Positions 1 through 64,000 are shown, counted from the first letter of the stretch. The stretch is 64,000 nt of DNA from Takakia lepidozioides (GCA_030704615.1 CM060732.1:38626001-38690000); one strand, 5' to 3'. Notes: generated by a model not told the origin, from the sequence alone. Translations and numbers: made by a program.

Positions 1-12
1 TGTAAGCAATGA

Positions 13-530
13 ATGGGGAAAATGTGCACTTCATATCCAATCTTTGGAAATGATAGTGAGCATAGTGAGCAGTTGCAGCTGGATTGCAATTGGTATCCTA
101 CCCATAAGAGTCCTCTTACTGAACAGACTGGTCCAGCAGCTCTCTCTGATCAGTTTGAGACAACACCAGAAGCTGTGACTCACGTGGACTCGAACCTATG
201 GTAGAGAGTATTTCAAGATATAAGCTGGCAGGTCAAAATCAACGTAACGAAGAAGTCTTCTGAGATATAGTCTGGTGTGACTTGTTGGGATTGTGGAGGA
301 CCTCATGTTAAGAAGGATTGCTCGGAGAGAGGCAAAGGGCCGACACAGGCATAGCCTACACAATTACAGTGTGGGCATTGTGGCAAGTATGGGCATGAGG
401 AGGCCCATTGTTATGACTTGCATCTTGAGCTACGGCCAGGCCAGTTCCAGGGGAACAATGGTGGCCGAGGACGAGGCAATGTAGTCCAGAGAGGTAGAGG
501 AGGTAGAGGTCGTGGTGGAGGTCATACGCT
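13..530 (+). pseudogene. Degenerate retrotransposon Gag-like region (two zinc knuckles plus RG-rich tail)
   Basis: One frame, broken by TAG stops at about 202, 268 and 352, reads CWDCGGPHVKKDC...CGHCGKYGHEEAHCYDLHLELRP...RGRGGRGRGG, typical of the Gag nucleocapsid region. Confidence 0.6.
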
Positions 531-559
531 CCTTCCTGTTCCTTCAGCACAGTGTTGGG

Positions 560-2183
560 ACTATGTCTCTCTCGCACACACAGCATGCCTGTCGGTCATG
601 TCATCACTTTCTCCTTGCCCGTGTTGCATGCGTCTCATGTTTCTTGTGTGTGTGGCCAGGAGCTAATGGACTTGTTCTTAGCTGGAGGGCCTTCAGAGCA
701 AAGGGGATGCCTAGATTGTTTGTTAGCAGTCATGCTGGACTCCCCCATCAACCAAAAGGTTCGCATCTTTCCCCCTATATGAATATCACATGCTTGACTG
801 TGCCTTTGAGGATCGATCTCCTATGGGAGACTAAATGTGGAGCATGTCTGTGCCCACTCATTAACCAGGAATGAGGATTTTGGAAAGTTGTTGCAGGAGG
901 GATAGGCATTTGGTTTGTATGAGTTTATTCATGGATGCCAGATGGTTAACTAGATTACAGATTCTTCCATTTCAACTTTTCTTGGAAGCCCCTTAGTTAC
1001 ATCAGGGCCTTCCCTGTTCTATGATTTAGGCGTCCCACAGAAGGCACCTGCCTTCTCCTGAGTTTGACGGGGAAAGGGTTCTGGTTACAGTTGCCATGGC
1101 TGCTACTTCTCTAAGCAACACTGCTGGTAGATGGAAGACTCTTCCAGAGGAATTGTATGCAGGTACTGTAATGAAGGCGTGTGTGTGCTGCACAGGAGTT
1201 TGAACGGGTGAATGGACTTGGCAAGATTGCAGATTTTTTAAGAAATGACCATCTAGATGCGACAATCAGGTTTGGATCTCCGGTGCATTGTCTTGTCCTT
1301 AAGGTTTGAACAGGGAGGGACACATTGTCTTGTTTCCCCTGGGTTGCTCCAGGATTTTCATGACAGATATATGAGAGCATGATCTTTCCCCATCCCCCAT
1401 GAACACATTGGTATGTAACTGATAAATTAGAGATGTTTGGGCTAGAAACAAGAAAAATGTGACAAAGATTCGATGATCTTGCAGGATAAAGATTGCGGAG
1501 TTCATTGTAGTATTGGTGGGGCATGTGCTCAGTCCGAGTAGACCTTCCAGCGGGGTACTTCAAGAGGAAGGACAGAAGTCGGAGAGGATGGCCAAATGGG
1601 CCCATCAAGCACTTGTGGAGGTGCTGGGTGCAGACAGTTCACCTGTGGTGGATGCCATAATTGAGGCTGGACCCACTTCGTTATTAGATGCAGAGCCAGC
1701 AAAGTTCATTGCTTTCTTTACAAGAGCACTTGCCAAGTTGAAGGAGGTGCCAGATGCAATCATTTATTAATGAAGGGTAAATTTGGATATTTCACAGGGA
1801 TGCAGATGTCTGTGGACCATCATGGGGTCCACACTCAAATGATCCCTCAGATATTTATGGATTCACAAAGGGATTTCCAGTGGAAACATTTAAATGACAA
1901 TTTAAAAAATGTGAAATCAAAAAAGCTTGAAGGAGGTTAGGCCACATTCCTACCCGAGCTGTTGGGAGTGACAAAAAGACTCTCATAACTTATCTGGGCA
2001 GTGATAGAGTGTGTGATGCATGTTGATAGTTTTGAACTGGTACAAGTTTTGATGAACTTTGGAATCCTTTATATCTGGGTGTTGATAGCCACCATGTCTG
2101 ATGTTTTGGGAGCACAAGCACAAGGACTGAGTCCTTCTCCCAAAAGAGTAAAACCAAGCTACTCTGCTGTTGGAAATATGTGA
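560..2183 (+). pseudogene. Degenerate long ORF of unknown family (possible TE accessory ORF)
   Basis: Protein-like stretches in alternating frames (SWRAFRAKGMPRLFVSSH..., LPSPEFDGERVLVTV..., QEFERVNGLGKIADFL..., KIAEFIVVLVGHVL...AKFIAFFTRALAKL, MKGKFGYFTGMQM...) separated by stops and frameshifts. No motif recognised. Confidence 0.35.
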
Positions 2184-2701
2184 AAGCAGGCACAAAGGCA
2201 GAAATATACTCACAAGACATTTGCCCCGCAGTTTGGGTAGATAGAGACAGAGTAAACCTAACTGACTGGGCTGAAAAAGTCTTCCTACTTGAGACTTCCA
2301 ACTTGAGACAAAGAAGTCTGTTCTTGGACTAACATGCCATACACATACTTCTGAACCAGAGAACAGGTCTTAGTTCTCCCAAAGGAGATATATGGTGAAG
2401 CAACTTTACTAACAGAACATTTGAGAGACAAATAACTCCTTAGAGCTGCAAAGTCTCGAAAGTAGAACTGGCTTGTGATAAAACTTTATGTGGCAATTCT
2501 TATAATTTGAGCACCAGCATACTCTGCAATTCAGAGTGGCACAATGCCAATGCCAAGAAAAAACCCTCTTTCAGAGAGACGAGAGGCTGTAAGACAAGCA
2601 TTCTGGAAATGAGTTTGGCTAAATTACAAATAAAATCATCCCAAAATTAGCAGTGAGCCTAAAAACGTCACCTGATAAAAAGGGACCAACTGAGTCACTA
2701 T

Positions 2702-5700
2702 TTAGTGCCTTTCACTGGAGTTCTCTTGTCTCAGAGAACCACATGCACGCTGTTGCAAAAACAGCTGAATAACCCGCCAGTAGCGTTCCCCACCACGCAG
2801 CCATGTATCCATGTGCATGCCTGTGGGAAATTCAACAAAAAATCGATTGGGGTTGTGTTGTGCTGCCGCATACAGGCGTCGCATATGAGCAGGAGGTACC
2901 ATTTCATCACAGGAACCCGAGAGAAACAGAACTGGCTCTGCAATCTGCACACCAACACAGAGAAAAATGTTTTAGTTGGTACATAAGAGGAAAGAAAGAA
3001 GAAGTTAAGTCTGTGGGAGACCTGAGCGACACGGTAGAACAACACAGGAGAGAGGAAGAGAGAAATGTACACATAAGACATTGTTTGCCGTAGCCTTGGC
3101 TCCATTGACCCTGCACCCAGTTTGAGCGGAACACAAAGGCACAGAACCTAGCTTTGTCAGGGGGGCGGGAGTAAGACTTACCTTGAAATAAACAATTGAT
3201 CCGGGTTTTCCAGATATCCTTTAGAAATCCCTTCACACAAGCATCAATCTGCTGTGTGTGGTTTGCCCAATAACTAGGCCCCAAAAGGGCCAGGGCTTTT
3301 GGCTCAGCCTCGAGACTTTCAAATTCGGTAAACACAGGTACAGGCACAATTCCCTTGATAGATTTGAGGAGAGCGTCCCTCTGGTGAGAGAACCCCGGAC
3401 AATGAACCAGAAAATGAATATTGTCTTTAAATTGCCCAAAACAATGGGCAATTGCACTCTCCCTTTCCTCTCTTCCTGCCCTGAGTTTAGTTTTCAGTCT
3501 AGTGCCAAGAGTGGGTAGCCCTTGAGGTCATCCATGACATCCTCCCCCATGTCACAGACTGGAAACAATTTCAGGGAAGTTTTTTGCCTAACTTCATCAT
3601 CAGACAATTTCCTCAACAGACATGGCTTTGGACACTACAGCCTCTAAGTCAGCCAGCAGGGTCAAGACTTGCGGATTGAGATTCAGATCCTTGAGAATCT
3701 CTTCTACGCTCTTCCGCCAGGACATAGGAAGAGAAAGAAGAGAGAGAGAGAGATTGTACTCATAAGAAGTTGTTTGCCGTAGCCTTGTGGCCATTGACCC
3801 CGCGCCCAGTTTGAGCGGGAACAAAAGGGACAGAACCTACCTCTGTCAGGGGCTGACGTTGGTAGTAAGACTTACCTCCATATATAGAATTAATCCGGGT
3901 TTTCCAGATATCCTCTAGAAATCCCTTCGCACAAGCATCAATCTGCTGTGTGTGATTTGCCCAAAAACTAGGCCTCAGGAGGGCCTGGGCTTTCGGCTCA
4001 GCCTCGAGACTTTCAAAGTTGGTAAACAGGGGTACAGGCACAATTCCTTGATAGATTTGAAGAGAGCGTCTCTTTGGTGAGAGAACCCTGGACAGTGTAT
4101 CAAAAAATGAATACTGTCTTCAGATTGCCCACACAATGGGCAATTGCACTCTCCCTTTCCTCTCTGCTTCTGTTTGCTGTTCAAAGGTACGCTTCCTGCC
4201 CTGAGTTTAAATTTCAGTCTAGTGCCGAGAGTGGGTAGACCCTTGAAGTCATCCAAGATGTCCTCCCCCATGTCACTGACTGGAAACAAGTTCAGGGAAG
4301 TTTTCTGCCTAACTTCATTTTCATCAGACAATCTCATGGCAACAGACATGGCTGAGGACACTACAGCCTCTAAGTCAGATTTATCCAGCAGGGTTAAGAC
4401 TTGCGGATCTAGGTCCAGGTCCTTGAGAATCTCTTCTACTCTCTTCTGCCAGGACTTAGCCTGTTTGACAGGGCGGTCCTGTTTCCAAGATATAGAGTCG
4501 ATTAACTTAGGATATCTGGTGTTGGGCATATATTGCAGCTGACCCCACCATCTGACCTTGAATTCATCTCGTCGGGAGCTTAAGGACGGAATGCCAAACT
4601 CACCCCGAACAGCCACATTGGCTGTTTTGGAGCACATACACTCCTTAAGCACCCCCACTTGAATGGATTCTAGAGACTTAGCCTGGTTGGAGTTATCAAC
4701 CCATATAGCAGATCCGTACTCCAAGGCAGGTCTAATAACATGACAAAGGATGGCTTTCTTAACCTCAGAGTTGACCCCTCTGCAGTGGAAAAATTTAGTG
4801 AGCCCCAGAGCTTTGCCCTTGCCAGTTTGAACAACTTTCCGGATATGTGCATCCCAATTACAATTGGAGGAGAACTCAACGCCCAGGTAAGGAAGGGAGG
4901 ACCGGGATCTCTTGGCTACCCCACTGCCACTTAAGATCACTTCCTCCCTCTCCTCTGTTGTTGAATGCTACCACTGCACATTTGCTGACATTAGCCTCTA
5001 GCCCCCAAAGATCAAAGTATCTCTTCGCGCAATCAATCAACTCCTGGAGATTGGTTGGAGTCTCCCCTATGCCTGCGAAGTCATCCGCAAACATAAGGGC
5101 TGGTATGGTGGTATCACCCACCCTTAACCCAAATCCCTCACTTTCCACATCCTCGAGGAGTTGCTTGATGAAAACATTGAAGAGCAGAGGGGAGAGAGTA
5201 CATCCTTGAGCTACACCTTGGTCTATGTCAAAGAAGTTGGACTTCTGTCCGTTAACAGTGACACAGCTTTTGGTGTGAGCATACAAGTTGTGGACAACTC
5301 TCCACATCTTTCCCTTGATCCCACAAGACCAGAGGCGGAACCATAGGCCATCTCTCCACACTGTGTCCTAAGCCTTTTTGACATCCAGGTTTCCCTTCTT
5401 TTTTCCTTCCCTGGATAATCTGGCTTAGAGTGAAGATATGATCCACACAGCCCCTGTTTCGCCGAAAGCCAGCTTGGCCTTCGTGGAAACAACCTCTAGA
5501 CTCCAGATCAACCTCGAGACGAGTACTTATAACTCTGCAGAATGTCTTGCCAGCAGCATTGAGGAGCATGATGCCACAGTAGTTCCCCGGTTCTTCTCTG
5601 TCACCCTTCTTGTATAGATTGACAATGACCCCCTGTCGCCAGCGAAAGGGGATCATTTCAGTCTTCCAGATAAGGTTAAAGAGGAGAACTAGGGCCTCTA

Positions 5701-7627
5701 TCATGGGATCGCCACCGCGCTTGATAAGCTCGTTGACAATACCATCAGGTCCACCAGCTTTATATCCATTTAAATGTTCAATTGCTTCCACAATCTCAGA
5801 AGAACTAATGGGAGCATTATAAGCCATTGAAATATACTCCAGTTCATCAGGGCTGTTTTGAATCATAGGAACAGTTTTTCCAACTGTGTCCCTCCATTCA
5901 GCAGAAGACCCCTCACTGTTAGACCTAGAAGTTCTGCCAAGGATACTGTAGTGAGTTTCAAAGGTTTTGACAATGTCAACCGATGAAGTCACCACTGCAC
6001 CTTTAGTAGTCTTCAGCGCTTGTACTTGCTGACCGTTTTTCGGCTTGTACAAACGTTGAAGGGCCAACCAGAATTTCTTGTCATTACCACCATGGTGGTT
6101 TGAGTTTATTTCACTGTATAACTTGTCCCAGTATAATTTCTTCTGAGACCTAACAAGCTGATTGATATCTTTACGGAGCTGGTAGTACCTCGCCCACAAT
6201 TCTCTGTTGGTTTCCAAATTGCAGCACTCTTTATAGAGGGCTCATCTCTCAGCTATCTTGAGTTTAATCTCATTAGTCCACCAATTAACTGCTCTACCGC
6301 AGACAATTAGTTTCCTCCCAATGATCTTGTCAGCCACGGAGGAAACGAAACTCTCCCAAGAGTCCACTGCTCTTTCGACTTCATTTCTTGCGTTAACAGA
6401 GCGTGACTGAAGTTCTTGGAGCGATTGGACAAAATGAGGGAGAGCCTCTTGCAAGGCCTGGACGTACTCAGCCTTGACCTCCTCATTGTGGAATTTTTCT
6501 ATGCGCCACTTCCGAATCGAACGTTTCACAGATCTCTTGGTGGTGGGAAAACACCTTTTGATCTCAGTCCAAACCAGGAAGTGGTCAGAGGTACCAATAT
6601 CAGTTCTGTCGATCAACACATTGGCACACTGGGGGAACAAAATTTTGTCCATTATGATATAGTCCACAATGGAACGTTCCCCAGTTTGGGATTTCTCACG
6701 AGTCCACTGCACTTGGTCACCTCTTGTCCTGTTATTCAAGGTCAAAAGCTGAAGCTCTTCTAGACAGTTAATTAACCGTCTGCCATTAGAATTCAGCTCG
6801 TCCTCACCAAAAGGTCCAATGATATTGTCCTGATGGAGCCCTTTGCCCACCTGGGCATTGAAGTCCCCCAATAGTACCACCTGACCTTTGGCAAGGAACG
6901 AAGCACAGTCCAGCTTTACATCTTCGAAGGCCTTGTCTGCGTCAGCACTAAGGGTCCCCTCTGTGGGCATGTAAACACAACCAACAAAGAGGTCCTTTGT
7001 ACTCATGCCGCCCTTCAGATTCAGTTTTAGCCAGATACTATGCTCGTACCTCAAACCCTTGTTGATAATTTCACAATTGTCAAACAAGAAATCACGGACA
7101 AAGAATCCGACCCCTTTTTGACCGCGTTGGCAGAGGCTGCCTTGAGAGTACACATCTTACCTGCCCATTTATAACCAATGACATCTCCAACCAGTTTATC
7201 CGACGTTTCCCATGTTTCTTGCCCAGCACAGATATGAATATCATTAGTCCGAAGAACTTGTCCCACTTCAAGTTGTTTTGTTTGGTTGGTCAACCCTGAG
7301 AAGTTCAAAGTGGCCAGCCGCAAGCCAGCTATTTGCGTGTGAATTGTTTGTTGTCTAGGTAGCTTGTGATTGCTCCTGGGCGGCCAACCGTTCTGCAAAG
7401 GGGGGACAATTACCCCATGTGTAGATTTTGCTCGTCTTGTGTAAACTTTGAGAATTGGTAAACCATTCAGGGTACCAAATCTTTCAGTTACACGAAGCAC
7501 AGGCTCCGCACACATAGGGGCAGATTGTCCGTCAGAACGCTTGGGGACAATTACCCCGTGTATAGATTTTGCTCGTCTTGTGTAGACTTTGAGGATTGGT
7601 AAACCATTTAGAGTACCAAATCCTTCC

Positions 7628-7682
<55 letters not shown>

Positions 7683-10600
7683 GCTTTGTGCACCTCTCTG
7701 ACTTGAGCCTGCATTTTTGACCCAGAAGGTTAATGCATTAATGACCCATTCAAGTGAACGGGATCGAGAGCTGCACCTGGGGGACAAGGTCGATGGTGCA
7801 CCATGGGGACTTAACAAACCAGTTGAGAAGCTTGGGCCCTCTGCTGCCACTACCACCCACAAGCCACTTCAGCACTGGGAGCATCACACTCGCCATATCC
7901 AGCACTGATGTGAATGTGTTCTCAAGTATCAAAGCAGACACCTGCAGCATCAGACCAACAGTCAGTGAACTTCTCCATCCCCACCTCAGAATCCACTTTT
8001 CTTCTCAAAGATCAGTTTTGAAATTGACATGAACTTCTTCCAGCTTGAACAGCTTTTTGTTTGGACAACGACATGAAAATACAAGAGCAAATTGCCCACC
8101 TTGCCTGGATTGTTCTTTACAAGAGCCGAACCGACAGCTCCGCCAAGTGATCGTCCGAACACGACAATCCTACTTGCATCTACGTCCGTTCTCTGTCTCA
8201 AGTGGTCCAGTGCTGCCTGCACACCGTGACATTGTATTAAAATTGCACTAACAAGTTTGCAGAGCAGTTTGGACAGGAAAGAACAGAAGAGAAACAATGT
8301 CTTCAGATTAATCTTCCAGATCTTGCCTTCTATATACTTGATATATGAGCTTGCTCTCCATTCTGGGAACAACTTTTGGTGAAAATGTGTACCACCAAAA
8401 GGGAGAGAGGAGGGACATATACTGACTACTGCAGACAACATTTAAGTGCTAGAAGTGACAGGTCTCAACGATATAAAAGCTAACTTCAGGCTTTATGTCC
8501 ATGAACCTGAGCATCAAGAGTGAGACCTGGTTGAGATGGAAATCCATCACTTGCTCCATATCTGCACACAAACATGAATGCTCAGAACAGTACTGGAGGC
8601 CAAAGCTTGGTACTATTCTTGATCTCATGGCTCTGCAGCTAAAGGTTAGAATCACGGGCTTCAATGGCATCTTGCTTTCGGGAGGAGATCAGCCAGTCCC
8701 TGTGAAAATACTCACGACTTGGTTACAGCACCTAACTGAAATAACCAGGGTTTACCAAATAATGAATTCAGAGAATAGCAAGGAAGAGGGAGAACTTGAA
8801 ATACCAGCCACTGTGGTGTTCACATTAGAGATCTAACCAATTGGTTTCACACGCATCTGATCAGCAAATCTAGTCACTAAGTAAGAGATTTCCTATGAGA
8901 CCAAGCCTTTCCATCATTGATGACAGTGTGAAGTTTACACCCGACCACCAACAAGTGGACATCCTGGGATTGAAATGGTAGTTGTCTGTGACTCTAGTTC
9001 TATTCATGGCTTCTGGATCCAATATAGCTGAGACATGGTTGACTTGTGATGGTAAGGCACTTTCTTGACTTAAACATGCTTTGTTATGTGCCATACTAAT
9101 GACCTAATGAAGACCAGCCATCAAATCATAAGCTGAGATCTTGGCTCGTAGCATGTGATTTGTGTCCTTTTGCCCATCAGGACTTCATTTATCAAAGCAA
9201 GGACTGCAACATTGGGATTGTACACTCCACAATAATGTGCAAAAAGGATTGCAAGCTAGCTTGACCTACAAAGCAGACCTGAATGGGGAGCACGTACCCA
9301 CGATATGAAAGCATGAAAACATTGCATCGTAGACGCTGTAGCATTATGTCCACAAATTCAAGCCTGTGTGCAATGTCTTTGTAAGAGGGTGGTTAAAGAT
9401 TACTTCTCCTCTCCATCCTTCACTATACTGTAGCAGTTGCTCGAAGGTTGAAGAATCTTTCTTACATTCATCTCTCCCTCTCTCTCTCACACTCTCTCGC
9501 TTCCCTTTGTGTTCCACTCAAACTGGGCGTGGGGTCAATGGTCACAAGGCTACAGCAAACAACGTCTTATGAGTACATACTCTCTCTCTCTCTCTCTCTC
9601 TCTCTGCTACGGCAAACAAGTCTTATGAGTACACTCTGTCCCTCTCTCTCTCTAGGCTAAGGCAAACAAAGTCTTATGAGTACATCCTGTCCCTCTCTCT
9701 GTGTCTCTCTCTCTTACAATGAAAACAACAGTTCTTTCTCTTTCATTTGACACCATTCCATGGAATATATATCATTTTCTCATCTGGACAGTTGATGGTA
9801 CAGTGACAGTCTTGATATGCATCTGACAACCACAACTCTTGTTTCCGTTGTGCATGTCTGTGCCAGAAGTTCTTTACACTCAGAAGACTACTAGAATCAT
9901 CTTGCATATACTCCGCATCTCTTTAGAAGGCCACAAACCAAATCATCCAAAAAGGAGGATACTGCCAGCATTCTCCTGAAAGAACAAAATGGTGGGACCT
10001 GCAAGCATAGGTGTGACAAAAACCACCTATTAAAACAAGGCAAGGGGACTGGGCAGATAGAGAGATGCACACACAAACAGGGTAAGGGAGGTGCACAGTT
10101 CTGGTCACACTAAATTTCGCCTTTGCAGCGTGAAGTAAGATATGTCTTTCCTGTTTATGTTGATGCACATGGCAAATGCGTATGCGGAACAATTCCCATA
10201 GGCTCAAAGGTGTAGGGCTCAGTTTCCTAGTAACACAGCTGATAGGGCACATAGTTTGCTGCTTACACCAAGTTGTTGTCAATCGATTAATTCAGCTCAC
10301 CATATGGTGGAAACCATGGGCTGCGAATAAGCTGCGCTGCAAAGTTTCAATTCCTTCCGCATACTTGTCAGCCTTAAGCTAGGAAGGGCACTGTACTATA
10401 AGAAACATATGCGGACTCCCCTCAAACATCAGTCATCGCAAGATTGCATTGACGAGCTGGACAATGGTATACACGACTGCGATCCTGGAGGTCAAGAGAA
10501 TCTTTAACTGGAGATTGATGCTTTAAACCTACATTTCAGAATCCGTGCTGTCTTCCTTCAGTGGTACCACTTTCAGTGTGCTTGCCGCAGAACAGGTCAA

Positions 10601-11005
10601 AACGTCTGCTTCATCTAATCGGGGGTGAGCTGGCTGGCTATTTCTTCCGGGAGCAAACCTACTCGTCTACTTGAACAACCCTAAAGATCCAGGTTTCCCA
10701 GCAGGAGAAGGGAATAGACCGGAAGTACCTCGAACTTCAGGGTGAGCCTTAATGAACCAGGAATGGAGGCGAACACCATCAGCAGATTCCAGCCACACAT
10801 CTTCGTAGCGGAGATTGAGCCGTGCGGGGGTGATTGGGTAACCCTTGCTCATGCCCGGAATGACAGGAACATACACCAGCTTCTCTTGGAATGTCACCAG
10901 AAGCACCACAATTGCGCATGAAAGCCCACCCAAGCCACACAGCAAGCCAGTCAACCAATTCCCCATACCTCCCGATTTACCTGCCCCGCTCCCCGCCATC
11001 TCCAT
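2702..11005 (-). CDS. WAV2: Alpha/beta hydrolase, WAV2/ABHD13 (BEM46) family, about 323 aa
   Basis: Seven phase-consistent GT-AG exons: 11005-10729, 9998-9963, 9376-9298, 8561-8507, 8216-8100, 7941-7777, 2944-2702. Motifs: N-terminal TM, FQEKLVYVP, FQENAGNIAHRL, GRSLGG (Ser), DEMVP (Asp), GMHMDTW (His). The start could instead be the ATG at 10999 or 10966. Confidence 0.93.
3045..3721 (-). mobile_element. Internally deleted 3' fragment of RTE/RTEX-like LINE
   Basis: Homologous to 3760-4450; ends ...CAATGTCTTATGTGTACA plus a pyrimidine/(TC) tail; lies in the last WAV2 intron. Confidence 0.85.
3727..7629 (-). mobile_element. Near full-length non-LTR retrotransposon (APE-RT-CCHC, RTE/RTEX-like), frameshifted
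   Basis: APE motifs (ATLNFSGL, GQET, LGDFNA, IVDYI, SDH), RT motifs (QAGFRRNR, VAQGCTLSPLLF, LMFADD) and C-terminal CPLCGQSEDSIHFLIHC. Stop is followed by GTACAA and a (TC)n tail; the 5' side abuts (GA)n at 7631-7678. Confidence 0.92.
7631..7678. repeat. (GA)n/(TC)n microsatellite at the LINE 5' junction
   Basis: About 24 AG units seen directly. Confidence 0.95.
9377..9962 (-). other. Probable U12-type (minor spliceosome) GT-AG intron, WAV2 intron 2
   Basis: Donor GTATCCTCC (consensus RTATCCTTT); branch-site-like TCTTTAAC (9399-9392) about 15 nt before the AAG acceptor, with no strong polypyrimidine tract. Confidence 0.7.
9500..9715 (+). mobile_element. Three tandem ultra-short LINE 3' termini separated by (CT)n tracts
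   Basis: GCAAACAA..GTCTTATGAGTACA occurs at about 9555, 9612 and 9662, each followed by a CT-rich tract. Confidence 0.85.
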
Positions 11006-11365
11006 GATATGAAACTCCTCCCCTTCTCCGAATGTGATCAGAGTCCCACACAAGAGCAGCAAAACAGTGAGCTCAACAACGCTGCCCTCCTTCACTCGTA
11101 CTGAGGATCTAACCCTGTGCTACCCCTCCATCCCAACTGCTCGTCCTCCGCTTCCCATATCACTTGTGGCATGAAACGAGAGAAACCCACCTAGAATTCC
11201 TTCCATACTACAACAATCCTGAGGCACCCATTGCGAAAAACAACACTACGATCGAGGGGATGCCATCCCCAACAACCTCCGCACACGCAAGTCTCACAGG
11301 GACGAGAGAGAGCGAGGAAGACGGTGGCCTTGGATGGATGAACTAGTTCAGCGAGAAAGCCTGTC

Positions 11366-11397
<32 letters not shown>

Positions 11398-11716
11398 ATC
11401 GATTTGAAGGTTTAAGAAGAATCGGTGGTGGGTGTGCCCTATTCTGGGCTGCGAGGATTCCATCCACAGTTCTTTGTGAGAAGATCTTCCCAGACATTTC
11501 TTTGAGCATTCGGACTGAATCGCTGTCTGAGGAGGGGATTTCTTCACTCAGATACGCGCTAGATTGTTAGTTGAAGAGATAGACCTGAAGTTTGGGATTC
11601 GAGATTTTACTGGATAGATTTGTGGACAGGGACAGGATTTAGGAATCAGTCTGTGTGCTGTTGTATCTGGAGCGTATCGAGAGAGAGAGAGAGAGAGCAA
11701 ATTTGCATTTGTGAAG
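11006..11716. promoter_or_regulatory. Putative bidirectional promoter/UTR region between WAV2 and prohibitin, with (CT)n and (GA)n tracts
   Basis: Divergent ATGs about 710 bp apart; (CT)n at about 11366-11392 and (GA)n at about 11678-11697. Function is inferred. Confidence 0.45.
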
Positions 11717-12562
11717 ATGAGTGCTCCCCGGGCTGCCAATCGGCTGAACGACTTGGCAAGAGCAGCTGTGGGTCTGGGACTGGCGGGGAGCGCGCTCAGC
11801 TCATCGCTGTACACGGTGGACGGGGGGTTTCGGGCCGTTATCTTTGACAGGTTAAGAGGGGTTATAGATGAGACGACTGGAGAGGGAACCCACTTTGTGA
11901 TTCCTGTGTTGCAAAAGCCCTACATCTTTGAAGTTCGGACAAGGCCGCGGTCTATTTCCACAGTGACAGGAACGAAGGATCTGCAGATGGTAAACCTGAC
12001 ACTGCGGGTATTGTCCAGACCAGATCCGGAGCGGCTCCCCACTATCTTCAAAACTCTGGGGACCGATTATGATGAGAAAGTGCTTCCTTCGATTGGTAAC
12101 GAGGTGTTGAAGGCTGTGGTGGCCCAGTTCAATGCAGACCAGCTCTTGACGGAGAGGCCCTATGTGTCAGCGATGGTGCGCGACGGGCTCCTGAAAAGAG
12201 CGAAAGATTTCAATATTCTGCTAGATGATGTTGCCATCACTCACCTGTCGTACGGAGCAGAATTTTCACGCGCCGTGGAGCAGAAACAAGTTGCGCAGCA
12301 GGAGGCTGAAAGATCCAAGTTTGTGGTGGCAAAGACGGAGCAGGAAACGAGGGCAGCGATTGTTCGAGCTGAAGGGGAGGCCCAGGCGGCAAAACTCATC
12401 TCCGAGGCAACAAAAATTGCTGGAATAGGCCTTATCGAGCTCCGGCACATCGAAGCTGCAAGGGAGATTGCCGCGACGCTCGCCAAGACCAGGAATGTGG
12501 CCTACTTGCCGTCAGGAAACAACATTCTGATGGGCATCAACCCCACTTTTGGAAACAACTAG
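11717..12562 (+). CDS. PHB: Prohibitin (PHB3/PHB4-like, SPFH domain), 281 aa, single coding exon
   Basis: [69 protein letters not shown]; first ATG at 11717. Confidence 0.95.
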
Positions 12563-13530
12563 TACAGGTCATTACACTAGTGACAGCAGTAGCCAGGCTT
12601 CAAGGGAGACTTACATGTACATGATGTCCTTACTAAACACTCAAGGATCATCACACGAGATATGTAACCAGTGCCAACAGCAGCCAGCGGTCAGTTAGCA
12701 GATTTGCTATACAGGAAGAGCATATAGGGAGCTGAGCGGCAGAGGAATAGAAACTTATGTATTCAGGATTTTGTGTGGCCTTTCTGGCCAGAAGGCTTGG
12801 GGGATGGAGAGGAGCGTACTCTTGGTCTATTGAGGGCTTGGAAATATGTTCTTCTGAGTCTGCAACTAGACAATCAGCAGTCCCTTTTTCTGAAGGTTCA
12901 ACTGCGAAGTGCTCATTTTGTGAAGGCCTATGCATTTGTCTCAGAAAGTATTTGATGGTCTCATCTTCCTGCTTGCAATGATAGACAACCATTCAGTATC
13001 CAACCATGCCTCCAGCCATTCTTGAAGAGTTCCCACCAAAAACAGCTCCGTCATGTGAACTGTCACTCATTCATGTGAATTGTCAGCGATCCCTTAGCAT
13101 GAAAGACAAGCTCACAAACTATAGGGGATGCTTTATATATGTTGGGTAAAGGTCCTCTGCAAGCCAAAACAAGGACGATCAGGTTGTCAATCAATCTGGC
13201 TTGAAGAAGTCAAAGATGAGAGTATTTCCGCACTGTATTGCATATGACTGTGGTTACCAGATCGTAAATCAAAGAGATAATTTTCCTACCAAAAGATAGC
13301 ATCCATAAGATCCAACTTATTACAAAGCATGTTGCCCACTACTCCACCCATTGAGGGCAATGGATGATTGAAGGCCTGGTTACACACAGTCAAGGAATCT
13401 TTGAAAATTTTCAAAAATATTGAGACCAAAGTGATGGATTCATAGACAAAATATTTCAAAACCTTATTGATCTGATCTATATGAAAGAATCGGTAAAGGC
13501 AATTCTGTCAATGATGAATTGTTCTGTGTT

Positions 13531-16056
13531 TCACCAGTAATCCCTGCAAGAACAAACTCCATCTTCAAAATGGTGGAAGCGGCTCCCGTCCCTTACAATA
13601 ATTCCTCGCCCAACAATCTTTGAGATGAATTTGGTGGCAGTGTGGCAATCACCACACACCCGAAGATTCTTGATGATGCGGATAGGAGTCCCAGGGGGCG
13701 TGCTGATAAGGCCAAAAGCGATGGCCAGCTTCTCACTGTGGTGGCAAAGAGAAGATTCCTTTTGCTCCTCCTCCAAATCATGCAAGACAAAGCGCGTGTC
13801 TGGCACATATCCAACCTCCCTCATCTGCCCAGACAAATTTTCCAGCTTGGCATGGATTTCCTCAATTTGTGGATGTGATCTATCTTCTACCACGAACATA
13901 TGCACCTGGTTGTCCACCTCAATGGAGCTACAACCTGGCTCCTTTTTAACACTTCTGTCCTCCATCAGTCTTCTAATCTTTGCTGCATCATCCCACCTTC
14001 CAGCCGCAGCATAAATGTTTGATAGTAGCACATAAGCTGCAGGGTGCTGTGGATCCCACTTCAGAACACATTTTGCAGCACATTCTGCGAGCTCCGCATT
14101 ACCATGAACTCTGCAAGCACCAAGCAACGCCCGCCAGACTAAAGCATCTGGTTCAATCGGCATTCTGTGAATGAAGTCCACTGCCTCATCCAATCGCCCA
14201 GCACGGCCAAGAAGGTCCACCATGCAGCCAAAATGCTCCACACCAGGTGTGAGGCTATGATCTCGACTCATCGAATCAAAGTAGTGCTGTCCTTCCTCCA
14301 CTAGGCCTGCGTGGCTACACGCTGACAGAAGTGATATAAAGGTGATTCTAGTCGGCTCCAAGCCTTCCTGTTTCATTTGTTCAAACAGTTCTGGGGCCTC
14401 CCTACCATAGCCATGCTGAGCATATCCTGCCATCATTGTACTCCATGACACTACATCTCGTTTCACCATATTGTTGAACACTTGACGTGAATCTTTCATG
14501 CTCCCACATTTTGCATACATGTCAACAAGGGTATTCTCCAAATTTATGTAGAACCCAATTCCAGCTTTGATAATGTCAAGATGTACCTGCTTGCCCCTTT
14601 CCAGTGCTCCTAGGCTGGCACAGGCATTCAGAATGCAAATGAATGTGACCCTGTCCGGTCTCACGCCTTCCCCTTGCATTTGGTCATAGATTTTAACAGC
14701 CTCCCTACCACACTCATGCTGGGTGTACCCTGTGATCATTGCACTCCATGAGACCACATCTCGTTCAGCCATATTATTGAACACCTGACGTGCATCCTTC
14801 AAGCTCCCACATTTTGTATACATACCAAGAAGAGCAGTCTCCAAAACCGTTTCTAATGCAATATTAGCTTTGACGATTTCAGCATGAACCTGCTTGCCCT
14901 TTTCCAAGGCTCCTATGCTTGCACATGCATTCAGAATGCAAATAAAAGTCACTCTAGTGGGTGTCACCCCTTCCTGTCGCATTTGCTCATAAATCTTCAA
15001 TGCCTCCCCACCACATTCAGATTGGGCATATCCTGCTATCATGGCATTCCATGAGACTACATTTCGTTTAACCATACCATCAAACATTTCACGTGCATCC
15101 TTTACACTGCCGCATTTGGCGTACATGTCAACAAGAGCTGTTTCCAAAACTACATCTGATGTTACTCCAGCTTTGATGGTGTCCGCATGGATCAGCTTGC
15201 CCTTTTCCAGGGATCCTAGGCCAGAGCATGCATTGAGAATGCAAACGAACGTTACCCTGTCAGGTGTAATTCCTTCCTGTTGCATTTGCTCATAGACTTT
15301 GAGAGCCTCTGTTCCATATCCATGCTGGGCATATCCTGCGATCATGGAGTTCCAGGAGATCACGTTGCGTTTAGCCATTTTGTCAAATACTTGACGTGCA
15401 TCCTTTATGCTCCCACATTTGGCATACATGTCGACAAGACTATTCTCCAGATTTACGTATGAGAATATCCCAGCTTTGATGATGTCAGCATGAACATCTT
15501 TTCCCTTCCCAAGGGCTCTTAGGTTGGCACATACATTGAGAATGCAAATGAACAACACATTGTCCGGCATCACCCCTTCCTGTTTCATTTGCTCATACAT
15601 TTTGAAAGCCTCCTCAGCATGCCCATGCTTGGAATATCCTGCCATCATCATAGTCCATGTAAACAAATTCCGTTCAGGCATTTTGTCAAATACTTGGCGT
15701 GCATCCGCCATGCTCCCACACTTGGCATACATGTTAATAAGATTGTTGACTAGAAACATATCTGGCTTGAATCCACTATGGATAATGTGGGCATGCACTT
15801 GCCTCCCCCCCATGAGGTCTTTCCTGTTGATGCAATCCTGCAAGAGATACAAATAAGTATCAGAGTTTGCCCGGATGCGTTGCTGGCTCAAAATGTGTAC
15901 CGCATTTTTCAGTTGTCCCGCATTACACAGCGTCCTCACATCTTTGTTGACTCCCATTCTTGGTATTCTTCCAGAAGAAGTGGTGATGCTGGAGGTGCTA
16001 TCTATGCTGCAAGTCTGACATTCAACAACCAACTGTTGTTGATTCAACCCTGTCAT
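13531..16056 (-). CDS. PLS-class PPR protein with E1-E2-DYW (PG-type) deaminase domain; organellar C-to-U editing factor
   Basis: 17 PPR motifs in L-S-P triplets ending P2-L2-S2; PG box PGCSSIE, HSEKLA, CGDCH, C-terminal DYW; uninterrupted ORF. The true N-terminus is uncertain. Confidence 0.95.
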
Positions 16057-17592
16057 CCTGTGTGATGCAAAACGCTAAGTTACAATCCTTTGAAGATTCA
16101 CATAATATGCTCCTACACGCTTCAAAGAAAGGTTTCCTCGTGATAACAGTAACTGTGAGAATGCCAGCTTTTGAGTAGAGGGACCCAATGTTTTGAACAC
16201 AATTGTACCTGTTATAATTTTGGCCCAGACTCCCATAGTGTAGATCGACAAAAAAACAATCTTGAATCATGCCAGCTAGCATTGCTTTCACCCGACAGGA
16301 GTTCGACCAACTGTAAATCCAAGGGACTTCCGCTGTGCGCCTATGTCTGAGATCTGGTGCTCTTGGATTTTGCTGTGAAAATCAGGGAGTGTGCCAGCTG
16401 AGCAGCCGCAGCTTCAACCACAGCATCATTTAGAGCAGGCTGCAACCACAACAGCTCCCAAGCATCTTTCAAATAACAGCAAACACCCTTGAACAACCTA
16501 CTTTAAGCTCTGAACCTACTGCCAACAGTAAGCACAGCATTTGCTGCTTTTCTACAATTGTTGAGCACAATTGTCTGTGATTTAGGCAACTAGAGCTACA
16601 TTCCAGTCCCCAAGCATAATCATGTAACTCCAGTCACAAGCCCTCCTTCACTCTTTCACGTCCTCAATGAAGATATCCTCACCTTTCTCAATCTGTTGTC
16701 CCACCACTGGGCAGGATCTAAGAAGGACTCCTGACCCTTGTGTCCTTCTATCTGAGGGAAAGAGAGGATGTATGGACTCAACGCCCCACTTGATGACCAC
16801 AGAAGTTACATCTTCCTCAACGCAGAAGGTGGTCCCAGAGCGCCGTGCAGATTGCTCTGAAAACTTGCGGATTATGTCTAGCGACTTCGCAGATTGCTTC
16901 CCTGCAAATAAACCATTCCACACGCAGGGCTCATTACTCTATAACGATGAATTAAAGAGTGACAAGAAAGAGAACCCCGGTCAAGCTGTGAAGGTGAACC
17001 AAATACCCCCACCACACTTTTGAAGCACACCATAGCCGTACCAGCAAATGTCCCACTTACACAAAGACTTGCTCGTTCCTTTTCCTTTTGATCTCATCGG
17101 GCCTGCGCAGCTCATGGGTTCTCTCTCCTTCCCCGCACCCTTCCTAATTCAAGTATTTCTGCTTTCTCGTTATTGTTTTTCTCTTGCCAATTATTCTTGT
17201 TCTCGCTCTCGCTTCACTCTTCACTTCACTGTACACTGTGCTTGCAGGGCTCTGCCGGGAGTCCTTCCCGCCACGCTCCTGCCCCACTCCTGCCCACCAG
17301 GTCTGATGAGACTTCAGCCCGAGCTTCCATAGCCCTCGTGCACAGCTGACGTAATGTTATGATGTTGTCGACGTTTTTGTAGTATAGAAGGATTCTAAAG
17401 GAGTTCGTTGAAGGAGGCGGCTTTGGAACCATGTGCCTGATGTTTCCCGCCCATCTTCTTTCGGAGCTTTGTAGTCCTTAATTGGAGATTTTGTTTAGTA
17501 CAATTACCGTAAGATAGTAAAACGTTGCTCCCCATCAATCATCAGTATCTCACGCTCACTCGTGGCCACAGCGTTTTGGGAAGGTAGGTAAG

Positions 17593-18338
17593 ATGGAGGC
17601 TATAACGGGGAGCGAAGTGGGAGTGGGAGTGGGAGCTCTACTTTTTGCTGCTGCCATGGCTGCGCCCAAAGTAGACTGCTTCATTGCGGTGCTCTTGCAT
17701 TGAGTGCATTGTACTGAGTGTCATCCAAGTCAGTTAAATTTGTCCCTCGTGTGTGCACGAGGCATGGATTGGGTGTAGTTGGTAAGCTTACGTCATTGGT
17801 TAGGATATTCACGAGATTAAAAAGATGAGGAGGAAGAATCAGTGAAGTGTCGAAATTGTGAGCACGAATGAGCGAGCATGAACATGAATTTCCAGGCATG
17901 ACTGGAACACAAGACTGTATCAGATGAGTGGACCTGATCAATTGATTGATTGGACACTGCAGGACGTTGAGACTTGAGACTGTGTGAGTAGTGTGGCGGA
18001 ACAACAAAACTCCCATGTTAGAAATGCTAAGGACGAGGGCAACTCAAACAGGATCTATTCTGTTCATCTTTTCAGAGCCGAATCTCAGACCCCCTTGAGG
18101 ACATTTCATGTCATGTTTGCCAAGGCAGAGCCAGCTGCCTTGCCCTACCTGCGGTGGGGTTAAAGCCGGGAGGTGGGTATGGAAAGCTTTGTCTCAGGTG
18201 AAGTTCATACTGGTGAAAACACCCAGCCTTGCCTTTGGCAAAATCTCCTGCTACATGACGGGAAATCTGGCATTCCAAGCAGCTATGTGTTTCCCATGGG
18301 AGTTGCTGCTCCCATGCGCGGCTGGCCATTCAACATGA
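17593..18338 (+). pseudogene. Pseudogene of a small DnaJ-type zinc-finger (CxxCxGxG) protein with N-terminal TM
   Basis: Exon 1 MEAITGSEVGVGVGALLFAAAMAAPKVDCFIA. Exon 2 from 17963: LCE*CGG..LPC*KC*GRG...SCHVCQGR(fs)QLPCPTCGG. Lesions: three stops, a 7-bp TTGAGAC duplication and a 1-nt deletion. 3' end approximate. Confidence 0.75.
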
Positions 18339-19110
18339 TCAATTCAAACATGTTAGAAAGTGGAAAATGATCATGATGTCACTCTTGTAATTTGCATGAT
18401 AGATGGAAAGAAGAACGGCACAGAACAAAATTTCAGGAAGAGAACTAGGAACAACAGAGGGAGTTGATTCCCCTTTCCATGGAGAACGCAGCCAGCCTCT
18501 CTTGTAAGTGCACGACCAGAGACAGAGAGACATGCTGTTCAACGAAGAATACGACAACCCACCATGTACTTTTCTGGATGTTGCTACAAACCAGCTATAC
18601 TACAATATATGCTGTCTTCCAGTTACTCTCCCTTTTTCAAGTTAGGAGATCTGAGTCTATCCCAGTACCTCAATTTCTCTCCATCAAACACATCCAGGAT
18701 AGACTAGTGCTCAGCCAATAGTAGGTGCTTCTCTCCATCAAACACTCTCACTCTATCTCACAAGTCTGCTGTCCAGACTTAATTTTATTGATCCTTGGCC
18801 GAGAGACGTCTTCTCCATTTAACACTTATTGTGAGCCTCTGGCTTGCTTGTTTTATATTATTGCTATCAAATATCTCTACTTCACCATTCATAACCTCAA
18901 GTCTAGCAGCAGTGGACCCAACTGTGAAGTCGATTTTACTTTCTGAACACCAGCTGTGCAGTTTTGACTAATCTCAACAGCCTCCGCTTCGTCAAGCAAT
19001 TTCCTGGTGAAGAGCTTGGACTGATGCTGTGAGTTTGTGTTCGGATAGACATTCAAAAATACCTTTTCGCCAGCGTTGGGGCTTTACCTTGCCAAATCTC
19101 TAAAAGGAGC

Positions 19111-21054
19111 TTAAGAAAAAACACCAAAAATATCATAGAGTTTGGTAGATCTAGTACTAGTGATGTCTGAATATGATTTAGACTCTGGGTATGATCGATA
19201 GGATGCATTATAATTAGACAGCCCATATACTGAATCCCCATCTCTGGAACATGAAGGCTGTGCATATGACAATTCAGAAGAGGACCTAAATACAGGATCT
19301 TCCCTCTGAGAAGCTGATTTGTATGAAGAGGCAGCTTGAGTATACGAAGATGTGTACAAAGATCCATATGCAGGTGGTTGCACATATGAATAAGCGGAGT
19401 ACACAGGTTCCATGTAGGATGAATTTGAAGGTTGTGAATGTAACGACTCTGTGGAGTGTCTAGATTCAAATGGGTTGTCAAAGAAGGACAAAGGGGTAAC
19501 ATATGGAAAGGTACTGTATGCCGATTCTTGATGCTCAATGTCACCGTTGCTCTCCTGATCTGCTGGTGCGTTTGTACCAGTGTCAGGTTCCTCCACTTGG
19601 TCTTGGTTTTCCAGTTGTGTGTTCAGCTCCAGCTCGGCTGGCTCGACGGTGTTCTCAGAAGCGTCTTGGCCCTGCTCATCAGCTGGGTTTTGCTCTTCGA
19701 GTGATGGTTCAGCTTCAGTCGGTGGGCTCAATTCAGCTGTTGCTTGTTGGGTCTCCTCACCAGCAAAACGTGCCCTCCGTTCCTCTGAGAGCCACTCTGC
19801 AAATCTGTTAAATACCGATATTCAGGGCAGACAGATGATGATTGTATTTGGAGGAGCAAGTGACAGTGCCAACATGACCAAGAATTTCAGTTACGAGAAG
19901 ATGTTCTGCAAGACACACCTAGGAGCAGAACACATGGCTTCTGTCCAGTCCTGGCATACTTCTCTGTCACATAGTATTGGTACATTGCATGGCTGTTTTG
20001 AAAAGAAAGACATGAAAAAGCGCGATGCCATTCTAGTTGGATACTCAACCACCATTGAAATTATCACAGTTTCCGTACCTGTGAATGGCATCTCGGTTTG
20101 TACCCGCATGGGGAATTGCCTCTAGCTTGCCAGTCTCAAAGTTGCGTTCTGAGACTGGTTCATCAAGAAGGCCTTTCCCTGTGGCAATCAGCTTCCACAA
20201 GTTTGATGGTGAAGAGTCATCTATTGGCGCTGCATCTCCAGGAGCGGTCTCCGTCTAGACACGTGTTCAAAAAATAAAGTTAGACTTAGGCATGGCAATG
20301 AAAGCTCACACTCAGACAATGCCCCACTACGGAAGTGTTGGGGATTAGGGAGATAGCCGGCCTTGGCTTTTGTCCAAAATTTGATATACTTAGCAGCTTG
20401 GTAAATTGAGTCATGAATAGCTCCCACATTATAAGAAGGATGGAGGAAACTTAAGGTTGAGAGATTTTCTTAGGAAATGGGAAGTTTCAGACCTTATCTC
20501 TGTAACTATGAAATAGTCTCGATGAGGATGCCACTGAGGCTATACTTTTTACTGCTATTCATTGCACATGGAATTCAAGCGCCAGCATTTTGAGATTTCT
20601 TTGGTGGAATATTTCGTTGGAGGGTGTATACCTGGATCCGAAGATAGTTGTGTTGTGAATCTTGAGACCTGAAGATGATGGAGAGGTTGTAGTCTACCAT
20701 ATCAGCACTCGCATTAAACACCATATCAACTAAGGGAGCCTCTCCTTTGTAGGCCATCCAGCCTACCACACCCCATTTGCCCACTTGCTTTGCATCATAG
20801 CACTGCATCTGCTGTCCCGTGCCAAGGGAGAGCACCAAAAGGTCCTCATAGCCCTAGGGAAAGTGAACAAAGCAGTGCCACTTCATTGGTTCCAGTGAAA
20901 CAACCCCCTATCTCTATATCGTTACAGAACTGACCTTGTAGTTTCTCCCTTTTGTTTTGTTATTTATGTGTCTTGTCTCATAACATACACAGATCTATCT
21001 GCGTCATGTGGGCAATACAAAGTTTGACTCTTTGTTTCTTAAACACCTCTCTCC

Positions 21055-21087
<33 letters not shown>

Positions 21088-24022
21088 AACAGGTCGATTG
21101 ATTCAGAGTCCACATGGGGAGACAATAGCTGCATCATGCAAGAAGTGGGACAGAATATCATTTCTTTTTCTCTCCGTGTACTGTGAGATGCCTACAAAAT
21201 GCCATTTCCTCTAAACAGTGGATCTGGCTGTGCAACGACAGCCATGATACACCTGCATTAGGGTAGATGGCTACAGCAGCAGTGCTTGAAGCAAAGCCAT
21301 GCTATCTTGCATGTCATCAATACCTTGTGTAACTGGACTGCGTCAGCTGTGCAGCACCAAAGAAATTTTAGCCCAAGTAGGATATACTAAATTAAAATGC
21401 AGGACCAGTACTAGAGGGCTCGGTACCCCTCTTTCTCTCTCAAGGACCAGTGAGCCCCTTTCATAGAGTGTGTCTGAGTCTACATGCAGCAGGGACAGAG
21501 ACAAAGAGCCACACCCTGTACTCTAAGCTCGTGACCCCAAAAACCCCAATGTCAGTCAGGTCCAACTTGATTGAGGCTTTAAGTTACTTCGAGGAAACAG
21601 CAGACTTGGGAGATTTAGAGAGAGGAAATCAAACATTTCTGACTTTGCATAGCTTTGAAGCAAAGGGCACCCAAAAATAGTCACATTACTAACCCCATAA
21701 TCAACTCTGCCTGAGCAAGCACCACCTGACTCAACTTCCTTAATTGCCTCAGTGATTGCCACGTATGTCTGTCATATACACACACACCCATGTAACAGTC
21801 AGAGCCCAAAAGAATGCACCATGAGACAGTGTTTACTGTAGCCTTGTGACATAGATCTGCACCCAGTTTGGGCAAACAAGAGGAACAGACACTACCTTGA
21901 GGGGCTCACTCCATTAGGGGAAACCTTGGTATAAATAATTGGATTGGTTGGGCATTCCAGATTTCCTGTAGAAATCCCTCAGTTCACACAAGCATCAAAT
22001 CTGCTGAGTGTGAGCTGCCCAGCAATTAGACCCCAACAGGCCCAGGGCTTTAGGCTCAGCTTCAAGATTTTGAAAGTTGGTGGACAGAGGTGGAGGGACT
22101 ATGTTCTTGATGGTTCTGAAGAGGGTCGCTCTCTAACGAGGACACCCCGCACATTGTATCAGAAAATGGATATTGTCTTCAGGCCGCCCCGCACATTGGG
22201 CATTGACAATCTCCCTTTCCTCTCTGCATCTGGTTTTTTGTTCAAAGGTAGACTCGGCCCCCTGGTTTGAAATTCAGTCTATTCCCAAGGGTTGGTAAAC
22301 TGGAAACAAGTTTAGGGAAGTTTTATGCCTGACAAAAGAATGTATTCCTGAGACGTTTGGCTGTAGCCTTGTGGCTATGCAATGTTTTGTACATAACAAA
22401 GAGAAAGGTAGAGAGAAATGGAAAGTTCTCAGAAATGTAGTCCTCAATTTGAACTCTAGCTAGTGAGAAGAAAAAATGTTGGTTAAGAAGAAAGAGGACT
22501 CCTCCCAGAGAAAGCCTAATTTATAGTGTCTCTTCATCCCCAAGGAATACTGCCCTCCGTTGGAAGGTGGACACTTTGAGCCCACCTAGGTTATGCACAG
22601 GAAAGGCACAAACACCCAAGCATTGGACTACCTGCTCTAGTGCCATGTGGGTTAACAGTATTAGTGAACCTACAGGATTGTTGACGGCAATTCCTCCATC
22701 AATCATGTGGTACTCTCGACTGACTGGCGGACTCTTCGTTGTGTCCGACACCGTGAATTCAACGGGAGGAAAATAAGTAGGAGCGGCTGATGTAGCTCGA
22801 CACACATGTTTCATAGTCGCATTATCAAGATGGTCGTGTTTCGCCTGAAGATAAAATTCAATCAGTCATCGTCGCAATGATACTAAATGAAAAGGTTGCG
22901 AATCAATTCAATCTCTACATGCACTACTTGAGTTCAAATGGTGGAACCAACGGCGTGTAAGAGAGGGAGAAGGAGGGATACCTTCCACGATGAGAAGAAA
23001 ACAGGCTGCTGGATCCTGATATCGAAAGATGGAATGATAACGGAAGTGAGTGTGCTCTCCAAGCGGTCGTCGTCACTAAAGTACTGCGATAGCACGCCAT
23101 CGAGACCTCTGGCTTTGTACTTTGGGCCGGTGAGTGCTGACAGATTTTTCCGGATTTGGGCAAAGGGACCCCTATTGAAGTCATCCCACTATCTCGACTC
23201 AAAAAGTGACTCGTATTGAGATTTCAGAGCAAATGCGCACTACTCAGAAACCCTTCAAGAACCTTATAGTGACACGGGCTTCTTCGTCGAACAATGTAAC
23301 TCCAGATAAGAGTGAGACGAACTGTTGAAATAGTTAGATTTTCTCAACAGGTGTAGAGGTGAGGATTTTTCTTTGTGGTTGACATACATCCAATGATCTT
23401 GGACTTCAGATCGTTTCTTCTATCCACATGCTGTCTAATAAAGAACACAGATCGGGGACTTCAGCTGAAAGCCATACCTGGCTTGTGGGAATATTTGACT
23501 GGCATATTTCTTGTAGAATTGAATCACTTCCCGAGCACTGCACAGTGGCCGTTTTGAGTTCTGTTTGCTTGGGGCGGCAATCATGGCAGTAATTAGACCT
23601 CCCGTGCTGGTGCCCGCAATGAGATCAAAGTAGTCCACCAGTCTCACGTCCGGTCCATCCAAACGCTGCTCAACAGGAAAACATCTTTCAGTCAAGGGAA
23701 GACATCCTGCTTAGGTCCTGCTTCTACCAATTACCCACGGGTAGATATGGATGCACCCATTCAGTACCTGCAGCCTGGCTTCAAGCTCTTCCAGAATGAT
23801 CGCAGGGATGAGGCCTCGCACCCCTCCCCCATCGATGCTCAAAATTGTAATCCGCCGGCCTTTGTCTCCGCCCGGCTTAAGCTGTTCAAATGATGTCGGC
23901 ATACTTACCCTCTTGCGAGAGGGAGAGATTGGTGTGGAAGGGGGTGATGGGGGAGGCAGAGAGAAGCAGACCGACAGAAATCCTCCTTCTAAGTACTGTG
24001 AGGTCCTTGATCTCTCCGTCAT
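19111..24022 (-). CDS. Patatin-like phospholipase A (pPLA-II-like), 656 aa with long C-terminal extension
   Basis: Eight phase-consistent exons: 24022-23768, 23665-23478, 23171-22982, 22844-22674, 21768-21694, 20853-20632, 20254-20079, 19804-19111. Motifs [31 protein letters not shown] and YLRIQ are intact. Confidence 0.92.
21820..22380 (-). mobile_element. Diverged 3' fragments of the RTE/RTEX-like LINE in patatin intron 4
   Basis: Similar to the LINE 3' region (GTAGCCTTGTG terminal motif twice; zinc-knuckle-region homology). Confidence 0.7.
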
Positions 24023-27000
24023 TAATCTGGTTAGTTCGCAGTATCGAGAAATTCATACAAAACGCTCACTTTGCTGTTAAATCTCAAACTGGAAATGCGA
24101 TGCATGGTCAGATCAGATCACAGCTTGGATGAAATTAAAATTCAACGATGCGCTTAGTGACCTGCTGTCGAGCTGACTCACTCTTGTAGCCAGCAAGATT
24201 TCTACGGGAAATTCGTGAGACACTTGAAAAATTACTTAGGAAATTGTCAAATTCCTGGCCTCATGGGACGCAGCTGTGAAGGTCAACATCCTACTGGGGA
24301 GTTTCCGAGGACAGTACTGTGACCTGTCACCCAACTAAAACCCACCTACATCTGGGCAGGTCTACCCTGTTCCGGAATTGGTTCGAAACTGCAAGGGAAA
24401 TCTGCAGACTGGGAAACCGAGTTCTGGACATTGCATCTGAAGCTAAAATATTCTCGTTGGCTCAGGAAACTGCAAAGGCAACGCTCCGGGGCTATCCGAA
24501 AGCGAATTTGAAAGCTTAGATTTCTCTCCCTCATCTTTCTCTATCCCACACACATGCTACATCCTGGCATTCAGCAACTTCGTCTTAATTTGAAACGAGT
24601 GGTTTATAGCACGTATGCAAAGCGCACAGTAGTGAAGGACTTTCTTCGAGAGAGAGATCAGTCCTATTGCTGTGGATTGTATATTCTAAAATTATTGGTA
24701 AGCTTTTCGTCCGCGTGTGGTGTTTTGAGAAACGTGAGATAATGGACTCCTGACTAGTACTGAGTCAAAAAGGATTCCGGCTTTACTTGACCCAAACCCA
24801 AATCTCCAGCAGTACCAGATTGATCGTGCAAACGGTGCCCAACTCAAGTAATCACGAGTATATGAAACCAACCCTTTCGAGATTGACGAGGTGAGGTTTG
24901 AGCATTGTGGCACACAGCGGCAGCCTGGGACCACCAATCACTTCTGACGCTAGCCGGCCTACTTAACAAGCTTGATACTTGTCGAGCTTTGGCTTGGCCA
25001 GGCATTTAAGGACAAACTTTCTAGCAGCATGTTTTTATGATGCAGGCTATCATCGCAGTCAGAAGATGTTTTGTTTTCAATCGCTGCCATATTGACTTCT
25101 GCATATTCTGTGGGGACCGCATGTGGGAAAGTGGGCCTTACATGTCAAAAGGACGAGCCAGCAGCGGCGCATGCAGTGAGCTGGCCGAGGATCGGAACTT
25201 GCAGTCAGGTTCACAGGACTCGAGTCCATCCTTGCTGATGGGCTCTCCTTTCCTTCCGCTTCTAATCCTTCCACTCATGGAAAGTTTGTATTCTGAAAGG
25301 ATCGATAGTCAAGAGTGGCGTAATCAAAGCTTAATCAGTCAAGACAAAACGACAGCGTAGTGATGCAAGATGATGTTATGTAGCAGTGATGCTGTCGGTT
25401 TTCGGTTTGGCTGGGGAAGTGTGAAGCTACTTTTGGTATCCGTGGCATATGCCCAAAACCACAGTGCCCAGAGCACAAGCCCGCATGGATGCAAGAGAAA
25501 GCCAGATCGCTCCGTCACACAGGAGCACCACCAGCGCACCGAGTCCCGTGTTATTAGACAAGTGTTAATTATTAAGTAAGGGCGCGAGTGCTTGGCGGCA
25601 TATTATCGCAGGTGACGTGGCCACCCTCGCTGTTGCCGAACGTAATTTGTGTTGAAGAGGAATTCTCTCCCGATGCAGCCTGGTTGGAGGTAATTCAGTA
25701 AGAGGTAAAGCCAGTGTTGGTCTGGTATCTTGAATTGGAAATACCACAAGGGTCCTGGACCCTGGTATGCAGTGCTGAATTTTTTTAAGGCAGGTAGGTT
25801 TTCCAATAATGCAGCCCCTGATTTTTTCAAGTATGAATCTGGTATGCATAGAGTGGTTTTTTTTAAAAATCAATCCGGATATGAGCAATGGTATTTGAAT
25901 GTCAATAACCTAGAAATATGAACTCAGATATAGTATTAAAAAATAAATAAATAAAATGGTACTAGTATTCAAATGGCCATTTGAATATTCAAGAAAACCA
26001 CAAGGGAAACTGCTCGTCTCATAGGATACCAACCACCATACAATTATACACTGAATCAGAATTGCATCCATAGTGCCTCATAAACGCTCCTAAACACATG
26101 AAACCCTGCATCCATAATGTCTATATGTGCATATTAACATGATACCCGAGCAGACCTACAGCAACGACTCGAGCCCTCGTAGGGGGCGGGGAAAGGAGAA
26201 CCCTAACCGCTGCTTGTTAGGGGTTGGGGGGCCGCCGGGGAACTTGAGAATCTTTTGGTAGGGTACTACAAATGTTTACGGAACAGAGAACAATATATAT
26301 ATATGACGCCAGCCGAAGCTAGCGTAAATAAGAGCCTCGTCACCGTGTGGGTACTGCCCCCTTTCGGGGGTAGGCTTTATGGTAATAAGAACCAGTTACT
26401 AAGCGGCAAGCTGGCCGCTTTCAATCTTTCCTTTGTTGAGAATAATGGCTGTTAGTGAAGTGATGGCCGTGAGGTGTAATGTTCGTAATAGGGGGGTGGT
26501 ATATTTATGAGGTAGTTTAAGGTTTTCTTTTAGGATTAGACTGTTGTGACAGTGAGCTCCCCCTCTCACACCAACGCTGATAATTGTCAGAGGGGCAGTG
26601 TTCCATCCATATTGACGGAGGGCTAGAACTAGGGGTTCGTATTTTTCACGTTTGAACATAATGGATTGGTCGGGATCTCTGTCATGACAGAAGACAAATT
26701 CAATTATGTGGGATAGTGAGGGAGGGGAGTGGCCCTGCTGGTGCTGCCGACGAGATGGGGAGTCCTTGGACAAAAAGAATATCTGGACATAATCTTGCTA
26801 GATAGAGGCATGGGTGATTAAAGCATGTACATGGTAGCAACCATGAAGATATTGTGTGGTCCGGTGGCCTATCTTGAAATGTGCCTGTATTAATGAGGTT
26901 GTACCATCTAATTTTAGGATGTGTGAGAAGAAGTTTATGGAGTTGCCAAACTCCTTGATTATATCAAGTAATGTGAAGTCCATGGATAATGGGATGTTTA

Positions 27001-27230
27001 CAATGGAGAAGTAGAGGGGGTTCAAGTGGGACATATTCCATGGCTAGTTCAATCTAGCAAGTGATATGCTTCCAATATAGCAGCCTAGTGGTCCATATAT
27101 GTAGGCAAGGCCAGCGTGGATCTGGATCTTTGGGTGGGTGCAGAGAATATCGATGTATGGGTTACACTCGTCTACGGAAATATGTAGGTTGGATACATTT
27201 TTTGGTGGGCTAATGAAACGTTTGTCAGAA

Positions 27231-27954
27231 TGTCACACACCTCACTTCGGTAAGCTCCCCTTCAAGTCATAGTTACTCGCTTTGATACGCGCGCCTAACT
27301 CCCAACCTGGCCCCCTGGCCAACTTGGAGCTTCGGCTGCTCACCGGGACATAACGGTCCTCCTTTACTCTTCCAAAAGACCCTCCACCAATTTGGGCCTA
27401 ATGGAAATTCCCTTTGGTAGATGGCAGTCCGGAATAGCTCCCCACTCCTTGGTCGCTTTCCGGCTCGCTCGCTTACTCACTAGTTTTTGGTCACCAACGG
27501 GCTTGCACCGTTCTCGGGGTTCCTACTCCCTATATATACTTCTGTGACTGTCCGCGGGAGTTTCACAAACAACCATGTCATTTTATGGCGAACCACCACG
27601 AAGACCCTCGACTCTCGGTGATGAGTCGCGGTGAGTCTTGGCCCACCCACCACGGCCCCATTGGACCGTGATGAGTCCCAAGACTCCCCACGACTCCCAC
27701 CACCAGGTCTCTACCCCATGGTGAGTCCTATGCCACCCCCACTAAGTCCTGCTAAGCTACCCCACCCCTTGTGGAGCCACCCCCACCGCAACCCGGTGTG
27801 TGGGGCTTCACCTAGTGAGCGTCTCCACCTCCTTGAGTGCATTGGGCACTCAAGGGTGCTTCAGCCCCCCGTACCTATCGCTGTCACTGCCCCCACCACA
27901 GGGGCAGCCCCTCCTGCGTCCCGACCCATGCCCTCAAGGCAAAGGGCCACGACA
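27231..27954 (-). repeat. 3' LTR
   Basis: Direct repeat of 33441-34165; about 13 differences in the first 180 bp or so, nearly all transitions. Confidence 0.93.
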
Positions 27955-30900
27955 CACACCCCTACCAACAGGGAGTCGATGTCCTTATCCATTTTGTAGA
28001 AACAAACATCCAAGTTGTGGCATCCCACATCAAGGAGTTTGTTTCCGTACCATGGTGTCCCATGGCAAAGAACCAAACCCCACACTTGACTCTACTCTCC
28101 ACTAGCTAGTTCGGCCGACTTCCTCCAAGTCTCAGCCAAGGGTGGAGCCTCTCAAGCCCCACCTAGTGCACTCTTCTTGGCCTACTTTAAGGTCAAAAAA
28201 CAATCGTCCCCGAGGATCGAATCGCCTTACTGCAACAACATTGCTTGCGACCGCTCATGATGCCGCTTTTGGCATCACCTTGAGCAAGGGTTCACCTTCA
28301 ACCCTTTTTTACTAGGAAGATAACCTTGAACCAACCGTGCACCCCAATCACTACAATTGGGTCCGTCTTGGAATGCTGGCCTAAGGTATGGGAACACGCC
28401 GAAACCGCACTACGACTTCGTCCCGAGGCTACACGATTATAGTACGTGAACGGAAGCACGTAGCTTCCGCGTTAGCCTGCACTACAAGGCAACCCCCTCG
28501 GTATCGCAGTTATAGTACACGCACGTGTCAGGTGCGCACTAGCACGTGAACTCCAAAAAAAAACGCAAGTTTCCTTGCCCCTTGGATGTGAGTCACCCGA
28601 TTTCAGCACTGCACAAACACACAATTAATCCAATTTACCTCTCCCACTTTTGTAAGCTAGCATGCATTCTACACACTAGCCAACCATACCATGCATCACC
28701 ATTCCAATCAAAATAGGAGGGCAACATTTAGAAACCATTTATAACAAAATTTGTACAACACAAGTTTTTGCAATCGGATTCCTGAGCTAGCTAAACCAGG
28801 CTAAGCATGCATTTCCTCCCCCACGATCCCAGGGTGATGTCCCCATCAACGCTTCTTCCGCTTTTGAGGTCGTCCTTCGAAAGCTGCAACCGCCTTGGAT
28901 GTGTTTTTCCCATTTCTAAGGCACGCACCCAAGCTGCCTCCACATGATGATAGCCCTTCCATTTCACGAGATACTCAGTTTCTCGATTCTTGAACCTCGT
29001 CGACTTAAAAACTGCCTCCACCTCGTACTCAAGTTCATTTTTATGATCCAACAGCACAGGTGGCGGACGCAACACTTGATGCCGATTCAGACGCGCTTCA
29101 TCTTTGAAGTAATGCTTCAAAAGGGAGACCTGGAATACCGGATACACCTTGCTGTTTGCCGGCAGCTCCAATTCATACACGTCCTCATTCATAACCTTCC
29201 GGATGCGAAAGGGTCCCGCATACGGAGGTATGAACTTCGGACTCACTTCCGGAGGTAGTCGAAAATTCTTGATGTTCAACCAGACCTCCATGTCTGCCTC
29301 AAACTTAACTTCCCTCCGCTTCCGATTTGCTTGCCGTTCATACCGTTTCCTAGCTTTGGCAATGTTGTACTTTGCCAGCTTCAACAAACGCTTACGTTCT
29401 TCCAGCACCGCCGCTGCTGCCGGTTCCTCAACGTCCTGGGCGGCCCAACTTGTCGGCACCAGAGGTGCTTTTCCATAGACCAATACGAAAGGGGAAACCC
29501 CCGTTACGGAGTGTTTTGTGTTATTATAACAGAACTCTGCCGCGTCCAAGTGTTCCACCCAGTCTGATTGGTCTGCCGACACGTAATTCCGCAAGAGTTG
29601 CTTCACCACAGAATTCACTCTTTTCGTTTGGCCGTCCGTCGTAGGTCAGAAGGCGGTGCTCATCTTGAGCCTCGTCCCCATCTTCTTCAAAAGTGCCCTC
29701 CAAAATTTACTCGTAAACTTTGGATCGCGGTCCGAGACAATATCCTTCGGGAGTCCATAATGCTTGAAGACGTGGGCGAAGTAAAGTCGTCTCGTCTCCT
29801 GCGCCGTTGTCATCTCTTTGGTGGGAATGAAATGGCCCATTTTACTGAACCTATCCACCACCACCATGATTGCATCGAATCCTTTTGACAGCGGCATAGC
29901 AGTCATGAAATCCATCGAGACACTTTCCCAAGACCCCTCTGGAATCGGCAAGGGTTGTAACAGCCCCGCTTGCTTTTTGTACTCGCTCCGGTTTTATTGG
30001 CATGTAGTGCATGTCTTGACATACTCCTCGACCTCCTCCCTTAACTTGGGTCAGAAATATTTTTTCTTCAAGAGTGTCGCGGTGCGTTTGGCTCCGCCGT
30101 GGTCCGCAAGCGGGCCATCGTGGCATTCTCTTAGGAGACTATCTCTGATCCCTCCCTTCGGCACGTGGAGACGCTTTTGCTTATACCGGAGCAGTCCATT
30201 TTGCAAGTGGAACTGCGATTTAACCCCCATCCTCAAGTCCCGCATCACGGACTTCGCCATCTCAACCTTCTGGTAAGCCTTCCAAATCTTCCTTTGGAAC
30301 GCCGTCTCGCCCCTATACACCAACATGAGTTGCTGCTTTCTACTTAAGGCATCGGCCACCACATTGTCCCGTCCCGGTTTGTACTTGATATCCACGTCGA
30401 ACACCGCCAAAGTATCTTGCCACCTAAGTTGTTTTGGGGACAACTTAGGCTGCGTGGAAAAATACTTCACTGTGACATTGTCCGTGAACACCTTCATCGG
30501 GTTGGAACCAACATAATGGCGCCAAAGCTCAAGGCAATGCACCGCCGCCTTCATTTCCTTCTCATGCGTAGGCCACCATCGCTCCACTTCATTCAGTTTC
30601 TTACTTTCGTAAGCCACTGGACGTCCATCCTGCATGAGTACGCCCCCTATTGCAAAGTCCGACACATCCGTATGAATCTCAAATGGACGGTCGAACTCCG
30701 GGATTTTTGAGGACTAGAGCTTCCGCCATCCGCTGCTTCAACTCGGTAAAAGCTTGGCCACAAAAGGTGTTCCATACCCAGACCTTGGATTTATACAGAA
30801 GGTCCGACAGCAGCCCCGCGATCTTGGCGAAATTTCTCACATACTTTCGGTAATACGAGACGAGTCCTATGAAGGACCGCACCCCCGGGACCGAAGTCGG

Positions 30901-33440
30901 AGGCTCCCAGTCCAAGATCGCCCTCACCTTTCTGTCATCCATTTTGATCCCATCCTGTGTAATCACATATCCTAGGAATTCAACCTTTGTGACCCCGAAT
31001 TCACACTTTGAAGCTTTGGCATACAGCTTCCCTTCCTGCAATCTGGAACACCCTTTTGAGGTGCTCCAGGTGCTCCAGGTGCTCCTCCTTTGTTTTTGAG
31101 TACACCAAGATGTCGTCGATGTACACGATCACAAAGTCATCCAACCACTCCTGGAAAAGGCTGTTCATTAGCGTGCTAAAGGTCGCGGGTGCATTGGTGA
31201 GCCCAAAAGGTATCACCAAGAACTCATACGAACCATATCTCGTCCTGCACGCGGTCTTCTCCTCATCTCCCTCCGCCATCTCGGATTTGATGGTAGCTCG
31301 AGCGCAAATCGATCCGGCTGAAATACTTCGCTTCTGCCAACCGGTCGAAGAGGTCGTCGATCATTGACAAAGGGTACCGGTTTTTTATAGTTACCTTATT
31401 CAGAGCCCTGTAATCGACACACATCCGCAGCGTCCCATCTTTCTTGTCTGCGAATAGCACCGGTGCTTCGTAGGGAGACTTACTCGGCCGGATCCCTTTG
31501 ACATTAGATCCTTGAGCTGAGTCTTCAGCTCGACCAACTCTTTGTGGCTCAATCGGTAGGGCGCTTGGCAGGCGGCTCCGATCTCGTATCACCTCAATCT
31601 TGTGGTCAACTCCCCTTCGCGGTGGCAAGCCGCTTGATAAATCCTCCGGTATCACATCCTGGTATTTCTCCAAGATCCCTCGATCCAATCTGGGCTTGGC
31701 TCTCCATCGCCTTCTCTTTTCACTTGTCTTACGTAAAGCAAAAACTGGGGCTCATGTGGCTCCTCCACGGCCCACTCCCTTGCTGACAGAAGGTTTATTC
31801 GCCCGGCATTTCCGACACCCGTAAAACTTCGTCACCATTCCCACACGGTAGCGTGACTACTCTCTTGCGGCCATCTATGACCGCTCCGGATTTGCTCAAA
31901 AAGGTCATCCCTAAAATGAGATCCACTCCATCGATCTCGCAAATGGTGAAGTTCTCACGTCCCTCCCAACTCCCCAGTTGAAGAGGAACATCGAACGCCA
32001 ACCTCGTCGCCAATTGTGGCCATCTATGACCGCTCCTTTGGCAGAACGCACCTCAATAGAGGCCCCCCACGTCACTTGTCGGGAGTCCCAGCTTCCATGC
32101 CATTGCCGGTGTCATGAAGGAGTGCGATACTCCTGTGTCCACCAACAACGACACGTTAGTTCCGGAAATTATCCCACTCACGAACAATAACTGACTCCCT
32201 TTACGCAGGGCGCCAGTTTCCTGATACAACTCACAAGAGTAGTTGCCACCACCGCTTCCACCAAGCGGCTGAAAGAATCTTTCGACAGCTCTGAGGTCGC
32301 CCGAGTCATGTTCAATTGTCGGGGTTTTGCGCACACCTAGCTATGTGCTCGGGCTCCCCGCAATTAAAGCACACTCCATCGAAGGTCGCCTTTTGTCCGC
32401 CATAAACCGTCGCACCTGATTTTCCTTTCGGAGCACCGGGTGTCGTCTTGGCGTGTGAAGGCCCTCAGTTTGATTTCCACGTGCCATTGTCGCCACGTGG
32501 CCTATCCCACTTCTTTTCCGGTCGAAAGGAGTCACCCCCCCCCCCTCCCGTCGGACCTTTTTGTCGTTCAGCTCCGTACGGCCTTGTCTTTCGCCCCTAG
32601 GGACATCCGAGAAACAGTCAGCCCTCTCAATTGCCTCGTTCAAAGTCTTAGGTGGCTTCTCCTCCAACTTTCGTTTGGCCTATAGGGCCAGTCCCGCCAC
32701 AAAGTTGAAAATCATTTCTAGTTCTACCATGTCCGGGACTTCGACCAACAGCAAATTGAAAGCCTGAACATATCCCCGAATGTCATCCGTTTGCTTCAAA
32801 TTCCTCATCTTGTCCCGGGCGAGCCAGGACGCGTTGAGGGGCACAAACTGTCTCTACATCAGTTCCTTGAACCCACTCCAATTCAAGGTTTCTGGGTTTG
32901 GACCTCGGTCGTGAAGGCGTTTCTGCCACAGCCCCTCAAATAGGTGGGAGCCACTTCCACACGATCCTCGTCACTCAACTTGGCCGCCCGGAAGTACTGC
33001 TCTAGCTCCAAGAGCCAAGTGTTGAGTGCCTTCCGATTTGGATGCCCACGAAGGTGTCGGGTTCCTTAGGCTTCACCTTAAACTTTGCCTTAGTGGAAGT
33101 GGCATTAGTCGCCTTCAACACGTCTTTCAACGTCCCGCCAAACTGCGCCAACAACCCTTCCCAAAAGGCTGCTGGCATAGGGGGCATCTGTTGGTCTGTC
33201 GGAGCTCTCAGGAATTCCTCGGGCTCTGACTCCTCAGATTCCTCCCATTCTTAAGCGGCCTCGTTTTCAAAAGCATGCATCGCTTCCTCAAATAGCCGCT
33301 TTGGTGACACATCGCCCCCATCGGGCTCACCAGGATCATCATCTTTCGGGCCGTTCCGCTTTCGCTTTGGCATGCCCGACCCCATGATGAGGCCGATCCC
33401 AAGGACGACCGCGTACTGAACTCTAAGCTTTGATATCAAG

Positions 33441-34165
33441 TGTCGCGCACCTCACTTTGGTAAGTTCCCTTTCAAGTCATAGTTACTCGCTTTGATGCGC
33501 GCGCCTAACTCCCAACCTGGCCCCCGGGCCAGCTTGGAGCTTCGGCTGCTCACCGAAACATAACGGTCCCCCTTTACTCTTCCAAAAGACCCTCCACCAA
33601 TTCGGGCCTAGTGGAAATTCCCTTTGGTAGATGGCAGTCCAGAATAGCTCCCCACTCCTTGGTAGCTTTCCGGCTCGCTCGTTTATTCACTAGTTTTTGG
33701 TCACCAACGGGCTTGCACCGTTCTCGGGGTTACTACTCCCTATATATACTTCTGTGACTGTCCGCGGGGGTTTCACAAACAACCATGCCATTTTATGGCG
33801 AACCACCATGAAGACCCTCGACTCCCGGTGATGAGTCGCGGTGGGTCTTGGCCCACCCACCACGGCCCCATTGGACCGTGATGAGTCCAAAGACTCCCCA
33901 CGACTCCCACCACCAGGTCTCCGCCCCATGGTGAGTCCTATGCCACCCCCACTAAGTCCCGCTAAGCTACCCCCACCCCTTGTGGAGCCACCCCCACCGC
34001 AACCCGGTGTGCGGGGCTCCACCTAGTGAGCGCCTCCACCTCCTTGAGTGCCTTGGGCACTCAAGGGTGCTTCAGCCCCCCGTACCTATCGCTGCCACTG
34101 CCCCCACCACAGAGGCAGCCCCTCCTACGTCCGGACCCCTGCCCTCAAGGCAAAGGGCCGCGACA
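33441..34165 (-). repeat. 5' LTR
   Basis: Adjacent to the PBS; TGTCGCG...CGCGACA termini. Confidence 0.93.
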
Positions 34166-35065
34166 CATAAACGTTTGTCAGAAGTTTGTAGTTCTGCAAT
34201 ATGCTGATTATGAATATGTGCTAAATAGTAAATGTTGGTTCTGCGGTAGTAATCAGCTATCATTTGGATATTGTGTTTCAATTGTTGTATTGATGGGTGA
34301 TCAAAGAGGGTGTCATTATGTTCCCAAGTGGCTTTCTTGTCGGGGTCACATTTCCATTTACACACTGCACGAGGCTCCATATTGGTCTACTCACATTTTT
34401 TTAACTATGCCTTGTATTTCTTCAAGCTCATAGTGGGGTTCCAGTAGGATTTGTACTGATTGGGTTGTGTCAGGTTGTTGTGGATCCGTTGTTTGGGCAG
34501 TTATAGATTGAGCGGCTTTTGGATGAGATATGGGGGCGACAAACAGTCTAGCAAGTTGGGGGCGTGTAGGTTGGGAGTGGTACTGAGATAGAAACTCGCA
34601 AGGATGATGGGACGAAGTCGCACAGTTTATGGGGCAATTATTTTGGCAGACGGTTGTGGGGTAGCAAAAAATGGTTTGTAGGTGACCTAAGTGGATATGT
34701 TGGGAACGAATTAATGGTCTAGGGTATTTAGGCGAAAAACGTGTGGGTTGATAAGCTTGGTTCCAGTTGCATCTGTTAGTTGCAAAATTGTAGATATATT
34801 GTACCGCATAAATAATTTTAGGGTGGTTTGTTTGTGGCGTCTACTATTTGGGTTAAAGAGGCATTGTTGTGGACTTGTATCCCATGCTATTTCTAGGGGT
34901 GAAGTGTGGAGTTGAATATTAGGTAGCAATGTGTTAATAGTAATATGCATGTGTTTGAGGATGTACAAGGTTATGAGGAGCGAGAGAACAGTAGGTTAGG
35001 TTAGGAGAGACCCCGGTTGATGCCCGGGTTGATACCCGGCGAAACCCAAATACTAGACCAACACT

Positions 35066-35175
35066 GGTAAAGCCCTCGCCCGAGGACTTTCCTGGATTTG
35101 AGGCGCCTGTCCCGAGGGCGGAGCCCGAGGGTAGGGGTCGAAAATCTAGGAAAGTCCAAGGGCGAGGGCTTTACC
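35066..35175. repeat. 110-bp inverted repeat/hairpin
   Basis: Arms GGTAAAGCCCTCGCCCgaGGACTTTCCTgGATTT and its reverse complement match at 31/34, with an inner GGGCGGAGCCC hairpin. Confidence 0.9.
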
Positions 35176-35469
35176 TTTCGTAAAAAATGAAGCTGCCCGT
35201 TTTTTAGACTGCTCGTTTCTCCTCTGCGTTGCCACTAGGGTTTCATTGTCACGTCATTGTAGCTCGCTGCCCAGTCTGAAATCGTCTGCCCAATATTAAG
35301 AGTAATAGATCCATAAAATATGCCAGCCTACCAGTGGACAGATTCCATAATCTGGGATTATAGCCCCTGTCCCGGGGCAAAAACCTGTAATCACTGCAAG
35401 GGAAAATTCATGTCAGGGAAGCCCTAATTTTAACAAAGCCAAAAAATCTGATTTTACGTCTCCACTTAA

Positions 35470-37492
35470 CCCTTAAGTGCCCGGCCACCACTTGAGGAAA
35501 AACCTAACTCTAGCCCACCAAAACATTTTTATCTAGAGAATTTCTGAGTATGTAAAACTGACCGTTCGAATACTTCCCACTTACCGCCCCACCTCCTACC
35601 ACAGAAAGTTTCATAAAAATCCAACCGCCAGATACAAAGGTAAAACTGTAGAGTGGGGACCAAAAACTTCGCTTCCCAAAATAATAGGTAGGTGCCAAAA
35701 CAACCAGTTTTTAGCTCACATCAGGGCAGTTTTGTTTTTTGTTTTTTGTTTTTTAGAGAGTCTCGGGAATTCAGTTCCCTACCTGATAACACATGTTTCC
35801 TGAAATTTTCAGTTTTTTCTAGTATGTTTTCAAGTGGGCTCCTTTGTAGTGACAAAATGGGGGGTCAAATTTACCCCTTTTCAAAATATCTCCTTATAAA
35901 TTTCTGCAAGACAATTAAGCCCTTCAATTCCTAATCCCTCTTGTGGGAGTGTTGTGGGCTTCCATAAGAAGTCCCCAAATTTTTTTGAGACCAATCAAAG
36001 CAAGACATAGGATTTTGGGTTCCATACCCGGGACTTCACATGGCACACCTACGTTATAGCCTACAGACTTATGATATTTGTTGCCATAGCCCCCCAGCGT
36101 ACTGGGTTTGGGAGCTCCTATGGCCACCCAGCCCCTCTTTTCATGGGGTTACACCCCACCCTCAACCTGGTGAAACTCCAGTCTAGGTTCGACCCACCCC
36201 TCAATTCAGGCGGTCCTACATGGCCTACCCTTCACAAGAAATACATCTCGGATTTTCAATCTTGTTGGAATGTTTTCAAACTAGACAGCATATTCGAAAC
36301 TTTGAATTTGAAAATGGTGAGCCGGGGATTTGTCTAAGTTCAAAACGTATGTGCTGTGTTTGCCAGATTTTGAGCCCTCTGAATTTTTTCTAAGTCCTTT
36401 GTATGATTTCAACATGTGGTGGAACCCCTTGAATTTTTCTGTCATTTGTTTCCTGTGAAGATGTGGAGTTACACCCCCTGAATTTTTCTAACTCCTTCGT
36501 AGTGTCTTTGTAATTGTTCTCACAACATATTTGTGCCATCATACGAATTCCAAGAGAAGAAAATGAGAGGTGAAGGAGAGAGTTGAGTTGGGATCTGGAA
36601 GGGGATCTCATAATGGAGGCAGCCAAAGTAACAGGGAGCGAGGGGTGGATTTGGGGGGGGGGGGTTGTAATTTTGCAACAAGCAGAGGCTCAGAAAGAGC
36701 ATGCATAAAAGAGACTATGGATTTTGGTAGTTTCAAGACTAAGATGTCATGGAGTGTTTAGAACAACAGTTGAGTTTTAAGCTTAGGATCGCCCGCTCTT
36801 TTGTGCCTCCAGTTGCAATCATTTTCTTCTACCTCAGCTAGAGACTTCCCATTGCGAGGAGATGGAGTATTTCCATGGATTTAGTTGGAAAGACGGGTGC
36901 CGAGGATGCCACTCTTGCCCCAGGAGAGATGAAAGTCTTGGAGTAATTGTTGCCCGCTGATCCGAAGCTTTGGAAAAAGCTGCATATATGGAGACCTAGG
37001 CCTTCAGTTATTAGGTCAAATTAGACAGTGACCTACCAGTAACCCTACTCATCCATAGCTTCTTGCATACCCCTTTGCTTCTTGGTAAGGGGGCAGTGTC
37101 CCGTTTTTCATCCTCCCTGGTTGTTTTCCGAGGTTATGACAACCAGCATGTAGCCCAGTGGTAATGGGCACATACCACGTTGGATGTGGTTGTGGGTTCA
37201 AACCACGGTCTGGTGTGTCATGAAGGTGTCCACCTTTCAGCCCTCATAAATATCAATATCAATATCATCAAAGCCTTATTTGAGGGTCCGGGTCTCAGCA
37301 TCAATATCAACTCGACACTTAACCGACGGATAGGTTACGGACCGGGTATTATCCAACAATGTACCCGGCGGGTCCGGGTCCACATACCCGCATTGATACC
37401 CATGTTGATACCCTCTACGTACCCAATACCCTCCCAAACACTCGTGTGTACCATTTTGGTGGCCCTCCAAAACTTAGCTGGTCGCTTAAGGG
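35470..37492. mobile_element. Non-autonomous piggyBac-like element (TTAA TSD, CCC..GGG termini)
   Basis: TTAA|CCCTTAAGTGCCCGGC ... GCTGGTCGCTTAAGGG|TTAA; TIRs match at 13/16; no transposase recognised. Confidence 0.65.
37142..37214 (+). other. Degenerate tRNA-like sequence (Pol III A/B boxes; SINE-head-like)
   Basis: A box TAGCCCAGTGG, D stem GCCC/GGGC, CACAT/ATGTG stem, B box GGTTCAAACC. Acceptor and anticodon geometry are not canonical. Confidence 0.4.
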
Positions 37493-38404
37493 TTAAGGAG
37501 AACAACCTTAGTACACATAAACCTAAACCTTATGGGATTTTTTTTTAATTTTTTTTACGAGAAGGCCGATGGAAGGGCCGAAATTTATTAAAAAATAGCG
37601 AGGAAAAAATAACCTCGGAAAAAAAAAAAAAAAAAGTGACGCCTCCCGAATGGAGCGTAACTTATGGTATCACTTCACCACAAGGGCTATTGCCACTAGA
37701 TTTCCCACATATCCACATCAAGTGGCTGGATTTTCAAATTAAATGTCACATTTTAGTGATATTTTCCCATCGCTTTAGGGATTTAGCACCCTCTTAAAAA
37801 CATATTAAACCGGTAAGTGATACTAATATTTAACGCCGTCAAACATTGCCCAAATTTACACACCATATCTTGAAAAATACAAGCTACTTAAAATACTTAA
37901 GAATACTAACTAACTTTATAATTCTAGCCACCTAAATAAGTACATTAGTATTAGTATTAGTTAGTATTCCACATCACTTTGATAAGTTTGGATAAATTTT
38001 ACATGGACAAGGCGCTCTTAAAAAATGGTCGAAGAATTTTTTTTAAACCCCGGCCCCGGGTTGATAACAGTATGTTATCATCCATGTTTGATTGTTATTG
38101 ATATGTTGTCTAATAATTTTGATAATGGTCTTGATTGATAACCCCCGGTATGTAAAATCCTAAATAAATCTAGTATTGGTCTCCAGCGGGTATGTCCACA
38201 ACCTCACACCGCCAATACCCGGAACCAGCGGGTCTTACAAAGGATAATAACCCCCCCACACTGGTACACACCCTCATGGATCAGGGCGTAACTCCTTACC
38301 TACAATCATCCACAGATTTGAACCTTATAAATCCCTATGTAACTGCCCGGGACACCCCCCTGGGATTCAGGTCCATTCAGGTCGCGTGGTTGTTTAAGGG
38401 TTAA

Positions 38405-41400
38405 GAGAATGTTGGAGATGGCAGCTCCCCTCACAACCTTACTGTGAAACCCTACCACGAAGCATTAAGTTGGAGAATCACACACAAAAAGGCCCACCTA
38501 TCACTAGAATGACCAAGAAGCGCAGAATCCAACTTGTCCTAGACATTTATGATGGAATGAAGTATGACATGAAGGCAAACTTCTTTAAAATGAGGCATAA
38601 TTAAACAAGCCTCAAATGGCAATTGGCTCTCTTGCTTTGCTTTGGCACAACATAAGAGGAAGGTGAGACTAGGGAGCATGACTCAGCACAACACACCAAT
38701 CAGCGCCTTGACATGGTGTAAGGTACTTTGACCACATTTTCTCCATTGACTTGCATGTCTCCGCAAAGTCACTCTCTACAAGAGAGCCAACAAACATCAC
38801 TATGTGTACGAAACTATAAACATCTCCCAAGCCTTGTAATAAGTACATCATCATAGACACCCTATGTAAAGCCTACGTCTACACACTGGGCAGTTGGCAT
38901 TTTACTGAAGCCATGTGTCGATACAATCACTATGGGAAGTGTGGCCACAAACTAGAAGATTGCAAAAGAGCTCTACATGAACAAATGCCTCCAAGCAGCT
39001 AGGAGAGAAAATAAATTCTGGTCATCCAGTGAAATTCTGGAGAGAGTATTAATATTCAAAAGTACTTGATGTAGAGAAGAAATGGAGGCTGTGGCGGATT
39101 TTGTGGAGCATGAAGTACAACATACAACATGCTCTACACCTCTATTCACGAACGTTGTGGGATAATCAATCATCGGCCACATGGATAATAGCTGTGAGAA
39201 AACATTTGGTCAGCGAGCTCATATAGAAGATCCGAGTACTGCCAAAAGCATGTGCAGTTGAAAACGATTTCAAATAGTTATTCAAACTCTGAAGACAAGA
39301 TTGACACATATATTTCGGTCATATACATAAACTTTTATTTGCTCGCCAACAAACATATCAGGTGTATGCCAGCCATTGTCACACAGTGGGCCAGCCTCCA
39401 GTCAGACTGCACAATGTACAACGGCAGGCAGTTAGGCGAGTACGTGAAAGTCATGCATCTGCCCTGCTACTGGTGGCTGAACTTGTCACCCGATGTCATT
39501 CCTGATGAAGAAGTGGAACCTCAAGGACAAGAGGTACCGTGCGTGACAAACCATTCGCAAGGCACTGAAAGCGGGGGTCCAACCAACAACCATGCCACAC
39601 GGAATAACCAAGGTAAGACGTACTTCACTTTGTCATTGACGTCTTTGAATGCATGTTCATTGCGGTATGGAGTTCATTAACATTTATAGTGTCTTTGTTG
39701 GGGCTAGACAAGAATCTTGGGAGGCTCTCATTGCAGGGGAGAGGGAAGAGCTGAAGGCGGAGATCTTCGTGAGGGGCCGTGCGACAACTGCAGTGCGGAA
39801 TCAACACACAAGTGGGGCCCCGCGGAAGCAATAGTTTTGTCAGCCGATTCGTAAGTGTTCTTTCCCTTGCCATACCCATTTTTTTTTTTTAGCTTCTCCT
39901 TCCATTATGAATTCTAACCTGTCATTCCATTTGTATATCATGTGCAGTTTCAGAGGCCTCCCTCCGCCATCGAGCACCCACTTTGCAAGACTCAGGGGTG
40001 GAAGGCCCTCGTAGCATCAATGGCCAAGGCGCCCCAATTGACGGAGGATAGTGCATCTGTAGGGGTGGGGATGGTAGTTCAATGGCTCGGCCGGATGGGG
40101 GAGAGCTAGTAGTAGGGGGTGGTTCGAAGGATGATGTAATCTCGGACTCGGCCTCATCATCCTCTAAAGTGGAGGCCCAGCGTAGCTTGCATTCCTCGGA
40201 CGAGTACTCCTATGACTCAGGTGATGAGGAGTGAGGGATGGTTTCCAGCTAGAGACATGTATAGGTAGCACTCGCTTTATGTATATATTTTTTCAGTTGC
40301 CATTTCGATCCTCATTTTAACCTTAATGGACATGTGGATTTGGTGGGTCGACCTATAGATTAGAATTCATGCAATTCTTGCAAGCATGAAGCACACCCCG
40401 ACCCCCGAGAAACAAAAAACCCCACACCCAAACCCCAAAACCCCCCCCCCCCCCCAAAACCCCAAAAAAGAAACCCAAAACCCCACCCCAAATACCAGCT
40501 GGCTACCCTCTCTCCCGCCTCCCCCCCCTCCCTCCCCCCAGCGAGGCACTTGCAACGGTCCCTAGGGGCCCGCAACGTGCTAGCAATTCCCGGGCGTCGC
40601 AACATAACCACCCCATCATGGAGCAAGCAATGCCGCACAGGGGCTGCGACGTTTGGCGACTCCCGGGAGTCGCATAAGAATGCACCAACCCCTGGAGCTA
40701 GCGACGGCCCCCGGTGGCTGCGACGCCCGTGTGACTCCCAAGCGTCGCTAGTGAACCTCCCTACCTATGGGGGACTAGCGACGCCCCCAGATGTCAGCGA
40801 CGACATTGTGATTCTCGGGCGTCGCCAGGCCCCCATGCAGTTGAGCCCCCGTTTGCGATGTCCCGGCGACGCAGGGTGTGGGCATTCCTGTGCGACGTGA
40901 AGGCAACTTCGGCGCGTTGCTATATTTGGAGATGGGCAACGTCAATGTGACTTCCCCACGATGTCGCGCACCTCCCTTCGGTAAGCTCCCCCTCAAGTCA
41001 TAGTTACTCGCTTTGATGCGCGCGCCTAACTCCCAACCTGGCCGCGGGCCAACTTGGAGCTTCGGTTGCTCACCGGGGCATAACGGTCCCCCTTTGTTCT
41101 CCCAAAGAACCCTCCACCGCTTTGGAACCAGCGGGAATTCCCTTTTGTAGTTGGCAGTCCGGAACAGCTCCCCACTCTTTGGTCGCTTTCCGGCTCGCTC
41201 GCTTACTCACTAGTTTTTGGTCACCAACGGGCTTGCACCATTCTCGGGGTTACTACTCCCTATATATACTTCTGTAGCTGTCCGCGGGGGTTTCACAACC
41301 AGCCATGCCATTTTATGGCGAACCACCACGAAGACCCTCGATTCCCGGTGGTGAGTCGCAGTGAGTCTTGGCCCACTCACCGCGGCCCCAATGGACCGTG

Positions 41401-42005
41401 ATGAGTCCCAAGACTCCCCACGACCCACCTCGAGGTCTCCACCCCATGGTGAGTCCTATGCCACCCCCACTAAGTCCCGCTAAGCTACCACCACCCCTTG
41501 TGGAGCCACCCCCACCGCAACCCGGTGTGCGGGGCTCCACTTAGTGAGCGCCTCCGCCTCCTTGAGTGCCTTGGGCACTCAAGGGTGCTTCAGCCCCGTA
41601 CCTATCGCTGCTACTGCCCCCACCACAGGGGCAGCCCCTCTTGTGTCCCGACCCCCCCTGCCCTCAAGGCAAAGGGCCGCGACACACGATGCAGAGGGAG
41701 GGATGGACCCCCTCCCCCCCTGTGTTGCGATTCCTGGGAGTCACACTATTGCGACACCCTGGAGGGGTGGCGACATCCCGCCGTCGCAGGTCGTGGCTAG
41801 GGGGTCCTGGGGGATTAGCGATTCCTTGCGGTCGCTAAATTGCGACATTCCGGGAGCAACGTCCGACCAATATCGGTGCGACTTCGTGACATCGCAATTT
41901 GCCCTGGGCGCCGTAGAGTATTTCCGTCACTAAGCGCGGCGTTTGGAGGTTGATGAGGCATCGCTAAAAACACAACCCCTCCCCCCCCCCCCAAACGTAG
42001 TAGTG
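38405..42005 (+). mobile_element. Truncated CACTA (En/Spm) element: right end plus degenerate TnpA-like exons
   Basis: Terminus GTAGTAGTG at 42005 (reverse complement CACTACTAC). At least 18 GCGAC/GTCGC subterminal motifs in both orientations at about 40590-41890. Spliced-looking remnants at about 39360-39850 (QESWEALI...HKWGPRG). Left end not found. Confidence 0.55.
40962..41684 (-). mobile_element. Solo LTR of the same Ty3 family
   Basis: Homologous to the two LTRs; TG..CA; perfect 5-bp TSD CACGA (40957-40961, 41685-41689). Confidence 0.95.
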
Positions 42006-42049
42006 CGGCACCCACCTTAGTGGCATATCCAAGCTCCTCATGAGGCAAG

Positions 42050-42490
42050 TGAGCTATTGAACCTGAGAACTTGGAATAGTTCTTGCTCACCATGGATGCT
42101 AATCGTTGTCGCTTAAGAGAGACTGCAAAATCTAACATTGTGTTGGCTCATGCTTCTCAGGCAAAGAATTACAATAGAAGGGTGATGTATTTAGAATCTT
42201 TAAAGTAGGACAATCTGTTTGTGTGAGGTTGCAGCCTGGTAAACAGATCTCTAAGGCCAAAAAAAGGATTGATATCCCTTATTTCATATCCGAGATCCTT
42301 CCTGGTAGACAATATTCTTTGCTCCCTCAACATGCTTCTACACCTGCTCTTGCTAGTACTGTGCATGTTTCCTTACTGGTTCCTTGTACACTAACATTTG
42401 ATCTAACCTACTTGAATGTTGAGAACCGCCAGGTGATCCTCACTCCTACAAGGGCAGCTCGCAATCAGCACATGGATGCATCTGCTGTAG
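42050..42490 (+). mobile_element. Highly degraded Ty3 integrase C-terminal fragment
   Basis: QSVCVRLQPGKQ.S..K...HVSLL resembles the GPY/F region; weak signal. Confidence 0.35.
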
Positions 42491-43986
42491 AATAGTTTTT
42501 TTGAATTTCCTGATAGTTTTTTTACACCGTTTGTAGCAATTGGGGTTTTTCCTAAGGGATGTTTTGCCCTTCGCCCAAATTGCAGGGCAAGGTTTTCTTC
42601 TCCTAGGTTTTTCATCCCTCTTGCATCGGGTGTATAGTTTGTTTAGGCTAGTATCTTCACTCGTTCCTTCCCCGGCTCCTTGCTCGTAGGAGCTTGCAAG
42701 TTTTAGAGGCCCCAACATGCTTCACATATGTGGAGGTGGGATTCCTCCTCACCTGATTATTCAGCCTGGATGAACGGATGAACGGATGTAGCTTGGATGA
42801 TCTTACACTTTATATAATGAGGATGAGCTGGACACAACTTAGGGTTTAGATATAGATCTGTCTTATTCTAACAGCTAGTTTAGGATCAGATTAGGATGGA
42901 ACTAGATGATGTGGCTTCTTTCTATGGTTATGCTGGAACGACATCTGGCTACCCTGTGTGTATGCGCCATGTGGCCCTGGGATTAGATTACCCCCTAATA
43001 CTATTTAAACAGGAGTGCCGTGGCAAACCAGGATCTCAACAGGTGTGGCGTTGGCTGGTGTACTTGAGTGCTTGCATGAATGTGGTGTTGAGGCAGTGGA
43101 TGTTAGAGTTCATTGTGTCCGTCCTCTTGGCCAGGCATGCTTTGTAGACTACATTCCCGCTTTCTCAATCTAAGCCGGTGGAGGAAGGGGAATAACCCCC
43201 TGGCGCGCCGGAATCGTGCTTCACACTCCCCTTTTATTTAAAAAAATAAAAATTTAATTTAAAGGAAAAAGATCTACATGCAGCAATGTCTCTGGTGGAA
43301 ATAAAACTCTGTATGTCATAGATTCCAGTCATCACATGGTTCAGAATAAGAAAATGCATACCAGCAGCAATACTACACTGCCACAGTTTTTAAACTGCCC
43401 AGATCCATCCAACCACAATGTAAGTCCTATTCAACAACTACTTCCATGTAGTGGCGCGGTCCAGTGTGGATGCGGTACATGTCTGTCTAAGTGGCGACAC
43501 GTGCTGTGGCACGGCTCCGCCATGTGGGTACCTAAAAACATTGAAGAGCCTGATGAAGTTGCACTCCCTGGTCAAAAGTCAATGTCCGGTCAAGGTGTAA
43601 GTCTCCGCTTGCTTAGGGAGGATTGTTTCATTTTTCCCTTGAACATAGCAGAAGCTCAGATCTGGACTCCTTGCATACGTGGATGTGGAGGATGGCTGTT
43701 CAGAATAGCATAGGGAGACAGAGGTGTAGCTGGGGTTTATAAAGGGAGTTGTTCAAATCTTTGTAGAGGAAGTAAGATGCAAGATTCTAAGTGAATCTCA
43801 AATCCAGGACAAAGCATGACAAAATATAACACTTGTACAGCCTGAAGCTGCAAAACGTCACAGGGACATTCCAGTTGCCCCAGATAGCTCAACATAGTGA
43901 CAGCCACCCAATAGCCTGATAGTGGAGAAATTTTTGCCAGATTACGAGAGAATCTTCAGCACTTCATGCACAAGCATGGTGCCCAC

Positions 43987-46900
43987 TCATCGGTAGTAAG
44001 AGCCGATGAAGAAGAGTAGTGCTGATGAAACGAGAGTGACAAATAGCTCCTGAAAAACAACAAGAAGCAAGTGATAATGTCATGAAACCATGTGAATGAT
44101 GTTACATTCTGTGCTTCCATCAAGAGATCTTGGCCTTGCATCAATCAAGTACATCAGAACAAATCAATTTTGATACTGCAGTACACAATGTCGAACTTCA
44201 TTACAAATCCCTTTTGAGCGAAGATCATCTGGAAATTGGTCTTTGCACTGACATTAGGAATAAAAGTTGCAGATTCCACGGTCAACTACTTCCACAAACA
44301 CTTACCGTGATCAAGTCACTATACTTTACACTTTGTGAGTCATTATGGCAATGATTCAACCTGGTTGACAGGCCCAGGCTAGGCCATGTGAATGTGACTA
44401 CCATGTTTGAATCCTTGAAGTCAACAGCTACCTGCAATTATGTCCTGGACATTGTAATGAGCTGACTTCCAATGATCACTGTACTCTATATTTCTCTCAT
44501 GTTGATTCTTTCTTTAGACACAATCCACAAGGCTACAGCAAGCAATGTCTTATGAGTACATTTGTTTTTCTTTAGACGGACTAAACCCTAGATTCACATC
44601 TGTGCTGTTAGCAGGACTGTTACTTACTTGGCTGTTTATGAATGAACGAGGGATATTTTGCCCTAGAAGCTCAAACATATTAAGTGTACCAGTGAATGCC
44701 TGCAGAGCACAACCAGAAACCAACCATCAACTTGACAAGAAGAGAGCAGATGGACAACAGTGGATAGACTTAGAAGATGTCGAAGATTCAAAACCATCAC
44801 TCATTTTAGCTGTTGGCAGCGCAGAATATTCAGAGACTAATAGCAGGGGACAGAGACACACCAGCGAGGCAAATGCAACACAGCTAAACACTAGACCAAG
44901 TGTCCGTAGCAGCCGCTTTCCATTTCTGCTCCTCCTACTTTGGTCCTCATCTTCCTGCTCTCACAAACAGCCAGTGTCAAAGCATGTTTCAATCTAGACA
45001 GCCCTTGAACGAAAGTAATACACTTCCACTCCTTCCTCTCTCTCTTTAATACTCCGGTCTCTATGTTTCTCTTGATGGATAGCAGCTAGGTGAAGCCAGA
45101 GAAGACTACTATTCCTCACTAACCACTAATAATTGGTTGTGGCTCTGACAGGGATAGGAGCAGGTGAGGCTTCAACTTTGCCTTAATAGCAAGGGGTGGT
45201 TGCGGTCTAAGTGACTTTCTTCTGCCAAACCTATGAATGATGTATGGTTGTTTCAGCATGGAATTGCACATTTCGTTAAGGATGATCTTTCAGTATGCTG
45301 CTTGAAAAATTCTAAGCTATGAATTTATGATAGCTCTTAAATATACACATCGCTTAGGCTCTGCGTTGGATAGTATCCAATCTGATAGTCTAGTGTATCA
45401 AGTGCTTGATGATCAAAATGATTTCCTCTGGCAATTGCAACTAAAAGTGCCTTAATTTCTACTTCCCACCCTGACTAGTAGTAGCTGAAAATGAAAGAGA
45501 CTGAAGTATGATGGGGCCTCCTCTAGGCGGATGATGTCATTAAATTTCTTGTCTGATTCCGTTTGAATCACTCATCCCCTGTCTCTTGTCTAACTCCGTA
45601 TGAATCAGTCAAACCCCGTCTTCACAGGACAGTAGTGACCTCTCTCTCTCTCTCTCTAGACTAGTAGTGACTCTCTCTCTCTCCATACCAGCCCTTATGT
45701 TTGCGGATGACTTCACAGGCATAGGGGAGACTCCAATCAATCTCCAGGAGTTGATTGATTGTGCGAAGAGATACTTTGATCTTTGGGGGCTAGAGGCTAA
45801 CGTCAGCAAATGTGCAGTGGTAGCATTCAACGACAGAGGAGAGGGAGGAAGTGATCTCAAGTGGCAGTGGGGTAGCCAAGAGATCCCAGTCCTCCCTTCC
45901 TACACTTACCTGTTTTCCTCCAATTGTAATTGGGATACACATATCCGGAAAGTTGTTCAGACTGGCAAGGGCAAAGCTCTGGGTCTCACTAGATTTTTCC
46001 ACTGCAGAGGGGTCAACTCTGAGGTTAAGAAAACCATGCTTTGTCGCGTTATTAGACCTGCCTTGGAGTACGGATCTGCAATATGGGTTGATAACTCCAA
46101 CCAGGCTAAGTCTCTAGAATCCATTCAAGTGGGGGTGCTTAAGGAGTGCATGTCAGCATGCTCCAAAACAGCCAATGTGGCTGTTCGGGGTGAGTTTGGC
46201 ATCCCGTCCTGAAGCTCCTGACGCGATGAATTCAAGGTCAGATGGTGGGGTCAGCTGCAACATATGTCCAACACCAGATATCCTAAGTTAATCGACTCTA
46301 CATCTTGGAAACAGGACCGCCCTGTCAAACAGGCTAAGTCCTGGCAGAAGAGAGTAGAAGAGATTCTCAAGGACCTGGATCTGGATCCGCAAGTCTTGAC
46401 CCTGCTGGATAAATCTGACTTCGAGGCTGTAGTGTCCAAAGCCATGTCTGTTGCCATGAAATTGTCTGATGAAAATGAAGTTAGGCAGAAAACTTCCCTA
46501 ACTTGTTTCCAGTCTGTGACATGGGGGAGGACATCTTGGATGACCTCAAGGGTCTACCCACTCTCGGCACTAGACTGAAATTTAAACTCAGTGCAGGAAG
46601 CCTACCTTTGAACAGCAAACAGAAGCAGAGAGGAAAGGGAGAGTGCAATTGCCCGTTGTGTGGGCAACCTGAAGACAATATTCATTTTCTGATACACCGT
46701 CCGGGGTTCTCTCACCAAAGAGACGATCTCTTCAAATCTATCAAGGGAATTGTGCCTGTACCTCTGTTTACCAACTTTGAAAGTCTCGAGGCTGAGCCAA
46801 AAGCCCAGGCCCTTCTGAGGCCTAGTTTTTGGGCAAATCACACACAGTATATTGATGGTTGTGTGAAGGGGTTTCTAGAGGATATCTGGAAAACCCGGAT

Positions 46901-49900
46901 CAATTTTTTGTATCAAGGTAAGTCTTACTACCAACGTCAGCCCCTGACAGAGGTAGGTTCTGTCCCTTTGTGTTCCGCTCAAACTGGGCCCGGGGTCAAT
47001 GGCCACAAGGCTACGGCGAACAACGTCTTATGAGTACATTCTCTAGACTAGATCTCCCTGCCCTCTAGGAAGCCTATTGCCATTGGGTGGACTTGATACG
47101 GGAGTACATAAATGTCTCTGTATAGGCTTGGATTATGTGGCTAATGGCTCCATCTCGAGACTTGGTAACAGAGGTACTTTGAAGGTTTCAATGTCTAAAA
47201 ATGCTACAAATAGAGTCTCACATCATATCAACCTCAAAGAAGTTCGTCCCTTGACTGGCTGGAGAGCGGTCTTAGACATTGGTGATTCAATGAGGCGCTC
47301 TAGGAAGACAACCAAGGGCGAGGTCTTCAACTTGAAAGTTTCTAACCAGTTTGATGCACTGGATGAGGTTGATTCCAAGCAGTCAGACAGCCTGAGCGTC
47401 GGGTGACTGAAGGATTTGGTACTCTGAATGGTTTACCAATCCTTAAAGTTTAAACAAGACGAGCAAAATCTACACATGGGGTGATTGTCCCCACTTTGCA
47501 GAACGGTTGGCCGTCCAAGAACAACCATAAGGTACCTAGACGGCAAACAATCCATATGCAAAGGGCTGGCTCGCGGCTGGGCACTTTCAACTTCTCTGGG
47601 CTGACTAACCAAAGGAAACAATTTGAAGTGGGACAAGTTCTTCAGGCAAATGGTATTCATATCTGTGCAGGGCAAGAGACATGGGAAACTTCGGACAAAC
47701 CGGTTGGAGATGTCATTGGTTAGAGGTGGTTCGGTAAGATGTGTGCTCTTAAAAGGGGTTAGCTTCTTTGTCCGTGATTTCTTGGGTGACAACTGTGAAA
47801 TTATCAACAAGGGTTTGCAGTATGAGCACAGTATCTGGCTGAAAGTGAAATTGAAGGGCGGCGTGAATAAAAAGGACCTCTTTGTGGGTTGTGTTTACAT
47901 GCCCACAGAGGAGACCCTTAGTGCTGACGCAAACAAAGCCTTTGAAGACTAAAGCTGGACAGTGTTGTGTTCCTCGCAGGTGGTCTTATTGGGTGACATC
48001 AATGCCCGGGTGGGCAAAGGTCTTCACCAGGATGATACCATTGGGCCTTTTGGTGAGGACAAGCTGAATTGCAATGGAAGACGGTTAATAAACTGTCTGG
48101 AAGAACTTCAGCTTTTGACCTTGAATAATAGGTCAAAAGAAGACCAAGTGCAGTGGACTCGTGAGAAAGCCCAAACTGCCGAACGATCCATTGCGAATTA
48201 TATCATAATGGACAAGAATTTGTTTCCCTAGTGTGCCAATGTGTTGATTGACAGAACTGATATCGGTACCTCTGACCATTTGCTGGTTTGGACTGAGATC
48301 AAAAGGTGTTTTCCCAACACCAAGAGATCTGTGAAACGTTCGATTCGGAAGTGGCGCATAGAAAAATTCCAAAATGAAGAGGTCAAGGCTGAGTATGTCC
48401 AGGCCTTGCAAGAGGCTCTCCCTCACTTTGTCCATTCACTCCAAGGTTTTCTCGCTCTGGCAATGCAAGAAATGAAGTTGAAAGAGCAGTGGATTCTTGA
48501 GAGGTTTCGTCTCCTCTGTGGCTGACAAGATCGTTGGGAGGAAACTAATTGTCTGCGGTAGAGCTGTTCATTGGTGGACCAATGAGATCAAACTCAAGAT
48601 AGCCGAGAGACGAGTCGTCTATAAAGAGTGCTGCAATTTGAAAGCCAACAAAGAAATGTGGACTAGGTACTACCAGATCCGCAAATATATCAATCAGCTT
48701 GTAAGGTCTCAGAAGAAATTATATTGGGACAAGTTATATAGTGAAATAAACTCAAACACTATGCTGGTAATGACAAGAGCTGGTTGGCCCTTCAATGTCT
48801 GTACAAGCCGAAAAATTGTCAGCAAGTACAAGCGCTGAGGACTACTAAGGGTGCAGTGGTGACTTCAATGGTTGACATTGTCAAAACCTTTGAAACCCAC
48901 TACAGTATCCTTGGCAGAATTTCTAGGTCTAACAGTGAGGGATCTTCTGAAGAATGGAAGGACACAGTTGGAAAAACTGTTCCTATGATTCAAGACAGCC
49001 CTGATGAACTGGAGTATATTTCAAAGGCTTACAACGCTCCCATTAGTTCTTCGGAGATTATGGAAGCAATTGAACATTTAAACGGATGTAAAGCTGGTGG
49101 ACCTGATGGCATAGTCAACGAGCTTATCAAGCATGGTGGCGACCCCATGATAGAGGCCCTTGTACTTCTCTTTAACCTTATCTGGAGGACTGAAATGATC
49201 CCTTTTCGCTGGCGACAGGGGGTCATTGTCAACCTATACAAGAAAGGTGACAAAAAAGAGCCGGGGAACTACCGAGGCATCACGCTACTCAATGCAGTTG
49301 GCAAGATATTTTGCAGAGTTAAAAATACTCGTCTCGAGGTTGATTTGGAATCTAGAGGTTGTTTCCACGTAGGCCAAGCTGGCTTTCGGAGAAACTGGGT
49401 GTGGATCATATCTTCACTCTAACCCAGATAATCCAGGGAAGGGAAAAAGAAGGGAAACTCACTTTTGTCTTTCTCTTGGATGTCAAAAAGGCCTATGACA
49501 CAGTGTGGAGATATGGTCTATGGCTCGGACTCTGGTCATGTGTCAAGGGAAAGATGTGGAGAGTGGTCCATAACTTGTATGCTCACACCAAAAGTTGTGT
49601 CACTGTTAATGGACAGAAGTCTAACTTCTTTGACATAGACCAAGGTGTAGCTCAAGGATGTACCCTCTCGCCTCTGTTCTTCAATGTTTTCATCAATCAA
49701 CTCCTTGAGGATGTGGAAAGCGAGGGATTTGGGTTAAGGGTGGGTGATGCCACCATACCAGCCCTTATGTTTGCGGATGACTTCGCAAGCATAGGGGAGA
49801 CTCCATCCAATCTTCAGGAGTTGATTAATTGTGCAAAGAGATACTTTTTGGGGGGCTGTAGGCTAAGGTCAGTAAGTGCAGTGGTAGCATTCAACGACCG

Positions 49901-52900
49901 TGGGGAGGGAGGAGGCGACCTCAAGTGGCCGTGGGGAAGCCAAGGGATTCCTGTCCTCGCTTCCTACACACACGTTGGCATTGAGTTTTCCTCCAACTGT
50001 AATTAGGAAGCACCAATACGAAAAGTGATTCAATCTGGCAAGCGCAAAGCGTTGGGTCTCACTAAATTTTTCCACTGAAGTATAAAAAAACCATGATTTT
50101 CCACGTTATTAGGCCTACCTTGGAGTATGCATTTGCTGTGTGGGTTGATAACTCCAACCAGGCTAAGTCTCCGTCCCTGTCCTCTAGGAAGCCTATTGCC
50201 ATTGGGTGGACTTGATACGGGAGTACATAAATGTCTCTGTGACTAAATGCCGGCCTTGTGACCCTGTGTCTTTGTTTGTTTTGACCTGAAGCGCTTTGCT
50301 TCAGGTAAGGTAGTGCATTGGACTTAGTTGGAGAGTTTGGGGCCTTTCCCTCTTTAGAATATGCCTATGCGGGCCATTCCCTGCAGCTCCCTGGAGTGTG
50401 ATCTCTGAATGGTAACAAGCGGACCCCTACCGCTTGGGGGCAGCCCCTCCGCCCAAATTGGGCAGTCGTATGCTCTGTCTAGCATACTCGGCACTTGGGC
50501 TAGGGTTGGTCCTTGTGCTTAAACTTATAGCCTGCGAATTCTACCAATACATTACCTCTTATCAATAACACACTCCCCAGGGTGATTCCTGGGAATTGGT
50601 TACTTAGGCCAAATCTAGGGCTTCATGTGTAGTTTTTGGGGTGAATCCAGGATGGAAGATGTGTCCTTTAAAACTACATGCTCCAGCTTAGGCTTGGATT
50701 ATATGGCTAATAGTTCCATCTCGAGACTTGATAACAGAGGTACTTTGAAGGTTGCAATGCCCAAAAATGCTACTGATAGAGTCTCACATCAAATCAATCT
50801 CAAAGAAGTTCGTCCCTTGACTGGCTGGAGAGTGGTCTTAGACATTGGTAATTCAATGAGGCGCTCTAGGAAGACAACCAAGGGCAGGGACTTCAACTTG
50901 AAAGTTTCTAACAGGTTTGATGCACTGGATGAGGTTGATCCCAAGCAGCCAGACAGACAAACTGACCATAAGTGTGCTGAGCCTGAGCGTTGTGTGACTG
51001 AAGGATTTGGTACTCTGAATGGTTTACCAATCCTTAAAAGTTTACACAAGACGAGCAAAATCTACACACGGGATAATTGTCCTCCCTTTGAAGAACGGTT
51101 GGCCGTCCAAGAGCAACCATAGGCTACCTAGGACAAACAATTCATATGCAAAGGGCTGGCTTGTGGCTGGGCACTTTCAATTTCTCAGGGCTGACTAACC
51201 AAAGGAAACAACTCCAAGCAGGCAAATGATATTCATATCTGTGCTGGGCAAGAGACATGGGAAACTCCAGACAAACTGGTTGGAGATGTCAATGGTTCTA
51301 AATGGATAGGTAAGATGTGCGCTCTTAAGGCAGCCTCTGCCAAACGTGGTCAAAAAGGGGTTGAATTCTTTGTCCGTGATTTCTTGTGTGACAATGGTGA
51401 AATTATCAACAAGGGTTTGCGGTATGAGCACAGTATCTGGCTGAAAGTGAAATTGAAGGGCGGCGTGAATAAAAAGGACTCATTGTGGGTTGTGTTGACA
51501 TGCCCACAGAGGGGACCCTTAGTGCTGACGCAGACAAAGCTGGACTGTGCTAAGTTCCTCGCCAAAGGTCAGGTGGTCTTATTGGGTGACTTCAATGCCT
51601 GGGTGGGCAAAGGTCTCCATCAGATACCATCGGGCCTTTTGGTGAGGACAAGCTGAATTCTAATGGTAGACGGTTAATAAACTGTCTGGAAGAACTTCAG
51701 CTTTTGACCTTCAATAATAGGTCAAAAGGAGACCAAGTGCAGTGGACTCGTGAGAAAGCCCAAACTGGGGATCATTGTGGATTATATCATAATGGACAAA
51801 AATTTGTTTCCCCAGAGTGCCAGTGTATTGATCAACAGAACTGATATTGGTACCTCTGACCACTTGCTGGTTTGGACTGAGATCAAAAGGTGTTTTCCCA
51901 ACACCAAGAGATCTGTGAAACCTTCGATTCGGAAGTGGCGCATAGAAAAAGTACAAAATGAAGAGGTCAAGGCTGAGTATGTCCAGACCTTGCAAGAGGC
52001 TCTCCCTCATTTTGTCCACTCGCTCCAAGACCTTCAGTCTTGCTCTGGCAATGCAAGAAATGAAGTCGAAAGAGCAGTGGATTCTTGGGAGAGTTTCGTC
52101 TCCTCTGTGGCTGACAAGATCGTTGGGAGGAAACTAATTGTCTGCGGCAGAGCTGTTCATTGGTGGACCAATGAGATCAAACTCAAGATAGCTGAGAGAC
52201 GAGTCCTCTATAAAGATTGTACTCATAAGATGTTGTTTGCCGTAGCCTTGTGGCCATTGTGGCAGTCCTCTATAAAGAGTGCTGCAATTTGAAAACCAAC
52301 AAAGGATTGTGGGCTAGGTACTACAAGATCCGCAAAGATATCATTCAGCTTGTAAGGTCTCAGAAGAAATTATACTGGGACAAGCTATACGGTGAAATAA
52401 ACTCAAACCACCATGGTGGTAATGACATGAGATTCCGGTTGGCCCTTCAACGTTTGTGCAAGCCGAAAAATTGTCAGCAAGTACAAGCGCTGAGGACTAC
52501 TAAGGGTGCAGTAGTGACTTCAATGGCTGACATTGGAAAAACCTTTGAAACCCAGTACAGTATCCTTAGCAGAATTTCTAGGTCTAACAGTGACGAGTCC
52601 TCTGAAGAATGGAAGGACAGTTGGAAAAACTGTTCCTATGATTCAAGACAGCCCTGATGAACTGGAGTACATTTCAAAGGCTTACTTGTTTCCAGTCTGT
52701 GACATGGGGGAGGACATCTTGGATGACCTCAAGGGTCTACCCACTCTCGGCACTAGACTGAAATTTAAACTCACCAGGCCCTTCTGAGGCCTAGTTTTTG
52801 GGCAAATCACACACAGTAGATTGATGCTTGTTTGAAGGGATTTCTAGAGGATATCTGGAAAACCCGGATCAATTTTTTGTATCAAGGTAAGTCTTACCAC

Positions 52901-55900
52901 CAACATCAGCCCCTGACAGAGGTAGGTTCTGTCCCTTTGTGTTCCGCTCAAACTGGGCGCGGGGTCAATGGCCACAAGGCTACGGCAAACAACGTCTTAT
53001 GAGTACATTCTCTAGAATCCATTCACGTGGGATTGCTCAAGGAGTGCATGTCAGCATGCTCCAAAACAGCTAATGTGGCTGCTCGGATTGGGTTTGGCAT
53101 TCCTCCCTTAAGCTCCCAGCGGGATGAATTCAAGGTCAGATGGTGGGGTCAGCTGCAATGTATGACTAATACCAGATATCCTAAGTTAATCGACTCTATA
53201 TCTTGGAAGCAGGAGCACCCTGTCAAACAGGCTAAGTCCCGGGGGAAGATGGTAGAAGAGGATTTCAAGGATCTGAATCTAAGTACAAAGCCCTGTCTGT
53301 TGCCAGGATATTGTCTGATGAAAATGAAGTTAGGCATAATACTTCCCTGAACCTGTTTCCAGTCTGTGACGTGGGTGAGGCCATCATGGATGACCTCAAG
53401 GGTTTATCCACTCTCGGCACTAGACCGAAATTCAACCTCAGGGCCAGTAGCCTACCTTTGAACAGCAAACAGACGCAGAGAGGAAAGGGGGATTGTAAGT
53501 GCCCCTTGTGTGGGCAACCTGAAGACAATATCCACTTCCTGATTCATTGTCCTGGGTACTCTCACCAGAGAGACACCCACTTCAATTCCATCAAGGGAAT
53601 TGTTCCTGTACCTCTGTTACCAACTTGTGTGAAGGGAGTATATCTGGAAAACTTGGATCAATTGCATGTTTCAAGGTAAGTCATACTACCGGTGTCAGCC
53701 CCTGACAAAGGTAGATTTTGTCCCTTTGTGTTCCGCTCAAACTGGGCACGGGGTCAATGGCCACAAGGCTACGGCAAACAATGTCTTATGAGTACATTCT
53801 CTCTCTAGACTAATCAAATTATCAAGGTATCAAGGAAGTCATACTACCAGAGTGAGCCCCTCACAAAGTAGCTTCTGGTCCCTTTTGTTCCGCCCAAACT
53901 GACCGCGGGGTCTATGGCCAAGTGATCTCAAGTGGCAGTGGGGTAGCCAAGAGATCCCGGTCCTCCCTTCCTACACTTACCTGGGCGTTGAGTTTCCTCC
54001 AATTGTAATTGGGATGCACATATCTGGAAAGTTGTTCAAACTGGCAAGGGCAAAGCTCTGGGGCTCACTAGATTTTTCCACTGCAGAGGGGTCAACTCTG
54101 AGGTTAAGAAAATCATGCTTTGTCGCGTTATTAGACCTGCCTTGGAGTACGGATCTGCAATATGGGTTGATAACTCCAACCAGGCTAGGTCTCTAGAATC
54201 CATTCAAGTGGGGGTGCTTAAGGAGTGCATGTCAGCATGCTCCAAAACAGCCAATGTGGCTGTTCGGGGTGAGTTTGGCATCCCGTCCTGAAGTTCCCGA
54301 CGAGATGAATTCAAGGTCAGATGCAACATATGTCCAACACCAGATAATCGACTCTATATCTTGGAAACAGGACCGCCCTGTCGAACAGGCTCAATCCTGG
54401 CAGAAGAGAGTAGAAGAGATTCTCAAGGACCTGGATCTGGATCCGCAAGTCTTGACCCTGCTGGATAAATCTGACTTAGAGGCTGTAGTATCCAAAGCCA
54501 TGTCTGTTGCCATGAGATTGTCTGATGAAAATGAAGTTAGGCAGAAAACTTCCCTAACTTGTTTCCAGTCTGTGACATGGGGGGACATCTTGGATGACCT
54601 CAAGGGTCTACCCACTCTCGGCACTAGACTGAAATTTAAACTCAGGGCAGGAAGCCTACCTTTGAACAGCAAACAGAAGCAGAGAGGAAAGCGAGAGTGC
54701 AATTGCCCGTTGTGTGGGCAACCTGAAGGCAATATTCATTTTCTGATTCACTATCCGGGGTTCTCTCACCAAAGAGACGCTCTCCTCAAATCTATCAAGG
54801 GAATTGTGCCTGTACCTCTGTTTACCAACTTTGAAAGTCTCAAGGCTGAGCCAAAAGCCCAGGCCCTTCTGAGGCCTAGTTTTTGGGCAAATCACACACA
54901 GCAGATTGATGGTTGTGTGAAGGGATTTCTAGAGGATATCTGGAAAACCCGGATCAATTTTTTGTATCAAGGTAAGTCTTACTACCAACGTCAGCCCCTG
55001 ACAGAGGTAGGTTCTGTCCCTTTGTGTTCCGCTCAAACTGGGCGCGGGGTCAATGGCCACAAGGCTACGGCAAACAATGTCTTATGAGTACATTCTCCTC
55101 TTCTCTCTCTCCCCATAGAAATCCATGCCTGACATAAACCTGACACGCAGTGCTCAAAATAGAATAGGGAGTAGACTTGAAAAGGAGCTTGGAGCAGGTT
55201 CAAAATCCTTCAGCTTGTTGAATATCCGAAACATGTATCCAAATATTAGAAACTGCAGTGGTTTCCACTCTGCTGAACCGGCTGACACCATCCAGATGGA
55301 CTGTGTCCACACACCCACACCCCATCCAGCTGGGATCTCTCAAACGGTCCATGAACATCATACATGCAAAAATTTATGCAACTCACACAGTTGAGTCCTA
55401 ATTGTATTTCGAAATGTCATACTTGACTATGAATGATAATCCTATGATTGCTTGGATAAACTTGCCCTAGGTTAATGCATAAGCTTCTACATCTCCTATA
55501 AGCACCTCAATCCCTCAATTGAAGATGAAGAAAGTAGCTTACAAAAAGGACAGAGATGGCCAGATTGATAAGAATGTCCCATTTATTCGAGTGCGCTGCC
55601 CTGCAGCATGCAATCCCCTGATTGCTAAGCAAAAATGAGCTCATTCTGGACAGTGTTGAGTATTGCATGATTATGAGAGGTCGCACAGGGAGACAGAGAT
55701 ATGAAGACTACCACAATCCTATGCACATGTACCCTGTTTAGGGGACAGTAGCAGAGATTTTATTGATCAGGTCACGTGACAGGGGAGACAGTGTACTCTT
55801 ATTTTGTGTAGTGCCAAGGTGCTTTAGGTAGTCCTTGAGTCCCACTTGTTCATCAAAGGCTGTGGAGAAGCTCAGTGTAGTCCCAGCTAGGCTTCAGCTA

Positions 55901-58137
55901 ATCTGGGCCTGCATCTCTCAACTCACTTATCTAGAAAGTCCACCAACATGCCAAGTACAGGGAAGGATCAGGAGACAAATGTGGGGGGTTAGAACTAAAT
56001 TAAACGAGAAAACCTGATGCTGATTCCAACAGGGAAAAAGAGAGATGGACAGTGTAAATGGGACAAGTATGGCCATGAAGAGGAGAACGAGGCACACAAG
56101 AAAGGAGAACTCGTTGTGTACCTTGGGCCCCACGGGAATAGCGCCTGCTTGTCTGCATACTTGATCTCCTTGGACACCTGTGTATCAAAATCTGTCATAG
56201 CTCACTAACATCAACTTTTCGATGATGGCAGTCTAATCCTCTATCAGGACTGAGTCTGTATTAGTCAACATGACACTGAAATGGTGATCACAAACTTATG
56301 ATACAACTGCCAGGCATCTAATTGTCACTGCAATGGGTCTTGGTAACCAAGTCACAAGAAGTTGTTGAGACTTCAGAATTTTCACTCATAGCTTTATACA
56401 GACAGGTTCCCAAGAGCCAACACTCCACCTAAACTAAGAACCTCCAGGCGCAAGTTTCTCAACCAGGAAAAGATACCTCAAAAGAACCATAAGTAAGGCT
56501 CTGTTTGCGGTTGGAGAGTTGTGTCATCATGATCCTGTCATAGGCTCTCTCAAACTGCATACCATCCCACCACCCCGAATCCATAACTGTTAAAACCCCT
56601 TTCTCCCTCGCACAACGGGCATAGTGAGCCATGTACTTGCAGAGCGACGCCAGATATCCAAATAAAGAGTACAAGGACAACACATCCAAGGCCAGAAAGA
56701 AGCTCCTTGCAAGAACAATGTGCCAATCTCTCAGACAACGGATCCCCAAGCGGAAAGAGAAGACTTTGAAAAAAGATTAGAGATAGGAGAAAAGAAACAA
56801 ATAAACCCACAAACGCGACTGCACCCTTGTATCTAAGAGACAATACAACCATCTCCTGACAGAAATGACTAGCTGCTAACAGGAAAATTGGTTAGAGATA
56901 TACAACAGGAAAGGGAGGACATTCACTCACCCGGGCCATAGCAGCCTCATCCCCTTGCCTTGCAGCATCTTTGCATCTCCTGGTATAGACAGCCTTGATA
57001 TTGTCAAATTTGTCCAATGGGCTCACACCCAGAACCTGCGGTTGCTCAAAAGAAGATCCCGACCCACAACATTAAATCCACCAGCAGGTTTACAATCTGG
57101 CATGACAGATACAACCCAGCAACAGAATACCAAAACCAGATCCCTCTCTGTGTATTGCAGCGATCAAAAATCTCCCGTGGAAACAATCCCACAAGCTATG
57201 CCTCTTGAAGGAATGAAATCCTTACCCTACAAGAAATAAGGATAGATCCAAACAATGCCAATATAACCAATAGTACCTTCTCTCAAGTACAAAAGTGACG
57301 GCTGCCATTGCTAAAACTCATTACTGCTGGTCAGTACACACATTAAGACCAAGGGTGATAGAAACCGAGGGTTTATACCTGATATGGACTAAGTTCATCT
57401 GCAGGCTCTCCACCAACAGCCCCCGCACCTGCTGCCCTGCATTCTATTGCATGTCTACTTAATCCCACCCTTTCCTTCCTGCATTCATATGCTTCCAAGT
57501 GTGAGAGTACATTCTAGGCAGGGACAAAAGTTGGTCAAGCATTCTTTCTTGGAACAATGCTCAATTGTCTTTGAAGATGGATCTGCAATAGGTGGCCCCA
57601 CTTACAAGCGCCCAAGTTCGTTTTTAAAATGTGAAGGGAAATCAAAAGGTTTAAGCACAATGGAGCCCCTGCCTAAAAGCTGAACACATAGATCATCAGA
57701 ACAACTGGCTGTGAATAGTGATGAGTCAGTACCAACACTCCCTTGCAAGGGCAATGCCTCTCAGCCTGCTCCTAAACCCCAAACACTGATTGTAACCAGT
57801 AGATCTCAGACCTGACCGACCGAAATTGGTATATAGGAGACATGGCAGAAGCACAACTGAGGAGAGAAATATTACTGCGCACCTCCGTTGTAACACATAA
57901 CATAAGAAGGAAAAGGGTTGGACGGCACTAATGACATTTATGGAAGACCTGAACTTGAGAAAGATGTACAAACCTGCCATATGCGTGCGAGGGCCTAACT
58001 GTGAATGAAAGCCTTGCAGCCCATGCGCTGTACAGATTCCTGGGAGAAGAGATGAACTCCACTTGTCGATGCTTGAAGTCTTGTGAGGCAGCAAGGCGAG
58101 GAACACAAGAATTGAAACTTCGAGCACAGGACGCCAT
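43987..58137 (-). CDS. CJD1: Chloroplast J-like domain protein (CJD1-like, DUF3353)
   Basis: Exons 58137-57974, 57478-57379, 57035-56931, 56554-56477, 56177-56122, 55600-55543, 55300-about 55175, 44954-44862, 44699-44628, 44049-43987. Reads SPYQVLGV..FERAYDRIMM..VSKEIKYADKQ..PWGPR..INLAIS..KPLQF..GKRLLR..SYYR*. The exon 7 donor is unresolved and an extra small 5' exon is possible. Confidence 0.85.
44525..44560 (+). mobile_element. About 35-bp LINE 3' terminus in the last CJD1 intron
   Basis: CCACAAGGCTACAGCAAGCAATGTCTTATGAGTACA. Confidence 0.75.
45684..47040 (+). mobile_element. 5'-truncated LINE copy (RT C-half to 3' end)
   Basis: Starts directly after (CT)n at IPALMFADD; ends TTATGAGTACAT|TCTCTAGACTAG. 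Confidence 0.9.
47053..53800 (+). mobile_element. Long LINE copy with 5' end (47053-50170 plus 53010-53800), interrupted by a nested copy
   Basis: 5' leader, SNQFDAL region, APE, RT. Breaks at CAGGCTAAGTCTC (50170) and resumes at TCTAGAATCCATTC (53011); ends with tail plus TCTAGACTA. Confidence 0.88.
50171..53009 (+). mobile_element. Nested LINE copy with long 5' leader and APE, RT deleted
   Basis: Same 5' start as 47053; jumps from YISKAY to LFPVCDMGED at about 52685; intact 3' terminus. Confidence 0.88.
53815..55112 (+). mobile_element. LINE 3' fragment fused to a further 5'-truncated copy (53921-55112)
   Basis: DLKWQWGSQE...CPLCGQPE..HFLIH...KATANNVL* followed by a TC-rich tail. Confidence 0.88.
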
Positions 58138-61100
58138 AGCTCTTCACACTCGATGAAACCCGCAGACCGCAGACGTCCTTACTCTCAACTGCCTAATTGG
58201 CAGTTTTTGCTTCCCAAAATTCATGAACACGAACATGACCTAAGTACTTCAACACAAATGGCCATAACTTCTGTTCCAGGTCGATCCAACAAATCTGACC
58301 TTTGGAACATGTTTATAACCCTGATCTGGACTAGATCTCAAAATTTCAAGCCATTTCACCGGTGCATTCAGAAGATTATGGGGTTTTAGTGGACCTCGAA
58401 TATTTTTGCTCACTAAGTTTTTCTTGTATGGCTCCCAGAGGATATGTTAGTCAAAAGAATAATTCTGGGCATATACTCATTTCCGTGACATAATTACTGT
58501 CGAATAGTTCGGATTGGATGTCTCTTTGCAAACTTTCAGGATTGGAAGGAAGCACATTTGTCTGGTAGGGATTTTGGTGAATGTAGCTTCATCCGAGGTC
58601 CGCATCAGTTGATTCATGGATTGCGAGCTGTTCTTGTCCCTCAACAAATGTAAATACGAAACAAATAGGGTATATACCACTTTCTGTACTCAACGCACAG
58701 GATTCTTAAGTAAAATTCGAAAGAATAGTTCGCTGTGTGCTGAGGATGGGGCTGTGTGACTATATGGATTCTTTCCGGAGTTAATGTAGATAGGATCTGC
58801 TAAGATTTGTGCAAACCATACAGGTAATGAAGTCTTCTGCGATTAGTCTGACTGTGAATTTGCTTTTCATGCTGATCGCTTTGGAGAAGAATGTTTGCAA
58901 GTGGAAATGATCTTGGGCTAACTTAGACATTCTCCGAAAACTGAGGTTGAAGTTTTGTTTTGCTAATTTTAGCGGGATAGTTTGTTATAACTACCTGTCA
59001 TTTCATGTTCTTCTCTACCTCTTCATGCTCTTCTTCACCTCTTCAAATCCACTCTTCATTTTTCTAATTGATACCTTTTAAATCTAGACAGCTCACGGGG
59101 ATTTTGTGTCCAATACGTCGGTTGTTAAAGGACGGCAGATTGATCGATCGTGGGTACAGTCCTGATCAGATGTTGATACACTTTTGATGTAGAGTCTCAA
59201 TTGTGGCACTACTTTTTTTTCCTGATAAAATATGAGTTGTGCAAGTATCTAGCTACTGAGGTCAAGCATGTTCCAGACGTAGCAATGTGAGCTCAGCTTC
59301 ATTACAGAGTCTCTAAGATATCATGATTGTGAAATGATTAACAAGTTCACTCTACGGACTGCACACTTGAACATGACGACTTTGAATGCGAAGTGGCACC
59401 GATGACAATACTCCACTATTTTCACGTTGGGTATGAATTGCAGATTAGAATCTTTCCTATTTGACAACGAGGAGAGCAGCGGTGTGCAAATTGTGCGGGA
59501 GTAGGCAAAAATGGGGGACAAGACTCCGGATGGCAGAGACGTTGATCTGTTTGAGAAGACAGTCCGCAGAGGGAATCGGCGCTCCAGCTGGGCAGTAAGT
59601 TTTGTAGCTAAACTTAGAACTTGCTAGGTCCATACATCCATTCCTTGTCCATACCTTGTTTATGGTTCATTTCAACACGCTCTTGGATGTGAGCCTTCCA
59701 GCTATCCTGGGAAAATTATAATTCCCAGATAGGCAGCACAGGGAGAACTGGGATCTCTCCCCAGGAAACCTGTGATTGTAAACAGTGAACTTTCTTTTGC
59801 TATGGTATTAGCTGCTGTAGCTTTCCAGGGCAGACGTGGTAGAATCATTTACCTTTTTTGCAAAGCCTTCAGCTTCCATATCTTCAAATCCCCAGATATT
59901 ATGAAGTTTTCAACCCACCGCCAGGGTCATAGTTATGAAGAATGAGAGGACAGCCTGATTTGGAAGATCTCAGGAAATTTTATATGCAACAAACATGGGG
60001 CCCCGAGAGGCAACTTGCCACCACTCTCAAAAGCTCCTCACATTGTCACTACTCTGACAGTATTCTACAAACAAGTTCACAGTAATTGGAGAACGACTAG
60101 AAGTTGGTGTCCTTTCCGGATTTTTTCTTACAGTGAATCAATGTAATAAATGGCTTAAGCACCAAAGTGCTTGGCCAGTAGCTAGCATGAGGGCTCTCCG
60201 TATCTCGTCTTCCCTCCTCCCAAATCTGTCAGGCGTTTCGTTTCACCACTCGCGAAGTATAAAGCTTATTGTAGACAAATATTGGTAGCTAAAATCCTGG
60301 GATTTCTGTTTATCAGAGGAACAAAGATTTCAGCAATGGGTAGAAGCATGGTACGGGCCATCCAAAAGCGGCAACTTGCAGTCCATAAAAAATGGACATA
60401 TGAAGTAGAAAACGCAGCACGCGGGAACGAAGTCGGAAAAAGTTGAATTTATTGTAGCCGTTGATTGTTTTTGTACATCAAGTTATTACCGTCGATTGGA
60501 GGTCGCCTTCATCGGGGGGTGGCTGGAAGATGGCTGGTCGTGTTGGGCTAGACTGAAGCGCGGGGACGACGAGCTGCCATGTATGACGCGCGATGCGCAA
60601 CTAGAAGCTAGCTAGGACGTACGAGTTGATTGGAATTGGGAATGTGAAGAGATTGGGAAGAGATTGGGAATGTTTGATCACAAAAGTTTGCTTACCATTT
60701 TGTAAGATTTTTAGGGTTTAGCTTGTGATTGTTTCATCAACTCTACGCATGCGTGAAGTTCATTTCCATTTCTGTGTTTCTATGGGCGCGCTTGGGTGGT
60801 GGTAGCAGAGGAAGCGGGCGATGCGAGCAGAGCTTATAAAGTGCAACATTGTGTTGCTGCCATAGCAGCAGAGGCACGAGGGTAGAGGAGTAGAGGAGGA
60901 GCTTGGGCGGGGGTGCTCGGGTGTGCCATCGCTGGAAAAGCACTTCATTGTTGCCTGGCTCTACCCTTGGTAAGTTTCGTTCAAGTTCGTGGCCAGTCGA
61001 TTTGGTGTGCGGCATATCTGGAATTAGGTTCCTGCAAGCATGAATGTTTCTGTCGTAGCGCCTGGAAAGAGATGGCAGATTGTCATCCAAATGATGATCA

Positions 61101-61494
61101 TGACTAGTAACTTTCCACTTGAACTCTACAAGTATGAGCCACCGCTGCGATCTTTCACGCCTGATTCTATACTTCTTGCATTGTGCATTTGAACACAGGT
61201 GGTTAATTGCCTTTCTTGAATCTTGACAGTGATGCCTGTTTTGTTTATCATTCTCTATGGTGTGTTCTTTGTTGGGTTGGTATTTCTCCATTTTTTTCCC
61301 TGCCCAGAGAAGGATATACTTACGTCTTGTTAGTGAGTCTAGTTGAGCTAATTTTTGGAGCTACATGCTAGCAATTCATGTTGTAAAACCCTACAAATTT
61401 AGGCTGCACAGTCATTCATACATGACAGTTTGTATGTGACCATTACGGTGAGGGTACCTGCACGATGATTGATCACAAAAGTCTGCTTACTATT

Positions 61495-62400
61495 ACCTTT
61501 GTGAGGGGCTCACTCCAATAGTTGGAGCTACCTTGATATAAACAATTGTTGCATCAATCTGTTGTGTCTGAGCTACCTAGCAATTAGACCCCAACAGGGC
61601 CAGGGCCTTAGGCTCAGAATCGATACTTTGAAAGTTAGTGAACAGAGGTGCAAGCACTATACGGTCCTGAAGAGGGTGGCTCTCTGATGAGAATACCCGG
61701 GACACTGTTTAGAAAATGGGTATTGCCTTCAGCGCGCCCACACATCGAGCATTGACAATCTCCCTTTCCTGTCTGCATGTGTTATTTGTTCAAGAATTGA
61801 CCCCCGCCCTGGGGTTAAATTGTAGTTTAATGCTGAGGATAGGTAGGCCTTTCAGCCTAAGGTTCACCCATGTCACAAACTGGAAACAAGTTCAGGGATG
61901 TTTATTCCTAACTTGTTTTTGTTCAAGCATTATTCATGCTTCGGACGTGGCTTTAGACACTTCAGCCTCCAAGTGAGCTTCATCCAGCAGGGTCAGTTCT
62001 TCCTGCCCAAACTTCAGGTACTTGAAACATCTCCTCTACATTTTTCTGCCATGACTTCAAATTGTTTAACAGGACGGTCTTGCTTCCAAGAAATAGTCTG
62101 TCATCTTAGGGTATCTGGTATTAGGCACTGAAAGCTGAATGGATTTTAAAGTTTTAGGCATGGTTGGAGTTGCTCTCTCACACGGCAATGCCTACTCCAA
62201 GGTAGGCCAACATGGTCGTTGTAACTTCAGTATTAATCCGTCTGCAGTGGAAACATTTGAGTGAGAATATCCAAAGTTTGTATTTAGTTGTTTGACCTGT
62301 TTTGTGTATGTTCATCACAGTTACAACTGGAGGAGAACTCCACAGCAAGATATGTGCTGGAAGGGAGCACACAATTGTGGCATTTAATGATCGTGGGGAG
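61495..62400 (-). mobile_element. Old, degraded copy of the same LINE family
   Basis: Patchy similarity to 3850-4870 (GTCACAAACTGGAAACAAGTTCAGGGA, GGCTTTAGACACT, TGCAGTGGAAA, ACAACTGGAGGAGAACTC). Lies downstream of a GTAAGT donor at about 60969. Confidence 0.7.
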
Positions 62401-63506
62401 GGATGAGGGGATCTGGCCTAATCTGGCCTACCATGCAGACTTGTGAACTGTTGTCGCTGGCTGGTTTCAAGTGAGACTGCATGCCCTTTTTTGTCAAGTT
62501 GCATTTGTATATGGCTTGTACCAAATGTGGTCGTTATTATAAAAGGGACGATATCAGCGAGGTAGGGGAAGAGTAGCAGATGTAGCATAGGTAGCTGAAT
62601 GTAAAGTTTGTCACACTGGTAGTGGGTACCAAGTCCAGTCTATTCAAACAAGTGAACAGACCCCTGAGTTTGTGTCACTTATCTTTGTTGTTATGACTTC
62701 AAACTACTCTCCAACGAGCTACCTTTTTGTGTTATAGTGAGGGGGCAAGTGGATCCCATTTTTGGAGACCTGGACAGTAACCTATTTTCTAGTGTGCAGA
62801 AGAAGGGCCCAACAGTGTGATTGTTGATTGCCAAGGAATTTTGAGTGTCTGTGTTGAAAATGTTGGTTTCTCTTGCTGCCATGTTAGTCCTTGAAGAATT
62901 TACATTTTACTATCCTCTGATTCCATCTGCTTGCCTGCATATGTTGTCACATTTGTGGGGCTACTATTCAACAAGTTTCAGCTGTTTGTGCAGCTGATTT
63001 GCGGGATGGCAGGTGGCCTGCGGCTCTCCCTCACGCTACCTCCCACCACATCTTGCAAAAGCATTACAGGTGTGGCACCCCCTTAGCTTTTGTGCAATCT
63101 GGTGTTCCCTACTCATATTTTCACTTTATTGCGTACCTCATAGCCTATGTGGGGTAGAGGGGTAGAGTAGTCTTGTTGTTGTAGCACGTGACAACCCAGC
63201 TCATCCTTGCGTACCTAATTACCTAAACTGAACCATGACGCTAGATTGAAGGAACTTGTCCCTTCTGTCAATCATTGGTTGGGATCGAAGAGGAATATGG
63301 CAATGCATATCATCAATATGTGAATGTTGATTCTCTGAAACTTCACCATGTGGGGGAATATAGAATTTGAAAACGTGTGGAAAGCAGGTTTGTCATCTAT
63401 GTGGATCACTTGCACTTCTTGAAGGAACTTGCGTTAACCAGAGACGATCCAGACTTGGCCTCTGATTGAAAAGGTAATTTCATGTCAGAATTAGGTAGTA
63501 TGGTTG

Positions 63507-63601
63507 TCATGAAGCTGGAAATGTCAGTAGGGTTTAGGGTTTGTTGGTTTGTTGTTTTGTTGGTTTGTTGGTTCTCATGAAGCTGGAAATGTCGGTAGGG
63601 T
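63507..63601. repeat. 27-bp direct repeat pair around a GTT-rich spacer
   Basis: TCATGAAGCTGGAAATGTCRGTAGGGT at 63507 and 63575. Confidence 0.8.
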
Positions 63602-64000
63602 GTTGGTTTGTAGCTCCATCCTTGCCCCCTCATGTTGCTGTCTCCGTACATAACCAACCTGGAGTTGTAAAAAACTAGTTTAATGGGAATGTGGGGCTGG
63701 GAGTATGTAGGGCACTCAAGAAGCGGTTCAAAACAATGGTGCAGTCGGGGAGTAAGTTACAGAATTCACCTACGAATGGGAAGAGTTCCAATGCAGCATC
63801 TGAAGATACTATGGGCGAAAGAGGGGGGCACAAATCAGCAGATTACTTCAGGGATGTCCTCAAGCTGAATGCGACAGGCAAGAATCCCAAACAACTTCTC
63901 TTAGACAAAGACATCACCAAAGAACAATGTGCAAAGTTGTTTGGACAACCTGCAAACAAGAATGGCTACTTTTACATGGTTGTACTGACAAGAGTATGAT

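What the first reader, a model, noticed from the sequence alone, without database searches (positions are those of the whole stretch)
45630..55112. Apparently sequence-targeting, self-nesting LINE that builds arrays at (TC)n/TCTCTAGA sites
Seen: 3' junctions read TACAT|TCTCTAGACTAG (47040), TACAT|TCTCTAGAATCC (53009) and TACAT|TCTCTCTCTAGACTA (53800). The array is preceded by (CT)n-AGACTAG (45640-45664). The nested copy 50171-53009 sits exactly in the family's own internal AAGTCTCTAGAATCC. Elsewhere, copies abut (TC)n on both sides (3727, 7631, 9480-9715). Known: microsatellite-specific APE LINEs exist in animal R1 and Tx1 clades. Inference: this plant RTE/RTEX-like family targets TC repeats/TCTCTAG, and because it lays down (TC)n tails and carries the site internally, it regenerates its own targets. 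I do not know such a system from land plants.
Basis: partly seen in the sequence, partly recalled or inferred. Interest (0 to 1): 0.85.

Follow-up and report, generated by a model that had tools for sequence, protein, structure and literature searches.

The report
Site-reusing LINE that stacks at TC-rich sites
A very abundant jumping gene (a LINE retrotransposon) in this land-plant genome inserts again and again at short TC-rich sites, including a site inside its own coding sequence, so it piles up in head-to-tail and nested arrays; fish have a comparable TC-repeat-targeting LINE, but I found no report of one in land plants.

Summary

**The array.** 45640-55114 is not a duplication. It holds at least five separate insertions of one LINE family (APE endonuclease, reverse transcriptase, C-terminal CCHC), of different ages and with different 5' truncation points.

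**Site reuse.** One 11-bp site, TCTCTAGACTA, occurs three times (45653, 47040, 53802). This is what two successive insertions into the same site would leave, each duplicating it.

**Nested insertions into known sites:**
- Copy C sits in the family's own internal TCTCTAGA.
- A 47-nt inverted 3' stub, new here (52217-52263), has a perfect 15-bp duplication that begins TCTTTATAGA and has no TC tail.

**Other events in the window:**
- A 42-nt stub has an 11-bp duplication, TTTCTTTAGAC.
- A site beginning TCTTTTG was used twice.
- Two arrays lie in (TC)n tracts.

**Genome-wide.** Contigs from public runs show (TC)n after the 3' end and the same head-to-tail joints elsewhere. Depth suggests roughly 10^4 copies.

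**Reading.** Integration starts at the 5' edge of TCTYT, often followed by TAGA. The junction TC letters are at least partly target-derived. The duplication regenerates the site.

**Not shown:** that the element adds TC tails, its RTE/RTEX clade, and whether protein or RNA pairing sets the specificity.

The scan's first readers noted the same family on other DNA of this genome at least 15 times.

The parts
45640..45664 (+). Upstream copy of the reused target site: (CT)9 then AGACTAG. TCTCTAGACT lies at 45653-45662.
   Evidence: A short-read contig of run X1 spans 44533-45712 with no differences.
45663..45683 (+). Extra 5' junction sequence, AGTAGTGAC(TC)6. It repeats the unique flank at 45631-45639 plus TC units.
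   Evidence: AGTAGTGAC at 45631 and 45663. Its origin, template switch or slippage, is inferred.
45683..47039 (+). Copy A: young, 5'-truncated at reference position 2713, ends TGAGTACAT.
   Evidence: K2P distance is 0.029 to D and 0.150 to B.
47040..47051 (+). Second copy of the site, TCTCTAGACTA(G), lying between A and B.
47052..50170 (+). Copy B, 5' part. B is full length and old or diverged (0.15-0.17 from all other copies), with many indels and stops.
50171..53008 (+). Copy C: young, has a full-length 5' end and large internal deletions. It is nested in B's internal TCTC|TAGAATCC. It carries a 448-nt 5' segment (50241-50688) that B lacks.
   Evidence: The 3' 325 nt are 0.019-0.025 from A and D.
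52202..52278 (-). Inverted 47-nt 3' stub (52217-52263) inside C. It is flanked by a perfect 15-bp duplication (52202-52216 and 52264-52278). In stub orientation the duplication reads TCTTTATAGAGGACT. There is no TC tail.
   Evidence: The uninterrupted site is seen in B at 48613-48627 and in M1.
53009..53797 (+). Copy B, 3' part.
53798..53812 (+). Third copy of the site: TCTC then TCTCTAGACTA.
53813..53920 (+). Fragment O: an old 5'-truncated piece of a diverged relative. It resembles the copy at 61500-62210 and lacks its last ~45 nt.
53921..55093 (+). Copy D: young, 5'-truncated at reference position 2877. It joins directly to O, which I infer reflects a target deletion at integration.
55094..55124 (+). 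TC-rich tract after D, then ATAGAAATCC.
44509..44577 (+). Solitary 42-nt 3' stub (44520-44561) plus TTGTT. It is flanked by the 11-bp duplication TTTCTTTAGAC (44509-44519 and 44567-44577).
3046..7678 (-). Second array. M1 (3754-7630) is younger. M2 (3065-3725) is older and lies downstream of M1. (CT)24 lies upstream of M1 (7631-7678). A TC-rich tract lies between them (3726-3753) and another after M2 (3046-3064).
9471..9713 (+). Third array: three 3' stubs (about 9501-9578, 9606-9634, 9654-9685) separated and flanked by TC-rich tracts.
21807..22376 (-). Old stub (to about 22340) followed by an old 5'-truncated copy (22300-21814). The site TCTTTTG occurs after both (22333-22339 and 21807-21813).

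Best explanation
**What it is.** This is a high-copy non-LTR retrotransposon family. It has one long ORF of about 1,250-1,350 aa. The ORF runs from an N-terminal extension with an NRFDALDE motif, through an APE-type endonuclease and a reverse transcriptase, to a C-terminal Cx2Cx7Hx4C knuckle. The stop codon lies 6 nt before the element's end.

**How it integrates.**
1. It integrates by target-primed reverse transcription.
2. The first nick falls at the 5' edge of a short pyrimidine motif, TCTYT. The motif is either part of a (TC)n microsatellite or is followed within 0-2 nt by TAGA.
3. The second nick falls 7-15 bp downstream.
4. Every insertion therefore duplicates the motif and leaves a usable site on both sides of the new copy.

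**What follows.** The same site is hit repeatedly, which builds head-to-tail arrays. The family's own coding sequence contains the motif once on the sense strand and once or twice on the antisense strand, so copies also nest in one another.

**Shown:** target preference, duplications, site reuse, nesting, and differing ages.

**Inferred:**
- The nick position.
- That choice of site combines an endonuclease preference with base pairing between the nicked GA-rich strand and a U/C-rich 3' end of the RNA. That RNA end could be the element's own terminal letters or read-through of the donor's flank.
- That the ~40-nt stubs are aborted reverse transcriptions.
For: **Domains.** One search finds PF14529 and PF00078. 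Searches give the ORFs and the CCHC. Searches show the CCHC and the C-terminal peptide conserved in relatives at about 40% identity.

**Copies and truncation points.**

**Ages.** One search gives K2P distances of 0.029 (A-D), 0.019-0.025 (C to A and D), 0.053 (M1), about 0.10 (M2) and 0.15-0.17 (B).

**Duplications and sites with a known uninterrupted form**:
- A 15-bp duplication, TCTTTATAGAGGACT, around the inverted stub, with the uninterrupted site in B and M1.
- An 11-bp duplication, TTTCTTTAGAC.
- TCTCTAGACT(A) present three times in the array.
- C in TCTC|TAGAATCC.
- TCTTTTG used twice.

**Statistics.**
- Nine of 14 3' junctions begin TCT.
- In one search, 5' flanks with TC tracts give P about 2e-6.
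- In one search, TAGA within 8 nt in 4 of 7 junctions gives P about 3e-6, a post hoc test.
- The motif TCTY-N0-2-TAGA occurs only 3 times in a full element on both strands. Both nested insertions hit such a site.

**Genome-wide.**
- 100 contigs continue CTCTCTCTCT after the 3' end.
- There are joints from the 3' end plus TCT or TCTCT to a full-length 5' end.
- There are joints back to about 40-nt stubs.
- One contig has (CT)11 close upstream of a full-length 5' end.
Against: - The sample is about 14 events from one 64-kb window, and several share a site lineage.
- The TAGA component was defined after seeing the data. It is absent from the pure microsatellite sites (M1, M2 and the stub array at 9.5 kb).
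- Two of the few 5' loose ends that one search printed are not TC-rich, so the preference is not absolute.
- Exact TCTCTAGA and TCTTTAGA sites in the window are unoccupied (35539, 9920, 50351). So are three TC tracts (11367, 11680, 21046).
- No empty allele from another individual was recovered.
- Nothing here separates endonuclease specificity from RNA pairing.
- I cannot exclude that some TC runs are added by the reverse transcriptase.
Confidence: 0.8

Rival explanations
1. Specificity is purely protein-encoded. The endonuclease, or another DNA-binding part of the ORF, recognises TCTY(N0-2)TAGA or (TC)n as R1- and Tx1-type site-specific elements recognise their sites. RNA pairing plays no part.
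For: TAGA lies 4-6 nt downstream of the inferred nick in five independent sites. That is beyond what a few terminal U/C letters of the RNA could pair with. The inverted stub has no tail.
Against: Pure (TC)n and TCTTTTG sites lack TAGA. Read-through RNA carrying the donor's flank could also pair over TAGA. No biochemical data exist.
Confidence: 0.35
2. The TC tracts are only element-encoded tails made by reverse-transcriptase slippage. Integration itself is unbiased, and arrays reflect chance or local reinsertion.
For: (TC)n follows the 3' end in most copies genome-wide. Many LINEs of the RTE, CR1 and I groups have microsatellite-like tails (PMC3747384 table 3; PMC6007223).
Against: TC tracts also lie at 5' junctions of truncated copies. 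The TCT letters lie inside perfect duplications and inside sites whose uninterrupted form is known. One 11-bp site was used at least twice, and TCTTTTG twice.
Confidence: 0.05
3. The array is a segmental or tandem duplication, unequal recombination between copies, or a misassembly.
For: Repeats of this density are hard to assemble. Only the left edge of the array is confirmed by an independent contig, and that run may be the assembly's own sample.
Against: The members differ in 5' truncation point (2713, full length, 2877) and in divergence (0.02-0.17). C is nested, not tandem. The same junction types occur in contigs from other loci.
Confidence: 0.03
4. Head-to-tail runs arise in single events, when the reverse transcriptase jumps from one RNA template to the 3' end of another and makes concatemers.
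For: The three stubs at 9501-9685, and the recurrent 'goes back 39/46' joints, could be made this way. End-to-end template jumping is known for R2 reverse transcriptase (from memory).
Against: In the main array and in M1/M2 the neighbours differ by 10-17%, so they cannot come from one event. The three stubs also differ from one another at several positions.
Confidence: 0.1

Closest known systems
Kibi (KibiDr1/2, KibiFr1, KibiTn1): (TC)n-specific APE-type LINEs of teleost fish. Koshi (TTC)n is in the same group. Source: Kojima and Fujiwara 2004, as summarised in PMC3812793.
   Same: An APE-type LINE found inside TC microsatellites, so that copies carry TC repeats on both sides.
   Different: Kibi is from fish and is placed in the Tx1 group; from memory that group has ORF1 plus ORF2. 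Here the host is a land plant. There is a single ORF with no ORF1. The APE matches PF14529, not the L1-type profile. Short non-repeat sites (TCTY..TAGA) are used as well. Copy number appears very high. Phylogenetic relatedness was not tested.
RTE-clade LINEs and their SINEs: insertion signature and 3' microsatellite-like repeats (Nishiyama and Ohshima 2018, PMC6007223). RTEX families of green algae have (CA)n, (CAA)n and similar 3' repeats (PMC3747384, table 3).
   Same: A single ORF with APE and RT, almost no 3' UTR, and a repeat at the 3' end. The first letters of the duplication match the 3' repeat. This fits cleavage or priming guided by the RNA's terminal repeat.
   Different: In RTE the reported overlap is one or two bases and insertions are dispersed. 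Here the match is 5 nt or more, sites are reused, and arrays form. A conserved C-terminal CCHC is present. Clade membership is untested.
R1-clade microsatellite elements (Waldo at ACAY repeats, Mino at AC repeats) and R1Bm, where read-through target sequence on the RNA aids precise insertion (cited in PMC3812793 and PMC6007223).
   Same: APE LINEs with repeat targets, and a possible role for pairing between the RNA 3' end and the target.
   Different: They are from insects and belong to the R1 clade with two ORFs. No relationship is shown.
Zepp / ZeppL LINEs of green algae, which accumulate by inserting into one another (from memory, not checked here).
   Same: A self-nesting LINE that builds clusters in the green lineage.
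   Different: They are in the L1 clade with poly(A) tails, and their clusters are telomeric or centromeric. No TC motif is known to me.

Membership tests
Sequence- or microsatellite-specific APE LINEs (functional class, e.g. Kibi) | Encodes an APE-type endonuclease and a reverse transcriptase. | tested here: met
   PF14529 (E 2.8e-7) and PF00078 (E 8e-16).
Sequence- or microsatellite-specific APE LINEs (functional class, e.g. Kibi) | Copies are flanked on both sides by the target sequence, and the target letters lie inside the duplication. | tested here: met
   Duplications of 15, 11, 11 and 7 bp all start T(T)TCTYT. (CT)24 and other TC tracts lie at 5' junctions. The sample is small, about 14 events.
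Sequence- or microsatellite-specific APE LINEs (functional class, e.g. Kibi) | Most copies in the genome sit in the target (strict specificity). | tested here: inconclusive
   One search shows (TC)n after the 3' end in the consensus of 100 contigs. Two of the four informative 5' loose ends it printed are not TC-rich. No genome-wide census was possible.
Tx1 group of the L1 superfamily (the clade of Kibi) | Groups with Tx1 in an RT phylogeny. | not testable with these tools
   No named reference sequences could be fetched. The best database hits are unnamed.
Tx1 group of the L1 superfamily (the clade of Kibi) | A separate ORF1 upstream of ORF2, and a C-terminal CCHC (features recalled from memory). 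| tested here: not met
   The CCHC is present. No ORF1 is present: the reading frame runs from about 190 aa upstream of the APE. The N-terminal pieces have no Pfam match. The APE piece finds no solved L1 endonuclease at E up to 1.
RTE group (RTE / RTEX) | A single ORF with APE then RT, a very short 3' UTR, and a microsatellite-like 3' end. | tested here: met
   The stop codon lies 6 nt before the 3' end. TC repeats follow.
RTE group (RTE / RTEX) | Groups with RTE/RTEX in an RT phylogeny. | not testable with these tools
   There is only a lead. The nearest language-model clusters for the APE piece include one auto-named 'Craniofacial development protein 2', a name that derives from an RTE endonuclease. 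Ectocarpus proteins are among the best RT hits, and RTE and RTEX elements are reported in the kelp Saccharina (PMC4421812).

The most novel reading that the evidence does not exclude
Target choice may be partly RNA-guided and heritable. Transcripts read through into the donor's own flank (UCUC..UAGA), and that flank pairs with the nicked target. A copy would then pass on the address it sits in, and the duplication remakes the address on both sides. With roughly 10^4 copies, this one family would largely write the (TC)n microsatellite landscape of a land-plant genome. It would also be the first microsatellite- or motif-targeting LINE described in land plants, and possibly the first in the RTE/RTEX group.
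Probability: 0.3. Interest if true: 0.75.

Novelty: new variant of a known kind. Interest (0 to 1): 0.62.

Why it matters
Target-specific LINEs are known mainly from animals, usually at low copy number, in the R2, R1 and Tx1 lineages. A high-copy, motif-targeting LINE in a land plant would matter in three ways:
- It would extend this strategy to plants and probably to another LINE lineage.
- It would explain why TC microsatellites and LINE 3' ends co-occur throughout this genome, including in introns according to other notes of the scan.
- It offers a natural system for asking whether a LINE's address is read by its endonuclease or by its RNA. That question bears on the design of retrotransposon-based site-directed insertion tools.

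Practically, the family will confound microsatellite markers and repeat annotation in this species.

Tried and rejected
**Searches for more copies that found nothing.**
- Two exact-pattern scans of the metagenome contigs for the element's 3' end found nothing.
- The C-terminal ORF found no homologues in the word-indexed protein search.
- The same ORF is not on record as a called gene.
- No further copies from this genome could therefore be fetched.

**Relatives at about 40% identity (L001-L007).**
- They share the CCHC and the C-terminal peptide.
- They have no TC tracts.
- The L002 family has about 1.3 kb of shared sequence after the stop codon and sits inside larger repeats.
- They therefore say nothing about targeting.
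- A 'TAGAC' after the stop codon in L002 turned out to lie inside that shared sequence. I dropped it as coincidence.

**Naming and clade.**
- The best representative hits are unnamed or 'hypothetical'.
- Solved-structure searches gave only generic L1 and R2 RT matches, and nothing for the APE.
- The clade therefore remains open.

**Other checks.**
- The RNA fold of the last 125 nt is no better than shuffles (z -0.38), so I claim no 3' structure.
- All flanks of the insertions are unique in the window, so only the two nested insertions have a known uninterrupted site.
- Literature searches were unproductive.
- Runs X5 and X7 are only guessed to be RNA, so I draw nothing about expression from them.
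Full report
**1. What is there**

A blastn search of copy B against the window, plus a tblastn search with the family's ORF pieces, finds one LINE family at seven places. Together they cover about a fifth of the 64 kb.

The most intact copy is M1 (3754-7630, minus strand). It gives ORF pieces with an APE-type endonuclease (PF14529) and a reverse transcriptase (PF00078). Its C-terminal region carries CPLCGx7Hx4C.

The frame is continuous from about 190 aa upstream of the endonuclease, so there is no separate ORF1. The stop codon is the TGA in ..CTTATGAGTACAT, so the 3' UTR is six letters long.

The window also holds an intact 841-aa DYW-type PPR gene, a Band 7 gene and Ty3/Gypsy remains. These fit a land plant.

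**2. The observation**

My layout of the finding is:

| Coordinates | Feature |
|---|---|
| 45640-45664 | (CT)9-AGACTAG |
| 45663-45683 | AGTAGTGAC(TC)6, a repeat of the unique flank plus TC units |
| 45683-47039 | Copy A |
| 47040-47051 | TCTCTAGACTAG |
| 47052-50170 and 53009-53797 | Copy B |
| 50171-53008 | Copy C, nested in B |
| 53798-53812 | TCTCTCTCTAGACTA |
| 53813-53920 | Old fragment O |
| 53921-55093 | Copy D |
| 55094-55114 | TC-rich tract |

**3. Not a duplication and not a single event**

The copies differ in where they start: A at reference position 2713, D at 2877, and B and C at the full-length 5' end.

K2P distances over the shared 3' region are:

| Comparison | Distance |
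|---|---|
| A to D | 0.029 |
| C to A and D | 0.019-0.025 |
| M1 to A and D | 0.053 |
| M2 to the others | about 0.10 |
| B to all others | 0.15-0.17 |

B also has many private deletions. So B is old or from a diverged subfamily, and A, C and D are young, independent arrivals. In the second array the younger M1 lies upstream of the older M2.

**4. Target-site evidence**

- (a) The string TCTCTAGACT occurs exactly three times in the window, at 45653, 47040 and 53802. These are upstream of A, between A and B, and between B and O. Two successive insertions into one site would leave this pattern, each making a duplication of about 11 bp.
- (b) Copy C splits AAG|TCTC|TAGAATCC. That sequence is uninterrupted in A, D and M1, and 3-4 letters are duplicated.
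- (c) New here: inside C lies an inverted 47-nt 3' stub (52217-52263).
  - It is flanked by a perfect 15-bp duplication (52202-52216 and 52264-52278).
  - The uninterrupted site is visible in B (48613-48627) and in M1.
  - In stub orientation the duplication reads TCTTTATAGAGGACT.
  - It follows ..GAGTACAA directly, so there is no added tail, and the TCT letters are certainly target letters.
- (d) The solitary stub at 44520-44561 has the 11-bp duplication TTTCTTTAGAC.
- (e) At 22.3 kb an old stub and an old truncated copy are each followed by TCTTTTG. This is a second case of site reuse.
- (f) M1 has (CT)24 directly at its truncated 5' end. The stub array at 9.5 kb has TC-rich DNA on both outer sides.

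Aligned on TAGA, the independent short sites read:

| Site | Where |
|---|---|
| TCTTTA-TAGA | Inverted stub in C |
| TTTCTT-TAGA | Stub at 44.5 kb |
| (TC)n-TAGA | Reused array site |
| TCTC-TAGA | C's site in B |
| ..CCCCA-TAGA | Flank of D |

**5. Statistics**

- Outside the family, TC-rich 12-mers occupy 0.1% of strand positions. Three of five outermost 5' flanks have one (P about 2e-6).
- TAGA within 8 nt of the end of the TC run occurs in 4 of 7 independent junctions (P about 3e-6). This is post hoc, and about 6e-4 after allowing for 256 tetramers.
- Nine of 14 junctions begin TCT.
- The motif TCTY-N0-2-TAGA occurs once on the sense strand and twice on the antisense strand of a full element. 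Both nested insertions sit at such a site.
- The motif was partly defined from those sites. The fair version takes TCTYTAGA from the two non-nested sites. That motif has one instance in the element, and C hit it.

**6. The rest of the genome**

I laid contigs of four public runs on 44400-50399. The organism name is coded; one run is labelled plant metagenome.

- In run X1 the summed contig depth is about 57.6 on the unique flank and 1.0-1.5 million on the element's 3' third. The tool warns that this is not a copy number. As a rough guide it points to the order of 10^4 3' ends at 90% identity or more.
- One hundred contigs leave the reference after ..TACATTCTCT and continue CTCTCTCTCT.
- Several contigs join the 3' end plus TCT or TCTCT straight to a full-length 5' end (TCCCTGTCC..). 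Others join it to truncated copies, or back to a stub of about 40 nt.
- One contig has (CT)11 close upstream of a full-length 5' end. One stub is preceded by TC-rich DNA containing TCTCTCTAG.
- Two other printed 5' loose ends are not TC-rich.
- An X1 contig covers 44533-45712 without a difference, which confirms the array's left edge. That run may be the assembly's own sample.

**7. Mechanism**

*Shown:*
- Preference for sites that begin TCTYT.
- Duplications of 7-15 bp that contain the motif.
- Repeated use of the same site.
- Nesting into the family's own motif.

*Inferred:*
- The first nick is at the 5' edge of the motif.
- The nicked GA-rich strand pairs with a U/C-rich end of the RNA. Such 3' microhomology is described for RTE, CR1 and L2 elements (PMC6007223).
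- The duplication leaves a fresh site on each side, so no tail synthesis is needed to regenerate targets.
- D joined upstream inside O with loss of about 45 nt, a target deletion.
- The recurrent 28-47-nt stubs are aborted reverse transcriptions. They may instead be template jumps.

Whether TAGA is read by the protein, or is matched by read-through RNA from a donor sitting in such a site, cannot be decided here.

**8. Comparison with what is known**

(TC)n-specific APE LINEs exist in fish: Kibi, with Koshi at (TTC)n, Waldo and Mino in insects, and Dong at (TAA)n (PMC3812793).

Flowering plants are reported to hold almost only L1-clade LINEs with some RTE. Green algae have RTEX families with non-A 3' repeats (PMC3747384).

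My full-text searches found no target-specific LINE described in land plants. That is absence of evidence in the library searched.

The clade could not be tested:
- The best hits are 30-50% identical unnamed proteins from arthropods, Ectocarpus and Rhodelphis.
- The only pointer to RTE is a language-model neighbour cluster named after an RTE-derived protein.
- The CCHC is conserved in relatives at about 40% identity.
- Those relatives have a long 3' UTR and no TC tracts. The near-absent 3' UTR and the TC association are therefore features of this plant family.

**9. Verdict**

It is a new variant of a known kind: a motif- or microsatellite-targeting APE LINE, here in a land plant, at very high copy number, with visible site regeneration through the duplication.

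First readers of this scan noted the same family on other DNA of this genome at least 15 times. None of those notes had been followed up, and I did not use them as evidence.

Noticed in passing
window 9501-9685; also 44520-44561, 52217-52263, about 22340-22376 (minus), 2204-2225 (minus): Very short 3' stubs of 28-47 nt recur, nearly all starting in the same 10-nt stretch (..CCACAAGGCTACGG..), sometimes in tandem. Contig joints 'goes back 39/46' show the same thing elsewhere in the genome. This suggests a favoured stop or jump point for the reverse transcriptase. The fold of the region is not significant.
   Followed up: partly
window 11364-11397 and 11679-11697: (TC)13 and (AG)9 microsatellites lie just upstream of the start of a Band 7/SPFH gene (ORF 11711-12562). 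They are not occupied by the LINE. These are TC targets near a gene start that have stayed empty, possibly through selection.
   Followed up: no
window 13531-16056 (minus): Intact 841-aa intronless PPR protein with E, E+ and DYW deaminase domains. This is typical of land-plant organelle RNA-editing factors.
   Followed up: no
window 28791-30665 (minus) and the GC-rich, strongly skewed stretch 28-34 kb: Ty3/Gypsy chromovirus remains: RNase H, integrase zinc domain, SH3_Tf2-1 and a chromodomain.
   Followed up: no
window 50241-50688: Copy C carries a 448-nt segment in its 5' region that copy B lacks. Its contig depth in run X1 is repeat-like, so it probably belongs to the full-length element, and B has a deletion.
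   Followed up: partly
window 61500-62210 (minus) and 53813-53920: A second, much more diverged relative of the family (about 64% identity, 35-50% at protein level). Fragment O in the array resembles this relative rather than the young copies.
   Followed up: partly
L001 7950-11530; L002 8100-11720 (= L004-L007): LINEs about 40% identical in unrelated ENA assemblies (GC 57% and 41%) share the CCHC knuckle and a C-terminal ..VNG..ATA.. peptide with the plant family. The L002 family is multi-copy and near-identical over about 1.3 kb beyond its stop codon.
   Followed up: partly
window 40001-42000: A 2-kb stretch with GC 0.59, well above the window mean of about 0.46. Not examined.
   Followed up: no
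window 46800-47199, runs X5 and X7: Two runs guessed to be RNA show relatively more contig depth on the last few hundred letters of the element and the first 150 of the next copy than the DNA run does. This could reflect transcription or stub content. It cannot be interpreted from contigs.
   Followed up: no
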